This document shows, piece by piece, positions 1-64,000 of a stretch of DNA of 64,000 nucleotides. Source of the stretch: an uncultured Candidatus Saccharibacteria bacterium (GTDB taxonomy: Bacteria; Patescibacteriota; Doudnabacteria; UBA920); assembly GCA_964490395.1 (NCBI GenBank), contig CAZBAS010000004.1, forward strand, positions 30,615-94,614. The letters run 5' to 3'. A program made the position numbers and the translations under genes. The notes under the pieces are model-generated. The model searched no databases. It had not been told where the DNA came from and saw nothing but the letters and a program-made list of their open reading frames with translations. Within the stretch, counting starts at the first letter, position 1. Each line of letters starts with the position of its first letter.

Positions 1-133
1 GTATATACTTCGCCGGACATCCTCATTTTCAAAAGAAATGAAGCCATTCCTGCCGGGCAGTAGGGTAGTGCTGTGTGCCTGACTATGCTGAATGCTAATA
101 AGTCTATTAAGTAGTTTCTGGTAGAATATAATA

Positions 134-1414
134 ATGAAATTTAACCTATTACCTAAAAGTATAATACTGGCCATTGCTGCAACTATTGCGCTCTTATATG
201 CTCCGACCCCTACTTTCGCAGCGCCTTTGCCGACCCCACCTGCAGGGCAGCTGTGGCACTATCAATGTATAGATACCATGAAAGTTTCGCGGGATGCTGC
301 GCGGGAGTTTTTGAGTAAGCCCGAGTATGCTACAACATTCATAGTCAAAGAAGTTGCGGAAATTAAATCCCTGGGCGCAACGTGCATAGCCATAGATACT
401 CCGTACGATGAAGAATTTGTTCCGCTTATAGCAAAGTGGGTAAGTGCGAGCAGGCAGCAAGGTTTGAACGTGTGGTTCCGCGGAAACTTTTCGGGGTGGG
501 AAGCATGGTTTAACTATCCAAAATTAAAAAATGGTGCAGAACATTCTGCGAAGCTTTCGGAATTTATAACTAAGCATGCAGACTTGTTTGCAGATGGGGA
601 CATACTTAGTCCTGCGCCAGAAGCAGAGAATGGAATACTTGGAAATCCCTGGCGCACAGAAGCATCTAAACAACAGCTGCGAGACTTTGTGTGGCAGTCT
701 AGCGATGCATGCCAAAGGGCGATTGCGGGAATAAACAAAAAAGTACACTGCGGGTGGTTTAGTGCAAATGGCGATGTAGCGCGTGATATATATAACCACG
801 ATCTATTACAAAAAGCTGGTGCGGTTACGGTTATAGACCACTATGTTTCTAGTAGCAGTCGCATGGGTAGGGACTTAGATACGTACGCAAGTAAACAAGG
901 GTTGCCCATAATGATAGGGGAGTTTGGCGCACCCATTTTAGATATAAACGGACCCATGTCCGAAAGCCAGCAAGCGCAGTTCGTAGGGGAGTTGTTTCGC
1001 CAGTTCTATACCCACAAGAGTACGGTAATAGGCGTAAACTACTGGGTACTCCGTGGTGGTTCTACCTCTATTCTGAACGACGACGGAAGCGAACGGCAGG
1101 TGGCAAATGTCATACGCGACTATTTTATGCCTGGGCAAATTACCGGTAGAGTAGAGGACGGCCTGGGTAAAGCAATGAAGGGTGCGACTATTTCTACTGG
1201 GGATGGGGTTACACAAGTTACCACGAATGATAAAGGAGAGTATAGTATTTCCGCTCCTGCTGGTGGGCTCGATATTTCTATTACAAAAGACTCCTATACA
1301 ACGGTAAGTGCGAGAACAGAGTCTGTGCGCGGCGGTAAAACAATAGTAGACATTCGTCTTGACCCCCTTAAACCAAGTTTTTGGTATAAGGTTCGAGCAA
1401 AGCTGCGTTTATAA
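134..1414 (+). CDS. Secreted glycoside-hydrolase-like protein (TIM-barrel, clan GH-A-like) with C-terminal carboxypeptidase-regulatory-like beta-sandwich domain
   Basis: N-terminal signal peptide (MKFNLLPKSIILAIAATIALLYAPTPTFA). IGEFGAP motif resembles a GH-A nucleophile region. C-terminal segment GRVEDGLGKAMKGATISTGDGVTQVTTNDKGEYSI resembles a CarboxypepD_reg domain. Family assignment is by eye only. Confidence 0.5.
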   Translation: MKFNLLPKSIILAIAATIALLYAPTPTFAAPLPTPPAGQLWHYQCIDTMKVSRDAAREFLSKPEYATTFIVKEVAEIKSLGATCIAIDTPYDEEFVPLIAKWVSASRQQGLNVWFRGNFSGWEAWFNYPKLKNGAEHSAKLSEFITKHADLFADGDILSPAPEAENGILGNPWRTEASKQQLRDFVWQSSDACQRAIAGINKKVHCGWFSANGDVARDIYNHDLLQKAGAVTVIDHYVSSSSRMGRDLDTYASKQGLPIMIGEFGAPILDINGPMSESQQAQFVGELFRQFYTHKSTVIGVNYWVLRGGSTSILNDDGSERQVANVIRDYFMPGQITGRVEDGLGKAMKGATISTGDGVTQVTTNDKGEYSISAPAGGLDISITKDSYTTVSARTESVRGGKTIVDIRLDPLKPSFWYKVRAKLRL

Positions 1415-1552
1415 ATAAATGTATCTCAAGGCTTGATTAAACCCCCAATCTGGCTTATACTTTGTCTAGCAAATACCAACATACAACACGCTGAACCAAC
1501 GGGGTCAGCGTGTTGTTGCGTAGTAAAACACAAAAAACTTTGAGGAGACACT

Positions 1553-1972
1553 ATGTTAAACAAAACGGCCATGCAGGCCTTACTGGTTTTAGTCTTGGTT
1601 CTTATTCCTGTTTCCATTGCATCTGCACAACCTTCCACTGGCGACTTTAAAAAAGCGGCAAAACTGCAGTCTGAGCTTTCGAAACAAAGAAAGACGACCT
1701 GCAATTCTGTGAGTAGCTTTGCTGATGGGGTGAATGTGGAGTTCCATAATTGGCATAATGATGAAGAAGTGGTCATAGTTCTGGTCTTCATCAATGCTTA
1801 CCACCCAAGCGCCCAGGACCAAAAAAAGCTGCTTCAGATGGTTGGAGACGACGACTACACCTTGGAGTACTCAGAAACCCGAGTGGATGGTGGTAAGGGG
1901 CGGGAATCGGCTGGGTCCTATCTTACTTTCAAAAAACGGGAGCCAGCCAGGACGGTTCCAAAAAAGAAGTGA
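1553..1972 (+). CDS. Small secreted hypothetical protein; paralogue of the 2132..2626 product
   Basis: Signal peptide present. Shares YSETRVDGG...GSYL and FHNWHN/FQLWKN segments with the next ORF. Confidence 0.4.
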   Translation: MLNKTAMQALLVLVLVLIPVSIASAQPSTGDFKKAAKLQSELSKQRKTTCNSVSSFADGVNVEFHNWHNDEEVVIVLVFINAYHPSAQDQKKLLQMVGDDDYTLEYSETRVDGGKGRESAGSYLTFKKREPARTVPKKK

Positions 1973-2000
1973 TATTGAATAGGCACGGTCAAACTTTGTC

Positions 2001-2030
2001 GCGGGGCACCCAGCTAGTGCCCCGCGCTAT
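2001..2030 (+). terminator. Possible intrinsic terminator hairpin after the 1553..1972 gene
   Basis: GC-rich hairpin gcggggcac-ccagcta-gtgccccgc followed by a weak T-rich tract. Confidence 0.3.
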
Positions 2031-2131
2031 ATTTACTGGCAAGAAATACCCCCCTAACGCTCTTGCTATGCTCAGTTAGACGGTTCTAGCTGGGAGTTGA
2101 CTACCCAAACGGGTAGTGTGTGGAGATATGA

Positions 2132-2626
2132 ATGGAGAGGAATATGAATTTGAAAAGAGCCTTCTTATTTGCAGTCTTTGCGTTGCCAGTGTCTTTGGCC
2201 GTGGTGAGTTACATGTATGCGCCGGACCATAGCCATAGCGGCAATGCGAAGGAGTATGCGGGTCGGGCGGCGGATGCTGAAAGGGTAGTTTTTCAAAGTA
2301 GCGCGGAAGAACGAGGTGGCATTCTCTTGTACTTCCAGCTCTGGAAAAATAAAACAGAACATGAGCTCATTACCATCAAGGTGAACTCAACGCATCCATT
2401 CTGCAGAGCTCTTGGTACGGCGGCAGGAGAGTACTTTATTACTTATTCTGATAGCAGGGTGGATAGCCCCGCTAGCGAAGAAACCGATGGGTCTTATTTA
2501 GACATAAGCCCAAAGGTTCCCGAGGGAGGAATTAGATTAATAGGGCTGACCACACGAAGTCAGTCATTTCACAGAAGCTTGCCGCGGGGTAAGCTTCTTT
2601 TTCATTTTATACATATATATAAATAA
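2132..2626 (+). CDS. Small secreted/membrane hypothetical protein; paralogue of the 1553..1972 product
   Basis: N-terminal hydrophobic segment. Shares YSDSRVDSP...DGSYL with the upstream ORF. Confidence 0.35.
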   Translation: MERNMNLKRAFLFAVFALPVSLAVVSYMYAPDHSHSGNAKEYAGRAADAERVVFQSSAEERGGILLYFQLWKNKTEHELITIKVNSTHPFCRALGTAAGEYFITYSDSRVDSPASEETDGSYLDISPKVPEGGIRLIGLTTRSQSFHRSLPRGKLLFHFIHIYK

Positions 2627-2825
2627 AACCGCAGCGTACTGTCTGCGACTGGGAAAACCCAATAGTGCTTGTTAAATTACACATTTTAATGTTTGCAATG
2701 CTCAGGGTAGGTGTTTGCTTTTAAATGTGCTTTGTGGTATAGTACGCAAAGCAAAAACAAACAGCTCGCAATTAGGCGGGTTGTTTGTTTTTCCGAAATA
2801 GAATTTAGCCAAAAAGGAGAAAGTC

Positions 2826-2975
2826 GTTGAGAATTAGAAAGGTCTTAATAATTCTTTTGCTGCTCTTGTTGGCGCTGCTTGCAAGTTCGGTTTTGACTCC
2901 AACAAATAAGCAATCCCCAACTCAGCAAGAGTCGAGCGAGCCAGACCAACAGCCAAGCCCGGACCCACTGTAGGG
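2826..2975 (+). CDS. 49-aa signal-peptide micro-protein (TTG start); absent from the ORF track because it is under 60 aa
   Basis: Strong SD (aaaaaggagaaagtcg) 8 nt before TTG. Translation LRIRKVLIILLLLLLALLASSVLTPTNKQSPTQQESSEPDQQPSPDPL. Confidence 0.3.
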
Positions 2976-3035
2976 TCGGGGCACGCCAAAAAACTGCTCA
3001 AGAAATTCTTGAGCCACAAACATGAGGCGGAGCTA

Positions 3036-3167
3036 ATGAAGTTCGCGAACAACTTGCTTCTTGCTCTAGTATTTTTACTGGCATTTGCCGCAGTGTTGTA
3101 TTTCGGCAATGCCGTAGCGCAAATGATAGGGAGGATTATTGCAAAGCTCGGAAGAGTTTTGCAGTAA
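3036..3167 (+). CDS. 43-aa single-TM micro-protein
   Basis: Translation MKFANNLLLALVFLLAFAAVLYFGNAVAQMIGRIIAKLGRVLQ. Coordinates are +/-2. Confidence 0.25.
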   Translation: MKFANNLLLALVFLLAFAAVLYFGNAVAQMIGRIIAKLGRVLQ

Positions 3168-3180
3168 CATAGCTAACTCA

Positions 3181-3270
3181 AACAGAAAGCAGCTTAACCT
3201 GCTTTCTCCGACCACCCGGACACGAGTGGCAACCCGCGCATAATTACTGCGCACAAAAAAGGAGACACAT
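3181..3270 (+). promoter_or_regulatory. Conserved hairpin-rich leader element, copy 1 (three stem-loops directly before the SD of the 3271 gene)
   Basis: Stem-loops gaaagcag-cttaac-ctgctttc, ccac..gtgg and gcgc-ataattact-gcgc, then aaaaaggagacacat ATG. Homologous to the elements at 3459 and 3929. Confidence 0.5.
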
Positions 3271-3450
3271 ATGCCGGGGCTATTTGCTGGCGTTGTATTC
3301 TTTCTCATTGCGTGTGGGGTGGTAGGTTGGTGGACCGGTACAAGCTGGAAGTTTTCTTGGCTTCCGCTTGGTATAGGGATAGTGCTCTTAGTAGGGTACG
3401 TATTAGTGGGGAGTAGTGTTTCCCACGAGCCACCAAACCGCGAGAGTTAA
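3271..3450 (+). CDS. 59-aa two-TM micro-protein
   Basis: Translation MPGLFAGVVFFLIACGVVGWWTGTSWKFSWLPLGIGIVLLVGYVLVGSSVSHEPPNRES. SD ggaga 6 nt upstream. Preceded by leader copy 1. Confidence 0.35.
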   Translation: MPGLFAGVVFFLIACGVVGWWTGTSWKFSWLPLGIGIVLLVGYVLVGSSVSHEPPNRES

Positions 3451-3458
3451 AAAACCTA

Positions 3459-3549
3459 AACGGGAAGTGGCTCAGCCTGCTTTCCAAACACCACTGACCG
3501 TAAGTGGAAACCCGCGTAGGCATTACACTGCGCACAACCAGGAGAATTC
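3459..3549 (+). promoter_or_regulatory. Conserved hairpin-rich leader element, copy 2
   Basis: Sequence aacgggaagtggctcagcctgctttccaaacaccactgaccgtaagtggaaacccgcgtaggcattacactgcgcacaaccaggag. About 85% identical to copy 3. Stem 1 keeps its pairing through a G-U wobble. Confidence 0.5.
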
Positions 3550-3897
3550 ATGCTTACTGTAATTTCATTGGTTATTCTAGGCTTTCTTGCCTGGAGGAGG
3601 GAAGTTGGGCTCCGCCGCAAAATTGCCGAGTTGGAAGCTGATTTGCTTTTTGGTAACGCTACCATAACCAGCTTTGAAAAAGACGGTTATGGGTTCTTGC
3701 TGAAGCTTAGGACCGAGCATAATGGCATGAGGAGTCTATTTTTGCCACCCAATCACGAGTTTCGCCACCAAGTCGGTACTTGTGTGAGCGTTCGTATTAG
3801 ACCCAGCGGCAAAGAAAAGGCACGCCTGAGCCTTGAGCCGGCGGATAAGCTAAAAATTACCAACCTTGACGCCGTAACTGAACAGCCAGATGACTAG
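3550..3897 (+). CDS. Hypothetical membrane-anchored protein (115 aa)
   Basis: ORF with N-terminal TM (MLTVISLVILGFLAWRR). Preceded by leader copy 2 and an SD. Confidence 0.45.
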   Translation: MLTVISLVILGFLAWRREVGLRRKIAELEADLLFGNATITSFEKDGYGFLLKLRTEHNGMRSLFLPPNHEFRHQVGTCVSVRIRPSGKEKARLSLEPADKLKITNLDAVTEQPDD

Positions 3898-3928
3898 GAC
3901 CGCATAAGTCATTTTTGCTGTTCAAAAG

Positions 3929-4026
3929 AACGGGAAGTAGCTCAGCATACTTCCCAAACACCACTGACTGTAAGTGGGAACCCGCGCAGATACTACATTG
4001 CGCACAACAAAACGGAGGTGAGCACC
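3929..4026 (+). promoter_or_regulatory. Conserved hairpin-rich leader element, copy 3
   Basis: Sequence aacgggaagtagctcagcatacttcccaaacaccactgactgtaagtgggaacccgcgcagatactacattgcgcacaacaaaacggagg. Stem 1 is a perfect gggaagta/tacttccc pair. Confidence 0.5.
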
Positions 4027-4680
4027 ATGCTCAAAATATTTAGTCTTCTTAGCTTTCTGGCGACAATATTGCTTGCAGCACTATATTCGTCAAAAAAACG
4101 AGAATGGGCGGAGGCCGAAGGTCTGCTTGGTCAATCAGAGGCGTCAAAGTATAAAGGAGAAATTTTTGTCGTCGGTTTTATAGAGACGGCAAAGTGTGTC
4201 ACATTTGCACTTATTGGCGTTGACGGATGGACTACTCTAGAAGTTTTTGAGGGTAGTCCAATTCTAGAGGGGTTGCGAAAGAGGTCACAGCACCTTCTTT
4301 GGTTTTCTCTGAGTTGTCTCACGGAAGGTGACACGGCACCCAAAAGGAACCCTGCACGTTTTCTCGATTTTACGAGATTGCTTCAGCGCGCAGATCTTCT
4401 TCAAAGGCACCTTGGTGACATCGCAATAAAATTCCATTCGTTCCCTAAAATGCATCAAGAGGATGCTATCCTTTCAGCGGGGGAAGCAGCAGACATCCTA
4501 GTTGAGTGCTGCAAGGGGTTTAATGCTATTCATGGCGTTAGAATTGCATTGTGGGTGGACTCAATGAGGGGTATGTATGGTGACGAATCTGAGATATTAA
4601 AGGTTCTCGATAAGCTCGAAGAGGATCTTGGCATTTCGTCAATCCGTCGGTTGATGCAACTTCTTCCTGAAGAATCCTAA
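4027..4680 (+). CDS. Hypothetical protein with N-terminal TM
   Basis: The track ORF starts at GTG 4018. ATG at 4027 has better SD spacing (aacggaggtgagcacc ATG). Confidence 0.45.
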   Translation: MLKIFSLLSFLATILLAALYSSKKREWAEAEGLLGQSEASKYKGEIFVVGFIETAKCVTFALIGVDGWTTLEVFEGSPILEGLRKRSQHLLWFSLSCLTEGDTAPKRNPARFLDFTRLLQRADLLQRHLGDIAIKFHSFPKMHQEDAILSAGEAADILVECCKGFNAIHGVRIALWVDSMRGMYGDESEILKVLDKLEEDLGISSIRRLMQLLPEES

Positions 4681-4744
4681 ACTTACACCTCAAGTCCACT
4701 TGGACTACTCACAGCTGGGGTGTGTGCAATTTCAAAAACTAAGG

Positions 4745-4850
4745 CGATCGCTGTGATCGTCTTTTTCTTTTACCAATTTTCCGTCGGAGTGGTCATCCCG
4801 CTCAGTGGAATACTAACCACGCTTAGCGTGGTCATCTTTGCAACGGGCTT
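4745..4850. repeat. Intergenic repeat R1 (palindrome-containing), paired with the copy at 5560
   Basis: Shares gatcgtctttttctttt(a/g)ccaattttc, actaaccacgc(t/c)tagcgtggtcat (itself a perfect palindrome) and ggtcatctttgcaacgg with 5560..5690. Confidence 0.55.
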
Positions 4851-5006
4851 CATCCAATTCAAAAAACAGCAGTATTGCCGGAAGGTGTATTTTGTGTTAA
4901 AGTATAGCCGGCATTTTGAACCACATGCGTGGGAAAAAATGGCCATAGGCACACAAATTAAAAAATGTGCAACAAACAACCCGACGGAACAAAAAGAAGG
5001 TGGAAA

Positions 5007-5495
5007 ATGAAATTCAGAACTACAATTGTGGTAGGTTTTCTCACACTGCTCGCTATCGGAGCATTTAGTTTCTATGCACACAACGGCTCGGCCGCAACGC
5101 CGCAGAAACAGTTAGCCACAATCTATTTGGCAATCGCGAATAGGCCGGGTGCGGTTGAAAATCAAGAGCACGATGCAACGCATACTTCTGGTGCGCTAAC
5201 CGTTGATGGGACAAGGTTTGAGATTCAGTTCATCTCAAACTTTTCTAACGCCGATATGCCGGCAACCATTACTAGGATTGGGAAAGATCATACGGAGATT
5301 TTGACAATCTCCAGAAGTGGTGATCTTATCGAATCCTACGACATGCCCAACACGCCTGGGGCAACGCCTCAGAACAGGTGGAGCCAAAAAGAAGGTGGTG
5401 CGGAAAACGACCAGGCCATGGGCACTGTTCGTCGCGACAGTTGGTTGAAAATTCTGGCTGAGAAGCTTCAACCGCCTCCGGCACCTGTAGGCTAA
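5007..5495 (+). CDS. Hypothetical secreted/membrane-anchored protein
   Basis: SD aaggtgg before ATG 5007 (MKFRTTIVVGFLTLLAIGAFSF...). The track start at 4965 is a 5' extension. Confidence 0.5.
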   Translation: MKFRTTIVVGFLTLLAIGAFSFYAHNGSAATPQKQLATIYLAIANRPGAVENQEHDATHTSGALTVDGTRFEIQFISNFSNADMPATITRIGKDHTEILTISRSGDLIESYDMPNTPGATPQNRWSQKEGGAENDQAMGTVRRDSWLKILAEKLQPPPAPVG

Positions 5496-5559
5496 TACGC
5501 TGTCCCACGCAGCTGGGACATAGCCGCGGGCAAATTCATGAACTTACAAACACAGACGA

Positions 5560-5690
5560 TGCTGCGATCGTCTTTTTCTTTTGCCAATTTTCATTTTGAT
5601 GGTTGCAAAGATGACCATTGCAACCAAAATTTCCGTCGCAATGGTCATCTTTGCAACGGCAGTACTAACCACGCCTAGCGTGGTCATTCC
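5560..5690. repeat. Intergenic repeat R2, with nested inverted repeats
   Basis: Homologous to 4745..4850. Contains gttgcaaagatgaccat ... atggtcatctttgcaac, a 17-bp perfect inverted repeat. Confidence 0.55.
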
Positions 5691-5907
5691 CAACCTGATT
5701 GGGAATCCAGTCGGCCTACCAGCCGACATCAAACTAGTCCAATAATCCCGCTTGTATGGCGGGACTGGATCCCCGCCCGCTTCGTCCGAACTACAGCGCG
5801 GCGAGCATTCGCGAGGATGACAGAAAATATTTTTATAGATAAAAAGAAAGAGTAGTGCAGGATGGGCTTTTAGGCCAATCACTTACACTACTCTTTTGTT
5901 GATGCTT

Positions 5908-6312
5908 TTACCACTCTGGGTATTCAGTCCTTGCGACTGTCCTACCAGTGTGGCCCATCCCTTTTAAGTGCTTCTTCTCTTCACCAACCATGGCTGAGCG
6001 AAAAGCAATTATCGCCAGCACAACGCCAATTATGAACGTGTGCATCATTGGCATCTCCATAAAATTGAAGAGTCCAACTTCAAACTCGATAATTGCTAAC
6101 GTGATAATCGCCACTGTAGCAGCCAATACGTAACTATTTTTCCATGCCATCGCGCCGATGGCAATTATGAATAGTACAACGAAGGCCGTCGCAAGCATCT
6201 CCTTCGAAAAGGTATTGCTGAGAAAGCTCTCAAAAGATTGGAAAGGGTCGTTGTTAACGACCTGCAAAAATATTGTTGTTAAAAGCATTTGTATTATTCC
6301 TCCCGGAATCAA
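5908..6312 (-). CDS. Hypothetical integral membrane protein (about 4 TM)
   Basis: Hydrophobicity pattern only. Confidence 0.4.
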   Translation of the reverse strand: MIPGGIIQMLLTTIFLQVVNNDPFQSFESFLSNTFSKEMLATAFVVLFIIAIGAMAWKNSYVLAATVAIITLAIIEFEVGLFNFMEMPMMHTFIIGVVLAIIAFRSAMVGEEKKHLKGMGHTGRTVARTEYPEW

Positions 6313-6721
6313 ATTGTAATATTGTGATTTTGCGTGTAAGTAACTGTTTTATTGGGTTGTTTTGCTCTTATTAAGAGCTTTTCTTCCCACAGTTACCAGG
6401 TGTTTGTGTTAAAAATACTATAACATATTATGCACAATATGTCAAGTATTAACGCACAAAAACACCGTATGTTACAGCGGGGAACGGGCAATTGCTTAAT
6501 TACCTCTTGCTTAGTAGGGATTAAATAAACTTCCGCAGAGAAACGGTAAATTAACTTTTATCTATGCAGTTTTCCCCAGGTGAGCATGATAGTATATATG
6601 TATGTCCTCTACACGGGATGGAGTCAGCATCGCCTGCAGCTTTGCTTACACATCCAGCACCTTCTGGAAAAAATACCATTAAGTAAGAAGTGCGGTAGGA
6701 CAGAAAAGCTTAAACTCAAAT

Positions 6722-8218
6722 ATGAAAAAGAAATTATGGATTGTCGCAGGGCTTGGGAGCCTTGCCCTCGTAGCTGCCATCTACCAAGGTGTACAGCTTA
6801 CCCGTCAAAACGCAGCACCTTCATACGAACCCATTAGCAAGCGACGCGCACTAGAACTACAAGCAAACAATCTCAGTGTACAAGCCGGCCCTACCACAGA
6901 TACCATTGTTGTGCCGCCGCCAGCCACTCCTATGGCTGCAGACTCTACTGCACCTGCGGTGCTTGGCACCTCTGTGGCAGTGGACCTTACCGCTCCTACA
7001 CTTGCCTGTTTGAGTGGAAAGCTTACTGCAAAACTTTCTTGGACTGCAGGCAGCGGAGTAACTTCTTATATTATTGAAAAGAAACCAGCAGGCAGCAGCG
7101 ACTCCTCGTGGGTTGCAGTGTCTCCTAAATTACCAGCAACAGTTTTGTCTTATACAGACGCCAACGTGAGCCAAAGCGGCTCATGGACCTACCAAGTACA
7201 CGCAGTAGCAAGCAGGAAGAACATCTACTCAGATGAGCTCACCGTAAACAGCTACTCGTGTAGCGCCGCAGCATTCTCCGGTGGTGCAACTCCTACCCCA
7301 ACACCGCCACCAGCCGCAGCTCCAACTCCTACCCCAACTCCAGCCCCGCAGCCAACCCCATCTCCAATAACTACCGCAACTGTTCCCGCAACTACGAACA
7401 TGCAGTGGGGTGCATATGTAGGCTGGCGCACAACCGATTTGCCTGCGTTTGAATCTACCGTTGGCAAAAAGGTAAACATACAAGCCACCTTCGTGCACTG
7501 GGGAAATGAAAACCAGTTTCCTTCAGACTTAGCAGCGCCTTTGAAAGCTTCGGGTAAAACCTTGCTCATATTCTGGGAAGCCATGGACTACAATGGCGAC
7601 GTCATAAACCAACCTGCATTTAGCTACGACAGAATTCTTGCAGGGGATTATGATAGTTACATAAAGAGCTTTGCAGCCCAAATAAAAGCCTATGGTGCTC
7701 CTGTTATTGTAATTCCGTTTGAAGAAGCAAATGGAGACTGGTACCCATGGTCTGGTACGGTAAACGGCAATACTCCTGCCAAGCACATAGCTGCCTACCG
7801 CAGAGTACATGACCTCTTTGCCGGAGTATCGAACGTAAAGTTTGGATGGAGCATGAACAACGACTCCCAGCCAGACACTACAGCAAACAAACTGGAAAAC
7901 TATTACCCAGGTGATGCGTACGTAGACTACGTGGGTGTAAATGGATTTAACTTCAACAATCCATGGCAAACCTGGGACCAAGTATTTGGCCCAGCACTTA
8001 CCAAGCTTACTCAGTACAACAAACCAACCTACATATTCTCTATGGCCAGTGCTCCTGGCACGCAGAAAGCTACCTGGATAACTACGGGTATAGGCAGCAG
8101 CCTTAAGAAGTATCCCAAGGTTGCTGGCTGGGTATGGTTTAATGAAAACAAGGAACGCGACTGGCGCGTAAACTCAGATGCCACATCGCTGAGTGCGTTT
8201 AAGGCAGTGCTTCCGTAG
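6722..8218 (+). CDS. Secreted GH26-like (clan GH-A) glycoside hydrolase with N-terminal anchor, Fn3-like region and Pro/Thr linker
   Basis: IPFEEANGDWYPW resembles the GH26 HEMNGxWYxW acid/base motif. TPTPTPPPAAAPTPTPTPAPQPTPSP linker. N-terminal TM/signal segment. Confidence 0.55.
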   Translation: MKKKLWIVAGLGSLALVAAIYQGVQLTRQNAAPSYEPISKRRALELQANNLSVQAGPTTDTIVVPPPATPMAADSTAPAVLGTSVAVDLTAPTLACLSGKLTAKLSWTAGSGVTSYIIEKKPAGSSDSSWVAVSPKLPATVLSYTDANVSQSGSWTYQVHAVASRKNIYSDELTVNSYSCSAAAFSGGATPTPTPPPAAAPTPTPTPAPQPTPSPITTATVPATTNMQWGAYVGWRTTDLPAFESTVGKKVNIQATFVHWGNENQFPSDLAAPLKASGKTLLIFWEAMDYNGDVINQPAFSYDRILAGDYDSYIKSFAAQIKAYGAPVIVIPFEEANGDWYPWSGTVNGNTPAKHIAAYRRVHDLFAGVSNVKFGWSMNNDSQPDTTANKLENYYPGDAYVDYVGVNGFNFNNPWQTWDQVFGPALTKLTQYNKPTYIFSMASAPGTQKATWITTGIGSSLKKYPKVAGWVWFNENKERDWRVNSDATSLSAFKAVLP

Positions 8219-8260
8219 GAGGCAAGGTAGAATCTTGAATTACGAATCAAGAATTATGCA

Positions 8261-8296
8261 CAGAGACTCTTCGCAATCGCGGAGAGTCTCTTTTAA
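8261..8296 (+). terminator. Intrinsic terminator after the GH26-like gene
   Basis: Hairpin agagactct-tcgcaatcgcgg-agagtctct followed by tttaag. Confidence 0.5.
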
Positions 8297-8569
8297 GCTA
8301 AGGAGGTTGAATTTTCGCAACAGGGGAGTGTAACGTTGTGTGCGGTAAAAGCAATATGCTAGTTACAGCCTTTGGCCCATTTATCAAAGTTCCGTTGTGC
8401 ATAACTATGCGGTGAGCATATGCATTACGCCACAAAACTGCTTATTTACAAGCAAAGAAAGACTTTGACAAAATAGGCAATAAGTTATATAGTAATACGA
8501 TGGCTTTTTAGCTGTTACTGCTATAACGAGCTATTTTTTATTGTCGTAAAAACGACTAATCCTTTTTCC

Positions 8570-9655
8570 ATGTCTACAGAAACTACTCCATCTAAAGCCA
8601 CAGATGAAATAGAGTACAAGCCAGAGCTGGCGCCTAAAAAGCACAGCATCTCCATACTCATTCCATGCTGGAACGAAGAAAAGACGATAGAGCGTTGTGT
8701 TTTGTCGTGTCTAGAGCAGACCACCCCTGCAGATGAAGTAATTGTGGTAGATGACTCGTGCACCGACTCCAGCCCAGAAATACTTGCTCGCTTTGGCGAC
8801 CGTATTCGCGTGGTGAGGACCCCTAAAAATAGTGGGAACAAAAGCCATGCTCAGGAATACGGTCTTAGTTTTGTACAAGGGGATATAGTCGTTACCACCG
8901 ATGCCGACACAGAAATGCATCCAAAATTTGTTGAAACCATTTTAAAAGATTTCCAGGACCCCACCGTAGCAGCTTCGGGCGGATATGTAGTTAGCCGCGC
9001 CCATAACTGGCTTACTTTGTGCCGTGCCTTTGAATACTGCATAGGGCAAAATATTCACAAACCAGCGCAGCGCTACATAAACTACATGTTCGTTATACCA
9101 GGGGCAGCGGGCGCGTTCCGTACCGAGGTGTTTAAAACCTATGTAAAGTTTGACCACGACACCATTACCGAGGACTTAGACTTTACGTACAAGCTGCACA
9201 AGCAAGGGCTAACCGTTGAGTACAACAAGAACGCCATTGTGTATACGCAGGACCCGGCAACGCTGCACTCCTACATAAACCAAATGCGCCGGTGGTACGG
9301 TGGCGGCTGGCAGTGTCTGATGAAGCATAAGGACATAGTTATTCAGCCAGCAAAGGCACTTGAGTTGTCACTTATGTACATAGAAGGATTGGTGTTTGCA
9401 CTTCTCATATTTATCCTTCCCATCATAAACTTCCACGCACTTGGTTACTTCTTACTAACTTACTTTATTACTACCTCTGTCTTTGCCACCTACACTGCTA
9501 TTCGAGAAAAAAGACTTGCCCTGCTTATAGTGCCTATCCCGTACCTGCCCATAGTATTTATAAACGCCTATATATTTATTGAACAATTTATTAAAGAAGT
9601 CATACTGAGACGGAAGCACTTGGTGTGGTTCAAACCGGAGCGAATACGCATATGA
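8570..9655 (+). CDS. Family 2 glycosyltransferase with C-terminal TM domain
   Basis: GT-A fold signature: ISILIPCWNEEKTIERCVLSCLEQT...VIVVDDSCTDSS...TDADTE. Four C-terminal TM helices. Confidence 0.75.
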   Translation: MSTETTPSKATDEIEYKPELAPKKHSISILIPCWNEEKTIERCVLSCLEQTTPADEVIVVDDSCTDSSPEILARFGDRIRVVRTPKNSGNKSHAQEYGLSFVQGDIVVTTDADTEMHPKFVETILKDFQDPTVAASGGYVVSRAHNWLTLCRAFEYCIGQNIHKPAQRYINYMFVIPGAAGAFRTEVFKTYVKFDHDTITEDLDFTYKLHKQGLTVEYNKNAIVYTQDPATLHSYINQMRRWYGGGWQCLMKHKDIVIQPAKALELSLMYIEGLVFALLIFILPIINFHALGYFLLTYFITTSVFATYTAIREKRLALLIVPIPYLPIVFINAYIFIEQFIKEVILRRKHLVWFKPERIRI

Positions 9656-9773
9656 GTTTAGTCCCTTTTATCGGAATATCCATGACAGTACATCTTGTTA
9701 TTATTGCCGTACAGCAGAGTAGAAAGGCGTTGGCGTTTCTTACCACCGCACGGGTTAAAAAGGAAGTAATTGC

Positions 9774-10247
9774 ATGAACAGATTAATTTCATTTTTTATT
9801 GTTACCATAGTAGCGGTAGCAGTATTTGGCGTAGCTGGCACCATAGTCTGGATAAACATAGCCAACTCTCACTCCAATTACAGTTTTATAAAGCATGAGG
9901 TTGCGGACCACCACCTGTACGAACAGTTCCAGCAAAGAGTCCAGGCCGCTTCTCCAAACTCACCCGAACCAGAGACGGTAACCCCTGCGCCCAGTGAAGC
10001 GGACTCGCAGTCGGGTACTTCCCGCTCCAAAGCGCATGCACTGGTGTGCCAAGAGCTTGGCCAGCGCGACAGTTCTACGCTCTATGCCTATCTTGAAAGC
10101 TCTGGACGCTCAAAGTCGTTTACCACTCGGCAGTTTCTTGCAGAGAAATATGGTATAAACGGCTACAAGGGCAACAGCGTGCAAAACCAGGAGCTGCTGA
10201 AAGCACTGAAAGCCGATGATTTACAGACTGCCCAATGTGTGCAATAA
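9774..10247 (+). CDS. Hypothetical membrane-anchored protein
   Basis: N-terminal TM. No recognisable domain. Confidence 0.4.
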   Translation: MNRLISFFIVTIVAVAVFGVAGTIVWINIANSHSNYSFIKHEVADHHLYEQFQQRVQAASPNSPEPETVTPAPSEADSQSGTSRSKAHALVCQELGQRDSSTLYAYLESSGRSKSFTTRQFLAEKYGINGYKGNSVQNQELLKALKADDLQTAQCVQ

Positions 10248-10277
10248 TATACCAACCCTATCTACATTAGTAAGTAT

Positions 10278-13034
10278 TTGTTTATGAATTTCATGAAGAT
10301 TAAAAAAGCTGCATCTATAGCAGTGGCACTCTTCCTCCTGGTAGCAACTACCATGGTGGGCGCTGCCCCAGCATTTGCTGCAGGACCAAACCTTATTGCT
10401 AACCCTTCCTTAGAAACCGCAGCAGGAGCCCTTCCTGCGAGCTGGCAAAAAGGTGGATTTGGTACTAACACTACAGTGTTTACCTATCCGGTAGCTGGCG
10501 TTGATGGTGCCAATGCAGCAAAAGTAGCCATGACTGCTCGCACTGGTGGCGATGCAAAATGGTTTTTTAACGATGTAGCTATAACTCCAGGAAAGAGCTA
10601 CACCTTTTCCGATCAGTACAAGTCTACCGTAGCAACCAAGCTTGTGGCTCGCTATACCTCCACCACAAATGTACTCAGCTACATAGACATGGGTAGCGTT
10701 GCTTCTTCTGCAGGCGCATGGAAAACATTTACCTATACATTTACTGCTCCTGCTGGCAGCGCCAAGATGACCGTATTCCACCTTATAGCTGCAGTAGGGG
10801 AACTTACGACCGATGCATATTCTTTAACTGAAAATACTGTTACGCCTCCTACAGATACCACTGCTCCAACTGTTGCCTTAACCGCACCTGCGGCAAATGC
10901 TACTGTGTCTAACACCGTAACCCTCAGCGCTACTGCTTCCGACAATGTTGGTGTAGCAGGCGTGCAATTTATAGTAGATGGCGCAAATGTAGGCGCTGAA
11001 GATACTACTGCTCCATACAGCATTTCTTGGGATTCCAAAACTGTTGCAAACGGCAGCCACACTGTTTCGGCAAAAGGCCGGGATGCTGCAGGGAACACTA
11101 CCACTACAACTCCTATTTCTATAACTGTATCTAATACCGTAACCCCTCCGGCAGATACTACTGCTCCAACGGTTACTCTGACCGCACCAGCTGCAAACGC
11201 AACAGTCACCGGCACTATAAATCTTACTGCTACTGCAACTGATAACGTTGCGGTAACGGGCGTGCAGTTTATAGTAGATGGCGCAAATTTTGGCAGCGAA
11301 CTTACTACAGCTCCATACACTGCTGCGCTCGACACGACTACCTTGACCAATGGTGCTCACACCATAGCGGTAGCAGCGCACGATGCAGCAAACAACTCCA
11401 AAACTACTACTGCTATTTCCGTAACGGTATCTAACACTGTAACCCCTCCAGCAACTAACCTTATTGCTAACCACTCTTTGGAGATGGCAACCGGAAGCCT
11501 GCCTACCAACTGGAGCAAGGGGAGCTGGGGTACAAACAACGCAACATTTACCTACCCAGTAGCTGGCGTAGACGGTACAAAAGCCGCTAAAGTTGCCATG
11601 ACTACGTACACCAATGGCGATGCCAAGTGGTTCTTTGATGATGTTGTCATAACGCCTGGTAAAAACTACACCTTCTCTGAGCAGTACAAGTCTACGGTGC
11701 CAACCACCGTTTTAGCTCGCTACACAAATGCAGATGCAAGCGTGGCATATGTTGAATATGCAAACCTTCCTTCTTCGGGCAACCAGTGGACTACGTTCTC
11801 TCATGAATTTACTGCTCCAGCTGGGGTTGCTAAAGTCACTGTATTCCATTTGCTCTCTGCAGTAGGGGAATTGACCATAGATAACTACACCATGGGTGAC
11901 CAGTCCAACAATACTTCCGCCTTCTTCTCACAGGGTATAGTAAGCTTCACGTTTGATGACGGTTGGATCTCCCACTACGACACTGTACTTCCTATACTCA
12001 ACGCAGCTGGTCTTAAAGGTTCGTTCTACATTATTACTGACCCAATGAACCAGGTGGTAGAGCCGAATAAAGTTCTAAACTCTGGGCTTGAAACAGATAG
12101 CGGCACTGGTACTCCAACCAACTGGACAAAGAGCAGCTGGGGTACGAACAATGCTGCGTTTACCTACCCAACTGCTGGTAAAACAGGCAATGGCGCAAAA
12201 GTTGCCATAACCTCCTACACCGATGGCGATGCAAAATGGTTCTTTGATGACATTGCTATAGTGGCAAATGCTCAGTATCGCTTCCGCGATTCCTACAAGA
12301 GCACAACCCCAACTACACTTACAGCTCGCTTTACCATGGCGGACAATACCGTTGCCTACCGCGACCTGGCAGTCTTGCCAAGCAGCAACAACAACTGGGC
12401 TACTACCGACATACCATTTACTGCTCCTGCAAACGTACAAAGCGTAACCATTTTCCACCACCTCGCAAGCGTAGGCGAACTCACTATAGACGATGCTTCA
12501 CTTACTCTGTACGCCATTTACATGAATCCAAGCCAGGTAAAGGATATGCAAGCAGCGGGACATGAAGTTGGTGGCCACACTAAGACACATCCTGACCTTA
12601 CTACCCTTACCGTACAACAGGCAACCGATGAAATTGTTGGTTCTCGCACTGCGCTTCAGAACATTGGCATAACGGTTAACACCATGGTGTATCCGTACGG
12701 TGCTGCAAACCCAACCATACAGCAGATAACCAAGAACGCAGGATATCTTGCTGCTCGCACGGTTGAAGCTGGGTATAACACTAAAGCAACCGATCACTAT
12801 GCGCTTCGTGTGCAGAACGTAGGTGTTGGTACTACCTTGGCCGATGTGCAAGGTTGGGTAACCACTGCCGCTACTGACCACACCTGGCTCATATTGGTAT
12901 TCCACCAGGTAGACCTGAGTGGCGATACCTATGGCACAACTCCAGCCCTGTTCCAGCAAATGGTAGATTACGTAAAAACTCAACCAGTACAGGTCCGCAC
13001 CATGGACGATGTACGAACAGAGCTCAATCCATAA
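10278..13034 (+). CDS. 918-aa secreted multidomain protein: 3x CBM4/9-like modules, 2x bacterial Ig-like modules and a NodB-type polysaccharide deacetylase (CE4) domain
   Basis: Signal peptide. Three copies of NLIANxSLE...WxKGxWGTNxxxFTYPxAG...AKVAxTxxTxGDAKWFFxDVxIxPGKxYTFS. Two copies of TTAPTVxLTAPAANATV...VQFIVDGAN (Big-like). CE4 motifs TFDDGW and HEVGGHTKTHP, with CBM 3 inserted between them. Confidence 0.7.
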   Translation: MFMNFMKIKKAASIAVALFLLVATTMVGAAPAFAAGPNLIANPSLETAAGALPASWQKGGFGTNTTVFTYPVAGVDGANAAKVAMTARTGGDAKWFFNDVAITPGKSYTFSDQYKSTVATKLVARYTSTTNVLSYIDMGSVASSAGAWKTFTYTFTAPAGSAKMTVFHLIAAVGELTTDAYSLTENTVTPPTDTTAPTVALTAPAANATVSNTVTLSATASDNVGVAGVQFIVDGANVGAEDTTAPYSISWDSKTVANGSHTVSAKGRDAAGNTTTTTPISITVSNTVTPPADTTAPTVTLTAPAANATVTGTINLTATATDNVAVTGVQFIVDGANFGSELTTAPYTAALDTTTLTNGAHTIAVAAHDAANNSKTTTAISVTVSNTVTPPATNLIANHSLEMATGSLPTNWSKGSWGTNNATFTYPVAGVDGTKAAKVAMTTYTNGDAKWFFDDVVITPGKNYTFSEQYKSTVPTTVLARYTNADASVAYVEYANLPSSGNQWTTFSHEFTAPAGVAKVTVFHLLSAVGELTIDNYTMGDQSNNTSAFFSQGIVSFTFDDGWISHYDTVLPILNAAGLKGSFYIITDPMNQVVEPNKVLNSGLETDSGTGTPTNWTKSSWGTNNAAFTYPTAGKTGNGAKVAITSYTDGDAKWFFDDIAIVANAQYRFRDSYKSTTPTTLTARFTMADNTVAYRDLAVLPSSNNNWATTDIPFTAPANVQSVTIFHHLASVGELTIDDASLTLYAIYMNPSQVKDMQAAGHEVGGHTKTHPDLTTLTVQQATDEIVGSRTALQNIGITVNTMVYPYGAANPTIQQITKNAGYLAARTVEAGYNTKATDHYALRVQNVGVGTTLADVQGWVTTAATDHTWLILVFHQVDLSGDTYGTTPALFQQMVDYVKTQPVQVRTMDDVRTELNP

Positions 13035-13040
13035 TCGTTA

Positions 13041-13078
13041 AAACTGCTTTTCCATGTGGAAGGCAGTTTTTTTTTATT
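13041..13078 (+). terminator. Intrinsic terminator after the 918-aa gene
   Basis: aaactgcttttcc-atgtg-gaaggcagttt followed by a T(9) run. Confidence 0.6.
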
Positions 13079-13286
13079 CTATCTATGTATGCAGTAGGGC
13101 ATCGGTGAAGTATGTGTGAAGCTCTGTGCGAAAGTAGACAAAAAGGTTTTACCTAAGCCTAAATGAATGGTTACGGATGTTATTGCGGTTTTTCTCCGAA
13201 AGTGGTATAGTAATATGTCTTATTGCTCAGCAATAAAACAGATATTTAGTTATTAACTGGCTTGGCCAACAAGTCATTATTACGCT

Positions 13287-15854
13287 ATGAAGTATTTAGT
13301 ATCGAGCCGCTTACGCACAGCTTTGGCAATTGCACTTTCGCTGGTCTTGGCGTTGCAAATGTCAGCTGCACGTATTGCAGTTGCCGCAGACGAAACCACT
13401 CCACTTACCGATGAAGTAGGGGAGCAGGGGAAAGGGTTTACTGACCTTAAATTATTTGTCCACCACAAAGAAGCAGACCTTGGTGTGACTAAAACAGTTG
13501 ACGAGCCTTTGCCAAACATAGGCGGTGCCATCACGTACAGCCTTAGTGTAACGAACTTTGGTCCCGATGACGCAACTGGTGTGGTGGTAACAGATGTGCT
13601 TCCCGAAGGAGTCACATTTGTTTCTGCAGATCCAGCTGCCGAGTACAACAGCGCCACCGGCGTGTGGACCATAGGTGACTTGGCAAATGGTGCTACTGCA
13701 CTGTTAGATATAAATGTAACTGCAAATATGGATGCAGGGGACACTGCTCCAGTAAACACTGCTACAGTCTCGTCCAATACCACAGACCCAAACATGGACA
13801 ACAACAGTGCCAGTGTTACGGTTGAAATTGGTATTCCATCTACGCCGGTAGATGAGCCTCTTGCTCCGTGTGTGGAAGGCCCTGCTCACGTAAACGAAGT
13901 CGTGGCGAGCGCACAAGGCACCCTGAACAATGGGAGCGCTATTACCGACAGTACTCGCACTAACCCAGCGAAAACACTTGGCGCTGCAGATGGTGTATTC
14001 TTCTCACTTGGAAAAAATGGCACAGTAACTGACTCCATGGCTGGCTATGCTGTAGATGTACCAGGGGTAGATGTAAGCATTCACGAAATTACCAATGGCC
14101 GCGACAGTTACCCAGAAGAGCGCGCTAAGGTTGAAGTGAGCCAAGACGGCTCTACGTGGTTTGTAGTTGGTACTGCAAGCGGTAAAGACGCGGGCGGCAT
14201 AAGCAGCTTCGACATAGCACCAACAGGACTTGGTTGGTTCACCATGGTTCGTGTTACCGATACTACTGACTTTACTATTCACGATGCAACTGCAGATGGG
14301 TTCGATTTGGATGCCATAGATGCAACCTATCAGTCGTGTGTATTGGTAGACCCAGCTAAAACCGCGACCTACGACAGCACTACCGGAACCCTGCACTACG
14401 CAATTTCCTGGAACGTTAAGGGTGGTACTGCAAATGTAGTGCTTACCGACGCGCTTCCAGCTGGTATAACCTACGTTGCTGGCTCTGCAGACAATGGTGG
14501 TACATACGATAATGGCACACGCACCCTAACCTGGAATCTTGGTTCCCATGTGGGCGGCGATAGTGGCGTTGTAAAGTTCGATGCCACGCTCGACGCAGCT
14601 TTGGCGCTTAACCAGTGGGCAAGCAGCGTAAAGTCCTTTACTCAAGGAAAAGATGCTGACCTCACTACTGCGGTAGATGCAGTCCGAAGCAACCCAGCAC
14701 AGGCCCTTGGCCCTGCTGAAACTTCTGGTGCACTTTACGATAACCCACTTCCAGACTACGTTGGAAAATTTGTATCTCTTGGATTTACCAACAACCCTAC
14801 GGGCGGCGAACTCGTGCTAGGTTTCGATCATGATATATATAATGGTCCTGGAAATGACCTGCAAATTTTTGAAGTTACGAGCGGCGACAACTACGGCAAT
14901 GAAAGTGCAAAAATTGCTGTAAGCAGCAACGACTCTACCTGGACCGATGTTGGTGTAGTAGTGCGCGATGGTGGTGTGGACCTTGGTTCAGTTACCAGCG
15001 CAAAATATGTTCGCATAACCGATACTTCTAACAAAGCTGAGTTTGAACCTACTGCAGACGCTTTCGATGTGGACGCAGTAAAAGCGCTGCAACTGGTACC
15101 AAACGTATGTAAAGTAGTAAACACCGCACAAGCAAGCTGGACCGTATTTACCGATAACGTCCCAACCACTGCAACATTGCCTGCAGTAGTAACCACTACT
15201 ATAAACCAAAGTGCCTGCGACAACGCCGGTGGTGGTGGCGGTAACGGTGGCGGCAATGGTGGTTCAAATACAGGTACTGGTTCTATCACTGGTTTGGTGT
15301 TTAACGATGCAAACAACAATGCTGCTTTAGACGAAGGTGAATCTTCACTTTCAGGCTGGGTAGTATACCTCGATACAAATGACAATGGCGTGCTCGATGG
15401 CGGCGAAGTTTCCAAAACAACAGCATCCCCATACTTATTTACTGGTCTTGCCGATGGTACCTATACTGTTCGTGAAGTACTGCAGTCTGGCTGGACACAG
15501 ACACTGCCAACCGCAGGAAACAGCTTTAAGTACGTAGTAGCTATTTCTGGCGGCAACGCGGTTACCAATAAAGACTTTGGTAACTTTGTAGCAACAAGCG
15601 GTGGCACAGGTGGTAGTGGTGGTGGTGCTAATGGTGGTGGTGGAACTGTCCCTGCTCCACAAATCCTGGGCGACTCCACAAACACTCCTAACGCAGACAC
15701 AGGTTCTGGCATGGGCGGCGGTGCTCCTACCGGACTAGTGCTAAGCGCAACCGAGCTCCCTCGTACCGGAAACGGCAGCGCAGTACTCCTTCTTGCACTT
15801 TTGGTAGGTGGTAGTGCAGCATTTGCACTTCGCAAGCTACGACAATCGTTGTAA
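13287..15854 (+). CDS. 855-aa LPXTG cell-wall-anchored surface protein with DUF11 repeat and SdrD-B/CnaB-like domains
   Basis: Signal peptide. DUF11-like segment (GVTKTVDEPLPNIGGAITYSLSVTNFGPDDATGVVVTDVLPEGVTFVS). Gly-rich linkers. C-terminal LPRTG, hydrophobic stretch, then RKLRQSL. Confidence 0.7.
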   Translation: MKYLVSSRLRTALAIALSLVLALQMSAARIAVAADETTPLTDEVGEQGKGFTDLKLFVHHKEADLGVTKTVDEPLPNIGGAITYSLSVTNFGPDDATGVVVTDVLPEGVTFVSADPAAEYNSATGVWTIGDLANGATALLDINVTANMDAGDTAPVNTATVSSNTTDPNMDNNSASVTVEIGIPSTPVDEPLAPCVEGPAHVNEVVASAQGTLNNGSAITDSTRTNPAKTLGAADGVFFSLGKNGTVTDSMAGYAVDVPGVDVSIHEITNGRDSYPEERAKVEVSQDGSTWFVVGTASGKDAGGISSFDIAPTGLGWFTMVRVTDTTDFTIHDATADGFDLDAIDATYQSCVLVDPAKTATYDSTTGTLHYAISWNVKGGTANVVLTDALPAGITYVAGSADNGGTYDNGTRTLTWNLGSHVGGDSGVVKFDATLDAALALNQWASSVKSFTQGKDADLTTAVDAVRSNPAQALGPAETSGALYDNPLPDYVGKFVSLGFTNNPTGGELVLGFDHDIYNGPGNDLQIFEVTSGDNYGNESAKIAVSSNDSTWTDVGVVVRDGGVDLGSVTSAKYVRITDTSNKAEFEPTADAFDVDAVKALQLVPNVCKVVNTAQASWTVFTDNVPTTATLPAVVTTTINQSACDNAGGGGGNGGGNGGSNTGTGSITGLVFNDANNNAALDEGESSLSGWVVYLDTNDNGVLDGGEVSKTTASPYLFTGLADGTYTVREVLQSGWTQTLPTAGNSFKYVVAISGGNAVTNKDFGNFVATSGGTGGSGGGANGGGGTVPAPQILGDSTNTPNADTGSGMGGGAPTGLVLSATELPRTGNGSAVLLLALLVGGSAAFALRKLRQSL

Positions 15855-15895
15855 AACGGTTGCCTCTATGGAGCATGTAACATGTAACAAAAGAT

Positions 15896-15928
15896 ACGGA
15901 AAGCTTTGCTTTCCGTATTTTATTTTCT
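15896..15928 (+). terminator. Intrinsic terminator after the LPXTG gene
   Basis: acggaaagc-tttg-ctttccgt followed by attttatttt. Confidence 0.6.
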
Positions 15929-15929
15929 T

Positions 15930-16010
15930 GTTACATGCTTTTTGCTACATGTTACATGTTACATGCTCTACGCTACATGCTCTATGTTACATAGTATGCT
16001 GCATTGCTGT
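15930..16010. repeat. Array of ttacatg/ctacatg heptamer direct repeats
   Basis: tgttacatgctttttgctacatgttacatgttacatgctctacgctacatgctctatgttacat. Inverted copies catgtaacatgtaac lie just upstream of the terminator. Confidence 0.55.
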
Positions 16011-16151
16011 TTAATGCTGAATTTGGTACTGTTAAGATATTACGCCAAACGTTACGAGGCCTTTATGTCGGCAATTAAAAGACCTCTGGCTCGATCACCC
16101 TACTGGCTTTCGACGTGATAGACGTGAAGACGTTCAACGCCACACCTTTCT

Positions 16152-16874
16152 ATGCCAAAAGTTACCGTTACTAATCTTTCAAGACGAACTCCAAGCGCTG
16201 CTGCGCCACGACGAAAAGTTGCGGCCGAGCCCACAATGCCCGCGCCAAAAGAAAAAATGACGCTAAAAGCAGCACTGAAGCTGCTTATCTGGGTATGCCT
16301 ATTAAGTGGTGTGTGTTTAAGTCTGATGAATTGGGGGTTTGTTTCTGCGCGCGTCTCCTTCTTCTTTCACAAGCCCAATGCTGCTACGGTTATTCAGCCT
16401 AAAACCGAGGCAACAGCACCTTCAGAAGGGGCGTGGCCTAAAGATACATTGGCCATTCCGAGCCTCGGCATTAGTGCTCCGGTTATATACGATGTAGCGC
16501 AAAATGAAGAAGCATTTCAAGTAGCATTACAGAGCGGCGTGGTACACTATCCAGGTAGTAGTTTGCCGGGCGAAGTTGGGAATGTCTACATATTTGGCCA
16601 CTCTTCGGACTATGCATGGAGCAAGGGGAGTTATAAATCTGTATTTGCGGTGTTGCCGAAAATAGAAAAAGGTGCGGAAATAAAGCTCACCGACAGCAAA
16701 GGTTTTATGTACACATATATAGTTACGAAGCAGTTCGTAGTGGGGCCAAAAGACGTAAGTGTGCTCAGCCAGGACACCAAAGGTAAGCGCATACTTACAG
16801 TACAAACCTCATACCCCATTGGCACTGCCTTAAAACGATACGTGGTACAGGCCGAACTAAGACAGTCAGACTGA
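16152..16874 (+). CDS. Sortase-family (class E-like) transpeptidase homologue with Ser at the canonical catalytic Cys position
   Basis: N-terminal TM. HYPGSSLPGEVGN and FGH motifs. ILTVQTSYP...KRYVVQAEL aligns to class-E LLTLTTC...R, with Ser codon TCA at about 16809..16811. Confidence 0.6.
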   Translation: MPKVTVTNLSRRTPSAAAPRRKVAAEPTMPAPKEKMTLKAALKLLIWVCLLSGVCLSLMNWGFVSARVSFFFHKPNAATVIQPKTEATAPSEGAWPKDTLAIPSLGISAPVIYDVAQNEEAFQVALQSGVVHYPGSSLPGEVGNVYIFGHSSDYAWSKGSYKSVFAVLPKIEKGAEIKLTDSKGFMYTYIVTKQFVVGPKDVSVLSQDTKGKRILTVQTSYPIGTALKRYVVQAELRQSD

Positions 16875-16876
16875 CG

Positions 16877-16977
16877 GTCCAAATTTACAAATGTGACAAA
16901 TCTACAAATACCTACTAATCCTGGTTACGTAATTTGTATTATTTGTAGCCATTTGTAGATTTGTCTTATTCGTAGAT
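16877..16977. repeat. Palindromic intergenic repeat, family C, copy 1
   Basis: gacaaatctacaaat and atttgtagatttgtc form a 15-bp perfect inverted repeat. Homologous to 61493..61597. Confidence 0.6.
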
Positions 16978-17700
16978 TTGAACAATATGTTAATAGAAAT
17001 TAAAGACTTAAAAAAAGACTACATAAACGACGAGGTCGTAACTCCGGTTCTCCACGGGGTAAGTTTTGATATAGAAGAAGGGGAGTTTGTGGCCATTATG
17101 GGCCCTTCAGGGAGTGGTAAGTCAACACTCATGCACATTCTTGGTTTTTTGGACCGGTCTACTGGCGGCACATACAAGTTTGAAGGCAAAAATACTACCA
17201 CCTTTACCGATGAAGAGCTGGCGCGCATTCGCAATGAACGTGTCGGGTTTGTGTTCCAGGCGTTTAACTTGCTTGCTAGAACTACGGTACTCGATAACGT
17301 AAAACTGCCACTTATTTATGGTACTAAAAAGAACCAAGATCAACTGGCTAAGAAGGCATTGGAATCTGTGGGCCTGGGTCACCGGTTAGACTTTTATACC
17401 AACCAAATTTCTGGTGGAGAAAAGCAGCGCGTGGCCATTGCTCGGGCCCTGGCTACTGACCCTGCTGTTATATTTGCGGATGAGCCAACGGGAAACCTGG
17501 ACTCAAAGAGCGGTAATACCGTGATGCATATTCTGCAACGTCTGAACGATGAAGGCAAAACCATCATCTTAGTTACTCATGAAATGGACACGGCAGAACA
17601 CGCCAAGCGCCTCATAAAAGTAAAGGACGGAAACATTGTTGCAGATGAAAAAATTAAACACCGAACTATCGCCAAAGCGGAAGGAGAATTAGTTAAGTAG
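16978..17700 (+). CDS. ABC transporter ATP-binding protein, MacB/LolD/FtsE-type
   Basis: Walker [10 protein letters not shown], signature [15 protein letters not shown], Walker [13 protein letters not shown]. Confidence 0.85.
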
Positions 17701-17732
17701 CTTGTAGGAGTTAGGGATTAGGTTGTAGAAGT

Positions 17733-18098
17733 ATGCCAGTAGAATCGTACAAAGATCTAATAGTGTGGCAAAAGTCGATACAACTGGTATTGCTCATTTA
17801 CGAACTGACGGAAAAATTCCCAAAGTCTGAAATATATGGACTTACTTCCCAAATGCGCCGGTGCGCCGTTTCCGTGCCACCGAACATTGCTGAAGGGAGA
17901 AGGCGTAGCACCCGAAAAGAGTTTGGACATTTTGTGAGCATCGCATTTGGCTCAGGCTCAGAATTGGAAACGCAGCTCATCATATGTAAACAATTACCCT
18001 TTGGTGCAAGCTTGGACTATGCACATATTGATTCAATCCTTAGCGAAATTATGAAAATGCTGAACACTCTCCTGGTTAAGCTACAAGCTAATTCATAA
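17733..18098 (+). CDS. Four-helix-bundle protein (23S rRNA intervening-sequence protein family)
   Basis: LIVWQKSIQLVLLIYELTEKFPKSEIYGLTSQMRRCAVSVPPNIAEG matches the family pattern. Inserted between the ABC ATPase and permease genes. Confidence 0.65.
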   Translation: MPVESYKDLIVWQKSIQLVLLIYELTEKFPKSEIYGLTSQMRRCAVSVPPNIAEGRRRSTRKEFGHFVSIAFGSGSELETQLIICKQLPFGASLDYAHIDSILSEIMKMLNTLLVKLQANS

Positions 18099-18115
18099 AT
18101 CCTAATTCCTTTTTT

Positions 18116-19357
18116 GTGAAATTCATCGGTGAAATAAAATTAGTTATCAAAGGTTTGCTGTCCCGCAAAGGACGGTCGTTTTTGACGATTCTGGGAATTG
18201 TGATAGGAGTGGCGGGTGTTATTACTATTATTTCTCTTGGTGCGGGCGCGCAGAGCTTGGTGTTGTCGCAATTAACGTCCCTCGGAAGTAATTTAGTTGG
18301 TATTTTACCGGGCAAATCAAACGAAACAGGGCCTCCAGCGGCTGTGTTTGGGGTGCAAATTACGACTTTAACACTGGACGATGCTCATGCGTTATTAAAT
18401 AACCCAAGACTGCCCCATGTAGCAGCAGTAGCTGCGTTTACAAGAGGTAGCGCTACAGTAGTATGGAGAAACAAAGATGTAGACACGAGCTTTACTGCAA
18501 CAGAAGGCAGCTTACCCGACGTGCAAAACACACCTATTGCAGTAGGGCGGTTTTTTGACGAACGCGAAGAAAGAAGCGGTGCAAATGTTATTGTACTGGG
18601 CTGGGACGTAAAGAATGAGCTTTTTGATACGCAAGACCCCATTGGCCAGGTGGTAAAAATAAAAAACATACCATTTGAAGTAATTGGTGTAACCAAAAAG
18701 CAGGGGACTGTGGCGTTTCAAAACCAGGACGACCAAGTATATATGCCCCTATCCATTGGGCAAAAACAAATTTTAGGAATAAATTACTTGCAGTTTATTC
18801 GCGCGCGCATAGACCAGACTGCGTTTGTAAAGTCCACCATTGCCGACATAGAACAGTTGTTAAAGGAGCGGCATCGTATTCGTACTGAGGCGGAGGTGGA
18901 TTACTCTGTGCGGGATTTAGCAGACGCCATAAAACTGATAGGAAGCATTACAGACGCGCTTAAATATTTTCTTGCGGCCATGGCAGCGCTTAGTCTTGTG
19001 GTAGGGGGCATAGGTATAATGAACATTATGTTGGTTACGGTTGCAGAGCGTACGCGCGAGATAGGCCTGCGTAAGGCCGTGGGCGCCACAAATAAAAATA
19101 TTCGTAATCAATTTTTGCTTGAGTCCAGCACCGTAACGCTGCTTGGCGGCATAGTTGGTATTATTATAGGCTCACTTCTTGCCTATGGTGCTGCGCTGGG
19201 TGCGCGCTACGCCGGCTATACCTGGGACTTTGTTATTTCCCCGGTGTCTATTTTGGTTGCGGTTGGGGTATCGGTTGGAGTAGGGGTCCTCTTTGGTTAC
19301 TACCCCGCCCGCAAGGCCGCAAAACTGAACCCGATTGAAGCGCTAAGGTACGAATAA
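18116..19357 (+). CDS. ABC transporter permease, FtsX/MacB-like
   Basis: N-terminal TM, large extracytoplasmic domain, then 3 C-terminal TM helices with FtsX-like features. Confidence 0.8.
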   Translation: MKFIGEIKLVIKGLLSRKGRSFLTILGIVIGVAGVITIISLGAGAQSLVLSQLTSLGSNLVGILPGKSNETGPPAAVFGVQITTLTLDDAHALLNNPRLPHVAAVAAFTRGSATVVWRNKDVDTSFTATEGSLPDVQNTPIAVGRFFDEREERSGANVIVLGWDVKNELFDTQDPIGQVVKIKNIPFEVIGVTKKQGTVAFQNQDDQVYMPLSIGQKQILGINYLQFIRARIDQTAFVKSTIADIEQLLKERHRIRTEAEVDYSVRDLADAIKLIGSITDALKYFLAAMAALSLVVGGIGIMNIMLVTVAERTREIGLRKAVGATNKNIRNQFLLESSTVTLLGGIVGIIIGSLLAYGAALGARYAGYTWDFVISPVSILVAVGVSVGVGVLFGYYPARKAAKLNPIEALRYE

Positions 19358-19828
19358 GTATCGATGCTAATATACTAATTTACTAATGAATACTAATTAT
19401 ACAAATAAAAACCAAAAGTTAATTTATCCGGAACTCTCTTTTATAATAACTGGGATATGTTTCGATGTTCACAATGCACAAGGGAGGTTTTGCCGAGAAA
19501 AACAATATGCCGATGCAATAGAAATAATATTAAAGGAGCGTCAAATTCCTTATGCAAGAGAGCATAGAGTTGTAGATACAGGCAATGTCATTGATTTCAT
19601 TATTGATGATAGAATTGTCCTAGAACTCAAAGCAAAGAGGCTCATAGAAAAAGACGACTTTTATCAAGTACAACGATATCTGCAGTCTACAAATAAACCA
19701 TTGGGTTTGTTGGTAAACTTTAGAAATCGTTATATAAAACCCATTAGGATTGTCCGAATTGATACGGATGCGCGACAGCGCTTTCTGGATTAGTATCATT
19801 AGTAAATTAGTATATTAGCATCGATACT
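19358..19828 (+). mobile_element. Putative small mobile element: about 38-bp terminal inverted repeats enclosing a single GxxExxY/PD-(D/E)XK gene
   Basis: Left end agtatcgatgctaatatactaatttactaatgaatacta and right end tagtatcattagtaaattagtatattagcatcgatact are reverse complements apart from one indel. Inserted exactly between the stop of one permease gene and the start of the next. Two miniature ORF-less copies occur elsewhere. Confidence 0.55.
19386..19793 (+). CDS. GxxExxY-family protein (PD-(D/E)XK nuclease superfamily)
   Basis: PELSFIITGICFDVHNAQG...YADAIEIILKERQIPYAREHRV...VIDFIIDDRIVLELKAKR...LGLLVNFRN matches the family consensus pattern. Confidence 0.65.
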   Translation: MNTNYTNKNQKLIYPELSFIITGICFDVHNAQGRFCREKQYADAIEIILKERQIPYAREHRVVDTGNVIDFIIDDRIVLELKAKRLIEKDDFYQVQRYLQSTNKPLGLLVNFRNRYIKPIRIVRIDTDARQRFLD

Positions 19829-21079
19829 ATGCGAACAGCATTTAAACAAGCCTACCGAGGCCTCACCATTAACCCAGCACGCACAGCGCTAACCACGCTG
19901 GGTATTGTTATTGGCATTGCTACAGTTATAGTCGTACTGAGTGCGGGTGCAGGTTTTCGCAGCTTTATAAACTATCAAATAGACCAGTTCGGAAGCAATA
20001 CGGTATATATTCAAACGAAAGTACCGCCGAGCACAAAACAACGGGCACGTGGTGGAGGCGGGGCAGACCAGGCTAACCAGGCAGTACAAATTACGACCCT
20101 CAGAAATCGCGACGTAGAAGATGTGGCCCAGCTCAAAGGTGTGGTGGGGACGTATGGAGCGGTCATTGGCCAGAAAGTGGCGAGCTATAAACAAATTAGC
20201 AAGAATGCATTTATATTTGGCTCGAGCGCATCACGGTTCAAAATAGATAAAGGCGCACTCGCCGAGGGTCGCCCTTACTCCGAACAGGAAGATGCTGCTG
20301 CTGACCAGGTAGCCATCCTTGGGGCGGATATAGCAAAAGACTTGTTTGGTAGCGACACGGGTATAGGTAAAACCATTCGGGTAGGGAATCTGAATTTCAT
20401 TGTCATTGGAGTATACGAACGCCGGGGCAGCTTTGGGTTTAGTAACGACGACCAGCAAGTGTTTATCCCGCTGCAAACCGCTCAGAAAAAACTCCTCGGT
20501 ATAGACCACTTACTGTATATGGTTGCGCAGATTGATAGTTCAGATAATACAGCTCCTGTCGCAGAAGATATACGCATCGTACTTCGTCATAACCACGAAA
20601 TAAAAGACCCAGCCAAAGATGACTTTGACGTACAAAACCAAGCGCAGGCTTTGGAGACGTTTAACGTTATTCTCAAAGGTATAACGCTCTTACTTATTGC
20701 AGTGGCGGCCATAAGTTTGCTGGTTGGCGGTGTGGGCATTATGAACATTATGTACGTGGTCGTTACTGAACGCATTTCCGAGATTGGTCTTAAAAAGGCT
20801 CTTGGCGCAACCCCAAATAACATTCTCAGTGAGTTTTTAATAGAAGCAGTACTCCTTACGTTCCTGGGGGGCATTATTGGTATACTACTTGGCGCACTGG
20901 TGTCGTACGGCATTAGCCTTGCCGCAAACGCGTTTGGCTTTGCCTGGGCATTTAGCGTGCCGCTCAGCGGCATTGCCCTGGGTATGGGCGTTTCTGGCGG
21001 CATAGGACTACTCTTTGGCGTATTTCCCGCCCGCCGCGCCGCCAAGCTCGACCCGATGGAAGCCCTCCGCTACGAATAA
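19829..21079 (+). CDS. ABC transporter permease, FtsX/MacB-like (paralogue of 18116..19357)
   Basis: Same architecture as the upstream permease. C-terminal PARRAAKLDPMEALRYE matches the upstream PARKAAKLNPIEALRYE. Confidence 0.8.
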   Translation: MRTAFKQAYRGLTINPARTALTTLGIVIGIATVIVVLSAGAGFRSFINYQIDQFGSNTVYIQTKVPPSTKQRARGGGGADQANQAVQITTLRNRDVEDVAQLKGVVGTYGAVIGQKVASYKQISKNAFIFGSSASRFKIDKGALAEGRPYSEQEDAAADQVAILGADIAKDLFGSDTGIGKTIRVGNLNFIVIGVYERRGSFGFSNDDQQVFIPLQTAQKKLLGIDHLLYMVAQIDSSDNTAPVAEDIRIVLRHNHEIKDPAKDDFDVQNQAQALETFNVILKGITLLLIAVAAISLLVGGVGIMNIMYVVVTERISEIGLKKALGATPNNILSEFLIEAVLLTFLGGIIGILLGALVSYGISLAANAFGFAWAFSVPLSGIALGMGVSGGIGLLFGVFPARRAAKLDPMEALRYE

Positions 21080-21083
21080 CCTC

Positions 21084-21122
21084 CTTGAAAAATAATTTCA
21101 CAATTGTACAAATATTTTTCAA
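21084..21122. repeat. 39-bp inverted repeat, left copy, flanking the 21156..21851 gene
   Basis: cttgaaaaataatttcacaattgtacaaatatttttcaa. Its reverse complement matches 21852..21890 at 37 of 39 positions. Contains overlapping palindromes ttgtacaa and acaattgt. Confidence 0.7.
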
Positions 21123-21155
21123 TAGCGATTAGTACATAACAATAGTGTAAACCCT

Positions 21156-21851
21156 ATGGGTTATACGAAAGTAAATTCAGATGGTACGCAAGCACTCGCT
21201 ACTGTAGTACGTGCGAGTTTGGGGGTCACAGCGCCAGCAAAACCGTTACTATCACCTGAAAGCATTCATGACTTAAAGAGGGTAGGGGAAATTACACTGG
21301 CACTTGTGGCCATGGTCGGTGCAACAGCGCTAACCATTGTGGCGCCGTCAATATGGAGAGCCGTGAGTGTTGCCCAAAAGATATATAAAGCAACCAGGCG
21401 TGCTACGCCGCGACAAAGCCGCACGCTCGCGCAAGCCATCTACTATTTGAAGAAGCGTGGGTATGTGCGCATAGAACCAAATGGCTTGGGGGATTATATT
21501 ATCTCACTGACACATAAAGGCAAAAGTCGTGTAAGCGAGATAGAATTTAATGCCCTACACGTACCAAAACCTACAATATGGGACAAATCTTGGTGGTGCG
21601 TAGCAGGGGACATACCAACCAAAGAACATCGAGCAGGGGCTGACTTGCTTCGCCGCAAGTTAAAACATATGGGTTTTGCTTCGCTGCAACGTAGTATGTG
21701 GTTTTATCCATTTGACCCTCGCAAGGAAATAAATACAATTACTGAAACGTATCACATTGGTAAGTATGTTACCGTTATGCAGGTGGTAAAGATGGACAAG
21801 GACGACGAAGTAGTACTGAAGCGCCATTTTAAAAAACTCAGAATACTGTAG
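21156..21851 (+). CDS. Hypothetical protein, possibly a PaaX-like winged-helix regulator
   Basis: C-terminal WDKSWWCVAGDIPTKEHRAGADLLRRKLKHMGFASLQRSMWFYP resembles the PaaX C-terminal pattern W.G.W.LV...P...R..LR..L...GFG.L..G.W..P. Confidence 0.35.
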   Translation: MGYTKVNSDGTQALATVVRASLGVTAPAKPLLSPESIHDLKRVGEITLALVAMVGATALTIVAPSIWRAVSVAQKIYKATRRATPRQSRTLAQAIYYLKKRGYVRIEPNGLGDYIISLTHKGKSRVSEIEFNALHVPKPTIWDKSWWCVAGDIPTKEHRAGADLLRRKLKHMGFASLQRSMWFYPFDPRKEINTITETYHIGKYVTVMQVVKMDKDDEVVLKRHFKKLRIL

Positions 21852-21890
21852 TTGAAAAATATTTGTACAATTGTGGAATAATTTTTCAAG
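21852..21890. repeat. 39-bp inverted repeat, right copy
   Basis: ttgaaaaatatttgtacaattgtggaataatttttcaag. Confidence 0.7.
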
Positions 21891-22027
21891 AGTGTAGGAG
21901 TCGGATGGTGTGAGGGGTGTTATGGCGGGGATTTGTGGGATGGGTGCTGGACGGAGGAGGGAGCTTTGAGGTACTATGTAGATATTGTATCGTAAGTAAT
22001 TTTAGTAAACGGAGCATTGGAAGTTAT

Positions 22028-22660
22028 ATGCCATATTTAATTTTAGTAAGACACGGAAAATCAGAGTGGAACCAGCTTGGTTTGTGGACGGGGCATACCG
22101 AAACGGATTTAAATGAAGAGGGAAAGGTAGAGGCCCGCAGGGCTGGTCACGCCTTACAAGATACTCCTATCCATAAAATACACGTTTCAGACATGAGACG
22201 TGCGCAGCAAACGGCGGAAGAAATTAAAACAGCGCTCGGCATTGGCCATATTGAACACGCAACTCACCCCGCACTTAAGGAACGCCACTACGGCATATAT
22301 ACAGGCAAGAATAAATGGCAAGTGAAAGAAGAAATAGGCGAGGAAGAGTTTCAAAAAATTCGGCGCGGCTGGGATACAATAATTCCAGAAGGAGAATCTC
22401 TTAAGGATGTGCACGACCGTATAACCAAATACTACGAAGAAGAGATAAAGCCTCAACTACGAGAAGGCCATAATGTGCTCATAGTTGCTCATGGCAATTC
22501 ACTCAGGGCACTCGCTAAATATATAGAAGGTCTTACCGAAGAAGAAGTAACTGCACTCGAAATAGGCACCGGAGAAATCCATTTCTACCATATGGATAGC
22601 GATGCTAACATGACCAAGAAAGAAATCCGCTCAACAAGCGAAAATAAAGGCAAAGTCTAA
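22028..22660 (+). CDS. gpmA: Histidine-phosphatase-family phosphoglycerate mutase (2,3-BPG-dependent type)
   Basis: LILVRHGKSEWN catalytic His motif. The track ORF start at 21917 is an upstream extension. Confidence 0.65.
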   Translation: MPYLILVRHGKSEWNQLGLWTGHTETDLNEEGKVEARRAGHALQDTPIHKIHVSDMRRAQQTAEEIKTALGIGHIEHATHPALKERHYGIYTGKNKWQVKEEIGEEEFQKIRRGWDTIIPEGESLKDVHDRITKYYEEEIKPQLREGHNVLIVAHGNSLRALAKYIEGLTEEEVTALEIGTGEIHFYHMDSDANMTKKEIRSTSENKGKV

Positions 22661-22687
22661 CAACTGAAGATAAAATTCCAAGGACCA

Positions 22688-22800
22688 CATAACAAATTAC
22701 AAACAAATCCCAATATCGAAATTCAAATTTCCAAAACCAGATATTAGTGCTTAAAATTTGTGATTTATTTGGTACTTGATACTTGTTATTTGGTGCTTTA
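22688..22800. repeat. Intergenic repeat, family D, copy 1
   Basis: taacaaattacaaacaaatcccaatatcgaaattcaaatttccaaaac matches the core at 47596..47710 (taacaaactacaaacaaatcacaactcccaattttccaaac). Confidence 0.45.
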
Positions 22801-23330
22801 ATAAACTTATGGGTTTAATTCGAAACTTACAAAGAAACATAAAAGAAAAAATTGAGAAACATCAACATGGATTGTATGTAGTGTTGGTATTTCCTATTGC
22901 CTTTGCTTGTCTTATAACCTTTGCCAGCGCGCGAGTAATAAGCGTGTACTGGCCGTGGTATTACATACAGTGGTCACCAGGACTGCACGTGCACCATTTT
23001 GCGTATGGTTTTTTTGTGCTAGCGGCGTCTGGCTACCTTGCCCTCATATTTAGTGGTCCTCGAGCAAAATTTCTTATCTCACTTTTATATGGTATCGGGC
23101 TTGGTATGGCGTTTGACGAGTTCGCTATGTGGATTCACTTACGGGAAGATGATGTTGCTCGGTGGCAGTACGACGGCATTGTGGTAGTTGCGAGTATATT
23201 CTTTGTGCTTATTACCCTCCAGCCAGGTATAAGGTTTTTAACGCACCACTGGCCGTTTACACGTAAAAAACTTATTTCTGAGCATGTAACCAGGCAACCG
23301 TTTAGCTGGGATGAGCAGAAAAATCCTTAG
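22776..23330 (+). CDS. Hypothetical integral membrane protein
   Basis: Four hydrophobic helices. The start is uncertain and could be at M12. Confidence 0.4.
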   Translation: MILVIWCFNKLMGLIRNLQRNIKEKIEKHQHGLYVVLVFPIAFACLITFASARVISVYWPWYYIQWSPGLHVHHFAYGFFVLAASGYLALIFSGPRAKFLISLLYGIGLGMAFDEFAMWIHLREDDVARWQYDGIVVVASIFFVLITLQPGIRFLTHHWPFTRKKLISEHVTRQPFSWDEQKNP

Positions 23331-23506
23331 AGTTAAGCCATGTTCCGAGTTCGCTCGGCTAAGTTGCAAAAAACTGTGCAAAACCCCTTGATTTTACAGG
23401 GGTTTTTGTTATTGTAGATACAGAGCCTAACAAAACGCATTCGCGGCATTGTATGGCATAAGTCCTTGGGACACATAATTAATAGCCTTAACGGCAAAAC
23501 GAAACA

Positions 23507-23779
23507 ATGACTAAAACAGAGTTACTCCAGACTCTTGCTGAGAAACTTGGCAAGACCCGCAAAGAAGTAAGCGAGATGATAGAAGCCCTCGTAGAGATGG
23601 CTTACACTGAAACCAAGAAGCATGGTGAATTCACCCTTCCTGGTCTTGGAAAACTCGTAAAGAAGCGCCGCGATGCACGCCAGGGTCGCAACCCAGCAAC
23701 TGGTGAAACCATCCAGATTCCTGCTAAGACTGTTGTGAAGTTCCGCCTTGCAAAAGCAGCTAAGGATGCAATCCTTTAA
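23507..23779 (+). CDS. hup: DNA-binding protein HU
   Basis: 90 aa. GEFTLPGLGKLVKKRRDARQGRNPATGETIQIPAKTVVKFR is the HU beta-arm signature. Confidence 0.9.
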   Translation: MTKTELLQTLAEKLGKTRKEVSEMIEALVEMAYTETKKHGEFTLPGLGKLVKKRRDARQGRNPATGETIQIPAKTVVKFRLAKAAKDAIL

Positions 23780-23784
23780 ATAAT

Positions 23785-23816
23785 AAAAAACCCAGCCAAT
23801 ACGGCTGGGTTTTTTA
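23785..23816. terminator. Bidirectional intrinsic terminator after hup
   Basis: aaaaacccagcc-aata-cggctgggttttt. Confidence 0.8.
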
Positions 23817-23827
23817 TTATTTAAAGC

Positions 23828-23914
23828 AATGTCCAATTTCTAATATCTAATTCTTAATGAGTAGGGCAGTCTTTTGTCCTACTTTAGACATTAGAAATTA
23901 GGTATTAGATATTT
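23828..23914. repeat. AT-rich palindromic repeat, family A, copy 1
   Basis: aatgtccaatttctaatatctaattcttaatg ... gacattagaaattaggtattagatattt. Confidence 0.6.
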
Positions 23915-24302
23915 ACTCTAGATGAAGCACCTTATTCACTGTATTCAATATTTCTTCCGTCGTGAAATACGCCTTTATCATATAGTCGGAAACCTTGAGC
24001 TCTCGAACACGCAGAATATCCTGGTCGTTCCAAATATTTGATAGAATAATTACAGGGGTATTGGCTATGGCAGGGTCCGGGTTTTTGCGGATGGTTTCCA
24101 AAACTGTGAAGCCGTCCACCTCGGGGAGCATCAGGTCGAGTAAAACCAGGTCTGGGTGCTCACGATCGAACACGACTAAACCTTCTTTACCATCGGCTGC
24201 CTGGCTTACTAAAAAGCCATGAGATTGAAGTTTATGGGCCACTATGTCCCGCATAGCGCCTTCATCCTCCACCACCAATATTTTCTTAGGCTGTTCGTCC
24301 AT
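23913..24302 (-). CDS. Stand-alone response-regulator receiver-domain protein (CheY-like)
   Basis: KILVVEDEGAMRD...LVLLDLMLPEVDG...VIILS: conserved DD, D and K of a receiver domain. Confidence 0.8.
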   Translation of the reverse strand: MDEQPKKILVVEDEGAMRDIVAHKLQSHGFLVSQAADGKEGLVVFDREHPDLVLLDLMLPEVDGFTVLETIRKNPDPAIANTPVIILSNIWNDQDILRVRELKVSDYMIKAYFTTEEILNTVNKVLHLE

Positions 24303-24421
24303 ATTATAATAAGCTATATTGCTATAGTATCTGCTTTTACTAGCATATCATACTTAAAAATCTTTACAACTAATCCCTGAAGCCTTCCACCACATTACCA
24401 CTGTGCAAGAAGGTTACTAGC

Positions 24422-25471
24422 ATGACACATCATTTAGCAGCCCAGGATCTCCGCACAGTTTTCTCAGCGCTCCCTGAGCTTGCGCGTTACAAAACTTACG
24501 CTACAGAGCCCTTTGAATGCGATATTCGGGTTATACGGCCGTTGCTTGATACATCTCCTATATCTGACCAGCAAATTGCCCTTTTAAGCACCCTGAGAGG
24601 CTCCTATGCTCGGTACGGCTCAGTACCAGCCATAGATGAATACGATACCAAATCATGCACCTACATAGGCATGGTACATAGCCAGTGTCCATGCGGAAGG
24701 TCGGAAAAGCATAGAGCTGTAGAGTGGCATAGCATACGGTTTATACCAGCTGCGGGGAAGCCAGATGGGACTGACGATTTTGCGCTCTGCGTGGTCAAGA
24801 CAGGTACCCTTAATACGCTCTTGCAAAGTACGCTCTTTTCTAATAGGCCAGATTACGAAAAATACTTAGTAAGTATTACTCGTATATGCGCTACGCCGCG
24901 GTATTGCCTGCTAGACAATATGGAGCTTACTTACAGAGTGGGCACTGCAGCAAATTTCTGGCTCATGAATAAAACTTTTTATGGTGTATATGCAGAACAA
25001 GGGTTTACGCACATGACCGGACTGTTCCGAAATGATTTAACCTCGCGACTACTGGTAGACGCGAGTAAGCCGCCAGAGACCATATTCACTCCCGCCTATA
25101 CCGTCCTTGGACTTCCCCCAGATGCCATTACCATAAATCGGGGACTGGCTGGGTACCGATGGCCTGCGTATTTTCTGAATACGAACGACCTCGTGCAAAC
25201 ACTTACGCAGCTCGCTCAAACGGGGAAAGTGTCAAAAGCTTTTGTTGATACAGCCGTAGCAGATGGATTCCAAAACTTTGGTGGCATACTGCAAGCCATG
25301 GGTCCCATACCGCACACTTCAGTAACGGGCGAGGAGCTCCGAAGTATTGTAAACGCACAGGTGTCAGACGGCCCACTGCTCCGACTGTTCCCATTACCGA
25401 CCTGGCAAAAAACCATCGAACAGCAAGTAGCAGCCCTGCATGTACAAGCAGTAGCGCCAGTGAGTATATAA
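24422..25471 (+). CDS. Hypothetical protein (349 aa) with Cys cluster CTYIGMVHSQCPCG
   Basis: ORF only. Lies 18 bp upstream of the E1-like gene, probably co-transcribed. Confidence 0.45.
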   Translation: MTHHLAAQDLRTVFSALPELARYKTYATEPFECDIRVIRPLLDTSPISDQQIALLSTLRGSYARYGSVPAIDEYDTKSCTYIGMVHSQCPCGRSEKHRAVEWHSIRFIPAAGKPDGTDDFALCVVKTGTLNTLLQSTLFSNRPDYEKYLVSITRICATPRYCLLDNMELTYRVGTAANFWLMNKTFYGVYAEQGFTHMTGLFRNDLTSRLLVDASKPPETIFTPAYTVLGLPPDAITINRGLAGYRWPAYFLNTNDLVQTLTQLAQTGKVSKAFVDTAVADGFQNFGGILQAMGPIPHTSVTGEELRSIVNAQVSDGPLLRLFPLPTWQKTIEQQVAALHVQAVAPVSI

Positions 25472-25489
25472 ATAACCAACACATAATTT

Positions 25490-26758
25490 ATGCAACAATC
25501 TCATACGATTGGTAAGCCATTACTTATACCTGCTGCTGCCAGTCATAGAACAAAGCGGGTGCAATACAAAAAAGATGGCACTGTCATGCTCTCCCTTGGA
25601 AAGGGCCAAGTAGTGGCCATTCCAAAAAGCAAACAGTACGACCTAACCCAAGCAACCATATTTGGCTTGAATGAACGGTTGACCATGGCTGCCACCTCTC
25701 CAGTCGTAGACAAGCGCGGGAAAACATTGCGCGAGCTCTTTAATGCAGAGTGGCAAAAATACGCCCAGGCCTTGGAAAAAGCAAAAAAAGGGACCCTGGA
25801 TTACGGAGTCTATGCCTATTACGAACGGAGTGGTGACTTAGTCCGGTACGCCGACCCCTACTGGCACAAAGTAGTTAGCATGGCGAGCAATTCCATGCTT
25901 ATAGCTGATCAAAAGCAAAAACTCTCGTGGAAAGAAATTCGCGCAATATTCGATACAACTACAGTTGGAGTAGTAGGTGCCAGCGTTGGTGGGAGCATTA
26001 TGCACACCACAGTCATGGACCTGCGACCCAACCACATCAAAGTGGCGGATAAAAGTTTATATAAACTGGAGAATGTAAACCGAGTACGCCTTCGTTACTC
26101 AGAAGTGGTGGAGTCTAACGAAAAAAGAACAAGCGCTACAGATTCTTTGCTCAGAAACAAAGCCATCGTAACTGCTGAACAAATTTATGCAATAGACCCC
26201 TTTATTACCGTACATGCATACAGCGAAGGTATAAACCTTGGGAACATTGACCGGTTTTTTAAGGGTGGCGCAGGGGAGCCAAAAGTAGACATTTTAGTAG
26301 AAGAAGTAGACGATGCACAAATGAAAGTTACGCTCCGCGAGTACGCCCGAAAACACCGCATACCACTACTTATGGTGAGTGACTTTGGTTCGAACGTGCA
26401 ATTGGATATTTCACGGTTCGACCTTGACCCAAAACTTTCGCTCACTTACGGCACACCAGATAAAAAACTACACGAAGCTACTGCAGCTGTGTACGCACGA
26501 GGCGGCGAAGTCTCTGCATTTTTTGACTTTGTAGATGCGCTGGTGGGACGGGATTACAGAGCAGGGGAGTTGGATATGATCCTTAACCAAAAGTGTGAAA
26601 TACCTACTTCAACTATTATTCCGCAGCTCGGATCAACTATATCAACAGCAGCCGGTATAATGGCAGAAACCATTGCGCGCATCCGCCTTGGCTGGAAAAA
26701 CCACCCTCGCCGCATGGTGTTTAATAAACGAGATTTTACCATAAAACTGTATAGCTAG
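25490..26758 (+). CDS. E1-like (ThiF/MoeB/HesA-fold) adenylyltransferase-superfamily protein with a ~130-aa N-terminal extension
   Basis: Gly-rich Rossmann loop VGVVGASVGGS, then VADKSLYKLENVNRV (compare ThiF D..V..SNLNRQ), and later LLMVSDFGSNVQLD. Confidence 0.55.
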   Translation: MQQSHTIGKPLLIPAAASHRTKRVQYKKDGTVMLSLGKGQVVAIPKSKQYDLTQATIFGLNERLTMAATSPVVDKRGKTLRELFNAEWQKYAQALEKAKKGTLDYGVYAYYERSGDLVRYADPYWHKVVSMASNSMLIADQKQKLSWKEIRAIFDTTTVGVVGASVGGSIMHTTVMDLRPNHIKVADKSLYKLENVNRVRLRYSEVVESNEKRTSATDSLLRNKAIVTAEQIYAIDPFITVHAYSEGINLGNIDRFFKGGAGEPKVDILVEEVDDAQMKVTLREYARKHRIPLLMVSDFGSNVQLDISRFDLDPKLSLTYGTPDKKLHEATAAVYARGGEVSAFFDFVDALVGRDYRAGELDMILNQKCEIPTSTIIPQLGSTISTAAGIMAETIARIRLGWKNHPRRMVFNKRDFTIKLYS

Positions 26759-26921
26759 CGTTATATTACCCCCTGTAATAACGAAGGCGAAAAACTTCCT
26801 ACATAGTTGCACTATTTACTGGGTCGCTGCATAATACACTCTCATATTCAACAGGAGGGTATGATGTATTAGCGGTTAATATCCTGGATTACTCCCACCC
26901 ACTAAATAAGGAGACTGATTT

Positions 26922-27569
26922 ATGGAAGCCTTTACAACGGCGTTTGCCATTATTACAAGGCTGTTTGAGATTATGGGATCGAAGGGTGCTTTGGCGATTT
27001 GCAATAACGCCAGTCATACGAGTGATGATAAAACTATTCACATAGTACATACTCCGAATACTAATGATTACGGAGTAGACATCTCAGCAGTATCAAATTT
27101 GCTAGACGCACTCCACGGTCACAAGCATTCTCCACAACTGTCTGTGACACAAAATAGAAAAGGCGGCGCATGCGCTGGCGACAATTATTTTTTACTGGCA
27201 GTAGGTGCGGCAGGAATTGGATTGCCTGAACATGTGCTCATGTTTCTTGCCGGAATTGCTATAGTACCACACTACTTCCCGATTGAATTGCAGAGGGTCA
27301 TTGGATACAGCACTTCACCGGCCCTGGACGATCTTCTCCGTCGCGCGAAGGCATGCGCAGTACCTGTCAGCACAGGGGCACATACAAGTGTAGGAAAACC
27401 TACGTTGATATTCGTGTTCCGGTCAATAAACAGGCAATGCGAGGAGGCCTGCCGCCTCTTAAGCTCATTATGCGGCGGCTCGAACAATCTGCAAGTAAAT
27501 TCGGATGCGATCATTATTCCAGCTACGACCTACGCAGTAGATTTGGGCTTTGCATTTATCTCAACATAG
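26922..27569 (+). CDS. Hypothetical protein (215 aa)
   Basis: Good SD (aaataaggagactgattt ATG). Convergent with the nitroreductase-like gene. Confidence 0.35.
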   Translation: MEAFTTAFAIITRLFEIMGSKGALAICNNASHTSDDKTIHIVHTPNTNDYGVDISAVSNLLDALHGHKHSPQLSVTQNRKGGACAGDNYFLLAVGAAGIGLPEHVLMFLAGIAIVPHYFPIELQRVIGYSTSPALDDLLRRAKACAVPVSTGAHTSVGKPTLIFVFRSINRQCEEACRLLSSLCGGSNNLQVNSDAIIIPATTYAVDLGFAFIST

Positions 27570-27647
27570 GACGGCAGGTCTCTCATTTAACCAAAACAAA
27601 AGCGGCTAGAGCCCTCAGAACTTTAGCTGCTTTTTTATTTTTATCGT

Positions 27648-28769
27648 TTAGAGGAGTACCGATGATAACGGCAACCTTGGTGAGTGGGGGCGTAGCAAAT
27701 CTTCTTTTCGTTTTATGTACCCAATCCTGTACACCGTAAGCAGCTTACCGGTCTGCCCAAAGGTATTGGTAAATATATCGTGCACAAGACCTACTTCAGT
27801 TAATCCCGCGTGGATAGATACGCGTATGCCGTGCATCTCAAACAGCAAAAACTGTTTTGTAGCCAATACTCCGGTTTTGAGCCAATCAACAGGAGTATCT
27901 GTATTACCAAATAAAAAGCCGAGTACTGCAGATCGTTCAATTAGAAACTTGGTGCCAAGGCTAAACTTGAGCATGTCTTCCGGCTTCAGTTTTATTTTTC
28001 CGAGCAGTCCTAAGTGAAGCCGAGTACTGCCTTCCTGCGTCAGGCCCATATTGCTGCCCGGCATGCCTACAAATGAAGTTGTATCGTTCGGGAGTATCCA
28101 CGCACCCAGTTCTTTAGCAAATTTAGGGGAGTTCGCTACAAACCCGTCTGCTTGCTGCTGCAGCTCCGATACCTTGAGCCGGTCTGGGGCTTTATCCAAA
28201 AACAGCGTACGAATGTCTCCGCCAGCTTCTGCGCGGATGGCCTGTTTCAAAACAGTTGGCGAGACTTTTTTTACTGTATCGAATTCAGCCCGAACTACTT
28301 TGCGGGTAAAAATAGCCTTCAGAAGTGCACGAGGTGCAGCAGTACGCGCGGGCGCAAACGAAATAGTGGCGAGTCGGGTGTATCTGTTTTTAGCTTTTGG
28401 ATTCGAAAGGGGAGTAACGTCGCGTGGCTGTATGGAGGCATACGCCACCCGCGCGGTAAGAGCATAGCAGCGTGCTCCTTCTAGTATGTTACCAACAGAG
28501 CACCCCATGCTAACGAGTGCTTGCCGGCCAGTTGGGTCGGATTCAGGTAAGATTGCGGTTCGGTCCACGAGCACCTCTATGGTGTATTTTTTTGCGTCAA
28601 TTTTGTATCGCCAAGGCTGCGTATTGTGTGAGCTCGCAGCTAAGTGGCCGAGCAGACAGAGATATTCAAGCTGCTGCTGCTTGGACAAACTACGAAACTC
28701 CGGGCGAGTATGCTGCGGCGTAGTCCACACAGCATAGTTAGAGTCCACGGTCTCTTTTTTGCTTGTCAT
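27648..28769 (-). CDS. Two-domain nitroreductase-superfamily protein (SagB/ThcOx-like architecture)
   Basis: NTQPWRYKI nitroreductase signature in the N-terminal half, plus a second nitroreductase-like half. Confidence 0.55.
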   Translation of the reverse strand: MTSKKETVDSNYAVWTTPQHTRPEFRSLSKQQQLEYLCLLGHLAASSHNTQPWRYKIDAKKYTIEVLVDRTAILPESDPTGRQALVSMGCSVGNILEGARCYALTARVAYASIQPRDVTPLSNPKAKNRYTRLATISFAPARTAAPRALLKAIFTRKVVRAEFDTVKKVSPTVLKQAIRAEAGGDIRTLFLDKAPDRLKVSELQQQADGFVANSPKFAKELGAWILPNDTTSFVGMPGSNMGLTQEGSTRLHLGLLGKIKLKPEDMLKFSLGTKFLIERSAVLGFLFGNTDTPVDWLKTGVLATKQFLLFEMHGIRVSIHAGLTEVGLVHDIFTNTFGQTGKLLTVYRIGYIKRKEDLLRPHSPRLPLSSVLL

Positions 28770-28819
28770 ATGGGTATAACGTGTTATGCTTAAAGAGGTA
28801 TTTCCCTCATAATATCATG

Positions 28820-30490
28820 GAAACTCTACAGCTCGAAATTTTACTCGATACCATTGCATTTATTAGCAGTATTATTCTTGGCGCGCTTATTTTCTTTAAA
28901 GATCCGAAAAGCTGGACCAACCGATTGTTCTTCGTGCTTTCCGCGCTCATTGACACCTACATAGTTGTAAATTATATTTCGCTGCACCCGCCAACTCCCA
29001 CACCAGAGAGTCAGTTGTTTTGGATACGCATAGTCATGTTCGTGACTTCGTTTATTGGCCCCGCGCTGGTGGTGTTCATCCATACTTTTCCCGGGACAAG
29101 GGTAACCCTTCGCAAAAAATACTTATTGCCGCTACTCAGCCTTATGGTGCTTTCTGCATCATTCTCCCTTGGCACGTTAGTATTCAAATCCATTGAGTAC
29201 CCGAACGGAAGCCCCGTACCCCAGCCTGGCGCGGGCATTCCGGTTTTTCTGCTGGATTTTGTAGGGATGTTCATTTTAAGCTTTGTCATACTTATATATA
29301 AGTATCGTCACGCAAGTGGTGTAGACAAAAACAGGCTTCTCTACATGCTCGTTGGAGTATTCGCCTCGTTTTCATTGATGGGTGTGACCACGGTTATATT
29401 TGTTGCATTTCTTAAAACATCGAGCTTCGTGTTTTTGGGTCCGGTATTCACCGTGATACTCATGGCCTGCATTGCCTATGCAACCGTGAAGTACCAGCTG
29501 TTTAATCTCAAGGTGTTTGCTACCGAGATGCTCGTAGGTGGGCTTTGGATTTTACTTTTTGGCAAAGTGTTTACCTCCCGCTCTGTATCGGAACGAATTG
29601 TGGATGTATCCATTTTCCTGGTGACCATGGTGGTGGGGAGTTTTCTAGTGCGGAGCGTAGCGCGCGAAGTGAGGCAGCGCGAGCAATTGGAAACCCTTAC
29701 AAAAGAGCTGAGCGAGGCCAATGTACAGCTAAAACAGCTCGACCAAGCCCGGGCCGACTTCCTTACTCTCACCTCGCACCAACTTAGAACTCCTCCCGCA
29801 ACTATCAAATGGTACCTCGCAGCTATTCAAAGCGGTGATTTTGGCGCATTGCCGAAAGATGTGGCAGAGGCCATTGCCAAGACTGAGGTAACGAACAATG
29901 CACTTATATCGCTCATTGACGATTTACTCAATGCATCACGCATAGAAAGGGGTAAGCTTGAGTTTTTATTTGAGCCGGTTAAACTTGATGAGCTGACCAA
30001 ATTTACGGTTGAGCAGCTACAGCCACAAGCGCACTTAAAAGGGCTTGAGCTCCTGTACGAAGCTTCGCCCATACCAGTACCCGAAGTAGTGGCGGATAAA
30101 GAAAAAATTCGTCAGGTGGTAAATAATTTCATAGACAATGCTATAAAATATAGCCCCAAGGGCAATATTGTGGCTCGAGTTACCGTGGATGAAAAATTTG
30201 TAACGGTTGAAGTGCAAGACACCGGTAAAGGGATAGAGGCGGGGATTATCAACTCTTTGTTCCACAAATACAGTCGGGGCAAAGACTCGGTTACGCATGC
30301 AACAGGTATTGGCATTGGGCTGTACGTGGCAAAAATTGTTGTAGAGAATCACAAGGGTGAAATTGGCGCAAAGAGTGATGGCGTGGGTAAGGGTTCTACA
30401 TTCTATTTCCGCATACCCATTAAGAATGACTTACCGCATATTAAGATGATGGATCTTGTCGAAGAACAAAGTGGAAATGACAAAAGTTAA
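28820..30490 (+). CDS. Membrane sensor histidine kinase (multi-TM sensor + HisKA + HATPase_c)
   Basis: LTSHQLRTPP (H-box), NFIDNAIKYSP (N-box), DTGKGIEAG (G1), GIGIGLYVAK (G2). The start is moved from the track's 28763 to avoid overlapping the divergent gene's start. Confidence 0.8.
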   Translation, partial: ETLQLEILLDTIAFISSIILGALIFFKDPKSWTNRLFFVLSALIDTYIVVNYISLHPPTPTPESQLFWIRIVMFVTSFIGPALVVFIHTFPGTRVTLRKKYLLPLLSLMVLSASFSLGTLVFKSIEYPNGSPVPQPGAGIPVFLLDFVGMFILSFVILIYKYRHASGVDKNRLLYMLVGVFASFSLMGVTTVIFVAFLKTSSFVFLGPVFTVILMACIAYATVKYQLFNLKVFATEMLVGGLWILLFGKVFTSRSVSERIVDVSIFLVTMVVGSFLVRSVAREVRQREQLETLTKELSEANVQLKQLDQARADFLTLTSHQLRTPPATIKWYLAAIQSGDFGALPKDVAEAIAKTEVTNNALISLIDDLLNASRIERGKLEFLFEPVKLDELTKFTVEQLQPQAHLKGLELLYEASPIPVPEVVADKEKIRQVVNNFIDNAIKYSPKGNIVARVTVDEKFVTVEVQDTGKGIEAGIINSLFHKYSRGKDSVTHATGIGIGLYVAKIVVENHKGEIGAKSDGVGKGSTFYFRIPIKNDLPHIKMMDLVEEQSGNDKS

Positions 30491-30499
30491 AAAACAGTT

Positions 30500-30970
30500 A
30501 TGACTATAATTTGTGAAGTTTCGGCCAGGCACTATCACCCTGTAAAAGATACTGGTTATACTAAGAAAAAAGATATTTCCCAAACCGGCCAGTGGGCAGC
30601 AAACGAACGAGTGGAGTACAACGGCCTTACATTCGGTGTAATAATGCCAGAACGACCCTATGAAAAATACGAGCTCAGCATTACTGACTGGTGGAAAGCG
30701 TGCGGGGGAGAACCCGTGTTTGAAGATGGAAAGTCTACTGTTGTTGTCCAACTCAGACACTTTCATTGCTCTACAGCAACAGCAGAGCAGCTCAAGCTGA
30801 AAACAGGGGACAAAGTATCCATTTACAAAAGTGGCATACGTGCGGGCCGGCTCGACGAAGTATATGTAAAAGTAGACCCCAGCTTCCAAGACCGCATACA
30901 TTTGGATACTGATGAAGCCAATGCACTATACATAAAAAATGGCGACGAAGTAGAACTTATTATTGAGTAA
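30500..30970 (+). CDS. Hypothetical protein (possible beta-barrel MOSC/PK-barrel-like C-terminus)
   Basis: ORF with SD. GDKVSIY...NGDEVELI pattern. No firm assignment. Confidence 0.35.
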   Translation: MTIICEVSARHYHPVKDTGYTKKKDISQTGQWAANERVEYNGLTFGVIMPERPYEKYELSITDWWKACGGEPVFEDGKSTVVVQLRHFHCSTATAEQLKLKTGDKVSIYKSGIRAGRLDEVYVKVDPSFQDRIHLDTDEANALYIKNGDEVELIIE

Positions 30971-31066
30971 GCAGTAAGTGGAAAGCGGAAAACAAAAATC
31001 TGAAAAAAACTAGTCATAAGCTAGCAATTCACTAATAACTATTTACTGTTTACTAGCAAACATTCT

Positions 31067-31507
31067 ATGTCTACAAAACATTCAATCCTTTCAATAGAGA
31101 CCACGCAGCAATTTGAAATAGTCAACATAACGGAACATGTGCAAGAGGCAGTGCATGCAAACGGCATTGTTTCCGGCCTGCTTACTGTGTCTACTCCGCA
31201 CACTACTGCGGGGATAAAGTTGAATCATTTTGAACCCATGCTCTTGCAAGATATACTGCGCACCATGTACAAGCTCGCGCCGCAGGACACAAGCTACAAC
31301 CACGACTTGTTTGAGCTGAGGCAAAATGTTGCGCCCGGAGAACGGAGTAATGGGCATGCGCACATAAAAGCATTTCTGCTCGGCGCTTCGGAAAGCTTAC
31401 CCATTATAGACGGGCGAATTGTGCTCGGCGATAGGCAAAACATTTTATTTGTAGAATGCGACGGGGCACGAAAACGCACGGTACACATTACCATGCTTGG
31501 TGAATAA
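31067..31507 (+). CDS. yjbQ: YjbQ/UPF0047 family protein (secondary thiamine-phosphate synthase-like)
   Basis: TVSTPHTTAGIKLNHFEP...NGHAHIKAFLLGASESLPIIDGRIVLGDRQNILFVECDG matches YjbQ conserved blocks. Confidence 0.75.
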   Translation: MSTKHSILSIETTQQFEIVNITEHVQEAVHANGIVSGLLTVSTPHTTAGIKLNHFEPMLLQDILRTMYKLAPQDTSYNHDLFELRQNVAPGERSNGHAHIKAFLLGASESLPIIDGRIVLGDRQNILFVECDGARKRTVHITMLGE

Positions 31508-31604
31508 TGCCCACCATACGTACCCATCACCTTACTATATTCTTGCTCGGCCGCGAAAGAGTATAGTAAGCGATCCACCTGACCATAAGTAACCCAACTA
31601 ACGC

Positions 31605-32504
31605 ATGAGAAAATTTGTTGCACTTGTATTTTTAATTATCATCGCGGGTCTTGCTTGGCTCGGGGTTTCTGTTCGTCATAGAATCGCGGAAAAAGAAGCA
31701 CGCCAGAAAGCTGCTGCGGAAAAGAAGTTTGAAGAAGTCAAAGTTACCCTTATAGAGGGGTGGGGGAATGCAGAAATTTTCGCAGCGTTGGAAAAAGCCG
31801 GGTTTGGTAGTGTGGCAGATTTTGAAAAAGCGGAGAAAGAGCTAGATAGATCAAAATACGGCTTTCTTGATACCATACCGCCCAAAGTAGACTTAGAAGG
31901 GTATTTTTTTCCCGATACCTATCGCATAGCAAAAAACGCCACACCCAGTGACGTTCTCGATATGTTGTTAGAAAATTTTAAAACCCGATTCGCAAAAGTG
32001 CAAGCAGGGGCGAACTATACGGATGGGTACTATATTATTCCTGAATTTGAAACGTTACACCTTAAAAATAGAGTTGCTCCTGGCCTCACGCTGCATGAGG
32101 TCGTCACCCTTGCCGCCATTGTAGAAAAAGAAACGGGCAAGAGGGGGGAGGCGGCAACTTCGGATCGCTTGCTAGAAGAACGTAAAACCGTAGCGGGGAT
32201 ATTCTTGAATAGATTAACCATAGGGCAGGCCCTGCAAAGCGATGCAACTATAAACTACATAACTAAATCCGGCCGCAGCAGCTCCACGTTAGCTGATACA
32301 GAAATTGACTCTCCGTATAACACCTATAAATACGCTGGACTTCCTCCAGGGCCTATAGGTAGTCCCTCCTCGGCAAGCTTGAGCGCGGTACTTTCTCCAA
32401 TTAAAACAGATTATTTTTATTTTCTTCACAGCGCCACAGGCGAGATTTACTACGCTAAAACTTTCGAGCAGCATGTAAACAATAGGAATAAGTATTTGAA
32501 ATAA
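31605..32504 (+). CDS. mltG: Endolytic murein transglycosylase MltG/YceG
   Basis: N-terminal TM. YFFPDTYRI and NTYKYAGLPPGPIGSPS motifs typical of YceG. Confidence 0.8.
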   Translation: MRKFVALVFLIIIAGLAWLGVSVRHRIAEKEARQKAAAEKKFEEVKVTLIEGWGNAEIFAALEKAGFGSVADFEKAEKELDRSKYGFLDTIPPKVDLEGYFFPDTYRIAKNATPSDVLDMLLENFKTRFAKVQAGANYTDGYYIIPEFETLHLKNRVAPGLTLHEVVTLAAIVEKETGKRGEAATSDRLLEERKTVAGIFLNRLTIGQALQSDATINYITKSGRSSSTLADTEIDSPYNTYKYAGLPPGPIGSPSSASLSAVLSPIKTDYFYFLHSATGEIYYAKTFEQHVNNRNKYLK

Positions 32505-32514
32505 TTGTCCAGAA

Positions 32515-34284
32515 TTGCGCAAAATTGTCCAAAAATTTATGAAAGTACACATACTAAACAAAATTACGCGCAACGTGCTTATATACACTATAGTTCTTTG
32601 TAGCTTACTAGGAGTGTTTGGAGAGGTGGCGTATGCACAACAAGGAGTTGGTGAATATGAACGTATAGAGCATTTTCATAGCAAAATTATAGTAAATGCC
32701 GACGCGTCGCTTAAGGTAACAGAAGATATACAAGTATATGCCACAGGTGACCAAATTCGCCATGGCATATACCGCGATTTTCCTACAAGCTATAAAGATC
32801 GGTTCGGCAATAAGATCCGAGTGGGGTTTACTATTGTAAGTGTAGAGCGGGACAACGCCTCCGAGCCGTATCATACAGAGCGTAAAGTGAATGGTACGCG
32901 TATATATTTTGGAGATGCGAATACAATCATACCCACGGGCCTACACACGTATACATTCACATACACGGTAACGCGTGAGTTAGGTTTTTTTGTAGACCAT
33001 GATGAACTCTACTGGAACGTAACTGGAAATGGCTGGATATTTCCCATACTGAATGCGAGTGCGCAGGTAATACTTCCTTCGGGCATACTTTCTAACAAAA
33101 TTAGCACGGCGGCATATACCGGGGCCGCGGGTTCAAAGGCTCAAGATTTTACGGTGAGCACGAGTGAAGCAGGGGCCACTTTTAAGACAACGAAACCATT
33201 GAGCGCCGAGGAAGGCTTAACCATAGTGGTAGGCTTTCCCAAAGGTTTCGTGCAAGAGCCTACTACCAAACAGAAGATAGAGTGGTTTTTAAACGACAAT
33301 AAGGGCATTTTAGTTTCGGGCATTTTACTTTTGCTGCTTATAGCATATTACATTCGTACCTGGGGAAAGTACGGAGTTGACCCAGCCAAGGGTACTATAG
33401 TTGCACAATACGAAGCCCCACGAAAGCTTTCACCAGCTGGAGTATTTTACATTCACAAAATGGGCTACCGCATGAATGCTTTTACGGCAGGCGTGCTATC
33501 GCTCGCGGTAAAGGGGTATATACACATAACCAATGACGACAAACGATACGTAATAAGCAAGGCGTCTACTGCCGGCAAAGGCGCAAGCACGGACGAACAA
33601 GCGCTCTATGACGAACTGTTTACAGAGAGCGAAAACATTACCCTCAGTAATGCTGAGTATAAAAGATTGCAAAAAGCCCAGGCAAAACAGCGAGCCGTAT
33701 TAGTGGGAGAACTGGGAAACAATACGTACTTCATCAACAACACAAAATACTTTGTGGGTGGGTTTTTACTCTCTGTAGTTGTCATAATAACCGCAATTGC
33801 CTTGCAAACGCCGCCATATGCAATTGCATTAGTGATTGTTATAAGTGTGGTCATGGATGTCCTTTTTTATAACCTGCTTCGAAAGCGTACCCTAGAAGGA
33901 CAACAACTCTACGAAGAGATTGAAGGATTCAAACTCTACATGTCTGTTGCGGAAAAGGATAGGTTAAATTTTCACAACCCACCCGAACAAACACCGCAGC
34001 TATTTGAAAAACTGTTACCCTATGCGCTCGCTCTTGGCGTAGAGCAAAAATGGGCTGAACAGTTCGCCAGCGTATTTGCCAAACTCGGACCCGAAGGCCA
34101 AGGCGGTTACATGCCGCTGTGGTATACTGGCGCTTACTTTAACGCGCATTCAGTCGGCGACTTTAGTAGTTCATTCTCCAGCGCCATATCCTCATCCTCC
34201 ACACCACCTGGATCCAGTTCAGGAGGGGGCGGAGGAGGCTCCTCAGGCGGAGGAGGCGGCGGCGGAGGTGGGGGAGGATGGTAG
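32515..34284 (+). CDS. DUF2207-family membrane protein with Gly-rich C-terminus
   Basis: Signal/TM. HGIYRDFPTSYKD...LYWNVTGNGW block typical of DUF2207. Internal TM helices. Ends in a poly-Gly tail. Confidence 0.6.
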   Translation: MRKIVQKFMKVHILNKITRNVLIYTIVLCSLLGVFGEVAYAQQGVGEYERIEHFHSKIIVNADASLKVTEDIQVYATGDQIRHGIYRDFPTSYKDRFGNKIRVGFTIVSVERDNASEPYHTERKVNGTRIYFGDANTIIPTGLHTYTFTYTVTRELGFFVDHDELYWNVTGNGWIFPILNASAQVILPSGILSNKISTAAYTGAAGSKAQDFTVSTSEAGATFKTTKPLSAEEGLTIVVGFPKGFVQEPTTKQKIEWFLNDNKGILVSGILLLLLIAYYIRTWGKYGVDPAKGTIVAQYEAPRKLSPAGVFYIHKMGYRMNAFTAGVLSLAVKGYIHITNDDKRYVISKASTAGKGASTDEQALYDELFTESENITLSNAEYKRLQKAQAKQRAVLVGELGNNTYFINNTKYFVGGFLLSVVVIITAIALQTPPYAIALVIVISVVMDVLFYNLLRKRTLEGQQLYEEIEGFKLYMSVAEKDRLNFHNPPEQTPQLFEKLLPYALALGVEQKWAEQFASVFAKLGPEGQGGYMPLWYTGAYFNAHSVGDFSSSFSSAISSSSTPPGSSSGGGGGGSSGGGGGGGGGGGW

Positions 34285-34389
34285 GATCCCAAAGGGAATT
34301 TTCAATTTTACAATTTTCAATTTTTAAAATAAAACACACTCTTGCAAAATCTACAGCGAGAGTGTGTTTTATTTTATATCTAAGATTTA

Positions 34390-35367
34390 TCAAGCCAAGT
34401 AGGAGCCTACAAATGTTTTATTTCCGTTTAGGAATGACTTTATGTGCATGGGCTGTTTGCCTTCGGGTTGGAGGGTGAGGATTTGTAGGTAGGTGCTGGA
34501 GCCGCAGGCTATAATGCCGTCATTAATAACTGTGCCTGGCAGGTTCATACCACCCCTAGCCCCTCCTATCTTAGGAGGGGAATCGGAGGACGCATCCTGC
34601 GCAATGGATTCGATATCGACAGGCTTACACTCAACAATTTTAAGCAGCTTACCATTCCAGGTGGTATAGATACCTGGCCAGGGTTGGTAGGCGCGCCAGG
34701 CGTTGTATATATCTTGCGCGGACTTAGACCAGTCTATGCGTCCGTCTTCTTTTTTTATCATGGGAGCTTTGGTGGCTAAGTCGTGGTTTTGCTCCTTAGG
34801 TGCTAGCTCTCCATTTTGATATGCGGGCAATATTTCAATCAGTTTATCCGCGGATATTTCTGCCATTCGCTGAGCTAGAGTAGTAAATGTATCGTCTGGC
34901 CTTATATCTTCCGCGACCTGCGCAAGAACCTGACCATGATCCAGGAACTCATCCAGTATAAATATAGTAGTGCCAGTAACGGCGTCACCATTCTTCAACG
35001 CGGCTTGGATTGGCGCTGCGCCTCGATACTGTGGCAATAACGAAAAATGAATGTTGAGTGTTTTAAGTGGGGGAGTATCTATTAACTCTTTTGGCATTAT
35101 CTTACCGTAGGAAACGACTATGTAGATATCTGCTGCAAGACTCTTAAGCTGTTCTAAAATTTCGGGACTATTTTTTACTTTTTCCGGCTTTAAAATATTC
35201 AGGCCAAGCTCTTGAGCTCGGATAGCAACAGAAGAGGGAGTTAAAATTTGCTTACGGCCCACAGGCGCATCTGGACTACTAACCACGCCAACTACTTCGT
35301 GATGCTCTACCAATTTTTCTAGCGTAGGGAGTCCTACGTCCGATGTTCCAAAAAATACTATACGCAT
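34390..35367 (-). CDS. fmt: Methionyl-tRNA formyltransferase
   Basis: MRIVFFGTSDVGLPTLEKL...NIHFSLLPQYRGAAPIQAALKNGDAVTGTTIF. Confidence 0.9.
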   Translation of the reverse strand: MRIVFFGTSDVGLPTLEKLVEHHEVVGVVSSPDAPVGRKQILTPSSVAIRAQELGLNILKPEKVKNSPEILEQLKSLAADIYIVVSYGKIMPKELIDTPPLKTLNIHFSLLPQYRGAAPIQAALKNGDAVTGTTIFILDEFLDHGQVLAQVAEDIRPDDTFTTLAQRMAEISADKLIEILPAYQNGELAPKEQNHDLATKAPMIKKEDGRIDWSKSAQDIYNAWRAYQPWPGIYTTWNGKLLKIVECKPVDIESIAQDASSDSPPKIGGARGGMNLPGTVINDGIIACGSSTYLQILTLQPEGKQPMHIKSFLNGNKTFVGSYLA

Positions 35368-35376
35368 AAGGTAATG

Positions 35377-35492
35377 AATGTCTAATTTCTAATATCTAAT
35401 TCCTAATGTCCAGATACCTTTTTGTCTTTCATCCAACTTCGCTAAAGTTATGTCGGACAAGTTAGACCTTAGAAATTAGGAATTAGATATTT
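35377..35492. repeat. AT-rich palindromic repeat, family A, copy 2
   Basis: aatgtctaatttctaatatctaattcctaatgtcc ... gaccttagaaattaggaattagatattt. Confidence 0.6.
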
Positions 35493-36069
35493 GTATTTTA
35501 CTAAGTAATCTTCGCAAAACTTCTGCTTCGACTTCTACGTCAGTAAGGGCGTCGTGAAAATTACCAGTGGTTGTTATACCCAACAACGCTGCCATATCGG
35601 ATAATCCGAAGCCAATTGGTTTTTTGGGGTTTAGGTTTGTACGTGATTCACTACTCCAGTACAAATACGCTAAAGTCCAAATATCAAAACTATGGAACTC
35701 GTACGGAAGGCGTTTGCCCATCTTTTCATAGCTTTGACGCAAAAAGCCAGTATCAAACCAAGCATTGTATGCGGTCAGCAGGACATCGCCTACAGGAAAT
35801 TGCTCCTCAAAATCGCCCAGAGCACGCTCGATAGGCGGAGCGCTCTTTAGAGTTTCTATGCTAATTTTATTCACTTCCATGGCCTCAGGCAACCAGTTGC
35901 CCCACTGCTTTGGTTGGACATACGAAGAAAACCTAGAAACTTCTTCTAGAGTATCTTTGCGAAGCCTAATGGCGGCAATCTGAATAATTTCAGCATGCGC
36001 TATATCGAGCCCCGTACTTTCTATATCAAATATCACTAGGTCTCTGGTAAACATAATTTGAGGCGACAT
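35476..36069 (-). CDS. DEDD-family 3'-5' exonuclease (DnaQ/epsilon-like)
   Basis: Exo I FDIESTGLD, plus later Exo II and III-like acidic and H residues. Confidence 0.7.
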   Translation of the reverse strand: MSPQIMFTRDLVIFDIESTGLDIAHAEIIQIAAIRLRKDTLEEVSRFSSYVQPKQWGNWLPEAMEVNKISIETLKSAPPIERALGDFEEQFPVGDVLLTAYNAWFDTGFLRQSYEKMGKRLPYEFHSFDIWTLAYLYWSSESRTNLNPKKPIGFGLSDMAALLGITTTGNFHDALTDVEVEAEVLRRLLSKIQISNS

Positions 36070-36174
36070 TAATTTACAGATACCACATGAATGTCACGAA
36101 TAATTAATCTTAAGCCAAGGGGGCATGTCCGTATTATTCGCATCATTCGGGTGCCATTCGTAGATTCGGGTCGC

Positions 36175-36711
36175 TTACACTTCTTTAAGAATTTTCCGCA
36201 ATACTTCAGCCTGCAATTTTACTCGCTCAAATGCATCGTATGGGTTGCTAATGCGAAGGTGGAAATGATCAAGTAAGGTATGAAGTGAAGGAATTTTTTT
36301 TAGGCCTATGCGCATACCAAAGGTGTAGTATAGAGTCCATAAATCTATAACGGAAAGATCGTACGGAAACGCTGTAGCCTGTTTTCGAAACATTTGCCTA
36401 AAAGAAAACAGCTGACTTGCACTGGGTACTGCAAGGGTCGCGTCTGGGCGAAAACGAGTCGTTACTTCTTTTATAAAATCGAGCGGCTTGGGGGAGTTTT
36501 GAAGCACTGAAATGTCTACGCGCACGCTTGCTGCATGGCCTTGCAGGGTCTCGGAAAGGAGGCTGTTTCGCACATAGGTCGAGTAGTTGGCTTTTTCCAA
36601 TAGGTTGTCTTTGTCCAGCAACACAGCACCAAACTGCACAACAACGTCGCGCTCTACATCGGGCCCGCTAGTTTCTAAGTCTATAAGAAGGATGTCTTTG
36701 ATAAAACGCAT
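36175..36711 (-). CDS. DEDD-family 3'-5' exonuclease paralogue
   Basis: LLIDLETSGPD Exo I motif. Tandem with the previous gene. Confidence 0.6.
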   Translation of the reverse strand: MRFIKDILLIDLETSGPDVERDVVVQFGAVLLDKDNLLEKANYSTYVRNSLLSETLQGHAASVRVDISVLQNSPKPLDFIKEVTTRFRPDATLAVPSASQLFSFRQMFRKQATAFPYDLSVIDLWTLYYTFGMRIGLKKIPSLHTLLDHFHLRISNPYDAFERVKLQAEVLRKILKEV

Positions 36712-36808
36712 GAGTCTCGATGCTAATATACGAATGAATACTAATAATACAAATAAGTGCCAATGTATTGATTCGTATCATTAGTACATTGGTATATTCG
36801 TATCGATA
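36712..36808. mobile_element. Miniature ORF-less copy (MITE-like) of the GxxExxY element family
   Basis: Left arm tctcgatgctaatatacgaatgaatactaataatacaaataag retains ATG AAT ACT AAT.. (MNTN..), the first codons of the GxxExxY gene. Right arm gtatcattagtacattggtatattcgtatcgatact is identical to the right arm at 59050..59082. Confidence 0.55.
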
Positions 36809-37297
36809 CTACCGGTATTGTTCTAGGAGTTCTTTTCCCTGGGTTATATTGTCGAACTTATCAAGTATGAGCGTACCTAGTAGGTGATCTATTTCATGCT
36901 GACACACCCTGGCTATCCAACCATTGTCACTTATGGTTTGTTTTTCGCCGTTCATATCAAAGTACTCAACAGTAATATTTTTTGGTCTGGTAACATTGCC
37001 GAACAGCCCAGGGAGCGAAAGGCACCCTTCTTCTATGGCCGCAGTTTCGGAAGAAGTCTTAACAATTTTTGGATTAATGATAGGGAATACGGGAATACCG
37101 GAATGCTCTAAAAAGATAAGTGCTAAGTTCAAATTTCTACCGACCTGGGGAGCAGCCAGCCCAATGCCATCTGCCTTTATAACCGTATCGAGCATATCGC
37201 GGATAAGGCGTTTAATATCCTTATTCAATGGGAAAACTACATCCTCAACGGGACGTCGTAGTACTTGTGCTGGAAGTTTTACAATAGGGAGAACCAT
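36809..37297 (-). CDS. def: Peptide deformylase
   Basis: GIGLAAPQVG, EGCLSLPG and HEIDHLLG: the three canonical PDF motifs. Confidence 0.9.
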   Translation of the reverse strand: MVLPIVKLPAQVLRRPVEDVVFPLNKDIKRLIRDMLDTVIKADGIGLAAPQVGRNLNLALIFLEHSGIPVFPIINPKIVKTSSETAAIEEGCLSLPGLFGNVTRPKNITVEYFDMNGEKQTISDNGWIARVCQHEIDHLLGTLILDKFDNITQGKELLEQYR

Positions 37298-37385
37298 AAG
37301 TCATGTAAACATATAATCATCTAAACATCTAAGCAGGAATACCGCGCTCATGGGTTCTTGTTTACATGTTTAAATGTTTTTATGC

Positions 37386-37655
37386 TTATATATTCTGCTG
37401 TGCTTTCTTAACTAAGAACACAAACAGTTTTGCGGGAAATTTAACATTGCTTTGCTCACGCACTTCTTGTGCGGTCTTACGGAGGAAATCGTGATTATAT
37501 TTCAACGCAAGCTTCAAGTAAAAGCCGAAGTGCTTTGTATCACCAAAAGCTTTCGACAACTCATCAGCGAGAAGATGTGCGGGAGAGTGAATAAACTGCT
37601 TAGTCTCTTGGCCGCGTTTTTTCAATTCTTTAATTCGGTTTGCGTTTATCTCCAT
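37386..37655 (-). CDS. Hypothetical basic helical protein (89 aa)
   Basis: ORF only. Confidence 0.3.
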   Translation of the reverse strand: MEINANRIKELKKRGQETKQFIHSPAHLLADELSKAFGDTKHFGFYLKLALKYNHDFLRKTAQEVREQSNVKFPAKLFVFLVKKAQQNI

Positions 37656-37746
37656 GTACAGAGTATACCAAATTTCCGCTTGTTTGAACAGTTTTTTCTG
37701 ACTATTTTACCCAGCGCATTTATAGGGTTTTTGCTATACTTTTTAC

Positions 37747-38610
37747 ATGGTAAAAAGACTCATTATTTTCTTACTTATTGTGTGTGGGCTTATAGGAGCC
37801 GGTATTTACTTTAGCAAGGATAGCCATGCACCAAGTTTCGCAAGCGGATTAGGCTTTATCCAAAGTCTTTCTGAGCAACTTCCAAAACAGCAAAACTTGC
37901 CTGAACCACTCCAGAAATTGCAGGCCACGGCGACCGGACGTAAGGTAGAAAACCTGAATGCCAAAACCATCATTCAATTAACTAACCAGGAACGCGCTAA
38001 AGAAAATGCCGTAACCCTTAAAGAAAACGCGCTCCTCAATAAAGCAGCGGAAAGTAAGATTGACGACATGTTTGCCCAGCAATACTTTGAGCACATCTCG
38101 CCAACTGGTAAAGGTCCCGCAGATATAATTGAAAAAACAGGGTACACCTACATAGTAGTGGGGGAGAACCTTGCCGAAGGTGGGTTCGAGAGCAATGCAG
38201 AACTGATGGCAGGATGGATGAACAGTCCCGGTCACCGAGAAAATATTTTAAATGCAAAGTATAGAGAAATAGGAGTGGCAGTACGCCAAGGTACCTATAA
38301 AGGCGCAAAAGTGTGGATGGCTGTTCAAGAGTTCGGCAGACCACTAAAAGACTGTCCGCAAATTGACACCCAGCTCAAAGCTACTATTACAGAGAACGAG
38401 GCGCAAATTCACCTCCGCCAAGACCAACTCCAGGCCATGAACATTGAAATGGCGGACGCACAGCGAAAAGGTGATGCCGCCACTTACAATGCTATGGTGC
38501 CAAAGTACAATGAGTTTGTAGCGCAGATAAACCAAGTCATAGAACAAACCAAAGTGCTGGTGGAAACGTATAACACCCAAGTACAAAACTTTAATACGTG
38601 CATAAAATAG
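37747..38610 (+). CDS. CAP/SCP-domain (PR-1-like) protein with N-terminal TM and C-terminal coiled coil
   Basis: YTYIVVGENLAEG...WMNSPGHRENILNAKYREIGVAV matches the CAP-domain pattern. Confidence 0.65.
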   Translation: MVKRLIIFLLIVCGLIGAGIYFSKDSHAPSFASGLGFIQSLSEQLPKQQNLPEPLQKLQATATGRKVENLNAKTIIQLTNQERAKENAVTLKENALLNKAAESKIDDMFAQQYFEHISPTGKGPADIIEKTGYTYIVVGENLAEGGFESNAELMAGWMNSPGHRENILNAKYREIGVAVRQGTYKGAKVWMAVQEFGRPLKDCPQIDTQLKATITENEAQIHLRQDQLQAMNIEMADAQRKGDAATYNAMVPKYNEFVAQINQVIEQTKVLVETYNTQVQNFNTCIK

Positions 38611-38617
38611 ACAAAGC

Positions 38618-38703
38618 AATGTCTAAGTTCTAATACCCAATTTCTAACAATCGGAAATTCTACGGTATGTACATTGGACATTGGAAATTAGGTATTAGAC
38701 ATT
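38618..38703. repeat. AT-rich palindromic repeat, family A, copy 3
   Basis: aatgtctaagttctaatacccaatttctaaca ... gacattggaaattaggtattagacatt. Confidence 0.55.
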
Positions 38704-38706
38704 ACT

Positions 38707-39558
38707 ATGTTACATTCTGTTTCGGTTGCGGGGCTTCGCGTTACTGCAGCCCCGAAAAAAGAGGTCCTCAAAGAAATACGCACGCGTGTAGAGCAAGGAG
38801 AAACTACTCGCATCATTACTCCGTATTCGGAGTTTCTATTCGCGGCGCTCAAAGATGCCAGCGTTATGGATATGCTCAACGGCGCAGATATATCCATAGC
38901 CGATGGCGTGGGCATGCTCTGGGCAGCAACATATTTGCACGTACCGCTCCGGATAAAAAACATCCTTCTCAGATACCTTTATGCGATAGCACAAATGGTA
39001 TACACCGGAGCGCGAATTTTGTTAAAACCGGATTCAATATATAAAACCATTCCAGAAAAAATTGTCGGGGCCGATTTTTTTATAGACCTAGTAGACTTGG
39101 CAGCAGACCAAAATTTGTCCATATACCTACTGGGAGGCTATGGTGAAGTGGCGTTGCAAACAGGTAAGAAATTAAGGAAGCGACACCCGCAGTTACGCAT
39201 AGCCGGATTCAGCAACAAACTTTCTTCTGATCCATCCATAATACGTGACGTAGTAGCAGCAAGCCCCGATTTTCTATTTGTTGCTTTTAATCCCATCGGC
39301 CAAGATGCTTGGATTGCAGAGCATCTGCATGAGCTTCCGAGTGTTACACTTGCAATTGGCCTTGGTGGGACATTCGATTACGTTTCGGGCCATAAAACCC
39401 AGCCACCAAAATTTATTCGGAGCATAGGTCTGGAGTGGCTATTCCGCCTTATAACGCAACCAAAAAGATATAAGCGTATTTACAACGCCACGTTCGGGCT
39501 CGTCACCGCGCTCATCCAGTACAAGGTGCGGCACATGGACGAAACGCATACAAGCTGA
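38707..39558 (+). CDS. WecB/TagA/CpsF-family glycosyltransferase (GT26)
   Basis: About 250-aa GT26 pattern: TRIITPYSEFLF...ISIADGVGMLWAA...YLLGG...GFSNKL...IGLGGTFDYVSGH. Confidence 0.65.
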   Translation: MLHSVSVAGLRVTAAPKKEVLKEIRTRVEQGETTRIITPYSEFLFAALKDASVMDMLNGADISIADGVGMLWAATYLHVPLRIKNILLRYLYAIAQMVYTGARILLKPDSIYKTIPEKIVGADFFIDLVDLAADQNLSIYLLGGYGEVALQTGKKLRKRHPQLRIAGFSNKLSSDPSIIRDVVAASPDFLFVAFNPIGQDAWIAEHLHELPSVTLAIGLGGTFDYVSGHKTQPPKFIRSIGLEWLFRLITQPKRYKRIYNATFGLVTALIQYKVRHMDETHTS

Positions 39559-39646
39559 TAAAATAGCTTTAGATATTGGACATATATAAGTTTTGGGCGT
39601 TCAATGGAGCGCCCTTTTTTCTTTCAATTATTTACACCGCACGTCT

Positions 39647-41227
39647 ATGACAGAATCTACAACACCAAAAGTTCGCACCCGCTTCGCACCAAGCCCAACA
39701 GGCTATGTGCACATGGGAACCTTACGTACCGGTCTTTTTAGTTTCCTCCTGGCCCGCCATAGCGGGGGAACAAACATCCTCCGCATTGAAGATACAGACC
39801 AGAGCAGGCTCGTCCCCGGTGCACTAGAAAACCTTGTCGAAGTCTTATACAAACTCGGCGTAGACTTCGACGAAGGATATTTTTGGGACCCCGAAAGCAA
39901 TTCGGTAAAAGAAAAAGGGGACTACGGACCATATTTGCAGTCCAAGCGGCTTGGCTTATATGAACAATACGCTCGCGAACTGGTAGAGAAGGGGAGTGCG
40001 TACTATTGCTTTTGCAGCGAAGAACGTTTAGAGGAGCTAAGGGCAGAGCAGGTCGCGCTCAAAAAGCCGCCCATGTACGACAGGCTTTGCCGTACGCTTT
40101 CCACTGATGAAATAGTAAAAAAACAAAAAGAATTTTCCGACAGCGGCAAACGCCCCGTTATTCGACAAGCAGTAGCCATTGACGGTGAGACCTCGTATGA
40201 GGATTTAGTGCATGGTAAATTAACTTTACAAAACCGCATACTCGACGACCAAATTTTAATGAAGTCGGATGGTTTTGCAACGTACAATTTCGCAAATGTA
40301 ATTGACGACCACCTCATGGAGATTACGCATATTATCCGGGGTGAAGAATTTATTTCTTCAACACCTAAATACATAATGCTGTACGAGTCCTTTGGCTGGC
40401 CTGTTCCACATTTTGCACACTTACCCTTGATACTCAATCCGGATAAAACCAAGCTATCTAAGCGCCAAGGCGATGTCGCGGTTGAAGATTTTTTGAAGAA
40501 GGGATACCTCAAAGAAGCTCTGGTAAACTTTGTAGTCTTTTTAGGTTGGAATCCAAAAACCGAGCAAGAGTTTTTTACGATACCCGAGCTAATTGAGCAA
40601 TTTGAGCTAAGTAAAATAAATAAAGCAGCTCCCATTTTTGACGTACAAAAGCTGGACTGGATAAATAGTCATTATATACGGGAAAAGAGTGTCGCAGAGC
40701 TCGCTACATTACTTACTCCATATTGGGCCGAGGCAGGATACATTTCGGGCGACGAACATGGCTACACCGTCCCGAATCTAGATAATGCTTTAGCATCTCA
40801 AGAATATCTAGGAGCGATAACTGCCATAGAGCAAGAGCGTCTTAAGAAGCTTTCTGAGATTGTTGAACGCACTAGCTATTTCTTTACTGAGCCAACGTAC
40901 AATTCTGGGCTCCTGGTCTGGAAAAAAAGTAATGCCGATGACGCTAAAGAAAAACTTGCCCTTGTGGACAAGTTTCTAGCGACCCTTACCCCAGAAACAA
41001 TTTCATCATCCACAGCTCTACACGAAGCGCTTATGGCCTATATAAAAGAAAACGCATTTGACGTAGGCTCGGTATTGTGGCCGCTCCGGGTAGCGTTAAC
41101 CGGTATGCAAATGAGCCCAAGTCCTGCTGAAGTAGTCAGCGTGCTATATAAGGGGTTGGGGCAAATGGAGATTGCTAAGCGCATACAAAAAGCTATTACA
41201 TTGTTAGAAGAAGCTTCCATAGCGTAG
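39647..41227 (+). CDS. gltX: Glutamyl-tRNA synthetase
   Basis: RFAPSPTGYVHMGTLRT (HIGH region) and KLSKRQG (KMSKS). The start is moved to ATG 39647; the track's 39593 is an extension. Confidence 0.9.
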   Translation: MTESTTPKVRTRFAPSPTGYVHMGTLRTGLFSFLLARHSGGTNILRIEDTDQSRLVPGALENLVEVLYKLGVDFDEGYFWDPESNSVKEKGDYGPYLQSKRLGLYEQYARELVEKGSAYYCFCSEERLEELRAEQVALKKPPMYDRLCRTLSTDEIVKKQKEFSDSGKRPVIRQAVAIDGETSYEDLVHGKLTLQNRILDDQILMKSDGFATYNFANVIDDHLMEITHIIRGEEFISSTPKYIMLYESFGWPVPHFAHLPLILNPDKTKLSKRQGDVAVEDFLKKGYLKEALVNFVVFLGWNPKTEQEFFTIPELIEQFELSKINKAAPIFDVQKLDWINSHYIREKSVAELATLLTPYWAEAGYISGDEHGYTVPNLDNALASQEYLGAITAIEQERLKKLSEIVERTSYFFTEPTYNSGLLVWKKSNADDAKEKLALVDKFLATLTPETISSSTALHEALMAYIKENAFDVGSVLWPLRVALTGMQMSPSPAEVVSVLYKGLGQMEIAKRIQKAITLLEEASIA

Positions 41228-41331
41228 GTCTTCTATGGCTTCTCAAAACCGCACTTTGTGCGGTTTTGTTTTCATATGCTTAATTCATAATTCATGCTTC
41301 TTGATTCAAGTTTCATGGTATAATTAATGCA

Positions 41332-42633
41332 ATGAAATTGAGCGTAAATAACCGCTTTTGGAGCAGCATCTTACTCGCAGTGACCCTGGTAGGGGCGACT
41401 GTTGGTTTTGGCTATGTACGAGTACACGCTGCGGACGTAGACGAAATCAAATTCAAGCAAACACAGTTACAAGAAAAACTCGACGCTTTAAATAAACAGA
41501 TAAGCAACTACCAAAGCCAAATTAGCACCACCCAAAAACAGGCTGCGTCACTAAAGAATGAAATATTTATATACGACACACAGATTAAATCTACTGAGCT
41601 GGCCATAGATGCTAAGCAGACCGAAATGGAAGATACGAATTTGCAAATTAACGAATTGCAAATTCAAATAGACAGGCGCGTTGCAGAAATAGAAGATAAT
41701 AAAAAAGTTTTAAAAGAACTTATCATAGAACTGAACGAGCTTGGTGATAATTCCTTCGTACAGCTCGCTCTGGGTACGAGCAATTTTTCGGCGTTCCTTG
41801 ACGACCTTCAGTACACAAATAACGTCCAAGACAAAATTTATCAAATAGTCCAGAACATAAAGCTTGTTAAGAGTAAGCTCGAAGATCAACAGAACGACCT
41901 CAAAGTACAGCTTAAAAAACTGCAGGATCTTACCGACCAGCTCAAAGCCACCCAAAGCTCTCTCGAGGCGCAGGAGCAGGATAGACAAAATCTTTTGGCC
42001 AAAACCAAGGGCGTTGAGAAAAACTATCAAAAGTTACTCACGAACAGCAAGAGCGAGCAGGCTGACTTGCAAAAAGAAATGGACGACCTTGATGCACAGG
42101 TTCGTGCCAAGCTCGGAAACAAAACCATTACTGCAAAAAAGGGAAGTCTGGTCATGCCTATGAAAGGCATACTAACACAAGGTTACGGCAATACCGGCTT
42201 TACTTCGCTCGGGTACTCTTTTCACAATGGACTGGATGTAGCTGCCCCAGCAGGCACACCTATTTACGCTGCCCAAGACGGTACGGTAAACGGCTGTGAT
42301 ACTGGCGACGCATCGTATGGAAACTGGTGCAGTATAAAACACAATATCCAAACTACAAACGGCAGTGTATGTGTAATTACCCTTTACGGTCACATGCGGT
42401 CATTTAAATTAAAAGTGGGCCAGACCGTAAAACAAGGAGATTTAGTTGGGTACGAAGGCAACACTGGCAACACCACAAGACTACTCTACGGTCCGGATAG
42501 GGGATACCACTTGCATTTTACCGTGTTTGATTGCGAAGGCTTTGGCATATCACAGGGAAAATATTCTAAGACATACGGACCATATACCGTACCATACGGA
42601 TACACCTATAACCCGAAAGATTTCTTACCATAA
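41332..42633 (+). CDS. M23-family peptidoglycan endopeptidase with long N-terminal coiled coil (EnvC/NlpD-like)
   Basis: Signal/TM, then about 230 aa of coiled coil, then GLDVAAPAGTPIYAAQDGTV...LYGHM...HLHFTV M23 motifs. Confidence 0.8.
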   Translation: MKLSVNNRFWSSILLAVTLVGATVGFGYVRVHAADVDEIKFKQTQLQEKLDALNKQISNYQSQISTTQKQAASLKNEIFIYDTQIKSTELAIDAKQTEMEDTNLQINELQIQIDRRVAEIEDNKKVLKELIIELNELGDNSFVQLALGTSNFSAFLDDLQYTNNVQDKIYQIVQNIKLVKSKLEDQQNDLKVQLKKLQDLTDQLKATQSSLEAQEQDRQNLLAKTKGVEKNYQKLLTNSKSEQADLQKEMDDLDAQVRAKLGNKTITAKKGSLVMPMKGILTQGYGNTGFTSLGYSFHNGLDVAAPAGTPIYAAQDGTVNGCDTGDASYGNWCSIKHNIQTTNGSVCVITLYGHMRSFKLKVGQTVKQGDLVGYEGNTGNTTRLLYGPDRGYHLHFTVFDCEGFGISQGKYSKTYGPYTVPYGYTYNPKDFLP

Positions 42634-42660
42634 AATAAAACGTACCCCAAGAAACAAAAT

Positions 42661-43590
42661 ATGCGAAACTCGTACACCACATTTTTTAAAAAAGCATTCC
42701 TTGCGTTCAGCTTGTCGGCCTCACTCTTGCTTCCCCATGCTGCCCTTGCAGCAGCAGTAGACTTACCGTGCACACCCTCCCAAGCGCCAGCAACAGTCGC
42801 AGGACAAGACACCTCTACCCCAAACAACGACCTCTTTGACTGCATTAACCGCCTCTACAAATACGCCCTGGTTATATCGAGTATTGCGGGTGTATTTATG
42901 ATTATGCTTGGCGGGTACATGTATATCTTCTCAGGTGGCAATGACAAGAAGGTAAGCACAGCAAAAAGGTTTATTACTACGTCACTCCCGGGTATAGCCG
43001 TGCTGCTAACGGGGTTTTTACTTCTGAAACAGATCAACCCGAGCTTATTACAAATTAAAAGCATTACTCCGGCACAAATAGCGCAGTCTGATTGGGCCAT
43101 CCTTCCTCACGACGGCGGATTGGGAGGCGGTGGTGGAACTGGTGGTGGAGGCGGGGGAAATGTAGGCACAGGAAAATGCGAGCCAGTCACTAGTGGCCCA
43201 GCATCTGTCGCCAATTTGCAAGGTACTTGTTTTGGCGCAAACGCAGCAAAAGCATCAAGCATTGCAAACCTTGAAAGTAACGGCAACCCGGCAAGGCATG
43301 GCGACAAATGCGTTGATGGGAACTATGCTTCATGGGGTCTATTCCAAATCAATATTTCAGCCAATACCATGGCAGGATTAAATTGCCCCAAGGCATTTGA
43401 TGTGCCGGCACGAGCAAGTACGCTCTTGTCCGGGGGAGTATACAACTGCCATGTTATCAACAAACCACTCTATGACCAGTGTGTGGCTGCGGCAACAAAT
43501 GAATCCACCAATATTGAAGCAGCGTGCCGCATATCTAACAACGGGACCAGATGGGGCGCATGGAGCACTAACAAAACTTGTAAATTTTAG
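42661..43590 (+). CDS. Secreted protein: VirB2/TrbC-pilin-like two-TM N-terminal module + Gly linker + lysozyme-like (SLT/Rpf-like) C-terminal domain
   Basis: Signal peptide and two TM helices (YALVISSIAGVFMIMLGGYMYIF; SLPGIAVLLTGFLLLKQI). C-terminal LESNGNPARHGDKCVDGNYASWGLFQIN resembles the SLT/Rpf ES..GN...G.GL.Q motif. Confidence 0.5.
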   Translation: MRNSYTTFFKKAFLAFSLSASLLLPHAALAAAVDLPCTPSQAPATVAGQDTSTPNNDLFDCINRLYKYALVISSIAGVFMIMLGGYMYIFSGGNDKKVSTAKRFITTSLPGIAVLLTGFLLLKQINPSLLQIKSITPAQIAQSDWAILPHDGGLGGGGGTGGGGGGNVGTGKCEPVTSGPASVANLQGTCFGANAAKASSIANLESNGNPARHGDKCVDGNYASWGLFQINISANTMAGLNCPKAFDVPARASTLLSGGVYNCHVINKPLYDQCVAAATNESTNIEAACRISNNGTRWGAWSTNKTCKF

Positions 43591-43623
43591 ACCTTGAAGA
43601 GCCATAATTAACTTTAAATACTT

Positions 43624-44097
43624 ATGTTCGAAAATAATAAAAATATTATCATTGGCGTAATTGTTTTTGTTATGTTGGTGGTCATTGCGGCGCTCGCATA
43701 TGCTGCGTTCAGTAATCCAAGTAAGACGGCGACGCCATTACCCACAAATGCGAACCCCACCGCAAACTCAAACACAGTGGCCATCTCGACCCCGAAAGGT
43801 GCTGTGGTAGTAAACAACTTTACCCAGAACGTACTTTCAAAGACAGAGTCATCTATGACCATCGCCGATACAAACGACTATCAAATTGTCTATTTTCAAA
43901 AAGAGGGGAGTTTCCTTATTACTCTTGCATCCCAGCCAGCAACTAGCGCGCGTATAAAAGCAGAAACAGCCTTTTTGAGCATATTAAACATAAACAAAGA
44001 ACAAGCCTGCAAGCTTACAGTGGCCCTGAAGATACCTTACTCAGTAGATGAGAACCTCGCAGGTCCCGATTACGGTTTAAGCTTTTGCCCTCACTAA
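43624..44097 (+). CDS. Hypothetical secreted protein
   Basis: N-terminal TM/signal only. Confidence 0.4.
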   Translation: MFENNKNIIIGVIVFVMLVVIAALAYAAFSNPSKTATPLPTNANPTANSNTVAISTPKGAVVVNNFTQNVLSKTESSMTIADTNDYQIVYFQKEGSFLITLASQPATSARIKAETAFLSILNINKEQACKLTVALKIPYSVDENLAGPDYGLSFCPH

Positions 44098-44147
44098 ACG
44101 ATGTACTGATAATGCAGCGCTTTAGAAAATAAAATGAACATAAACCT

Positions 44148-45020
44148 ATGCAGCACTTTAAAATAAAAAAAATTATATTCGCCGCTATGGTAGCAGCCAC
44201 CTGTTTGCTTCCCCACGCAGCCTTTGCCGCAGCAGTGGACTTACCATGCACACCCTCCCAAGTACCAGCAACAGTTGCCGGACAAGATACCGCAGCACCG
44301 AACAATGATCTATACAACTGCATTAACCGCCTCTACAAATACGCCCTGGTTATATCGAGCATAGCTGGTGTATTTATGATTATGCTTGGCGGGTACATGT
44401 ATATTTTCTCCGGAGGTAATGACAAGAAGGTTAGCACAGCAAAAAGTTTTATTACTACGTCTCTTCTGGGTATAGCAGTATTGCTGACCGGGTTTTTACT
44501 TTTGAAACAGATTAACCCCAGTTTGACTACGGTCAAAAGTATAACGCCGCAACAAATTGACTATCAAGAGTGGTATGTAATGAGGGCAGAAGATGGCATA
44601 GCCCAGGTAAACACCGGCCTATCGAATAGCGGGGCAGCAGTGGCAGCCCAGTGCCCGGGAGGGCAACTCGTGGATATCCCGCAAGGGGAGTTTCAGCAGT
44701 ACGATAAAAATAAGACATGCCCTACAGTCTTGGAGGCGCTACGGAAATTAAAAACTGCCGCCACTGCAGCTGGAATATCATTTAAAGTAAACGACTCGTA
44801 CGGCCCAGCGCATAAGAGTTCGTGCCATAAAGAATCAGGAACTTGCGTAGATATTGGCCTCACTGGATCAACTACATGGGACCAGCTTTGTAAAGTAGTA
44901 AACTCCACGGGATTATTTAAAATATTAAACGAATCGGGAGGCAATACGCCAAATTGCGGGACCTTTATAGCAACAAGTAAATCCACGGCCCCACATATTC
45001 ATTTAAATTTATTGAACTAG
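44148..45020 (+). CDS. Paralogue of 42661..43590: same pilin-like N-terminal module + peptidase M15 (VanY/L,D- or D,D-peptidase)-like C-terminal domain
   Basis: N-terminal ~135 aa nearly identical to the upstream paralogue. C-terminal SSCHKESGTCVDIGL (compare M15 SxHxxGxAxD) and TAPHIHLNL (HxH). Confidence 0.5.
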   Translation: MQHFKIKKIIFAAMVAATCLLPHAAFAAAVDLPCTPSQVPATVAGQDTAAPNNDLYNCINRLYKYALVISSIAGVFMIMLGGYMYIFSGGNDKKVSTAKSFITTSLLGIAVLLTGFLLLKQINPSLTTVKSITPQQIDYQEWYVMRAEDGIAQVNTGLSNSGAAVAAQCPGGQLVDIPQGEFQQYDKNKTCPTVLEALRKLKTAATAAGISFKVNDSYGPAHKSSCHKESGTCVDIGLTGSTTWDQLCKVVNSTGLFKILNESGGNTPNCGTFIATSKSTAPHIHLNLLN

Positions 45021-45097
45021 GAAACGATACCACGGAGGCAATCCAATACTGATACCAGTAACTCTTAATTATAGCCACCCGTGTATATATTAATTTA

Positions 45098-45134
45098 GAC
45101 CAGCAAAAGCTGGTCTTTCTATTTCAAATTTTTT
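45098..45134 (+). terminator. Intrinsic terminator after the 44148..45020 gene
   Basis: gaccagc-aaaa-gctggtc followed by tttctatttcaaatttttt. Confidence 0.6.
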
Positions 45135-45739
45135 ACATGGTGGAGCCTTGCTCGTACACCCATCAAGAACCTGGACATATGGCGGGAGCCCTAGCTAAGG
45201 ACTTATAAGTGTGTGCATTCGGAACTGGCACCTGCAGCCTTGCGAGCAGAGTGAAGATCTAAACCATCCAAACACCGAAGACACACAGCAATTGAACCGA
45301 TCCAACAGTATTATATAAAAGCAATACTGAATTACTTTAGAAATGCGAAATAGTACTACCAACGGGCGTGCTATATTAAAAGTAATGCTAGAGCATCAGA
45401 CGTGGAAGTTTATAAACGGGATTTAAACGAGAAGATATAGCATGCAGGTTGTATAACAAAGCAGGAGAGCGAGGGAACAAATAAAATCGATCATATATAC
45501 ATAATCAAAAGAAGTAACCACAAACCAGTTCAAAGCGCTTTTTTGTACATACTGTGTCGTACAAGATACATTGTACGACACAACAACATTAGCAAAACCA
45601 GCCTTTAAAGTACTACCCTCCGTGGTATCCGGATACACCCAGCTATCAGATCTGCCATGCTACTCTTGCATACGCCGGGCCATACATTCCGCCACACACA
45701 CTGCACTCTAATTGCTGCGTACTAGATTTCTGCCGCAGC

Positions 45740-45773
45740 AAAAAAATAAAACCAGACAGAGGAGTCTGGTTTT
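45740..45773 (-). terminator. Intrinsic terminator after the 45829..46272 gene (minus strand)
   Basis: aaaccagac-agaggagt-ctggttt with an A(9) tract on the plus-strand upstream side (a U-run on the minus-strand transcript). Confidence 0.55.
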
Positions 45774-45828
45774 ATGATATCAGGACGGTGACATTTTATA
45801 CGTGTGTATCCCCTACCTTAGAAAGTTT

Positions 45829-46272
45829 CTACTTACTAGACTTTCTAAACCCGGCCGCCTTAGCTTCTTCTTCGGTTTTAAAACACGCAACAGGTTTAGT
45901 AACCCGGCCATAGAACGTACCACCTTTTACGTGATATATTTTGCTCTTGGTACCTTTTACAATGCAGGGACCGTTCGTAGTCGCGCCCAACACCAATGGA
46001 GCTGCCACCTCGGCTACAGCTACCGCAGGACTCGCAGCCTGTTCGGGCGTTGCCGCCTCGGTCTTGCTCTCCGTAGCGGGCGGAGACTTCTCTGCTGCTG
46101 GTGTCTGCTTTGTGCTATAATTTGAATAATTACTGGAAGTTTTATGCGGAGAGCTGCGAGTTAGCTTCCCCACTCCGACACCGACAAAAAAGATAACCAC
46201 AAACGCGGCAACGCATATTAGTGCGCTCCGATGATCTTTGCCCCAGGCTTTGATCTTTTCATATGTAATCAT
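45829..46272 (-). CDS. Hypothetical secreted protein with N-terminal TM, low-complexity linker and conserved-looking Cys-containing C-terminal motif
   Basis: C-terminus CIVKGTKSKIYHVKGGTFYGRVTKPVACFKTEEEAKAAGFRKS. Confidence 0.45.
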   Translation of the reverse strand: MITYEKIKAWGKDHRSALICVAAFVVIFFVGVGVGKLTRSSPHKTSSNYSNYSTKQTPAAEKSPPATESKTEAATPEQAASPAVAVAEVAAPLVLGATTNGPCIVKGTKSKIYHVKGGTFYGRVTKPVACFKTEEEAKAAGFRKSSK

Positions 46273-47575
46273 ATTAGTTTTCTTTTGTATGACTTATGCT
46301 TTTGTATTAGGACGTGTATATACGCTCTCACTTGCTGAGATACTGGAAGTACTTGCTATATACGGCACATCTATCCGGGTAGTGGATGTATCTTTCGAAG
46401 CGCTCATCATCGAGTCAGATAAGGCGCTGGACGTTGAACGACTTCAGAAACGCATGGGTGGGGTTATTAAAATAGTGAAAATAATAGATGCAGTAAAGAA
46501 ACGCGAACAAGATTCTATCAACTTTGCCCTGCAAAACTATTTCAAACCCAGCAAGCTCAAGACCGACTTCCTCAAAGGAGCAAGCGGCAAGATTCAATTT
46601 GGTATAAGTATATATCTTTTAAACCCGGCCGTAAAAGCTTTTGGCGAGCCGAAGCGTTTAGGCATGTTTATTAAACGGGCCATGCAGGACTCAGGTAGCA
46701 GCATCCGCCTGAGCGTTCCAGAATATAACTCTCTCGCCCTTGCATCGGTAGCGGTAACGCACAATCAGCTCATTACCAAAGGCGCAGAAATAGTAGTATT
46801 CGCCGGGATAGACAGAGTCTATGTGGGCAAGACACTCGTTGTGCAAGACTTTGAAGATTACGGCAGACGTGACTACCAACGACCCGTACGCGACGACCTG
46901 CGAGGCATGATCCCTCCAAAAGTAGCCCAATCTATGCTCAACCTGACCGGGGCAAAAGCGGGCGATACTTTACTAGACCCCTTTTGCGGCATAGGCACCT
47001 TTGTTCAAGAAGGAGCCCTACTCGACTACCGCATGATTGGTACAGACATAGACAAGCCGGCCATAAGCGGGAGTGAAAAGAACCTGGAATGGTTTAGGAA
47101 CCGCTATAAAATCCCTAAGGGCAAGTACCACCTAGAAACCACTGACGCGCGCTCTGTGAGTGAATTTATAGCCCATCTTAAGCAAATAAAGGCTATAACC
47201 AAGGTTAATGCCATCGTAACCGAGGGAACCCTTGGCCCCATGTACAGCCAATTCCCCTCTTCCAATGAAATAGACAAAAACTTTAAGGATTTACAAAGTC
47301 TGTATTCCGCCTGTTTTGTTGATTTTGCGAAATTCCTCGAAGATAAGGGGAAAATAGTTATGTGCATCCCTGCTTACCGAAAAGGGCAAAATGAGTATGT
47401 TTTATTGCCCAATCTTGACTTTGCCACAGCCAATGGGTATAATATCGTTAGTGTGATTAAGCCCGAATTTGTCTCACATATGCCGTTTTTGCGGCTTTCT
47501 CCACGAGGCAGCGTCATTTATGATCGCAAAGATCAAATAGTCGCCCGGGAAATCCTCATATTCGAGAAGCAATAG
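46238..47575 (+). CDS. Class I SAM-dependent RNA methyltransferase (Trm11/RlmL-like N2-guanine type), possibly THUMP-containing
   Basis: LLDPFCGIGTF (motif I), DIDKPAI and later NPP-like region. The true start is probably downstream of 46238 to avoid overlapping the divergent gene. Confidence 0.55.
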   Translation: MPQALIFSYVIILVFFCMTYAFVLGRVYTLSLAEILEVLAIYGTSIRVVDVSFEALIIESDKALDVERLQKRMGGVIKIVKIIDAVKKREQDSINFALQNYFKPSKLKTDFLKGASGKIQFGISIYLLNPAVKAFGEPKRLGMFIKRAMQDSGSSIRLSVPEYNSLALASVAVTHNQLITKGAEIVVFAGIDRVYVGKTLVVQDFEDYGRRDYQRPVRDDLRGMIPPKVAQSMLNLTGAKAGDTLLDPFCGIGTFVQEGALLDYRMIGTDIDKPAISGSEKNLEWFRNRYKIPKGKYHLETTDARSVSEFIAHLKQIKAITKVNAIVTEGTLGPMYSQFPSSNEIDKNFKDLQSLYSACFVDFAKFLEDKGKIVMCIPAYRKGQNEYVLLPNLDFATANGYNIVSVIKPEFVSHMPFLRLSPRGSVIYDRKDQIVAREILIFEKQ

Positions 47576-47595
47576 CTTCCCTCTTAAATCTCAAT

Positions 47596-47710
47596 TATCA
47601 AATAACAAACTACAAACAAATCACAACTCCCAATTTTCCAAACTGAAGAATTCTACAATTGTTTTGAAATTTGGATATTGTTTGTAATTTGGATTTTGTA
47701 CTTTGGAGCT
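47596..47710. repeat. Intergenic repeat, family D, copy 2
   Basis: Shares the acaaa(c/t)tacaaacaaatc(a/c)caa...ccaaa(a/c) core with 22688..22800. Confidence 0.45.
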
Positions 47711-47721
47711 TATATAACTTT

Positions 47722-48012
47722 ATGGCACATAAAAAGGCTGGTGGTAGTTCACAATACGGTAGAGACTCAGTATCTAAACGTCTTGGTGTAAAAATATTTG
47801 GCAACCAACGCGTTAAAAAGGGTGAAATTATTGCTCGTCAGCACGGAACTCCTTTCCACGCTGGAGCAAACGCTCAAATAGCTGGCGACTCTACTGTGTA
47901 TGCTCTCATAGACGGTATAGTAAAGTTCCAGAAGAAACTTGTACGTAAGTTCCATGGTGGACTTAAGAAAACTCGTATTATAAGCGTAGAACCAGTACCG
48001 AACTCCAAGTAA
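47722..48012 (+). CDS. rpmA: 50S ribosomal protein L27
   Basis: [27 protein letters not shown]...[16 protein letters not shown]. The track start at 47671 is an extension. Confidence 0.85.
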
Positions 48013-48027
48013 ACTACCTACCAATTT

Positions 48028-48052
48028 AAAAACCCTCACTCGAGGGTTTTTA
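48028..48052. terminator. Bidirectional terminator between rpmA and pyrG
   Basis: aaaccctc-actc-gagggttttt. Confidence 0.55.
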
Positions 48053-48059
48053 TAATGTA

Positions 48060-49742
48060 TTATATTTTTAACGAAGCGTTTATAAATCCAGAAAACAATG
48101 GGTGAGGGCGGAGCGGGCGCGAAAGGAACTCCGGGTGGAACTGAGAGGCTACAAAGTATGGATGATTTTTAAGTTCAATAATTTCTACTAATTGTTTATC
48201 TGGGGTCGTCCCTGCAATAACTAGTCCATGGGCCGTTAATGTATCTCTGTACGTGTTGTTAAATTCGTACCTGTGCCGATGCCGCTCTTCTATAAGTGCC
48301 TTCCCGCTCTGTTTAATCCATCCAGCTTTAAGATATTCCTTTTCAGTACGCGTCCCCCGCTCTATTACACAATCCCAGCTTCCCAGGCGCATACTCGCAC
48401 CGTACTCACGATTTAAGAGTTTTTTAGCTTGATCAGGCATTAGATCTATAATTGGATGAGGTGTTTTTTTATCAACCTCAGTAGTATTGGCGTCTTTCAG
48501 GCCTGCCACGTTCCGAGCAAACTCTATAGCGGCCATTTGCATGCCATAACAAAGCCCAAGATACGGAATGCCTTTCGTGCGAGCATATGTAATAGCCCGA
48601 ATCATACCCTCTGTTCCTCGGCTACCAAAACCGCCGGGTACTACAATGCCCTGGTACCGCTTAAGCACAGTTGCCGCACCCTTCAATTCAATCTCTGTAC
48701 TGGAAACCCAGGACAGAGAAATGCGGGCGTTTTGCGCCCATGCTGCATACCTGAGCGATTCAATTACCGAAATATACGCATCGTGCAAAGTAAAGGTACC
48801 AGTACCAAAATATTTTCCCACTATGGCAACGCGCAGTTCTTTTGAGGCAGTATTGGCTTTGCGTACAAAGCCCTTCCATGGTTCATTGATTGCCTTTTTT
48901 GAACGTATACCAAAGGCTTTAGTAATAAACTCACCCAACCCCTGTTGTTCAAAATTAAGTGGAACCTCATATATATTTTTTACGTCTGGAGCAGATATTA
49001 TACTACCTGGCGCAAGCGAACACATGAACTCTAATTTTTGTTTTCTTTTATCATCAAGCGGCACTGAAGCTCGCGCAAATAAAATATCTGGATGAACTCC
49101 CGCAGCGTTAAGATTTTGGACAGCGTGTTGAGTGGGCTTGGTCTTAAGCTCGTTGCCGCCAGCGCCAAGGGTAGGCACATAGCTCACCAAGGCCACCAAA
49201 ACATTGTCAGGATATTTAAACTTAAGAATGCGCGCAGCTTCAAGGAAAACTACATTCTGGTAATCTCCCACCGTACCCCCTATTTCGACAATTGCAACAT
49301 CCGCACCAGCAAGATTCGCCGCATTCTCTATACGTGATATTACTTCGAGCGGTATATCTGGAACCACTTCCACACAACGCCCTCCAAACTCAAGGTTTCG
49401 CTCTTTTGTAATGAGCGAAAGATACACACTACCGGTCGTCATGTAATTTGCTTTACTTAGGGTAGTATCGAGAAAGCGTTCATAATTGCCCATGTCTTGA
49501 TCGCACTCGGTTCCGTCCGCAAGTACAAAAACCTCACCATGCTCAGTGGGGTTCATGTTCCCAGCATCTACGTTTACGTATGGATCTATCTTAAGTGAAG
49601 TGACTTTTAACCCGCGCGCTTTGAGCATATGCGCAATCGAAGCAGAAGCGACTCCCTTACCCACACTCGACATAACACCACCGGCTACAAAGATAAATTT
49701 TACGCGACTTGTTGGAGCTATACTTTTTGTTTTTGGTGTCAT
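48060..49742 (-). CDS. pyrG: CTP synthase
   Basis: FVAGGVMSSVGKGVASASIAHML N-terminal synthetase motif. GATase C-terminal domain GLCYGMQ with Cys. Confidence 0.95.
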   Translation of the reverse strand: MTPKTKSIAPTSRVKFIFVAGGVMSSVGKGVASASIAHMLKARGLKVTSLKIDPYVNVDAGNMNPTEHGEVFVLADGTECDQDMGNYERFLDTTLSKANYMTTGSVYLSLITKERNLEFGGRCVEVVPDIPLEVISRIENAANLAGADVAIVEIGGTVGDYQNVVFLEAARILKFKYPDNVLVALVSYVPTLGAGGNELKTKPTQHAVQNLNAAGVHPDILFARASVPLDDKRKQKLEFMCSLAPGSIISAPDVKNIYEVPLNFEQQGLGEFITKAFGIRSKKAINEPWKGFVRKANTASKELRVAIVGKYFGTGTFTLHDAYISVIESLRYAAWAQNARISLSWVSSTEIELKGAATVLKRYQGIVVPGGFGSRGTEGMIRAITYARTKGIPYLGLCYGMQMAAIEFARNVAGLKDANTTEVDKKTPHPIIDLMPDQAKKLLNREYGASMRLGSWDCVIERGTRTEKEYLKAGWIKQSGKALIEERHRHRYEFNNTYRDTLTAHGLVIAGTTPDKQLVEIIELKNHPYFVASQFHPEFLSRPLRPHPLFSGFINASLKI

Positions 49743-49750
49743 AATAGGAT

Positions 49751-50200
49751 CTAATTAATTGCTTTTACATCAAGGGCAACTCGAGCCTCAGTAGCATGTC
49801 CCAACTTAAGTAATACTACATGCTGCCCCACTGTGCGAATAGGATTGGGTATGTGGATGGAATTTTTATCTATGGTTTTGCCGAGCTTCTGAGTTAAGGC
49901 TTCGGCTACGTCCTTTTCTCGCACAGCACCAAAGAGCTTACCGCCATCCCCTGCTTTGGCAAGTATAGTAAACGTGCGTTTCTCAAGCTCGGCCTTAAGC
50001 GCAAGGTTTTTTGCTCGCGCTTTTTCTAACTCCTCAGCTTTTGCGTCCAGTTTTTTCTTTTCTTTTATTTGTACCTTTTCAGTAGCCGCAACTGCATGCC
50101 CTAGTTTTATTAAAAAATTAAGCGCATACCCGTCGGAAACTTCTTTAAGTTCACCTTTTCTCCCCTGCCCTTTTACATCTTTTAGAAACAATACCTTCAT
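49751..50200 (-). CDS. rplI: 50S ribosomal protein L9
   Basis: [31 protein letters not shown]. Confidence 0.85.
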
Positions 50201-50295
50201 ACGTAATCATTTAAACATAAAATCATATAAACATATGAGCATTCAGATCTGCGCGTGTTTATATGCTTGCATGATTATATGTTTATATAGTATTT

Positions 50296-51237
50296 CTATA
50301 CTCGCAAATACTTCCGGATAGCCAACGTGCTAGAAACAAAGCTCAGTATAAGCGCTACGACCAATAAAGCCAAGGACAGGAGCGGTAAATTAAACACTGT
50401 TGCCGGAGCAAGTGCAATTAATCCCCCACCCTGACTATTTGTGCTGCCATTTACCAGAACAGTAATGGCAGGTTCGATCTTTGTAAACAAAAGCGCGAGG
50501 AGTCCAGTGGTAATGGCACTGGCAACCACAGAATACAATAAAGATTCTATCAGAAACGGCCCACGAATGTACCAGTTAGTTGCTCCAACAAGCCGCATAA
50601 TCTCTACTTCTTCACGGCGATTGTAAATAGTTAAGGTAATGGTGTTAAAAATTACCAACACCGCAATAATAGAAAATATTACAACGAGCGCAATTCCACT
50701 AGTAACAATGAACCTTAAGACTTTCCCGAGGCGCTCAATGAGCAACCGGTTATCCTCAAAGTTAACTTTGCTAATGCTGTCTTTATACGTACCACCTTGA
50801 AGTGAGGCGGCTATATCTGCATAGTCATCTAAGTTTGCTGCTTTAATTTGCAAAGTAGCTGGGAGTGGGTTGTCTGTAAGCTCTGCCAAGGAGTCTAGGA
50901 TGAGAGAGTCCTTTGCATGTTTAGTCTTAAAGCTCTCAAGCGCATTTGCAGCTGAAGTATAGGTAACGCTACTAACTTTAGGGTTTCGCTGAAGGTCCGT
51001 TTTAAAATCGTTTATTAGACTTTCGGCCACGCCAGTTTTAAAGTACACGCTTATGTCTACTCGATCTCGAATGCTTGCCACCGAGTACTTGGTTACTCCA
51101 AACAGTAAAATGAGTACGCTAAAAATAATCAGGGTAATAACCATGACCATGGTAGCAGCTGCAGAAAGCCATATATTGCGCCAAAAATTTACGAATCCGG
51201 CTTTTATTACTCTAAAAAAACTTATTGAGTCAAACAT
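50296..51237 (-). CDS. ftsX: Cell-division permease FtsX
   Basis: 4-TM FtsX topology, directly downstream of ftsE. Confidence 0.85.
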   Translation of the reverse strand: MFDSISFFRVIKAGFVNFWRNIWLSAAATMVMVITLIIFSVLILLFGVTKYSVASIRDRVDISVYFKTGVAESLINDFKTDLQRNPKVSSVTYTSAANALESFKTKHAKDSLILDSLAELTDNPLPATLQIKAANLDDYADIAASLQGGTYKDSISKVNFEDNRLLIERLGKVLRFIVTSGIALVVIFSIIAVLVIFNTITLTIYNRREEVEIMRLVGATNWYIRGPFLIESLLYSVVASAITTGLLALLFTKIEPAITVLVNGSTNSQGGGLIALAPATVFNLPLLSLALLVVALILSFVSSTLAIRKYLRV

Positions 51238-51250
51238 AGTATGAAGAAAT

Positions 51251-51346
51251 GCCTAATTCCTAATGTCTAATTTCTAATATCCGGGAATTTCTTATGTCTT
51301 TTGATTAGACATTGGAAATTAGAAATTAGACATTTCCTATAACTTA
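51251..51346. repeat. AT-rich palindromic repeat, family A, copy 4
   Basis: gcctaattcctaatgtctaatttctaatatcc ... gattagacattggaaattagaaattagacattt. Confidence 0.55.
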
Positions 51347-52014
51347 TACCTTCCTTTTTCTTGCTCAAGAACTACCCGACCACCTTCAACGGTAATAACT
51401 CTTTTTTGTATACGATTTACTAAATCTGCCGCATGGGTAGCCAGAATAACGGTTGTGCCGAGTTTATTTATCTTCAAAAGTAAATCTAGTACTTCGGCAG
51501 CGTTTACTTCGTCTAAGTTGCCCGTAGGCTCGTCTGCCATAAGCAGGGCTGGGCGGTGGGCCAAGCTTCGCGCTATCGCAATACGCTGTCGCTCTCCCCC
51601 GGACATCTCATGAGGGAAATTATGCTTCTTATGAAGCAGGCCAACGAGCTCCAAAATTTTGGGTACTTCTTTATCTATACGGTCTCTCCGGTGCCCACTA
51701 ACTTCCATAGCAAATGCCACATTCTCAAAAGCTGTCCTCCGTGGCAGTAATTTTATATCCTGAAATACCATACCTATTTTTCTTCGAAGGTACGGCAAGT
51801 CGCTTGTTTTGACCTGGGCAATGTCTATGTCATCTATAAGCACACGCCCGTCATCTGCACGCTCTTCGCCAGTAATAAGCTTGAGCAGCGTAGACTTACC
51901 AGCGCCTGAGAGTCCCACTATTGAGACAAATTCACCATGATTAATCTCAAGGTTAATGCTGGCAAGTGCCTTAGTATTTCCGTAATATTTTGCTACAGAT
52001 TCAAATCTAATCAT
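51337..52014 (-). CDS. ftsE: Cell-division ATP-binding protein FtsE
   Basis: Walker A GLSGAGKSTLL, signature MSGGERQRIAIAR, Walker [13 protein letters not shown]. Confidence 0.9.
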   Translation of the reverse strand: MIRFESVAKYYGNTKALASINLEINHGEFVSIVGLSGAGKSTLLKLITGEERADDGRVLIDDIDIAQVKTSDLPYLRRKIGMVFQDIKLLPRRTAFENVAFAMEVSGHRRDRIDKEVPKILELVGLLHKKHNFPHEMSGGERQRIAIARSLAHRPALLMADEPTGNLDEVNAAEVLDLLLKINKLGTTVILATHAADLVNRIQKRVITVEGGRVVLEQEKGRYKL

Positions 52015-52038
52015 ACTGAGTTATTTTAGCACAAATTG

Positions 52039-52371
52039 CTATTTATTTCTGCTAGTCCTATGGTATATAGCCAGAAAGCCTGAACCAATTGTGAAGGCAA
52101 CCAGAAATATGTAAATATATTCAAAAATTGGTACATAGAGCAGCCTATGTCGCGCAAGTGTAATGTGCTCTTGATCGTATATCCATATTCCATGAATGTG
52201 AATATAGGGATCTGTAAGCACTGTCCATAGTACTGCAATGATACTAATTGTGAAAAGGAGGCGCAATTGCATTCGTAGAAACCGGAACTCCTTACACCAC
52301 ACAATACCCAATGCGCATGCGCAGAACAAAGCTGTTGTGATTATCTCGCTGTATGTAAAAAATAAATTCAT
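52039..52371 (-). CDS. Small 3-4 TM membrane protein, possibly a second lycopene-cyclase-domain family member
   Basis: YVPIFEYIYIF resembles the PxEE(x)xF motif region of the family. Overlaps the neighbouring gene by 4 nt. Confidence 0.35.
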   Translation of the reverse strand: MNLFFTYSEIITTALFCACALGIVWCKEFRFLRMQLRLLFTISIIAVLWTVLTDPYIHIHGIWIYDQEHITLARHRLLYVPIFEYIYIFLVAFTIGSGFLAIYHRTSRNK

Positions 52372-52682
52372 GGGTTGCGGCGTTTATGGTAAAGCACAAG
52401 CGTAAGCACACAAAAAAGCCAAGTGGTGGTAATAATAAATGCAAACTCTTCAAGTGGTATCCCCAGTAGCCAAAAACCAAAAATATACTGCGGGTTAAAC
52501 TGCCAAACTTCGCCCTTGATCATAACCAAATCCCACGGCCACCCAAATAACAACGCTGCTAATATAGAAAACGCAATTGCTTTTCTAGCAGGCTTTATAT
52601 ATCTCCAGTATGTCAATGTGAGCAGCGCGGCGGGCAGTACAATTGATAGCAGCTGCCAAATACCATACGACCACTTACCCAT
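52368..52682 (-). CDS. Lycopene-cyclase-domain family membrane protein (CrtYcd-like, about 100 aa)
   Basis: WLLGIPLEEFAFIITTTW matches the family signature (LG.P.EE..FF). Confidence 0.5.
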   Translation of the reverse strand: MGKWSYGIWQLLSIVLPAALLTLTYWRYIKPARKAIAFSILAALLFGWPWDLVMIKGEVWQFNPQYIFGFWLLGIPLEEFAFIITTTWLFCVLTLVLYHKRRNP

Positions 52683-53775
52683 GGGTTGTAATATATTCTA
52701 AGTAACGTTCAATAAACTCGTCCAATTCTCCGTCCAAAACAGACTCGGGATCACTTGTTTCATATCCGGTACGGTGGTCTTTCACGAGTTTATAGGGATG
52801 AAGTACATAGCTGCGTATTTGGTTGCCCCACTCAGCAGATTTGAATTCCCCTCGGAGTTCTTTTTTTGCTGCTAAGTTTTTTTCATCTTCTAGAATCTGC
52901 AACCGCGCTGCCAAAATCTTCAGAGCGAGTTCTTTGTTTTGGTGCTGACTCCGCTCATTTTGAATACTCACTTTAATGCCAGTGGGGATGTGAGTGATGC
53001 GAATAGCTGAGTAGGTAGTGTTAACACTTTGGCCGCCATGCCCGGATGCGGTATTGGCTTCAATTTTCAAGTCTTTAGGGTCCAGCGAAATAGTTTCCGA
53101 CTCTCCTAATGCAGGCAATACTTCCACCAACGCAAAACTGGTTTCCCGAGTATGGGCCGGGTTGAACGGACTTAATCTGACCAACCTGTGAACGCCTGCC
53201 TCAGCCTTTAAGTAGCCATAGGCGTAGGGACCATCAAGCTGTATGAGCACAGACTTAATTCCAGCCTCACCGCCCCGACTTTGCTCCAGTATTTCCATCT
53301 TAAAGTTTTTAGCAGATGCGTATCGCGTGTACATACGAAAGAGCATTTCCGCAAAATCCTGTGCATCGGTACCACCAGCCCCTGCGTGTATTGCCACCAC
53401 TGCGCCGTGATCATCGTACTGCTTAGATAGCAGTGCAATAAGTCTATTTTGGGAAAACTCTTTTTCTGCCCGGGCCACACTTTGCTGCAAATAGCCACGC
53501 GTTTCTTCGCTTTCATCGGTATTCTGCTCTATAAGTGTTTTTAGTTCGGCAAGTTGCTGAGCAAAGCCCTCCCAAAATGTTACGTAATTTTTAAGGAGAG
53601 TATAATTTTGTGATACCGTTTGCGCGTGCTGCTGGTCTGACCAAAAATCCGCAGCCTGCATGGACTCTTCCATTTCTAACACACGTTGCTGCTTCTGAGC
53701 CAATTGCAAAGACGGAAGCAGTTGCTCCACCTTTTCTTCCAATATGCCTATTTGTTTTAATAATTCTGTGTCCAT
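52675..53775 (-). CDS. prfB: Peptide chain release factor 2 (single ORF, no programmed frameshift)
   Basis: SPF tripeptide (RLSPFNP) specific to RF2. GGQ motif (ASGHGGQSVNTT). Confidence 0.9.
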   Translation of the reverse strand: MDTELLKQIGILEEKVEQLLPSLQLAQKQQRVLEMEESMQAADFWSDQQHAQTVSQNYTLLKNYVTFWEGFAQQLAELKTLIEQNTDESEETRGYLQQSVARAEKEFSQNRLIALLSKQYDDHGAVVAIHAGAGGTDAQDFAEMLFRMYTRYASAKNFKMEILEQSRGGEAGIKSVLIQLDGPYAYGYLKAEAGVHRLVRLSPFNPAHTRETSFALVEVLPALGESETISLDPKDLKIEANTASGHGGQSVNTTYSAIRITHIPTGIKVSIQNERSQHQNKELALKILAARLQILEDEKNLAAKKELRGEFKSAEWGNQIRSYVLHPYKLVKDHRTGYETSDPESVLDGELDEFIERYLEYITTHG

Positions 53776-53869
53776 AAGAGTTAATAGGTGTCAAATGTTG
53801 TCACGTCTTAACGTCGAACGTCAAAATTCCTGACCTTATGACGTGAAGACCTTATGACGTTTGACTACG

Positions 53870-54562
53870 TTACGCTGCAGGGCGTAAGTTTGATTTCAAC
53901 GCTACTCTCCTGACTAAATTCCAAAGTTCATTCTGAATTTCTGAGTCGGGCTTGAGTAGGTCGTCGCGGAAACACGAAACAATCTTCGCGCCTGGGGTAA
54001 GTTTTGCTGCTTCAATATAACGTTCTCGAAGCACCGTTACTTCCGGTACCTCACGACTCCCCCACCCTACTGGTACAAGTACGGTCTCGTGTATGTCTAT
54101 GTGGTCGGGCAGGCAATCGAGGAACACTGTAAAATCTATACGCCTTTGCGAGAACACCGCGTGCTCCAGCTCGTCGAGCCAACGGTAAAGTCCAATTCTT
54201 TCCCCATGTTCCTCCATGCCGGCGGTAAGCCAAGCCATGGTAGCCAAATTGCTTCCCGTGCACAACACAACTTCTTTTTCAGGAGCTTCGCCGAGTCTGG
54301 CAAACGTACGCGCTCTATCGAGCGAAGCCACAATACCTAGTGACTGCATGCTTTCCGTAAGGTCTGGCGTGTCGAGCAAGCCTGGTATATTTGCCTCAGC
54401 ACTACTGCTTGGAAACTCAAGTCTGCGCACAGAAAAACCAGCAGTAGAGAGTTCTGCTTCGAGCAAATGCAGCTGCGCTTCAAGCATGTCTTGTGACAAG
54501 CTCTCAAGCGCAATTACAGTACTGGTCTTTACAGGTTGTGAGGTTTTTTTAAACCAAGACAT
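53870..54562 (-). CDS. Hypothetical protein (possibly a degenerate nucleotide-kinase-like fold lacking a P-loop)
   Basis: Weak resemblance to dTMP-kinase blocks (DRARTF; IDFTVFLDCLPDHI). No GxxxxGK[ST]. Confidence 0.3.
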   Translation of the reverse strand: MSWFKKTSQPVKTSTVIALESLSQDMLEAQLHLLEAELSTAGFSVRRLEFPSSSAEANIPGLLDTPDLTESMQSLGIVASLDRARTFARLGEAPEKEVVLCTGSNLATMAWLTAGMEEHGERIGLYRWLDELEHAVFSQRRIDFTVFLDCLPDHIDIHETVLVPVGWGSREVPEVTVLRERYIEAAKLTPGAKIVSCFRDDLLKPDSEIQNELWNLVRRVALKSNLRPAA

Positions 54563-54614
54563 GGGAAAATGTAGGTTGCAGATTTAATGAGTACAGAAAA
54601 TTCTAAAGGGATAA

Positions 54615-55166
54615 TTAGCTTAGCAGTTTCAATATGTTATCAATGTTGGTATGCAGATTTTTAGTAGTGCTATCATTGATGATTGTAAAATCTGCACGGG
54701 CAATGGGACCAGCCTGGTGCAATGTATCAATTTGAGTATAGTCACGAGATTCCAATTCGGCTCGCGTTAGTGGCCGCTCCGGTCTATGTATCATGCGCGC
54801 AGCACGTGTTTCAAAATTTGCATAAATTGCCAGAACAAAGAATTTATCACCAAACTCCTCTTTCACAATAGTGTATTCTTCCCAAGAATAAAAACTTTCT
54901 AGAATAACACTACCCTGTTCAAAGAGCTCGCGGATTTTTGGCAAATTCATTATGGCTAGTGCGCCCATGCCTTCTTTAGCCCTAAACTCTTCTCTTACTA
55001 TCCTTTCATTTGCTTGGTTCACTTCCATGCCCCTCGCTCGGACCTCGTCTACCACCGTATGGCCAAAATGCACATTGGGCCAGCCCGTGCGTTTCATAAT
55101 GTATTGGGAACTTTCTGTTTTACCAGAACCTGGCAAGCCAACAACCGCGAGTATAATTTTGCTCAT
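54615..55166 (-). CDS. P-loop nucleoside/nucleotide kinase-family protein
   Basis: ILAVVGLPGSGKTE Walker A. About 180 aa, adenylate/dephospho-CoA kinase-like size. Confidence 0.55.
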   Translation of the reverse strand: MSKIILAVVGLPGSGKTESSQYIMKRTGWPNVHFGHTVVDEVRARGMEVNQANERIVREEFRAKEGMGALAIMNLPKIRELFEQGSVILESFYSWEEYTIVKEEFGDKFFVLAIYANFETRAARMIHRPERPLTRAELESRDYTQIDTLHQAGPIARADFTIINDSTTKNLHTNIDNILKLLS

Positions 55167-55307
55167 ATATAAGAGAAAAGTTTATTTTATAATAACATAT
55201 TTTTGTGCTGGTGATAAGTCGCGCACTCAACTTCTGGCAGTATAATACTAAGACGGCACCTTCAAAAAGACAATAAAAAATCCCTCGCAAGAGGGATTAA
55301 TTTATAG

Positions 55308-55991
55308 TTAGAACTTAACCTTTATACCAGGGCCCATGGTAACGTTCAAAGATACTGAGGTGATGAACTGCCCTTTTACGGTTGGAGACTTTGCGCTGTT
55401 TACTGCATCCATGAACGCTTTGGCGTTTTCGAGCAGCTTAGCAGTATCAAAATCTGCTTTACCAATAATCTGGTGAACATTGGCGGAGTCATCATTCTTG
55501 AAGCTTACGCGACCACCAGCAATTTCTTTGATCATTGCCGCAATGTTCTCTGAAACTGTACCGGTCTTTGGGTTTGGCATAAGACCACGTGTACCAAGGA
55601 TTTTAGCAATTTGAGCAAGTTTAGGCATCATGGCAGGCTCAGCAATAGCAACATCAAAGTCGGTCTTTTCCGTTTCTTTAATCTGCTTAACCAAATCTTC
55701 ACCGCCAACAAGGCTCGCACCTGCATCTTGTGCTTCTTTTTCTTTAGCGTCGGTTACAAACGCAGCAATGCGCTTGGTTTTACCAGTTCCGTGAGGAAGG
55801 GTTACTGAACCGCGAATAGCTTGATCGGTTTTCTTAGCGTCTATACCAGTACGAATGTGAACTTCTATAGAGCCTACAAATTTAGTAGTAGCGGTTTTCT
55901 TGGCCAGCTCTATTGCCTCTTCTATAGAATAGGTCTTATTTGCGTCTACGAGTTCGTTGTTTGCGCGTACGCGCTTGGATGCTGTCTTCAT
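55308..55991 (-). CDS. rplA: 50S ribosomal protein L1
   Basis: 227 aa. TVKGQFITSVSLNVTMGPGIKV C-terminus at the 5' side of the minus-strand gene. Confidence 0.9.
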   Translation of the reverse strand: MKTASKRVRANNELVDANKTYSIEEAIELAKKTATTKFVGSIEVHIRTGIDAKKTDQAIRGSVTLPHGTGKTKRIAAFVTDAKEKEAQDAGASLVGGEDLVKQIKETEKTDFDVAIAEPAMMPKLAQIAKILGTRGLMPNPKTGTVSENIAAMIKEIAGGRVSFKNDDSANVHQIIGKADFDTAKLLENAKAFMDAVNSAKSPTVKGQFITSVSLNVTMGPGIKVKF

Positions 55992-56153
55992 TGTGTACCC
56001 TTTCGTGGTCTTGCGAAGCGCAAGTCGAAAGTTTATAAAGTTCTTAAAGTTTATAAAGTAAGACCTGAATATGCTTAACTTTATAAACTTTCGACTTTAC
56101 GAACCTTTTACTTACCCCTCTCCCACAAATTAATTAGTTCATAAATTGTACCA

Positions 56154-56501
56154 TTATTGCTCTTTTCTGGCAAGTCTCCAGTGGAAGTACCAAACCGGTG
56201 TTGCAACCAATATATAGGCCAACGCCTGAGCGGCATCGCGCTGCTTTTGGGCCGCTCTATTTTCTGCATCTTGCCTCTGCTGCAGAGCCTGAGCTTTCTC
56301 ATCACATTCGGCGCCAGGAGTCATCGCACCATCAGGGCTTTTTACCATTACTGTGCACGGGGGTGTGTAATAGTTGTTGTCTGCCTTGGTAAATACCCAA
56401 GTCTTGAGTGCCATATTTACTAACATGATTGCCCCTACAACGGCAATAACCAATGCTATTGTAGAAACGAGATAGAGATAGATTTTCTTTATATGTTGCA
56501 T
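56154..56501 (-). CDS. Hypothetical single-TM protein
   Basis: ORF with N-terminal TM. Confidence 0.35.
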   Translation of the reverse strand: MQHIKKIYLYLVSTIALVIAVVGAIMLVNMALKTWVFTKADNNYYTPPCTVMVKSPDGAMTPGAECDEKAQALQQRQDAENRAAQKQRDAAQALAYILVATPVWYFHWRLARKEQ

Positions 56502-56554
56502 ATGCGAAATGCTGAATTATGAATTAAGAAGTATGAATTAAGTATAGTAGTGCG

Positions 56555-57004
56555 TTACTTCTCATTTATGGCTGCAATATTCGATGTAGTACCACGAAAC
56601 CCTAGTAAGATTCGCGTCAATAGATATACACCGGCAAAGACAAGGATAATTGAGAATATATTTAGTATCTCTTGGCTTAGAATGTATATAGCGTATGCTG
56701 CCGTAAAACACATGAAGGCAAATGCTACGCCGAGTATATTAATGGAGGTCTTTCGTGCCACAGACCCTGCTGTATCTTTTTGTGTTGAAAAAGCAGCGAG
56801 CAGCACTACGACCCCTAAAACCATGCTCATTTTTCCTGTTCCTGCGTAGTCAAAGATAGCATTAGTGCCTTGATGCTGAGTAAAGCTAAATATATAGCAT
56901 ATGACACCCGCCAGCAAGAAAAGGCCTGCAAATAATTTTGCTATTCTGCGAAATGAGTTCATATATTTATTGATGTTCAGCTTGCATGAATTTTTTGATG
57001 TCAC
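56555..57004 (-). CDS. Hypothetical 4-TM membrane protein
   Basis: Hydrophobicity only. Overlaps the SPFH gene by 38 nt. Confidence 0.4.
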
Positions 57005-57719
57005 TGATGGTGCTCATGAACTGGGCTGGGAAGATGATGGTGGAGTTCTTTTCTACAGATATTTCAGACATGGTCTGGAGGTTACGGAGTTGCAGCGCTA
57101 TAGGATGGGCCGCCATTATGTCTGCGGTTTCTGCAAGTTTTTGAGCGGCTAGGGCCTCCCCTTCTGCTGCAATAATTTTAGCGCGTTTCTCACGTTCTGC
57201 TTCTGCTTGCTTTGCCATGGCGCGCTGCATACCCTCGGGAAGCTCTATGTCTTTTATTTCCACAACAGGAATAACTACGCCCCAGGCTTCGGTGTGAGAG
57301 TCGAGTACTTTGGTAATTTCTGGGTTAATAGTTTCGCGCTCACTTAAAATTTCATCAAGCTGAAACTTACCCACAATGTTACGAACCGATGTTTGGGAAA
57401 TTTGGTTAATGGCGTTTATCACACTTTGAATTTCTACCAGACTCTTGGTAGCGTCGGTAATTTTATAGTATGCCACAGCGCTTACGTCTACCGAGACGTT
57501 ATCGCGAGTAATAATTTTCTGTGGTGGTATAGGCAGCGTTATGGTGCGCATGTCTACCTTTTTAACTATGTCGATGAACGGAATAACCCAGGTCAGTCCT
57601 GGCTCTTTTATTCCAATAACTTTACCAAAACGAAATACAACCCCTTTTTGGTACTGCTGAACAATACGCAGTCCAAGCAAGACCAACAAAACAAGAACTA
57701 TCAAAATGATTACTGGCAT
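56967..57719 (-). CDS. SPFH/band-7 (stomatin/prohibitin/HflC-like) protein
   Basis: N-terminal [35 protein letters not shown] and a C-terminal coiled coil ([20 protein letters not shown]). Confidence 0.8.
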
Positions 57720-57842
57720 ATACTTGCTAATTTAATTATGACCAACGCTTATATAAACATAAAAACATTTAAACATATAAGCAGGCTATTTCTAGCGCGT
57801 CCTATTGTTTAAATGTTTATATGGTTTCATGCTTAGATGAAG

Positions 57843-58268
57843 TTATTCTATTACTTCAACACCCATGCTGCGGGCAGTACCCATGACCGTCTTCATGGCA
57901 GATTCTACATCGGTAGTGTTAAGATCTACCATTTTCTGCTCTGCAATTGCCCGGACCTGAGCTTTGGTAATTTTACCAACCTTGTTAAGGAGAGGATTAG
58001 CAGCACCCTTAGGTACGCCAATTGCTTTCATAATAAGGTTAGCTACCGGAGGAGTCTTAAGGACAAAACTGTAAGTTCTGTCTTCGAAGATGGTCATCTC
58101 AACAGGGATAACCATGTCTCCCATGTTTGCAGTTTGGTCATTGAACTCTTTTACGAACTGAGCAATGTTCAAACCGTGGGGACCAAGGGCAGTACCAACT
58201 GGTGGTGCTGGAGTAGCCTTGGCAGCCTTAAGCTGAAGCTTTACGACTACTTTAACTTTCTTTGCCAT
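57843..58268 (-). CDS. rplK: 50S ribosomal protein L11
   Basis: MAKKVKVVVKLQLKAAKATPAPPVGTALGPHGLNIAQFVKEFN. Confidence 0.9.
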   Translation of the reverse strand: MAKKVKVVVKLQLKAAKATPAPPVGTALGPHGLNIAQFVKEFNDQTANMGDMVIPVEMTIFEDRTYSFVLKTPPVANLIMKAIGVPKGAANPLLNKVGKITKAQVRAIAEQKMVDLNTTDVESAMKTVMGTARSMGVEVIE

Positions 58269-58274
58269 TTTTTT

Positions 58275-58425
58275 AGTAGCTTCTAGGTGCTAGGTACTAG
58301 CTTCTAGAATGCAGGTTATAAATGAGACAGGTAGAGAAGCCGAAGGATACCCTTCGCAACCCGAAAAGCTTTTGGCTTTTAGAATTAGCTCCTAGATTTC
58401 TAGAAGCTAACAGCTAGAAGCTATA
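58275..58425. repeat. Palindromic repeat, family E (agcttctag / ctagaagct arms), in the nusG-rplK spacer
   Basis: tagcttctaggtgctaggtactagcttctag ... ctagatttctagaagctaacagctagaagct with a central hairpin cgaagg-ataccc-ttcg. May include the rplK leader. Confidence 0.4.
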
Positions 58426-58427
58426 AG

Positions 58428-58973
58428 CTAACTCTTCTTGACCTGGAGGAAATCTAGTTCAACTGGTGTTTCTCTACCGAAGATGGTAACCATAACCTTT
58501 ACCTTGCCCTTAGATTCATCCAGTTCGCCAATTTTACCTTCGTAGTCTTTAAATGGGCCGTCTACAATTCTGACCAAATCGCCCTTTTGCAAATCAACCT
58601 TAAACTTCGGCTCATCTGCGCCCATTCGTTTCTGAAGGCTTTCCATTTCTTGTGGATCAACTGGTGTTGGGATGGTACCGCTTCCTACGAATCCTGTTAC
58701 GTTAGGGGTATTACGAACCACATACCATGAGTCATCGGTAACAATCATTTCTACCAATACATACCCTGGAAAAATCTTTTCTTCCATGGTAATTCGCTTG
58801 CTGTCTTTTATGCGAATCTTTTTCTCTTTTGGCACCATGACATTGAAGATTTTATCTTCCATGCCCAAATTCTCCACACGTTGCTTGAGGTTTACTGCTA
58901 CAGAATCTTCGTAGCCACTATAGGTATGGAGCACGTACCAGTGACGCTCACCAGTAACTTGTTGTCTAGACAT
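58428..58973 (-). CDS. nusG: Transcription termination/antitermination factor NusG
   Basis: NGN domain (WYVLHTYSGYEDSV) and KOW (GDLVRIVDGPFKDYEGKI). Confidence 0.9.
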   Translation of the reverse strand: MSRQQVTGERHWYVLHTYSGYEDSVAVNLKQRVENLGMEDKIFNVMVPKEKKIRIKDSKRITMEEKIFPGYVLVEMIVTDDSWYVVRNTPNVTGFVGSGTIPTPVDPQEMESLQKRMGADEPKFKVDLQKGDLVRIVDGPFKDYEGKIGELDESKGKVKVMVTIFGRETPVELDFLQVKKS

Positions 58974-58974
58974 A

Positions 58975-59082
58975 ATGTATCGATTCTAATATGCGAATAA
59001 TTACTAATGATACGAATCATGACCAATAGCGCACATGTATTAATTAGTATAATTAGTACATTGGTATATTCGTATCGATACT
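58975..59082. mobile_element. Miniature ORF-less copy (MITE-like) of the GxxExxY element family, in the secE-nusG junction
   Basis: Left arm gtatcgattctaatatgcgaataattactaatgatac. Right arm ttagtacattggtatattcgtatcgatact is identical to the right arm of the 36712 copy. Confidence 0.5.
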
Positions 59083-59083
59083 T

Positions 59084-59278
59084 TTATTTAACTACTATCT
59101 TTTCAAATAACCGCAATAGTCCGTAGTCAGCAGCGCCAAGAATAATGGCAACCAAAAGACAAAATACTATTACTTGCACGGTATAGATAAGGGTCTGCTT
59201 GCGAGTAGGCCAAACAACCTTTTGCATTTCACCATACACGTCTTTAAAAAAACCGGTAACTTTTCTCATATAACGCAT
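59084..59278 (-). CDS. secE: Preprotein translocase subunit SecE
   Basis: 64 aa, single C-terminal TM. WPTRKQTLIYTVQVIV. Sits upstream of nusG. Confidence 0.75.
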   Translation of the reverse strand: MRYMRKVTGFFKDVYGEMQKVVWPTRKQTLIYTVQVIVFCLLVAIILGAADYGLLRLFEKIVVK

Positions 59279-59429
59279 TTCGCATCCACGAATGCATCCG
59301 AATTACAGAATTACGGGTATCGGATGCCTCGCTTTTTAAGTCTTTTTTAAAAGGCCTCGGAGGCCTTTATGTGGCCTTATTATACAATATCTCTTAATTT
59401 ACTGTCAAACCCCGCCAAGGCGAAAAAAC

Positions 59430-61597
<2,168 letters not shown>

Positions 61598-61601
61598 TAA
61601 G

Positions 61602-62396
61602 TTACATATAGAGGTAACAATAATATTGTTCAGTTTCGGGAATGCGGAACAGTGCGGCACGGCCAGTTTTCGTTTTTTCTGTTAACTCCAAAGTAGAGAT
61701 ATGATGCCACGGAACGCGAGTTTCAAGCTCAAGGAGCGAAAGCTCTGAGCAATCCACAAAGAGTCCTTGAAGCGCCTGCGCCGCTTCCCTTTTTCGCGCA
61801 AGCTTAACTGTGTCTGGCTGCAAAAATGGCAAGCGCACCCACTTTTCGTTTTCGCTTATAGAGAGCTTGTATTCACCCCGAGCCTCTGCGAGCAAGATGG
61901 CTTCTTCGTATGTTTGGATGTATTGGTTCAGCGTAGCAGCTATCTCCGCGCTTGGCTTTGCAAAACTCTGCGCATAGGAAATAAGCCTACCAAGTCTTTG
62001 TTCAAGCCCCGGGTCTATGCTCTCCGCATCTAAAGCCCCTTCTGGACTCGCTTGTTTATACACATGTATTTCTAACGCAAAATGCTCTTTTGCTTCGCCA
62101 AAAAAAGTCGCAGCTTTGCCTGCCTGACCTGGAGCGCTTGCTTCCAGCTCCTTACTTTTAAGCTCTGATTGCTCGTATGCTTGCTGAAGATAATTCTTTT
62201 TTTGCTCCGCCGCAGCACCTGCTAAGCCAGCCTCAAATGCTCCAACAAGGGTTGCGTGGGGTGGGGTTGTATTTTGTTTTCCAAATCCAAAGAAGCGTTT
62301 TATGGTACTAAGAAGGGGCATAGTTTGCAGTGAGTTTACTCCATATAGTATAGCACAAAAACCGCTGTATTTACAGGAAAACGCGCATTTTTTCAA
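61602..62396 (-). CDS. Hypothetical protein upstream of gyrB (the start may be the internal Met at MPLLS)
   Basis: ORF only. Its position upstream of gyrB is where DciA/DUF721-like genes often sit, but no motif was recognised. Confidence 0.35.
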   Translation of the reverse strand: MKKCAFSCKYSGFCAILYGVNSLQTMPLLSTIKRFFGFGKQNTTPPHATLVGAFEAGLAGAAAEQKKNYLQQAYEQSELKSKELEASAPGQAGKAATFFGEAKEHFALEIHVYKQASPEGALDAESIDPGLEQRLGRLISYAQSFAKPSAEIAATLNQYIQTYEEAILLAEARGEYKLSISENEKWVRLPFLQPDTVKLARKREAAQALQGLFVDCSELSLLELETRVPWHHISTLELTEKTKTGRAALFRIPETEQYYCYLYM

Positions 62397-62419
62397 AAAT
62401 ATTTCTGTGGTTTCCAGCC

Positions 62420-64000
62420 CTATTCTTCTGTTTGTGCGGGTACTGTGGTACCAAAGACCTTTTCGTGTAATTCTTTTGCGTCGCCATCGGATAAGTTCTG
62501 ATAGGTTGCTCGCACGGTATACCTAAAGCTACCCCCTGGCAATGGATAGCTATCTACTACTTCAAATGACCACACGTGCGGACGAGTAATCTGTTTTTGC
62601 GCATTGGCAAGGGTTTGTTCAAGTTCAGTGCGACCTGCAGCTTCTACATTTGCATCGAGCACTACCAATTTTTGTACAAGCTCAGCTGCCCCTCGAGGAC
62701 GTTCATGTGAGAGCTGCTCCAAAAGCATAAGCAAATCAATTTCAGCAAATGCTGTAGAAGGTGCTGTGCGGTTTCCAGAGAGTGGCAGTTTCTGGAGTTG
62801 GTACATAATGCCTACGGTTTTACCTGCGACTAACACAAGCCAAGCCGCATGCGGGTTTGCGAGCGTGGGTTTTTTCCCCAGTTCTTCAAAACTCACCCGA
62901 ACTGCACCCAAGGTGCGCAAAAGCTGTTCAATTGCAGTTTGCAGCCCAGCTACTACGGGTTCGCCCTTCTCTGTCTGGACTAGTAGCGCAAGTCTGTCGC
63001 TTTCGGTATACCGCTTACCGTGCATGCCAAAGACCTTACCTATTTCAAAAAGTTTAATGTGTACTATCTCTTTCCGTAAATACTCATGCTGCTGTTCAAT
63101 GAGCCCCGCAGCCAATCCTTGCCGCAGTACAGGAAACTCTTCGTTTATAGCATTTTGTGTACGCACCGCAGCAAGATCTTCCCACAGCATACTCGCATTC
63201 GCAGATGGAGTTGTCATGGGCAAGGTCAGCACTTCATCAAAGCCCTGACTTGGCAGTAGACTGCGCAATGTATCGGCCAAGCGAATGTGCGCTGGGGTTA
63301 CATCCGGCACGGGAACCAAGGTCGGTGCAATAGGAGAGATGGTGTGGAACCCTTTTATACGCACTACATCTTCTGCTACGGTACGAGGACCATGAATTTC
63401 GGAACGCCACGCTGGCGGAACAACCGCGAAGCCATTCTTTATGGGCTTTACTGCATAGCCCAATCGTTTCAAGTGCCGCGCAACTTCTGCAGGAGATATG
63501 TCTATGCCTGACACTATGGACGGTAAGTTTGCAGCCATGACTACAGGCTTGCGCTTTGGCTTATGCTGCGTAGGATAGACGTCGAACACGGTGGAGGCAA
63601 CTCGCCCGCCGCCTACCGTGACTAATACGTTTGCTAAATACTCAAGAGCAAATTTAACTCCCTCAGGACTTAGTTCTTTCTCTAAACGATTAGAAGCTTC
63701 CGTTGTTACTTGCAATGAACGAGCATCGGTTCGAACTTTAACAGCATCGTATACAGCCACTTCCGCAAGCACGCTGGTAGTGCGCTCGGAAATAGCGCTG
63801 CGGCGACCGCCAACAGCGCTCGCAAGTACAAGTGGCCCTAAGTTATCCGATATAACCAACTCTTTGCCTTTGTGCAGCTCTAAAACCGTGCCGTCGAGTG
63901 TAGTGAGGGTGTCGTTTTTTGGCGCACGCTCCCAAAGCAAGCCGCCCACAACTTTCCCCGCATCAAAAATATGGTTTGGGTACCCAGTCATCAGCATGGC
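62420..64000 (-). CDS. pheT: Phenylalanyl-tRNA synthetase beta subunit, C-terminal part (the 5' end lies beyond the window)
   Basis: B3/B4-like block (GYPNHIFDAGKVVGG...LGPLVLASAVGG), B5-like block (KPKRKPVVMAANLPSIVSGIDISPAEVARHLKRLGY), and a C-terminal catalytic-like and FDVYP region. Confidence 0.65.
   Translation of the reverse strand, partial: AMLMTGYPNHIFDAGKVVGGLLWERAPKNDTLTTLDGTVLELHKGKELVISDNLGPLVLASAVGGRRSAISERTTSVLAEVAVYDAVKVRTDARSLQVTTEASNRLEKELSPEGVKFALEYLANVLVTVGGGRVASTVFDVYPTQHKPKRKPVVMAANLPSIVSGIDISPAEVARHLKRLGYAVKPIKNGFAVVPPAWRSEIHGPRTVAEDVVRIKGFHTISPIAPTLVPVPDVTPAHIRLADTLRSLLPSQGFDEVLTLPMTTPSANASMLWEDLAAVRTQNAINEEFPVLRQGLAAGLIEQQHEYLRKEIVHIKLFEIGKVFGMHGKRYTESDRLALLVQTEKGEPVVAGLQTAIEQLLRTLGAVRVSFEELGKKPTLANPHAAWLVLVAGKTVGIMYQLQKLPLSGNRTAPSTAFAEIDLLMLLEQLSHERPRGAAELVQKLVVLDANVEAAGRTELEQTLANAQKQITRPHVWSFEVVDSYPLPGGSFRYTVRATYQNLSDGDAKELHEKVFGTTVPAQTEE

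Follow-up and report, generated by a model that had tools for sequence, protein, structure and literature searches.

The steps of N-acyl oxazolone biosynthesis have been shown biochemically for OxzAB, TyzACB and TrzAS (bioRxiv 10.1101/2020.06.11.147165, PMC10404671, PMC12856293). In Pseudoalteromonas rubra and other proteobacteria, the oxazolone synthetase OxzAB combines an N-acyltransferase with OxzB, a ThiF-nitroreductase fusion; a role in signalling was suggested for its products, which share the lability of many signals, by de Rond, Asay & Moore (bioRxiv 10.1101/2020.06.11.147165). Neither a receptor nor a two-component linkage was described for OxzAB, and no receptor is known from the oxazolone literature, where the signalling role has been proposed. 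TyzACB (Rv2336-Rv2338c) is the N-acyl tyrazolone pathway of M. tuberculosis (PMC10404671), and TrzAS (Rv1356c-Rv1355c) the N-acyl tryptazolone pathway of Mycobacterium tuberculosis, M. smegmatis and Rhodococcus jostii (PMC12856293).

We analysed a stretch of 64,000 nucleotides of Patescibacteria DNA (the window), which carries a cassette whose three enzymes probably constitute a split, divergent Patescibacteria homologue of these pathways, as judged from family matches and a structural model. The new finding is that oxazolone-type enzymes are genetically linked to a 7TM histidine kinase.

Gene order and coding status

All ORFs of the initial annotation were recovered in the window at the same coordinates. 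The gene of a single-domain response regulator (129 aa, 23913..24302, minus strand) is transcribed divergently from that of a candidate N-acyltransferase (A, 349 aa, 24422..25471, plus strand). The 119 bp between them (24303..24421) are presumed, from their geometry, to hold a shared promoter region; a scan for consensus promoters gave no enrichment over shuffled sequences. The gene of a ThiF/E1-fold enzyme (422 aa, 25490..26758, plus strand) starts 18 bp after the acyltransferase gene, and is followed by a 215-aa ORF (26922..27569, plus strand). The flavin-dependent oxidase (FDO) gene (373 aa, 27648..28769, minus strand) is convergent with the ThiF gene and head-to-head with that of a 7TM-sensor histidine kinase (28820..30490, plus strand, 556 aa from the ATG, with an alternative TTG start at 28763), the start codons being about 50 bp apart.

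ThiF is represented by 141 full-length homologues (48-99% identity). Against a sister strain (L033), dN/dS was lowest for ThiF (0.03), followed by the FDO (0.11), the 349-aa gene (0.15) and the 215-aa gene (0.28). By these sequence criteria the cassette genes are coding, and chance ORFs are excluded.

The three enzymes and their families

The E1-like identity first proposed for the 422-aa protein was upheld, as it passes the Pfam ThiF model PF00899 (44.2 bits, cut-off 28.1) and its E1 fold was confirmed. Its best family is Rv1355c/TrzS (127.7 bits, E 4.5e-37), the other ThiF models (ThiF, MoeB, TcdA) scoring at most 33 bits, which by sequence places it closest, by a wide margin, to the ThiF-like cyclase of oxazolone synthetases. 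It is 30% identical to an annotated Rv1355c protein (E 4e-23), and the two share an EExD motif for adenylation as well as a GxSVG loop, an unusual feature. ATP-site residues are conserved: D274 aligns with the TrzS aspartate whose substitution (D217A) abolishes cyclisation (PMC12856293). We regard the protein as a candidate ATP-dependent cyclase, equivalent to TyzB or to the N-terminal domain of TrzS. The adenylation core (approximately residues 150-410) is preceded by an N-terminal extension that is indeed conserved, over some 150 aa. We found no evidence in it for the suggested peptide clamp or RiPP recognition element; the Rv1355c model match takes in part of it, and from residue 67 onwards it is common to the Rv1355c small-molecule enzymes.

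An E1-like enzyme could also activate the C-terminus of a peptide or protein, as in RiPP maturation or Ubl conjugation, or a sulfur-carrier protein, and the initial annotation had proposed an uncharacterised system of this kind. This now appears most improbable. The family has neither an invariant Cys nor a CxxC motif, the window ThiF having a single, non-conserved Cys, and no conserved Ubl/ThiS/MoaD, E2, JAB, rhodanese or YcaO gene was found among ORFs of at least 90 aa in 28 loci, so that the earlier statement that YcaO/TOMM logic is lacking was correct. PADLOC gave no matches either. The best family is that of a small-molecule enzyme, TrzS, the partner has an acyltransferase fold, and the trio matches characterised N-acyl-oxazolone pathways.

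The 349-aa protein had been called unknown, and it does lack any sequence-family match, but a confident AlphaFold model gave LasI, TofI and FeeM as best structural matches (nearest solved folds: LasI, TofI, FeeM, RpaI, MesI and EsaI). A GNAT-like core (approximately residues 1-245) is followed by about 100 aa that form a conserved helical domain at the C-terminus. The model points to an acyltransferase of the LuxI/FeeM type, which would carry out the TyzA/TrzA/OxzA step, and to the same structural class as TyzA, whose reported structural neighbours are FeeM itself and the AHL synthase BjaI (PMC10404671). Unlike LuxI-type AHL synthases and FeeM, the family gave no match to Pfam Autoind_synth or FeeM (0 of 26 members), and it is accompanied by two extra obligatory tailoring enzymes, ThiF and the FDO. 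Orthologues are very divergent (19-31% identity).

The 373-aa protein had been described as a SagB-like double nitroreductase. It is a two-domain protein of the nitroreductase superfamily, with an NTQPW motif, but of the Acg type according to its sequence: the NCBIfam Acg model NF047509 matches over the full length (E 7.7e-44), at 150.4 bits, below its curated cut-off of 199 bits, and the family profile aligns to MsAcg (2YMV) in two segments across both halves (E 5.4e-16). SagB-type models, TIGR03605 included, gave no match at E<=1, and a SagB-like identity was discarded. Acg (Rv3131 family) proteins have no assigned substrate and, to our knowledge, have not been described beside ThiF or acyltransferase genes. 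The FDO half of the Rv1355c model (positions 359-509) was matched below its curated cut-off (E 5.3e-07, 28 bits). All 25 FDO orthologues match both the Acg and the Rv1355c models, and the ThiF-FDO fusion models NF005901 and NF011424 are matched by 25 and 24 of the 25, respectively. The protein is the putative equivalent of TyzC or of the C-terminal domain of TrzS; given its higher score on the Acg model, it may be something other than a TyzC-type desaturase.

The three enzymes might cooperate on an acylated small molecule whose end product is not an oxazolone: ThiF might, for instance, adenylate a carboxylate so that an amide or ester is formed or another kind of ring is closed, and the redox step of the Acg-type protein might differ. 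Such a scheme would suit the better fit of the FDO to the uncharacterised Acg model (150 bits) than to the Rv1355c FDO half (28 bits), as well as the ThiF N-terminal extension and acyltransferase C-terminal domain, large conserved regions to which no role is assigned. ThiF-fold chemistry is moreover varied (TcdA, PaaA, MccB), and related ThiF genes of actinomycete plasmids pair with KAS III and LuxR, or with a GNAT. However, a LuxI/FeeM-fold acyltransferase with an Rv1355c-type ThiF and an Acg-like FDO is the exact signature for predicting oxazolone clusters, and the fusion models are matched by all (NF005901) or all but one (NF011424) of the FDO orthologues. We judge a different product quite unlikely, and an oxazolone-type pathway remains our preferred assignment.

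As in TyzACB, the three proteins are separate: the acyltransferase, of LuxI/FeeM fold and about 320-350 aa, carries no family annotation; ThiF and the FDO each stand alone, the latter as a monomer of about 370 aa whose lid resembles that of Acg; and the acyltransferase gene lies on the strand opposite to one partner. The window FDO may belong to subgroup A23 or to the Acg-like subgroup B. Here A and ThiF are co-directional and the FDO convergent, whereas the M. tuberculosis tyzBC operon opposes tyzA; ThiF has 422 aa with the 150-aa extension, against 318 aa for TyzB; and no kinase linkage has been reported for tyz. The likeness to TrzAS lies in the loop and adenylation Asp of ThiF and in the match of the FDO to the C-terminal half of Rv1355c, and the trz locus also stands beside signalling genes (c-di-GMP in M. 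tuberculosis, GGDEF on Rhodococcus plasmids). TrzS is a single 720-aa fusion, in contrast to separate, convergent genes here; FDO similarity is weak; the window acyltransferase has its extra C-terminal domain and is not detectably similar in sequence to the putative TrzA neighbour; and the host belongs to Patescibacteria, not Actinomycetota, with an obligatory 7TM kinase linkage.

The co-inherited kinase and a proposed pathway

The flanking receiver and membrane kinase noted at first were both borne out: the receiver, which lacks an output domain, matches Pfam Response_reg (E 1.6e-21), and the kinase matches HisKA_7TM (6.5e-11), HisKA (7.3e-08) and HATPase_c (6.5e-23). Residues 1-281 of the kinase contain seven to eight hydrophobic segments. 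The order acyltransferase, ThiF, convergent FDO, 7TM histidine kinase was found in 26 of 26 informative genome loci, in at least five flanking contexts (ArgRS/bactofilin, HU/receiver and others). The expected coupling of the 422-aa and 349-aa genes is borne out by their fusion into one ORF in L013, L031 and L047/L055, and another locus (L059) is a co-directional A-ThiF-FDO-HK(GAF)-RR operon, ending in kinase and receiver. When the search was started from the kinase sensor domain, an FDO gene was adjacent in 27 of 27 informative metagenome loci, and the sensor-domain family was not found away from the enzymes. The linkage holds in both directions and independently of context. The conserved unit is one of four genes (acyltransferase, ThiF, Acg-type oxidase, 7TM kinase), sometimes five with a stand-alone receiver. 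Only a minority of loci have an orthologous receiver next to the cassette: in L001, L015 and L033-L035 it lies upstream in divergent orientation, and in L012, L038 and L059 it comes after the kinase.

We propose that the acyltransferase N-acylates an amino acid from acyl-CoA or acyl-ACP. The ThiF-like enzyme would then activate the carboxylate of this N-acyl amino acid by ATP-dependent adenylation, attack by the amide oxygen closing a 5(4H)-oxazolone ring, and the flavin-dependent oxidase would introduce a C-alpha/C-beta double bond, yielding a conjugated N-acyl oxazolone. This product, or its N-acyl amino acid precursor, would serve as a lipophilic small-molecule signal that the co-inherited kinase senses within the membrane, and the kinase would phosphorylate the receiver. 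The substrates and the oxazolone product are inferred, and sensing of the product by the kinase even more so. Because the same kinase adjoins the enzymes in every related genome examined, its constant presence hints that N-acyl oxazolones are signals with a dedicated receptor. Several quorum-sensing systems, membrane-kinase circuits such as LuxM/LuxN or CqsA/CqsS, share this architecture, in which a synthase gene is linked to that of a polytopic membrane histidine kinase. A published survey notes LuxI-like genes beside kinases in other CPR phyla; in the supplement passages retrieved, LuxI matches belong to those phyla and the Magasanikbacteria entries are not LuxI homologues (PMC7567580).

As a whole, a self-made acyl-oxazolone-type signal with its receptor kinase is the explanation we somewhat favour, the receptor link by itself being tentative. 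Several points weigh against it. ThiF is only about 30% identical to members of the characterised family. Many Patescibacteria are anaerobes, and the FDOs known so far use O2; most Patescibacteria also lack fatty-acid synthesis, which bears on the acyl donor. Gene adjacency fits a kinase that senses the product as well as one that regulates its production, and the receiver, adjacent in few loci, has no output domain.

With the same chemistry, the kinase could, instead of sensing the product, turn the pathway on or off in response to the environment or to membrane stress. The product would then be a membrane lipid, an antimicrobial or a stress protectant and not a signal. The head-to-head arrangement of FDO and kinase genes is typical of a regulator and its target. 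Kinase orthologues are 32-57% identical with a strongly conserved sensor half (~55% identity), and this, next to so variable an acyltransferase, is unlike a strictly co-diversifying signal/receptor pair. A bactofilin and a DAGK-type lipid kinase follow the kinase in 13-14 loci, which suggests an envelope or lipid context. Analogies point the same way: M. tuberculosis Acg-family FDOs lie in the DosS/DosT-DosR regulon, antibiotic-induced oxazolone production has been reported in proteobacteria, and the literature ties oxazolones to stress or antibiotic induction, exposure to the compounds giving no phenotype. On the other hand, the associated receiver has no DNA-binding output, so that it gives no sign of controlling cassette transcription directly, and a sensor-domain family never found apart from these enzymes would be unusual for a general stress sensor. 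We hold this alternative to be rather unlikely.

The variable slot between the ThiF and FDO genes

The 215-aa protein, at first taken for a partner of the enzymes, had one homologue in a search of 1.84 billion representative proteins, 91% identical and from the sister strain. Co-occurrence of the four genes initially grouped together was confirmed for three of them in the 26 informative loci, but the 215-aa gene is confined to the window strain and its closest relative; loci without it have the ThiF and FDO genes directly adjacent or overlapping. It encodes six Cys and one hydrophobic stretch (residues 90-123), and has AAGGAG 7 nt upstream of its ATG. By its distribution it is an accessory, strain-specific ORFan insertion outside the conserved module. 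In L034 the same slot is occupied by a 139-aa EamA half-transporter, and in L008 an AstE/AspA-family amidohydrolase gene lies between A and ThiF; these two genes lend side support to N-acyl-amino-acid chemistry or export.

The ThiF-like enzyme and its oxidase partner

All six open reading frames of the initial annotation were recovered at their coordinates: a receiver (23913-24302, minus strand), a 349-aa protein (24422-25471, plus), a 422-aa ThiF-like protein (25490-26758, plus), a 215-aa ORFan (26922-27569, plus), a 373-aa flavin-dependent oxidase, FDO (27648-28769, minus), and a 556-aa sensor histidine kinase (28820-30490). Judged by their sequences, the genes of the module are real; dN/dS relative to a sister strain (L033) rose from 0.03 (ThiF) through 0.11 (FDO) and 0.15 (349-aa gene) to 0.28 (215-aa gene).

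Placement of the 422-aa protein in the ThiF/E1 superfamily was borne out by Pfam (PF00899, 44.2 bits, above the cut-off). In NCBIfam it matched NF005901, the "Rv1355c family", with 127.7 bits (E 4.5e-37; residues 67-408 on model positions 25-330 of 722), the remaining ThiF-type models (ThiF, MoeB, TcdA) giving at most 33 bits (E 2.9e-08 or weaker). By BLASTP, its adenylation core was 30% identical (E 4e-23) to a Rhodococcus plasmid protein that PGAP annotates as Rv1355c family, and common to both proteins are an unusual GxSVG nucleotide loop, a D-x-x-x-x-x-x-x-N-x-N-R block and an EExD motif. Residues D187, N197, R198, K224 and D274 are invariant in the ortholog alignment. D274, within the EExD motif, is the counterpart of D217 in TrzS, and a D217A change in TrzS abolishes cyclisation (PMC12856293). 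Model score and BLASTP match together mark the protein as a predicted cyclase of the TrzS/TyzB/OxzB type, with an adenylation (ATP) site that appears intact. Its full-length relatives, 141 in number and 48-99% identical, all come from Patescibacteria-type MAGs or metagenomes.

Rv1355c is TrzS, whose ThiF domain cyclises N-acyl-tryptophan with ATP and whose FDO domain performs an O2-dependent desaturation leading to N-acyl tryptazolones, the N-acyl amino acid being supplied by the neighbouring TrzA (PMC12856293). The same three activities are described for TyzA/B/C in M. tuberculosis (PMC10404671) and for OxzA/B in Pseudoalteromonas (bioRxiv 10.1101/2020.06.11.147165). By homology, the locus of the window resembles TyzACB and TrzAS in function. 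It differs from the Rv1355c equivalog, a single ThiF-FDO fusion of ~720 aa with a required score of 476 bits, in that ThiF and FDO are encoded by separate, convergent genes scoring below that threshold (127.7 bits for the ThiF half, 28.2 bits for the FDO half).

The 373-aa protein gave only a faint match to Pfam Nitroreductase. On the Acg family FMN oxidoreductase model NF047509 it reached 150.4 bits (E 7.7e-44) over the full length of the model (residues 41-372 on positions 6-319 of 319), a score below the family cut-off of 199 bits that makes it a clear homologue nonetheless. Its former description as a SagB-like nitroreductase has to be dropped, as none of the four proteins matched TIGR03605/SagB at E<=1 and the enzyme is of the Acg type instead. 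It also matches the C-terminal (FDO) half of the Rv1355c model, and since the two convergent genes match the two halves of this model, they look like a split ThiF-nitroreductase fusion. N-acyl oxazolone clusters carry an oxidase of the FDO-A subgroup next to ThiF or fused to it. Here, scores were far higher on the Acg (FDO-B-type) model than on the FDO half of the ThiF-FDO fusion models. All FDO orthologues (25/25) matched both the Acg and the Rv1355c models, and the family profile aligned with both halves of MsAcg (2YMV).

Other classes of system were set aside. The initial annotation had seen no YcaO cyclodehydratase and hence no canonical TOMM cluster; the four proteins indeed gave no match to YcaO models at E<=1, and the neighbours of 28 loci contained no further conserved family of at least 90 aa, such as YcaO. 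Of the set of SagB dehydrogenase, YcaO and precursor that defines TOMM or SagBCD azoline RiPP systems, the two enzymes are lacking here. The suggestion of a Ubl-conjugation or sulfur-carrier system fared less well: among the same neighbours, conserved genes for a beta-grasp Ubl, E2, JAB or rhodanese were not found. No Cys is invariant across 27 aligned ThiF orthologues, and Cys369, the sole Cys of the window protein, is not conserved; the lack of an invariant Cys in the family disfavours E1-type thioester or Zn-site chemistry. PADLOC returned no match for the four proteins (Bil/CBASS-type included), which sets the locus apart from the known defence systems with an E1 enzyme. We conclude that it belongs to none of the TOMM, Ubl and sulfur-carrier classes.

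Two kinds of actinobacterial-type neighbourhood may be mentioned in passing. On two Rhodococcus plasmids (L037 and L069), the Rv1355c-family (TrzS-like) gene adjoins the gene for a divergent hypothetical protein of ~255 aa and a GGDEF-domain gene, which recalls the c-di-GMP genes next to trzAS in M. tuberculosis. The next-closest annotated relatives of the ThiF protein, 28-29% identical including the N-terminal extension, lie on a Kitasatospora plasmid (L036, NZ_CP108248.1) and a Streptomyces plasmid (L070, NZ_CP109501.1). Their partners differ: in one, a 616-aa ThiF precedes a ketoacyl-ACP synthase III, with a LuxR-type regulator nearby, and in the other ThiF is followed by a GNAT. These two loci may represent further uncharacterised acyl-small-molecule pathways.

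The proposed acyltransferase gene

The 349-aa protein had no match in Pfam or NCBIfam. Among 26 members of its family, no GNAT, Autoind_synth (PF00765) or FeeM match, nor indeed any Pfam match, was obtained at E<=1, and a PDB profile search with the family returned nothing. Its likeness to LuxI/FeeM is structural, at the level of the predicted fold, and does not extend to membership of the PF00765 or FeeM sequence profiles. A word-indexed protein search with the sequence found 2, then 8, relatives; because these were so few, orthologues were gathered by synteny, as the gene 5' of ThiF. In other genomes this gene aligns with the 349-aa protein at 19-31% identity, and seven residues are invariant (R59, Y65, G66, D75, R106, P248, Y250). 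From fold and context, not from sequence-family membership, we read it as the LuxI/FeeM-fold N-acyl amino acid synthase predicted to stand beside the cyclase in such a pathway. The locus would then define a previously unrecognised acyltransferase family of this fold, missed by Pfam and NCBIfam.

Comparison with TrzA was uninformative. When the family profile was aligned by hhalign with a putative TrzA, the hypothetical protein beside a Rhodococcus Rv1355c gene, the probability was 2.9%, not significant, and a local "YERYG ... VEW..R" motif was the sole coincidence. The remaining hypothetical proteins neighbouring Rv1355c-type genes were unrelated and yielded no improved TrzA profile.

If they work as their Tyz, Trz and Oxz homologues do, the three enzymes would act in succession: transfer of an acyl group onto an amino acid, ATP-dependent adenylation and cyclodehydration giving a saturated oxazolone, and a flavin-dependent desaturation. 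The product that marks clusters of this type is an N-acyl 4-alkylidene/arylidene-oxazol-5-one, made from an N-acyl amino acid with ATP and O2.

Conservation of the module and its linkage to a kinase

Neighbourhoods were collected from contigs carrying ThiF homologues, from one genome per GTDB species (25 loci), and by profile searches followed by clustering. The acyltransferase, ThiF and convergent FDO genes occurred together in 28/28 non-redundant loci, with an Acg-like FDO adjoining ThiF each time. The flanking receiver and membrane kinase were confirmed, as Pfam Response_reg and as HisKA_7TM + HisKA + HATPase_c, respectively. Wherever the contig was long enough (26/26 loci), the next gene encoded the 7TM kinase. 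The reverse search, a metagenome scan with the kinase sensor domain alone, gave 29 loci, 27 of which included upstream sequence. Each of these 27 had FDO as the adjacent gene, followed by ThiF and the acyltransferase wherever the contig extended far enough upstream. The receiver, invariably a stand-alone REC domain, is adjacent in some lineages only. From these conserved neighbourhoods, the functional unit is therefore 24422-30490, with the receiver (23913-24302) added in the lineage of the window.

The surroundings of the module vary. About 14 loci have ArgRS/TyrRS upstream and bactofilin/DAGK downstream, three (the window, L001 and L015) have HU and the receiver upstream, and at least three further flanking contexts exist. 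The module itself is also rearranged. At least two lineages carry a single acyltransferase-ThiF fusion reading frame of ~780-815 aa (L013:2798-5200, L031:5795-8239, L047/L055:2407-4743); in L013 and L031, moreover, the kinase gene has the reverse orientation and runs in the direction of FDO, yet is still adjacent. In a divergent variant, L059 (10-5940), the genes for an acyltransferase of 250 aa, ThiF, an FDO of 401 aa, the kinase and a receiver-only regulator are all co-directional; the kinase has 731 aa, is 7TM and contains an extra GAF domain, and glutamine synthetase lies 3' of the operon. Chance synteny was considered and rejected: the four genes remain neighbours across at least five different flanking arrangements, and FDO or the kinase changes orientation (L013, L031, L059) without loss of adjacency.

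The 215-aa gene does not belong to this core. Presented initially as a partner in the cassette, it is an accessory ORFan present only in the window and the sister strain. The protein had no Pfam match, and its only homologue was that of the sister strain (92% identity), the one match among 1.84 billion representative proteins in an exhaustive HMMER search. From its good RBS and its dN/dS, the gene looks expressed. ThiF and FDO abut or overlap in other loci; the slot between them is empty in L035 and holds a 139-aa EamA half-transporter in L034 (3063-3482, plus). Elsewhere, a gene of the AstE/AspA family (aspartoacylase / N-acyl-amino-acid amidohydrolase type) sits at the acyltransferase-ThiF junction of L008 (6132-6920, minus), and NUDIX and nucleoside-deoxyribosyltransferase-like genes are inserted in the module of L042 (1317-2375, minus). 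Intra-module junctions are insertion slots, as seen in L008, L034 and L042.

Two observations concern the kinase side. In L012 (9448-13809) FDO is followed by two kinases, a 728-aa paralogue, a receiver and then the 546-aa orthologue, which suggests a local duplication of the sensing arm. In 13-14 Magasanikbacteria-type loci (L003, L005, L011, L014, L017, L020-L023, L025, L026, L028, L030, L032), a bactofilin gene and then a DAGK_cat lipid-kinase gene lie 3' of the kinase, a recurrent envelope/lipid context outside the four-gene core.

Patescibacteria/CPR have reduced genomes, are largely episymbiotic and carry few biosynthetic clusters. The locus probably extends the N-acyl-oxazolone pathway type to this group, where the module has been kept across many lineages. 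The pathway is described mainly from Actinomycetota and Proteobacteria in the accounts of PMC10404671 and PMC12856293, and Patescibacteria, Parcubacteria and histidine kinases go unmentioned in the de Rond preprint (bioRxiv 10.1101/2020.06.11.147165), as judged by a term search. A survey of quorum sensing in CPR reported sequence-detectable LuxI homologues adjoining kinases in other CPR phyla, and Magasanikbacteria are absent among the LuxI homologues given in the passages of its supplement that were consulted (PMC7567580).

What the kinase may perceive, and possible exchange of the module between strains

The strict, bidirectional and orientation-tolerant linkage of the pathway to one kinase family implies that the kinase works with the pathway, and this invariant two-way link provides a concrete candidate receptor or regulator. 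Pairing the kinase with the pathway by genetic linkage, we favour the reading that it may perceive the lipophilic product or a precursor, because the fold of the synthase is that of autoinducer synthases, sensing would fall to a polytopic membrane domain devoid of an extracellular ligand-binding module, and the sensor family was never seen apart from the enzymes. A serious alternative is a regulatory role, in which the kinase controls production in response to some other cue. The linkage would be expected in either case, and divergence is much faster in the acyltransferase than in the kinase sensor, a pattern not expected of a signal and receptor in strict co-diversification. The FDO, moreover, lies closer to the Acg family, which is uncharacterised, than to the FDO half of TrzS.

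Perception of the product or precursor by the kinase could be taken one step further, to the four-gene block serving Patescibacteria as an entire circuit for chemical communication, conserved by vertical descent, with an acyl-oxazolone or N-acyl amino acid as autoinducer-like signal and the HisKA_7TM kinase as its membrane receptor; we regard this as rather unlikely. Were it true, no oxazolone natural product would have had an identified receptor before this kinase, and the OxzAB/Tyz/Trz class, possibly also Acg-type flavoproteins, would gain a physiological role. N-acyl oxazolones (OxzAB, TyzACB, TrzAS) were discovered only in 2020-2025, and their role is called "a major unresolved question" in PMC12856293; a candidate receptor link for such a metabolite class is the chief interest of the locus. 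A kinase sensing the product would mean a new class of signal and receptor, and insight into the perception of neighbours or hosts by CPR cells. Should the kinase respond to something else, what remains is a correctly re-annotated secondary-metabolite cluster, not a new E1 system.

Comparison with the sister strain L033 (Logan SRR24788853) revealed 349 mismatches (5.4%) across 24048-30564, almost exactly from receiver to kinase, whereas the adjoining 2,028 bp on the left side and 1,479 bp on the right side are perfectly identical. The acyltransferase was the most diverged gene (dS 0.32). Coincidence of the diverged block with the module suggests that the latter was exchanged as a unit by recombination. 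Two more diverged blocks (19882-21565 and 32044-33915) exist in the 14.8-kb overlap, so the two strains form a recombination mosaic. If the block did encode a signal and its receptor, a strain-level swap of exactly 24048-30564 between identical flanks would resemble pherotype-like allelic exchange.

A promoter and terminator scan of 23.3-31.1 kb gave counts no higher than in shuffled sequence, and tRNA, tmRNA and Rfam scans of the window (1-64000) gave no hit reaching threshold. Directly 3' of the kinase (30500-30970, plus) lies a 156-aa fragment of a PduL-type phosphate acyltransferase (PF06130, aligned to positions 109-175 of the 176 in the profile), adjacent only in the window strain and L033, which could bear on the supply of short-chain acyl-CoA or acyl-phosphate. 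Upstream of the module, genes for large surface proteins of the Big_7/DUF11 kind share 10278-19357 with those for a sortase and a MacB-type ABC transporter, a gene content typical of a CPR cell-surface island.

Follow-up and report, generated by a model that had tools for sequence, protein, structure and literature searches.

Putative peptidoglycan hydrolases fused to a VirB2-like pilin module in a Saccharibacteria-like CPR bacterium

The occurrence, in the same locus, of two genes whose products share their N-terminus and differ completely in their C-terminus raises the question of what a pilin-like module does on domains that resemble cell-wall-degrading enzymes. The two genes, A (42661..43590, + strand, 309 aa) and B (44148..45020, + strand, 290 aa), were both verified as ORFs at these coordinates in the 64-kb stretch of DNA under investigation (hereafter, the window). 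The BLASTP comparison of their products yielded 112/147 identities (76%, E 8e-79) in an alignment spanning only residues 9-155 (A) and 6-152 (B), with no similarity between the C-termini; this confirms, over approximately 145 residues, the first-pass annotation, which had described paralogues with a nearly identical N-terminus and unrelated C-terminal domains. A search for paralogues throughout the 64-kb window (tblastn and a module HMM) disclosed no copies of the N-module beyond those of A and B, and no further copies of the C-terminal domains were found within it.

The N-module covers aa 1-145 of A (42661..43095, + strand; PF18895 E 9.4e-4 at aa 58-116, hydropathy and alignments) and aa 1-142 of B (44148..44573, + strand; PF18895 E 3.8e-4 and a blastn break point). 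Hydropathy predicts three hydrophobic segments per protein, that is, a signal peptide and two transmembrane (TM) helices; in A, they are located at residues 12-33, 65-90 and 104-123, with the signal peptide at approximately aa 1-30, and an AxA-type signal-peptide site can be recognised in both proteins (HAALAAA in A, HAAFAAA in B). The two helices are joined in A and B by the loop SGGNDKKVSTAK; in A, TM1 (~65-90) and TM2 (~104-123) flank a short, basic, Lys-rich loop (SGGNDKKVSTAKR), which would be cytoplasmic in the predicted topology, the mature N-terminus contains a Cys, and the KQINPSL...W junction is conserved. The predicted structure of B shows helices at 54-86 and 92-122. PF18895/VirB2-TrbC-like pilins have this arrangement, in which a cleavable signal peptide precedes two hydrophobic helices with a short basic loop between them. 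The PF18895 scores of A (19.6 bits) and B (20.9 bits) both lie below the Pfam cut-off of 26.6, those of the two corresponding genes in the related locus L002 are 29.9 bits (above the cut-off) and 26.5 bits, and a homologue with 63% identity (P0001) carries a precomputed PF18895 match. TrbC matches point in the same direction, and the N-module family profile retrieved 331 proteins, almost all of which are short Patescibacteria PF18895 "pilin" proteins. A word-indexed protein search with the N-module of A gave one match, a metagenome scan with the close N-module subfamily gave only distant pilins, and neither PHROGs nor NCBIfam was informative on A, B or the small protein encoded between them, the only hint being weak similarity (E 0.076) to a "pilin-like conjugal transfer protein" of a Mycoplasma ICE. 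No relative of solved structure was found, the profile search against the PDB returning only spurious farnesyl-diphosphate-synthase matches; the helical hairpin gave a weak Foldseek match (probability 0.47) to the Aeropyrum conjugation pilus 8dfu. These results suggest that the N-module belongs to the Patescibacteria VirB2-like "T4SS_pilin" family (PF18895), with a predicted signal peptide and two-helix membrane hairpin, and they support the VirB2/TrbC-pilin-like character initially proposed for it.

The C-terminal part of A, which follows a Gly-rich linker, contains an SLT_3 lysozyme-like domain (aa 193-303, 43237..43569, + strand; PF18896, 32.3 bits with the cut-off at 27, E 1.4e-7) that is 94% identical to that of its L001 orthologue, which scores 35.9 bits. 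The motifs LESNGNP...WGLFQIN include GLFQ at 226 and, in LES, Glu205 as the candidate for the catalytic residue; from what is known of family-1 lytic transglycosylases, we take the E-S and GLxQ motifs to be catalytic. A phmmer search of PDB sequences with A gave Gly-linker noise at most. The domain had been labelled SLT/Rpf-like: the lysozyme-like half of this label stands, SLT_3 being above the cut-off, whereas no Rpf-type family is present among the Pfam matches of A at E ≤ 1.

The C-terminal domain of B (aa ~165-290, 44640..45017, + strand) contains the motifs SSCHKESGTCVDIGL...TAPHIHL, with H227, D235, E262, H283-I-H285 and four conserved Cys. No match was obtained for this domain in a word-indexed protein search, no record in an exact-sequence look-up of B, nothing in a phmmer search of B against PDB sequences, and no match of B to the curated Pfam models (HH_signal, Peptidase_M15_x, VanY); in the comparison of 33 family members with Pfam, there were only sub-threshold matches, to HH_signal in three (best 0.018) and to Peptidase_M15_3 in one (0.01). 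An exhaustive HMMER search, in turn, collected 44 relatives, in whose alignment columns of H, G, C, D and E are invariant, and significant similarity to LAS members of known structure emerged at the level of both profile and fold: the family profile matched the Sonic hedgehog (Shh) N-domain (E 1.5e-6), with the Zn-binding His/Asp and the catalytic Glu aligned, and the structural model (pLDDT >90 for the domain) had VanY/LdcB as its top Foldseek matches (probability 0.87). The zinc-ligand His and Asp are both invariant in the family; in the H-x-H motif, which would provide the third ligand, the second His is conserved in at least 90% of the members and the first is replaced by Asn in a few; in the HMMER alignment, the Glu of the Shh YYE motif (E177) is matched by E262, which is part of LNE and invariant in the family. 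On the basis of the Hedgehog profile match and of the VanY/LdcB model matches, the domain can be placed in the LAS (Hedgehog/DD-peptidase, M15-like) superfamily of predicted zinc peptidases. A canonical M15 assignment at the family level was rejected, since the H-x6-D spacing is replaced by H227-x7-D235 in B and by x7 to x13 in the family, where residues are inserted behind the His, and the scores stay below the Pfam thresholds. Hence, the earlier designation "M15-like" holds for the superfamily, but the closest structured sequence relatives are Hedgehog N-domains.

The Hh/DD-peptidase family comprises the Sonic hedgehog N-domain, bacterial Hh-like proteins and M15A DD-carboxypeptidase (PMC6027127). 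With these, and with the M15B members VanY/LdcB, B shares the His/Asp/His zinc triad, the Glu, HxH and the location of the domain at the C-terminus of a (predicted) membrane-anchored bacterial protein; it differs in the distance from His to Asp (7-13 residues in the B family instead of 6), in the four conserved Cys and in a ~20-residue insertion between the Glu and HxH, which holds a conserved Cys, and its identity to Shh is low. Within the Hedgehog/DD-peptidase superfamily, the B domain would represent a bacterial branch for which no model exists, and whose active-site region is Cys-rich and variant in spacing.

Just upstream of A, where an M23 peptidase had been noted, lies indeed a gene (41332..42633, + strand) for a 433-aa protein with a long coiled-coil N-terminus (many coiled-coil matches) and a Peptidase_M23 domain (PF01551 E 1.4e-22), whose motifs HxxxD (HNGLD at 298) and HxH (HLH at 393) are intact; NCBIfam M23 endopeptidase families also match. 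EnvC, PcsB, CwlO and RipC are FtsEX-controlled coiled-coil hydrolases, and the M23 protein resembles them in the combination of coiled coil and hydrolase and in the presence nearby of genes for FtsX (50296..51237) and FtsE (51337..52014), identified from their own sequence and from the Pfam annotation of the syntenic genes in the related locus L018, 5-7 kb from the unit. This likeness concerns the M23 gene only; those systems are not known to have co-transcribed pilin-fused partner hydrolases. Between A and B, a small gene (43624..44097, + strand) encodes a 157-aa protein with an N-terminal TM helix or signal anchor, a low-complexity linker and a ~100-aa beta-rich domain, for which no family match was found in Pfam, PHROGs or NCBIfam and no fold match with the AF2 single-sequence model (pLDDT 57).

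The gene order is therefore coiled-coil M23, pilin-lysozyme (A), small membrane protein and pilin-peptidase (B), with intergenic gaps of 27-50 nt. Two terminator-like hairpins on the + strand, one located 3' of gltX (41244..41268; 11-bp stem with 6 GC pairs, then a T-run) and the other 3' of B (45097..45116; 8-bp stem with 5 GC pairs and a T-rich tail), are the probable upstream and downstream boundaries of the unit, and none is predicted between the four genes on this strand. The flanking hairpins, the absence of internal ones and the short gaps suggest that the four genes might belong to the same operon. The surrounding genes are housekeeping ones (gltX, pdf, CTP synthase and ribosomal protein genes). 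In the ~800-bp gap that follows B (45021..45828), neither a credible ORF nor a cassette remnant was found, the largest ORF being of 71 aa on the opposite strand, and no Rfam or tRNA match was obtained anywhere in the window. An origin from a mobile element or phage was rejected: the GC content is unremarkable, there are no PHROG matches, and the chromosomal synteny is conserved.

The same slot is shared by at least seven related metagenome loci. The synteny, that is, M23, pilin-hydrolase gene(s), sunset gene and methyltransferase, was observed in L001, L002, L014, L015, L016 and L018 (of which L019 is an identical copy), and in all the seven distinct syntenic loci, including the window, the M23 gene is the first of the unit and lies 5' of a pilin-hydrolase gene, even though the M23 proteins are only 57% identical across lineages. 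The content of the slot varies: SLT_3 or SLT; HhDD (the Hedgehog-like domain of B) or Peptidase_C39_2; a single gene; or all domains fused, as in P0008 of L015, where pilin, HhDD and SLT form a single protein, which links the HhDD and SLT activities. At least five types of C-terminal domain (SLT_3, SLT, Peptidase_C39_2, NlpC/P60 and HhDD) were found on the module. In the blastn comparison of the window with L001, collinearity ends at 44573, exactly at the module junction, beyond which HhDD is present in the former and Peptidase_C39_2 in the latter; the idea of a constant N-terminus with swappable C-termini is therefore well founded. The small gene is also variable, being 79% identical in L001, while the genes at its position in L002/L003 (211 aa) and L018 (177 aa) encode products without detectable similarity to its own; its type co-varies with that of the lysozyme (the 157-aa form accompanies SLT_3 and the 211-aa form SLT), and it is absent in L014, which has one pilin gene, and in L015, where SLT is fused into one gene. 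The latter absence argues weakly against an obligatory immunity role of the small protein.

The two N-modules of the same genome are 78-81% identical in the window, L001 and L002 and 58% in L018, against 59-65% and 28-45% across lineages. In the window, 70/107 codons are identical between A and B versus 49/121 between orthologues (p = 2e-4), and the DNA identity reaches 82-93% in 45-nt windows (42835..43015 vs. 44313..44493), falling to ~50% at the module end. Recent gene conversion has probably occurred between the N-modules of A and B, and concerted evolution is observed in three lineages. M23 evolves far more slowly than either the N-modules or the small protein. Since PF18895 is present on 38/40 relatives of the B domain, the fusion of this type of domain to the pilin module appears to be selected.

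With moderate confidence, we propose that the unit encodes pilin-anchored extracytoplasmic wall hydrolases acting with M23 and supplying a VirB1-like wall opening. The four genes would constitute an extracytoplasmic peptidoglycan hydrolase set of a Saccharibacteria-like CPR bacterium, in which A and B would be exported via Sec and deprived of their signal peptide, and the VirB2/TrbC-type hairpin would remain membrane-embedded, its Lys-rich loop facing the cytoplasm, so that a flexible linker would hold the C-terminal enzyme outside the cell. There, the SLT_3 domain of A might cut glycan strands, the LAS-type zinc peptidase of B might cut peptide stems or cross-links, and the putatively co-transcribed coiled-coil M23 protein would contribute endopeptidase activity. 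The pilin module would anchor the enzymes at sites of VirB2-like pilin accumulation, so that glycan- and peptide-cleaving activities would work jointly; entry into a pilus is possible, but a globular C-terminal domain of ~150 aa may be incompatible with dense pilus packing, and a VirB2-type pilus has yet to be demonstrated in CPR bacteria (PMC12857230). Recombination in the conserved module would allow enzyme cassettes to be exchanged between lineages and N-modules to be homogenised within a genome. The T4SS loci of Patescibacteria contain arrays of VirB2-like pilins mostly without VirB1, for which other glycosidases may substitute (PMC12102498), and it is this missing function that the unit would supply. 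Its link to a T4SS is indirect here, since no VirB4, VirD4 or VirB6-type domain was found among the ORFs scanned in the 64-kb window, which included every ORF of 400 aa or more; virB4/T4SS genes are close to the module in the distant relatives L004, L006 and L009, and in L004 a pilin-SLT-like fusion lies ~4 kb from a VirB4-like ATPase. The unit might act on the cell's own wall, in pilus/T4SS passage or on the wall of the host, and self-targeting is as possible as host targeting because CPR cells have their own peptidoglycan.

CwlT of ICEBs1 is a VirB1-type peptidoglycan hydrolase of monoderm conjugation. Others are TraG of pIP501 and PrgK of pCF10 (summarised in PMC12102498). The unit resembles these hydrolases in combining SLT/lysozyme-like and peptide-cleaving enzyme types in a predicted membrane-anchored, extracytoplasmic form, and their two-domain design is mirrored by the single-protein fusion P0008. 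Their anchor, however, is a plain TM segment, their peptidases are of the CHAP or NlpC/P60 type, and their genes belong to the T4SS operon; in the present unit, anchoring is assigned to a VirB2-like pilin and peptide cleavage to a LAS/Hedgehog-like domain, the two activities are divided between paralogues, and T4SS genes are not adjacent. With the Patescibacteria PF18895 pilins and their arrays (PMC12102498; PMC10633639), A and B share the signal peptide, the two TM helices, the INP motif and the phylum, and their separation by one non-pilin gene matches the arrangement described there. The array pilins are short (~110-200 aa) and stand-alone, with a mean identity of 25% (maximum 54%), and are usually located near virB4; in contrast, A and B each carry a hydrolase-type domain of ~150 aa, their modules are 76-80% identical with signs of gene conversion, and the locus lies beside M23 and gltX rather than virB4. 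No mention of hydrolase fusions of pilins was found in the searched literature on these arrays.

The same genes might instead form an autolysin set for the cell's own division and daughter separation, with M23 controlled by FtsEX, A and B as tethered helpers and the hairpin recycled as an anchor with no pilus or T4SS role. The EnvC-, PcsB- and CwlO-like architecture of the M23 protein and the nearby FtsX/FtsE genes, whose neighbourhood is kept in L018, would suit a pure cell-division role equally well, and the fixed position among housekeeping genes, maintained despite the divergence of M23, and the lack of T4SS genes among the scanned ORFs are also in favour of it. It leaves unexplained, however, the presence of PF18895, rather than of a generic anchor, on nearly all the B-type domains and the concerted evolution of both N-modules in three lineages, and the fast evolution of N-modules and small protein relative to M23, together with the fusion beside VirB4 in L004, speaks against it; on balance, we consider it unlikely.

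A further reading, outlined in part in the first-pass annotation, is that of host-directed weapons with the logic of polymorphic effectors, in which the pilin module of a T4SS pilus would deliver or display exchangeable lytic domains, their swapping would track the wall chemistry of the host, and the small protein would be an immunity factor or chaperone. The bacteria-killing T4SS of Xanthomonas delivers peptidoglycan-hydrolase effectors, for which XVIPCD is the C-terminal signal. The unit recalls these effectors and polymorphic toxins in its conserved module with exchangeable lytic C-terminal domains (at least five hydrolase types) and in the sharp break at the junction between strains. The fast evolution of N-modules and small protein, expected of exposed or co-evolving parts, and the co-variation of small protein and lysozyme are consistent with this, as is the finding that a Saccharibacterium cannot grow as an epibiont without the T4SS and its pilin array (PMC10633639). 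Nevertheless, there is no immunity-like ORF 3' of B or of its C39 variant, no orphan cassette in the gap after B or cassette array next to the unit, and no small gene in L014 and L015; the repertoire is narrow, most complete loci keeping a glycosidase and the same peptidase; the chromosomal position of the locus, in a housekeeping-like slot outside variable islands, is stable; the conserved module is N-terminal and pilin-like rather than a C-terminal XVIPCD or a Rhs/CDI-type stalk; and self-targeting is just as possible. The polymorphic-toxin reading is thus not supported by the locus and seems improbable. Equally improbable, in our opinion, is the bolder extension of the proposed pilin-anchored hydrolase set, according to which CPR bacteria would possess a VirB2-type pilus/T4SS platform whose minor pilins bear exchangeable wall-degrading heads (lysozyme-like, Hedgehog-related zinc peptidase, or cysteine peptidase of the C39 or NlpC/P60 type) that drill the host wall at the contact site, the heads being swapped by junction recombination as hosts change and gene conversion keeping the two pilins compatible with one another and with the pilus.

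The T4SS and VirB2-like pilins are essential for the growth of epibiotic Saccharibacteria, and the literature gives their role as unknown (PMC11665869, PMC10633639). Were such armed pili real, they would represent a new route of lytic-enzyme delivery and the first assigned role for the T4SS pilins of Patescibacteria; were the proteins plain division autolysins, the result would be a useful annotation of modest interest. According to the preferred reading, a pilin module bearing glycan- and peptide-cleaving domains, a design that is conserved but little described, is a testable candidate for the way in which a pilus or channel of these monoderm cells passes through their own peptidoglycan or that of the host. 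The locus is also a clear case of module-level evolution in reduced genomes, in which the concerted evolution of an anchor is combined with the exchange of enzyme cassettes.

The two genes under study (gene A, 42661..43590, 309 aa; gene B, 44148..45020, 290 aa; both on the + strand) had been described in the first-pass annotation as paralogues with nearly identical, VirB2/TrbC-pilin-like N-termini and unrelated C-termini, and this description is borne out. In BLASTP, the two products are 76% identical over 147 residues (E 8e-79), the similarity being limited to their N-terminal halves. When the DNA is compared in 45-nt windows, identity is 82-93% in the core of the shared module (hereafter N-module) and drops to about 50% where the module ends; according to tblastn and a family HMM, A and B hold the only two copies in the 64-kb window. 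Each copy consists of a signal-peptide-like segment with an AxA-type site at its end, followed by two hydrophobic helices connected via SGGNDKKVSTAK. In the AF2 model of B, these form a helical hairpin (54-86 and 92-122) that bears a weak resemblance to a pilin of archaeal conjugation (8dfu, probability 0.47); among proteins of known structure, the module has no sequence relative. The T4SS_pilin family (PF18895) matches both N-termini under its curated cut-off (E 4e-4 to 9e-4), and that of B also gives a trace TrbC/VirB2 match. The PF18895 score is greater in orthologues (29.9 bits in the related locus L002), and the closest database relative of the module (63% identical) has PF18895. A profile made from 25 diverse modules retrieved 331 proteins, nearly all of the best 120 being short PF18895 proteins of 110-280 aa, named "pilin" and from Patescibacteria wherever the source gives a name. 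Published surveys tie this family to virB4 loci in Patescibacteria, where pilins form tandem arrays, at times broken by one non-pilin gene, whose members are at most 54% identical to each other (PMC12102498). Distant N-module members adjoin VirB4-like ATPases in three of the loci examined (L004, L006, and L009). Applying the positive-inside rule to the Lys-rich loop, we infer that both termini of A and B, together with the C-terminal domains, lie outside the membrane.

The C-terminus of A, previously recognised as lysozyme-like, matches SLT_3 (PF18896, "lysozyme like domain") over threshold (E 1.4e-7) and carries the E-S and GLxQ motifs, as in lysozyme-like transglycosylases. The C-terminus of B gave no single-sequence match in Pfam, PHROGs, NCBIfam, or PDB. 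An exhaustive HMMER search disclosed 44 relatives of this domain, most of them of about 300 aa and with the domain at the C-terminus. In their alignment, columns of His, Gly, Cys, Asp, and Glu are invariant and the last His is almost so; in B, these residues are H227, G231, C233, D235, E262, and H285 (within H283-I-H285). With this alignment as input, the AF2 model of the domain reached pLDDT > 90, and its best Foldseek matches in PDB, although weak (E about 0.13, probability 0.87), were VanY and LdcB, two M15B zinc peptidases. The family profile, compared with PDB sequences, matched the N-domains of Sonic, Indian, and Desert Hedgehog (best E 1.5e-6), placing CH...G.C.D opposite LHYEGRAVD of Shh and NE opposite YE; these Shh segments comprise the Zn His/Asp and the catalytic Glu177, respectively (PMC6027127). 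Some family members also show sub-threshold Pfam matches to HH_signal and Peptidase_M15_3. On the basis of the VanY/LdcB, Hedgehog, and Pfam matches, the B domain is an unmodelled branch of the LAS/Hedgehog-DD-peptidase superfamily (hereafter HhDD). The former "M15-like" label holds at the superfamily level. In place of the canonical H-x6-D, the spacing in this family is x7 to x13, and about 20 residues are inserted between the Glu and HxH.

The gene upstream of A (41332..42633, +) does encode an M23 peptidase, as had been proposed (Peptidase_M23, E 1.4e-22), i.e., a coiled-coil protein with intact HxxxD and HxH motifs. gltX and B are each followed by a terminator-like hairpin (41244..41268 and 45097..45116, respectively). 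Within this interval, the scan predicted no further + strand terminator, and the genes are separated by 27-50 nt, suggesting that M23, A, the small gene between A and B (43624..44097, +), and B belong to one operon. The N-terminal coiled coil of the M23 protein is EnvC/PcsB-like, yet its catalytic motifs are intact and the genes for FtsX (50296..51237, -) and FtsE (51337..52014, -) are nearby, which suggests an FtsEX-controlled active division hydrolase in this lineage. The remaining window genes are housekeeping or envelope genes, and no T4SS ATPase was found among the ORFs scanned. In the product of the small gene (157 aa), a low-complexity linker connects an N-terminal TM helix to a beta-rich domain; the protein has no family match and, in a low-confidence single-sequence model, no fold match. 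The proteins encoded at the corresponding position in L002/L003 and L018 are built alike but have no detectable sequence similarity to it, and the gene is missing from L014 and L015; its product is a candidate spacer-encoded partner, assembly factor, or inhibitor.

The operon slot, preceded by gltX and M23 and followed by a sunset-domain gene (convergent to it) and a methyltransferase, is common to the window and six other distinct metagenome-derived loci, two of them labelled Candidatus Saccharibacteria. In the window it contains pilin-SLT_3, the 157-aa small protein, and pilin-HhDD; in L001, pilin-SLT_3, a 157-aa small protein, and pilin-C39_2; in L002 (which the short contig L003 resembles), pilin-SLT, a 211-aa small protein, and pilin-HhDD; in L018 (L019 being an identical copy), pilin-SLT, a 177-aa small protein, and pilin-HhDD followed by an extra domain. 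L014 has pilin-HhDD alone, L015 a single pilin-HhDD-SLT gene, and L016 pilin-HhDD before the contig end. L018 has the same gene neighbourhood as the window all the way from RNase T to FtsX, although its M23 is just 57% identical; the operon is a long-standing and stable part of the chromosome rather than a variable island.

The fusion of pilin and enzyme is a conserved design, PF18895 being present in 38 of the 40 proteins with a B-type domain. The SLT head of L018 gene 1 is assigned by a weak precomputed Pfam label (that of L002 gene 1 is also SLT), and the SLT-like head of L004 by BLAST similarity, no Pfam match having been found. Other heads joined to the N-module are Peptidase_C39_2 in L001 gene 2 (E 3.6e-13) and NlpC/P60 in P0151; one protein of the B-type-domain set has a YkuD match, and P0008, from L015, joins pilin, HhDD, and SLT in one protein. 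In the longer family members P0010, P0016, and P0019 (e.g., L018 8001..9524), the Hedgehog-like domain is followed by a second, unannotated C-terminal domain of about 200 aa, without Pfam match but with a canonical-looking SDH(G/S)xGxAxD ... H motif (SDHGxGxAxD...H in P0010-type proteins), possibly a second LAS/M15-type peptidase. In L020 (1777..4522), from another CPR lineage, the pilin-HhDD protein P0013 is encoded directly after a T2SSE/PilB-type ATPase gene, so that the fusion also occurs next to machinery of the type IV pilus or T2SS type; a class A PBP is encoded nearby.

Collinearity of the window with L001 extends from M23 to 44573, where the B N-module ends, and homology resumes at 45741; between the two, the B head and its 3' flank have been swapped as a cassette, whose left boundary is the junction motif K.I.P.QI....W. 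The paired N-modules of one genome are closer to each other than to the positional orthologues of other lineages: identity is 78-81% within the genome (window, L001, and L002) vs. 59-65% between those lineages, and the L018 modules are 58% identical to each other and 28-45% to all others. Given the conserved gene order and the orthologous C-terminal domains, this likeness indicates that the N-modules evolve in concert. The same codon is used at 70 of 107 identical amino acids between A and B, vs. 49 of 121 between the A orthologues of the window and L001 (Fisher p = 2e-4) and 26-50% in every other N-module pair, and the longest exact DNA match between A and B is 43 nt (elsewhere, <=23 nt). Judging from this codon identity and exact match, the exchange in the window is recent.

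Other features of the window may be mentioned. The sunset-domain gene (45829..46272, -; NCBIfam NF051437, E 1.9e-12) encodes a 147-aa membrane-anchored protein with the domain at its C-terminus; it is always convergent to the pilin-hydrolase operon, the domain is labelled PF27542 ArfC in related loci, and NCBIfam lists variants fused to ribosomal proteins. Between the convergent genes lies a near-perfect inverted repeat with 12-nt arms (45554..45581, GTGTCGTACAAG-ATACAT-TGTACGACAC), single-copy in the window. It recurs downstream of the operon in L001 (9030..9057), L015 (3102..3129), and L014 (2336..2363), with a half-site at L002 7161, whereas the neighbouring intergenic DNA is not conserved. 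Its RNA fold z-score is -3.8; the absence of a U-tract rules out a canonical terminator, and the repeat is a candidate operator, protein-binding site, or structured RNA. Tandem paralogous exonuclease-like genes (35476..36069 and 36175..36711, both -) lie upstream of peptide deformylase; their counterpart in L016/L018 is labelled RNase_T, and the neighbourhood is kept in related genomes. Two large putative surface proteins (10278..13034, +, and 13287..15854, +), with Big_7 repeats plus polysaccharide deacetylase and DUF11 plus SdrD_B plus F5/8-type-C-like domains, respectively, precede a sortase (16152..16874, +), probably constituting a cluster for wall-anchored adhesin and wall modification. 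No tRNA gene and no Rfam family at threshold were found in 1..64000.

On balance, we consider it fairly probable that A and B are pilin-anchored extracytoplasmic peptidoglycan hydrolases working with the co-transcribed M23 endopeptidase. A would act as a glycosidase and B as a zinc peptidase, both held outside the membrane via the pilin module, and M23 would act alongside them. This glycosidase and peptidase design resembles that of two-domain VirB1-type hydrolases in monoderm conjugation systems. As to the wall that is cut, the FtsEX type of M23 and the housekeeping context of the operon speak for the cell's own wall during division, which, as an exclusive explanation, we regard as rather unlikely. 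The enzymes could also open the wall for the passage of a T4SS or pilus, a target favoured by the choice of a pilin as anchor, the concerted evolution of the N-modules, and the L004 context. The effector idea of the first-pass annotation, with the host's wall as target, is favoured by the swapping of heads and the fast evolution of exposed parts; however, immunity genes and orphan cassettes are lacking, and the same glycosidase-plus-peptidase pair recurs in most complete loci, so that this target appears improbable.

The component families are all known already, PF18895 and PF18896 even having neighbouring accession numbers; the literature searched yielded no account of fusions between pilin and hydrolase, of the conserved operon that they form with M23, of the way they evolve in concert, or of the Hedgehog-like domain family. 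A and B, together with M23, could provide the wall-opening function that is mostly absent from Patescibacteria T4SS loci (PMC12102498), and the system, with its inferred function, is relevant to CPR and T4SS specialists.
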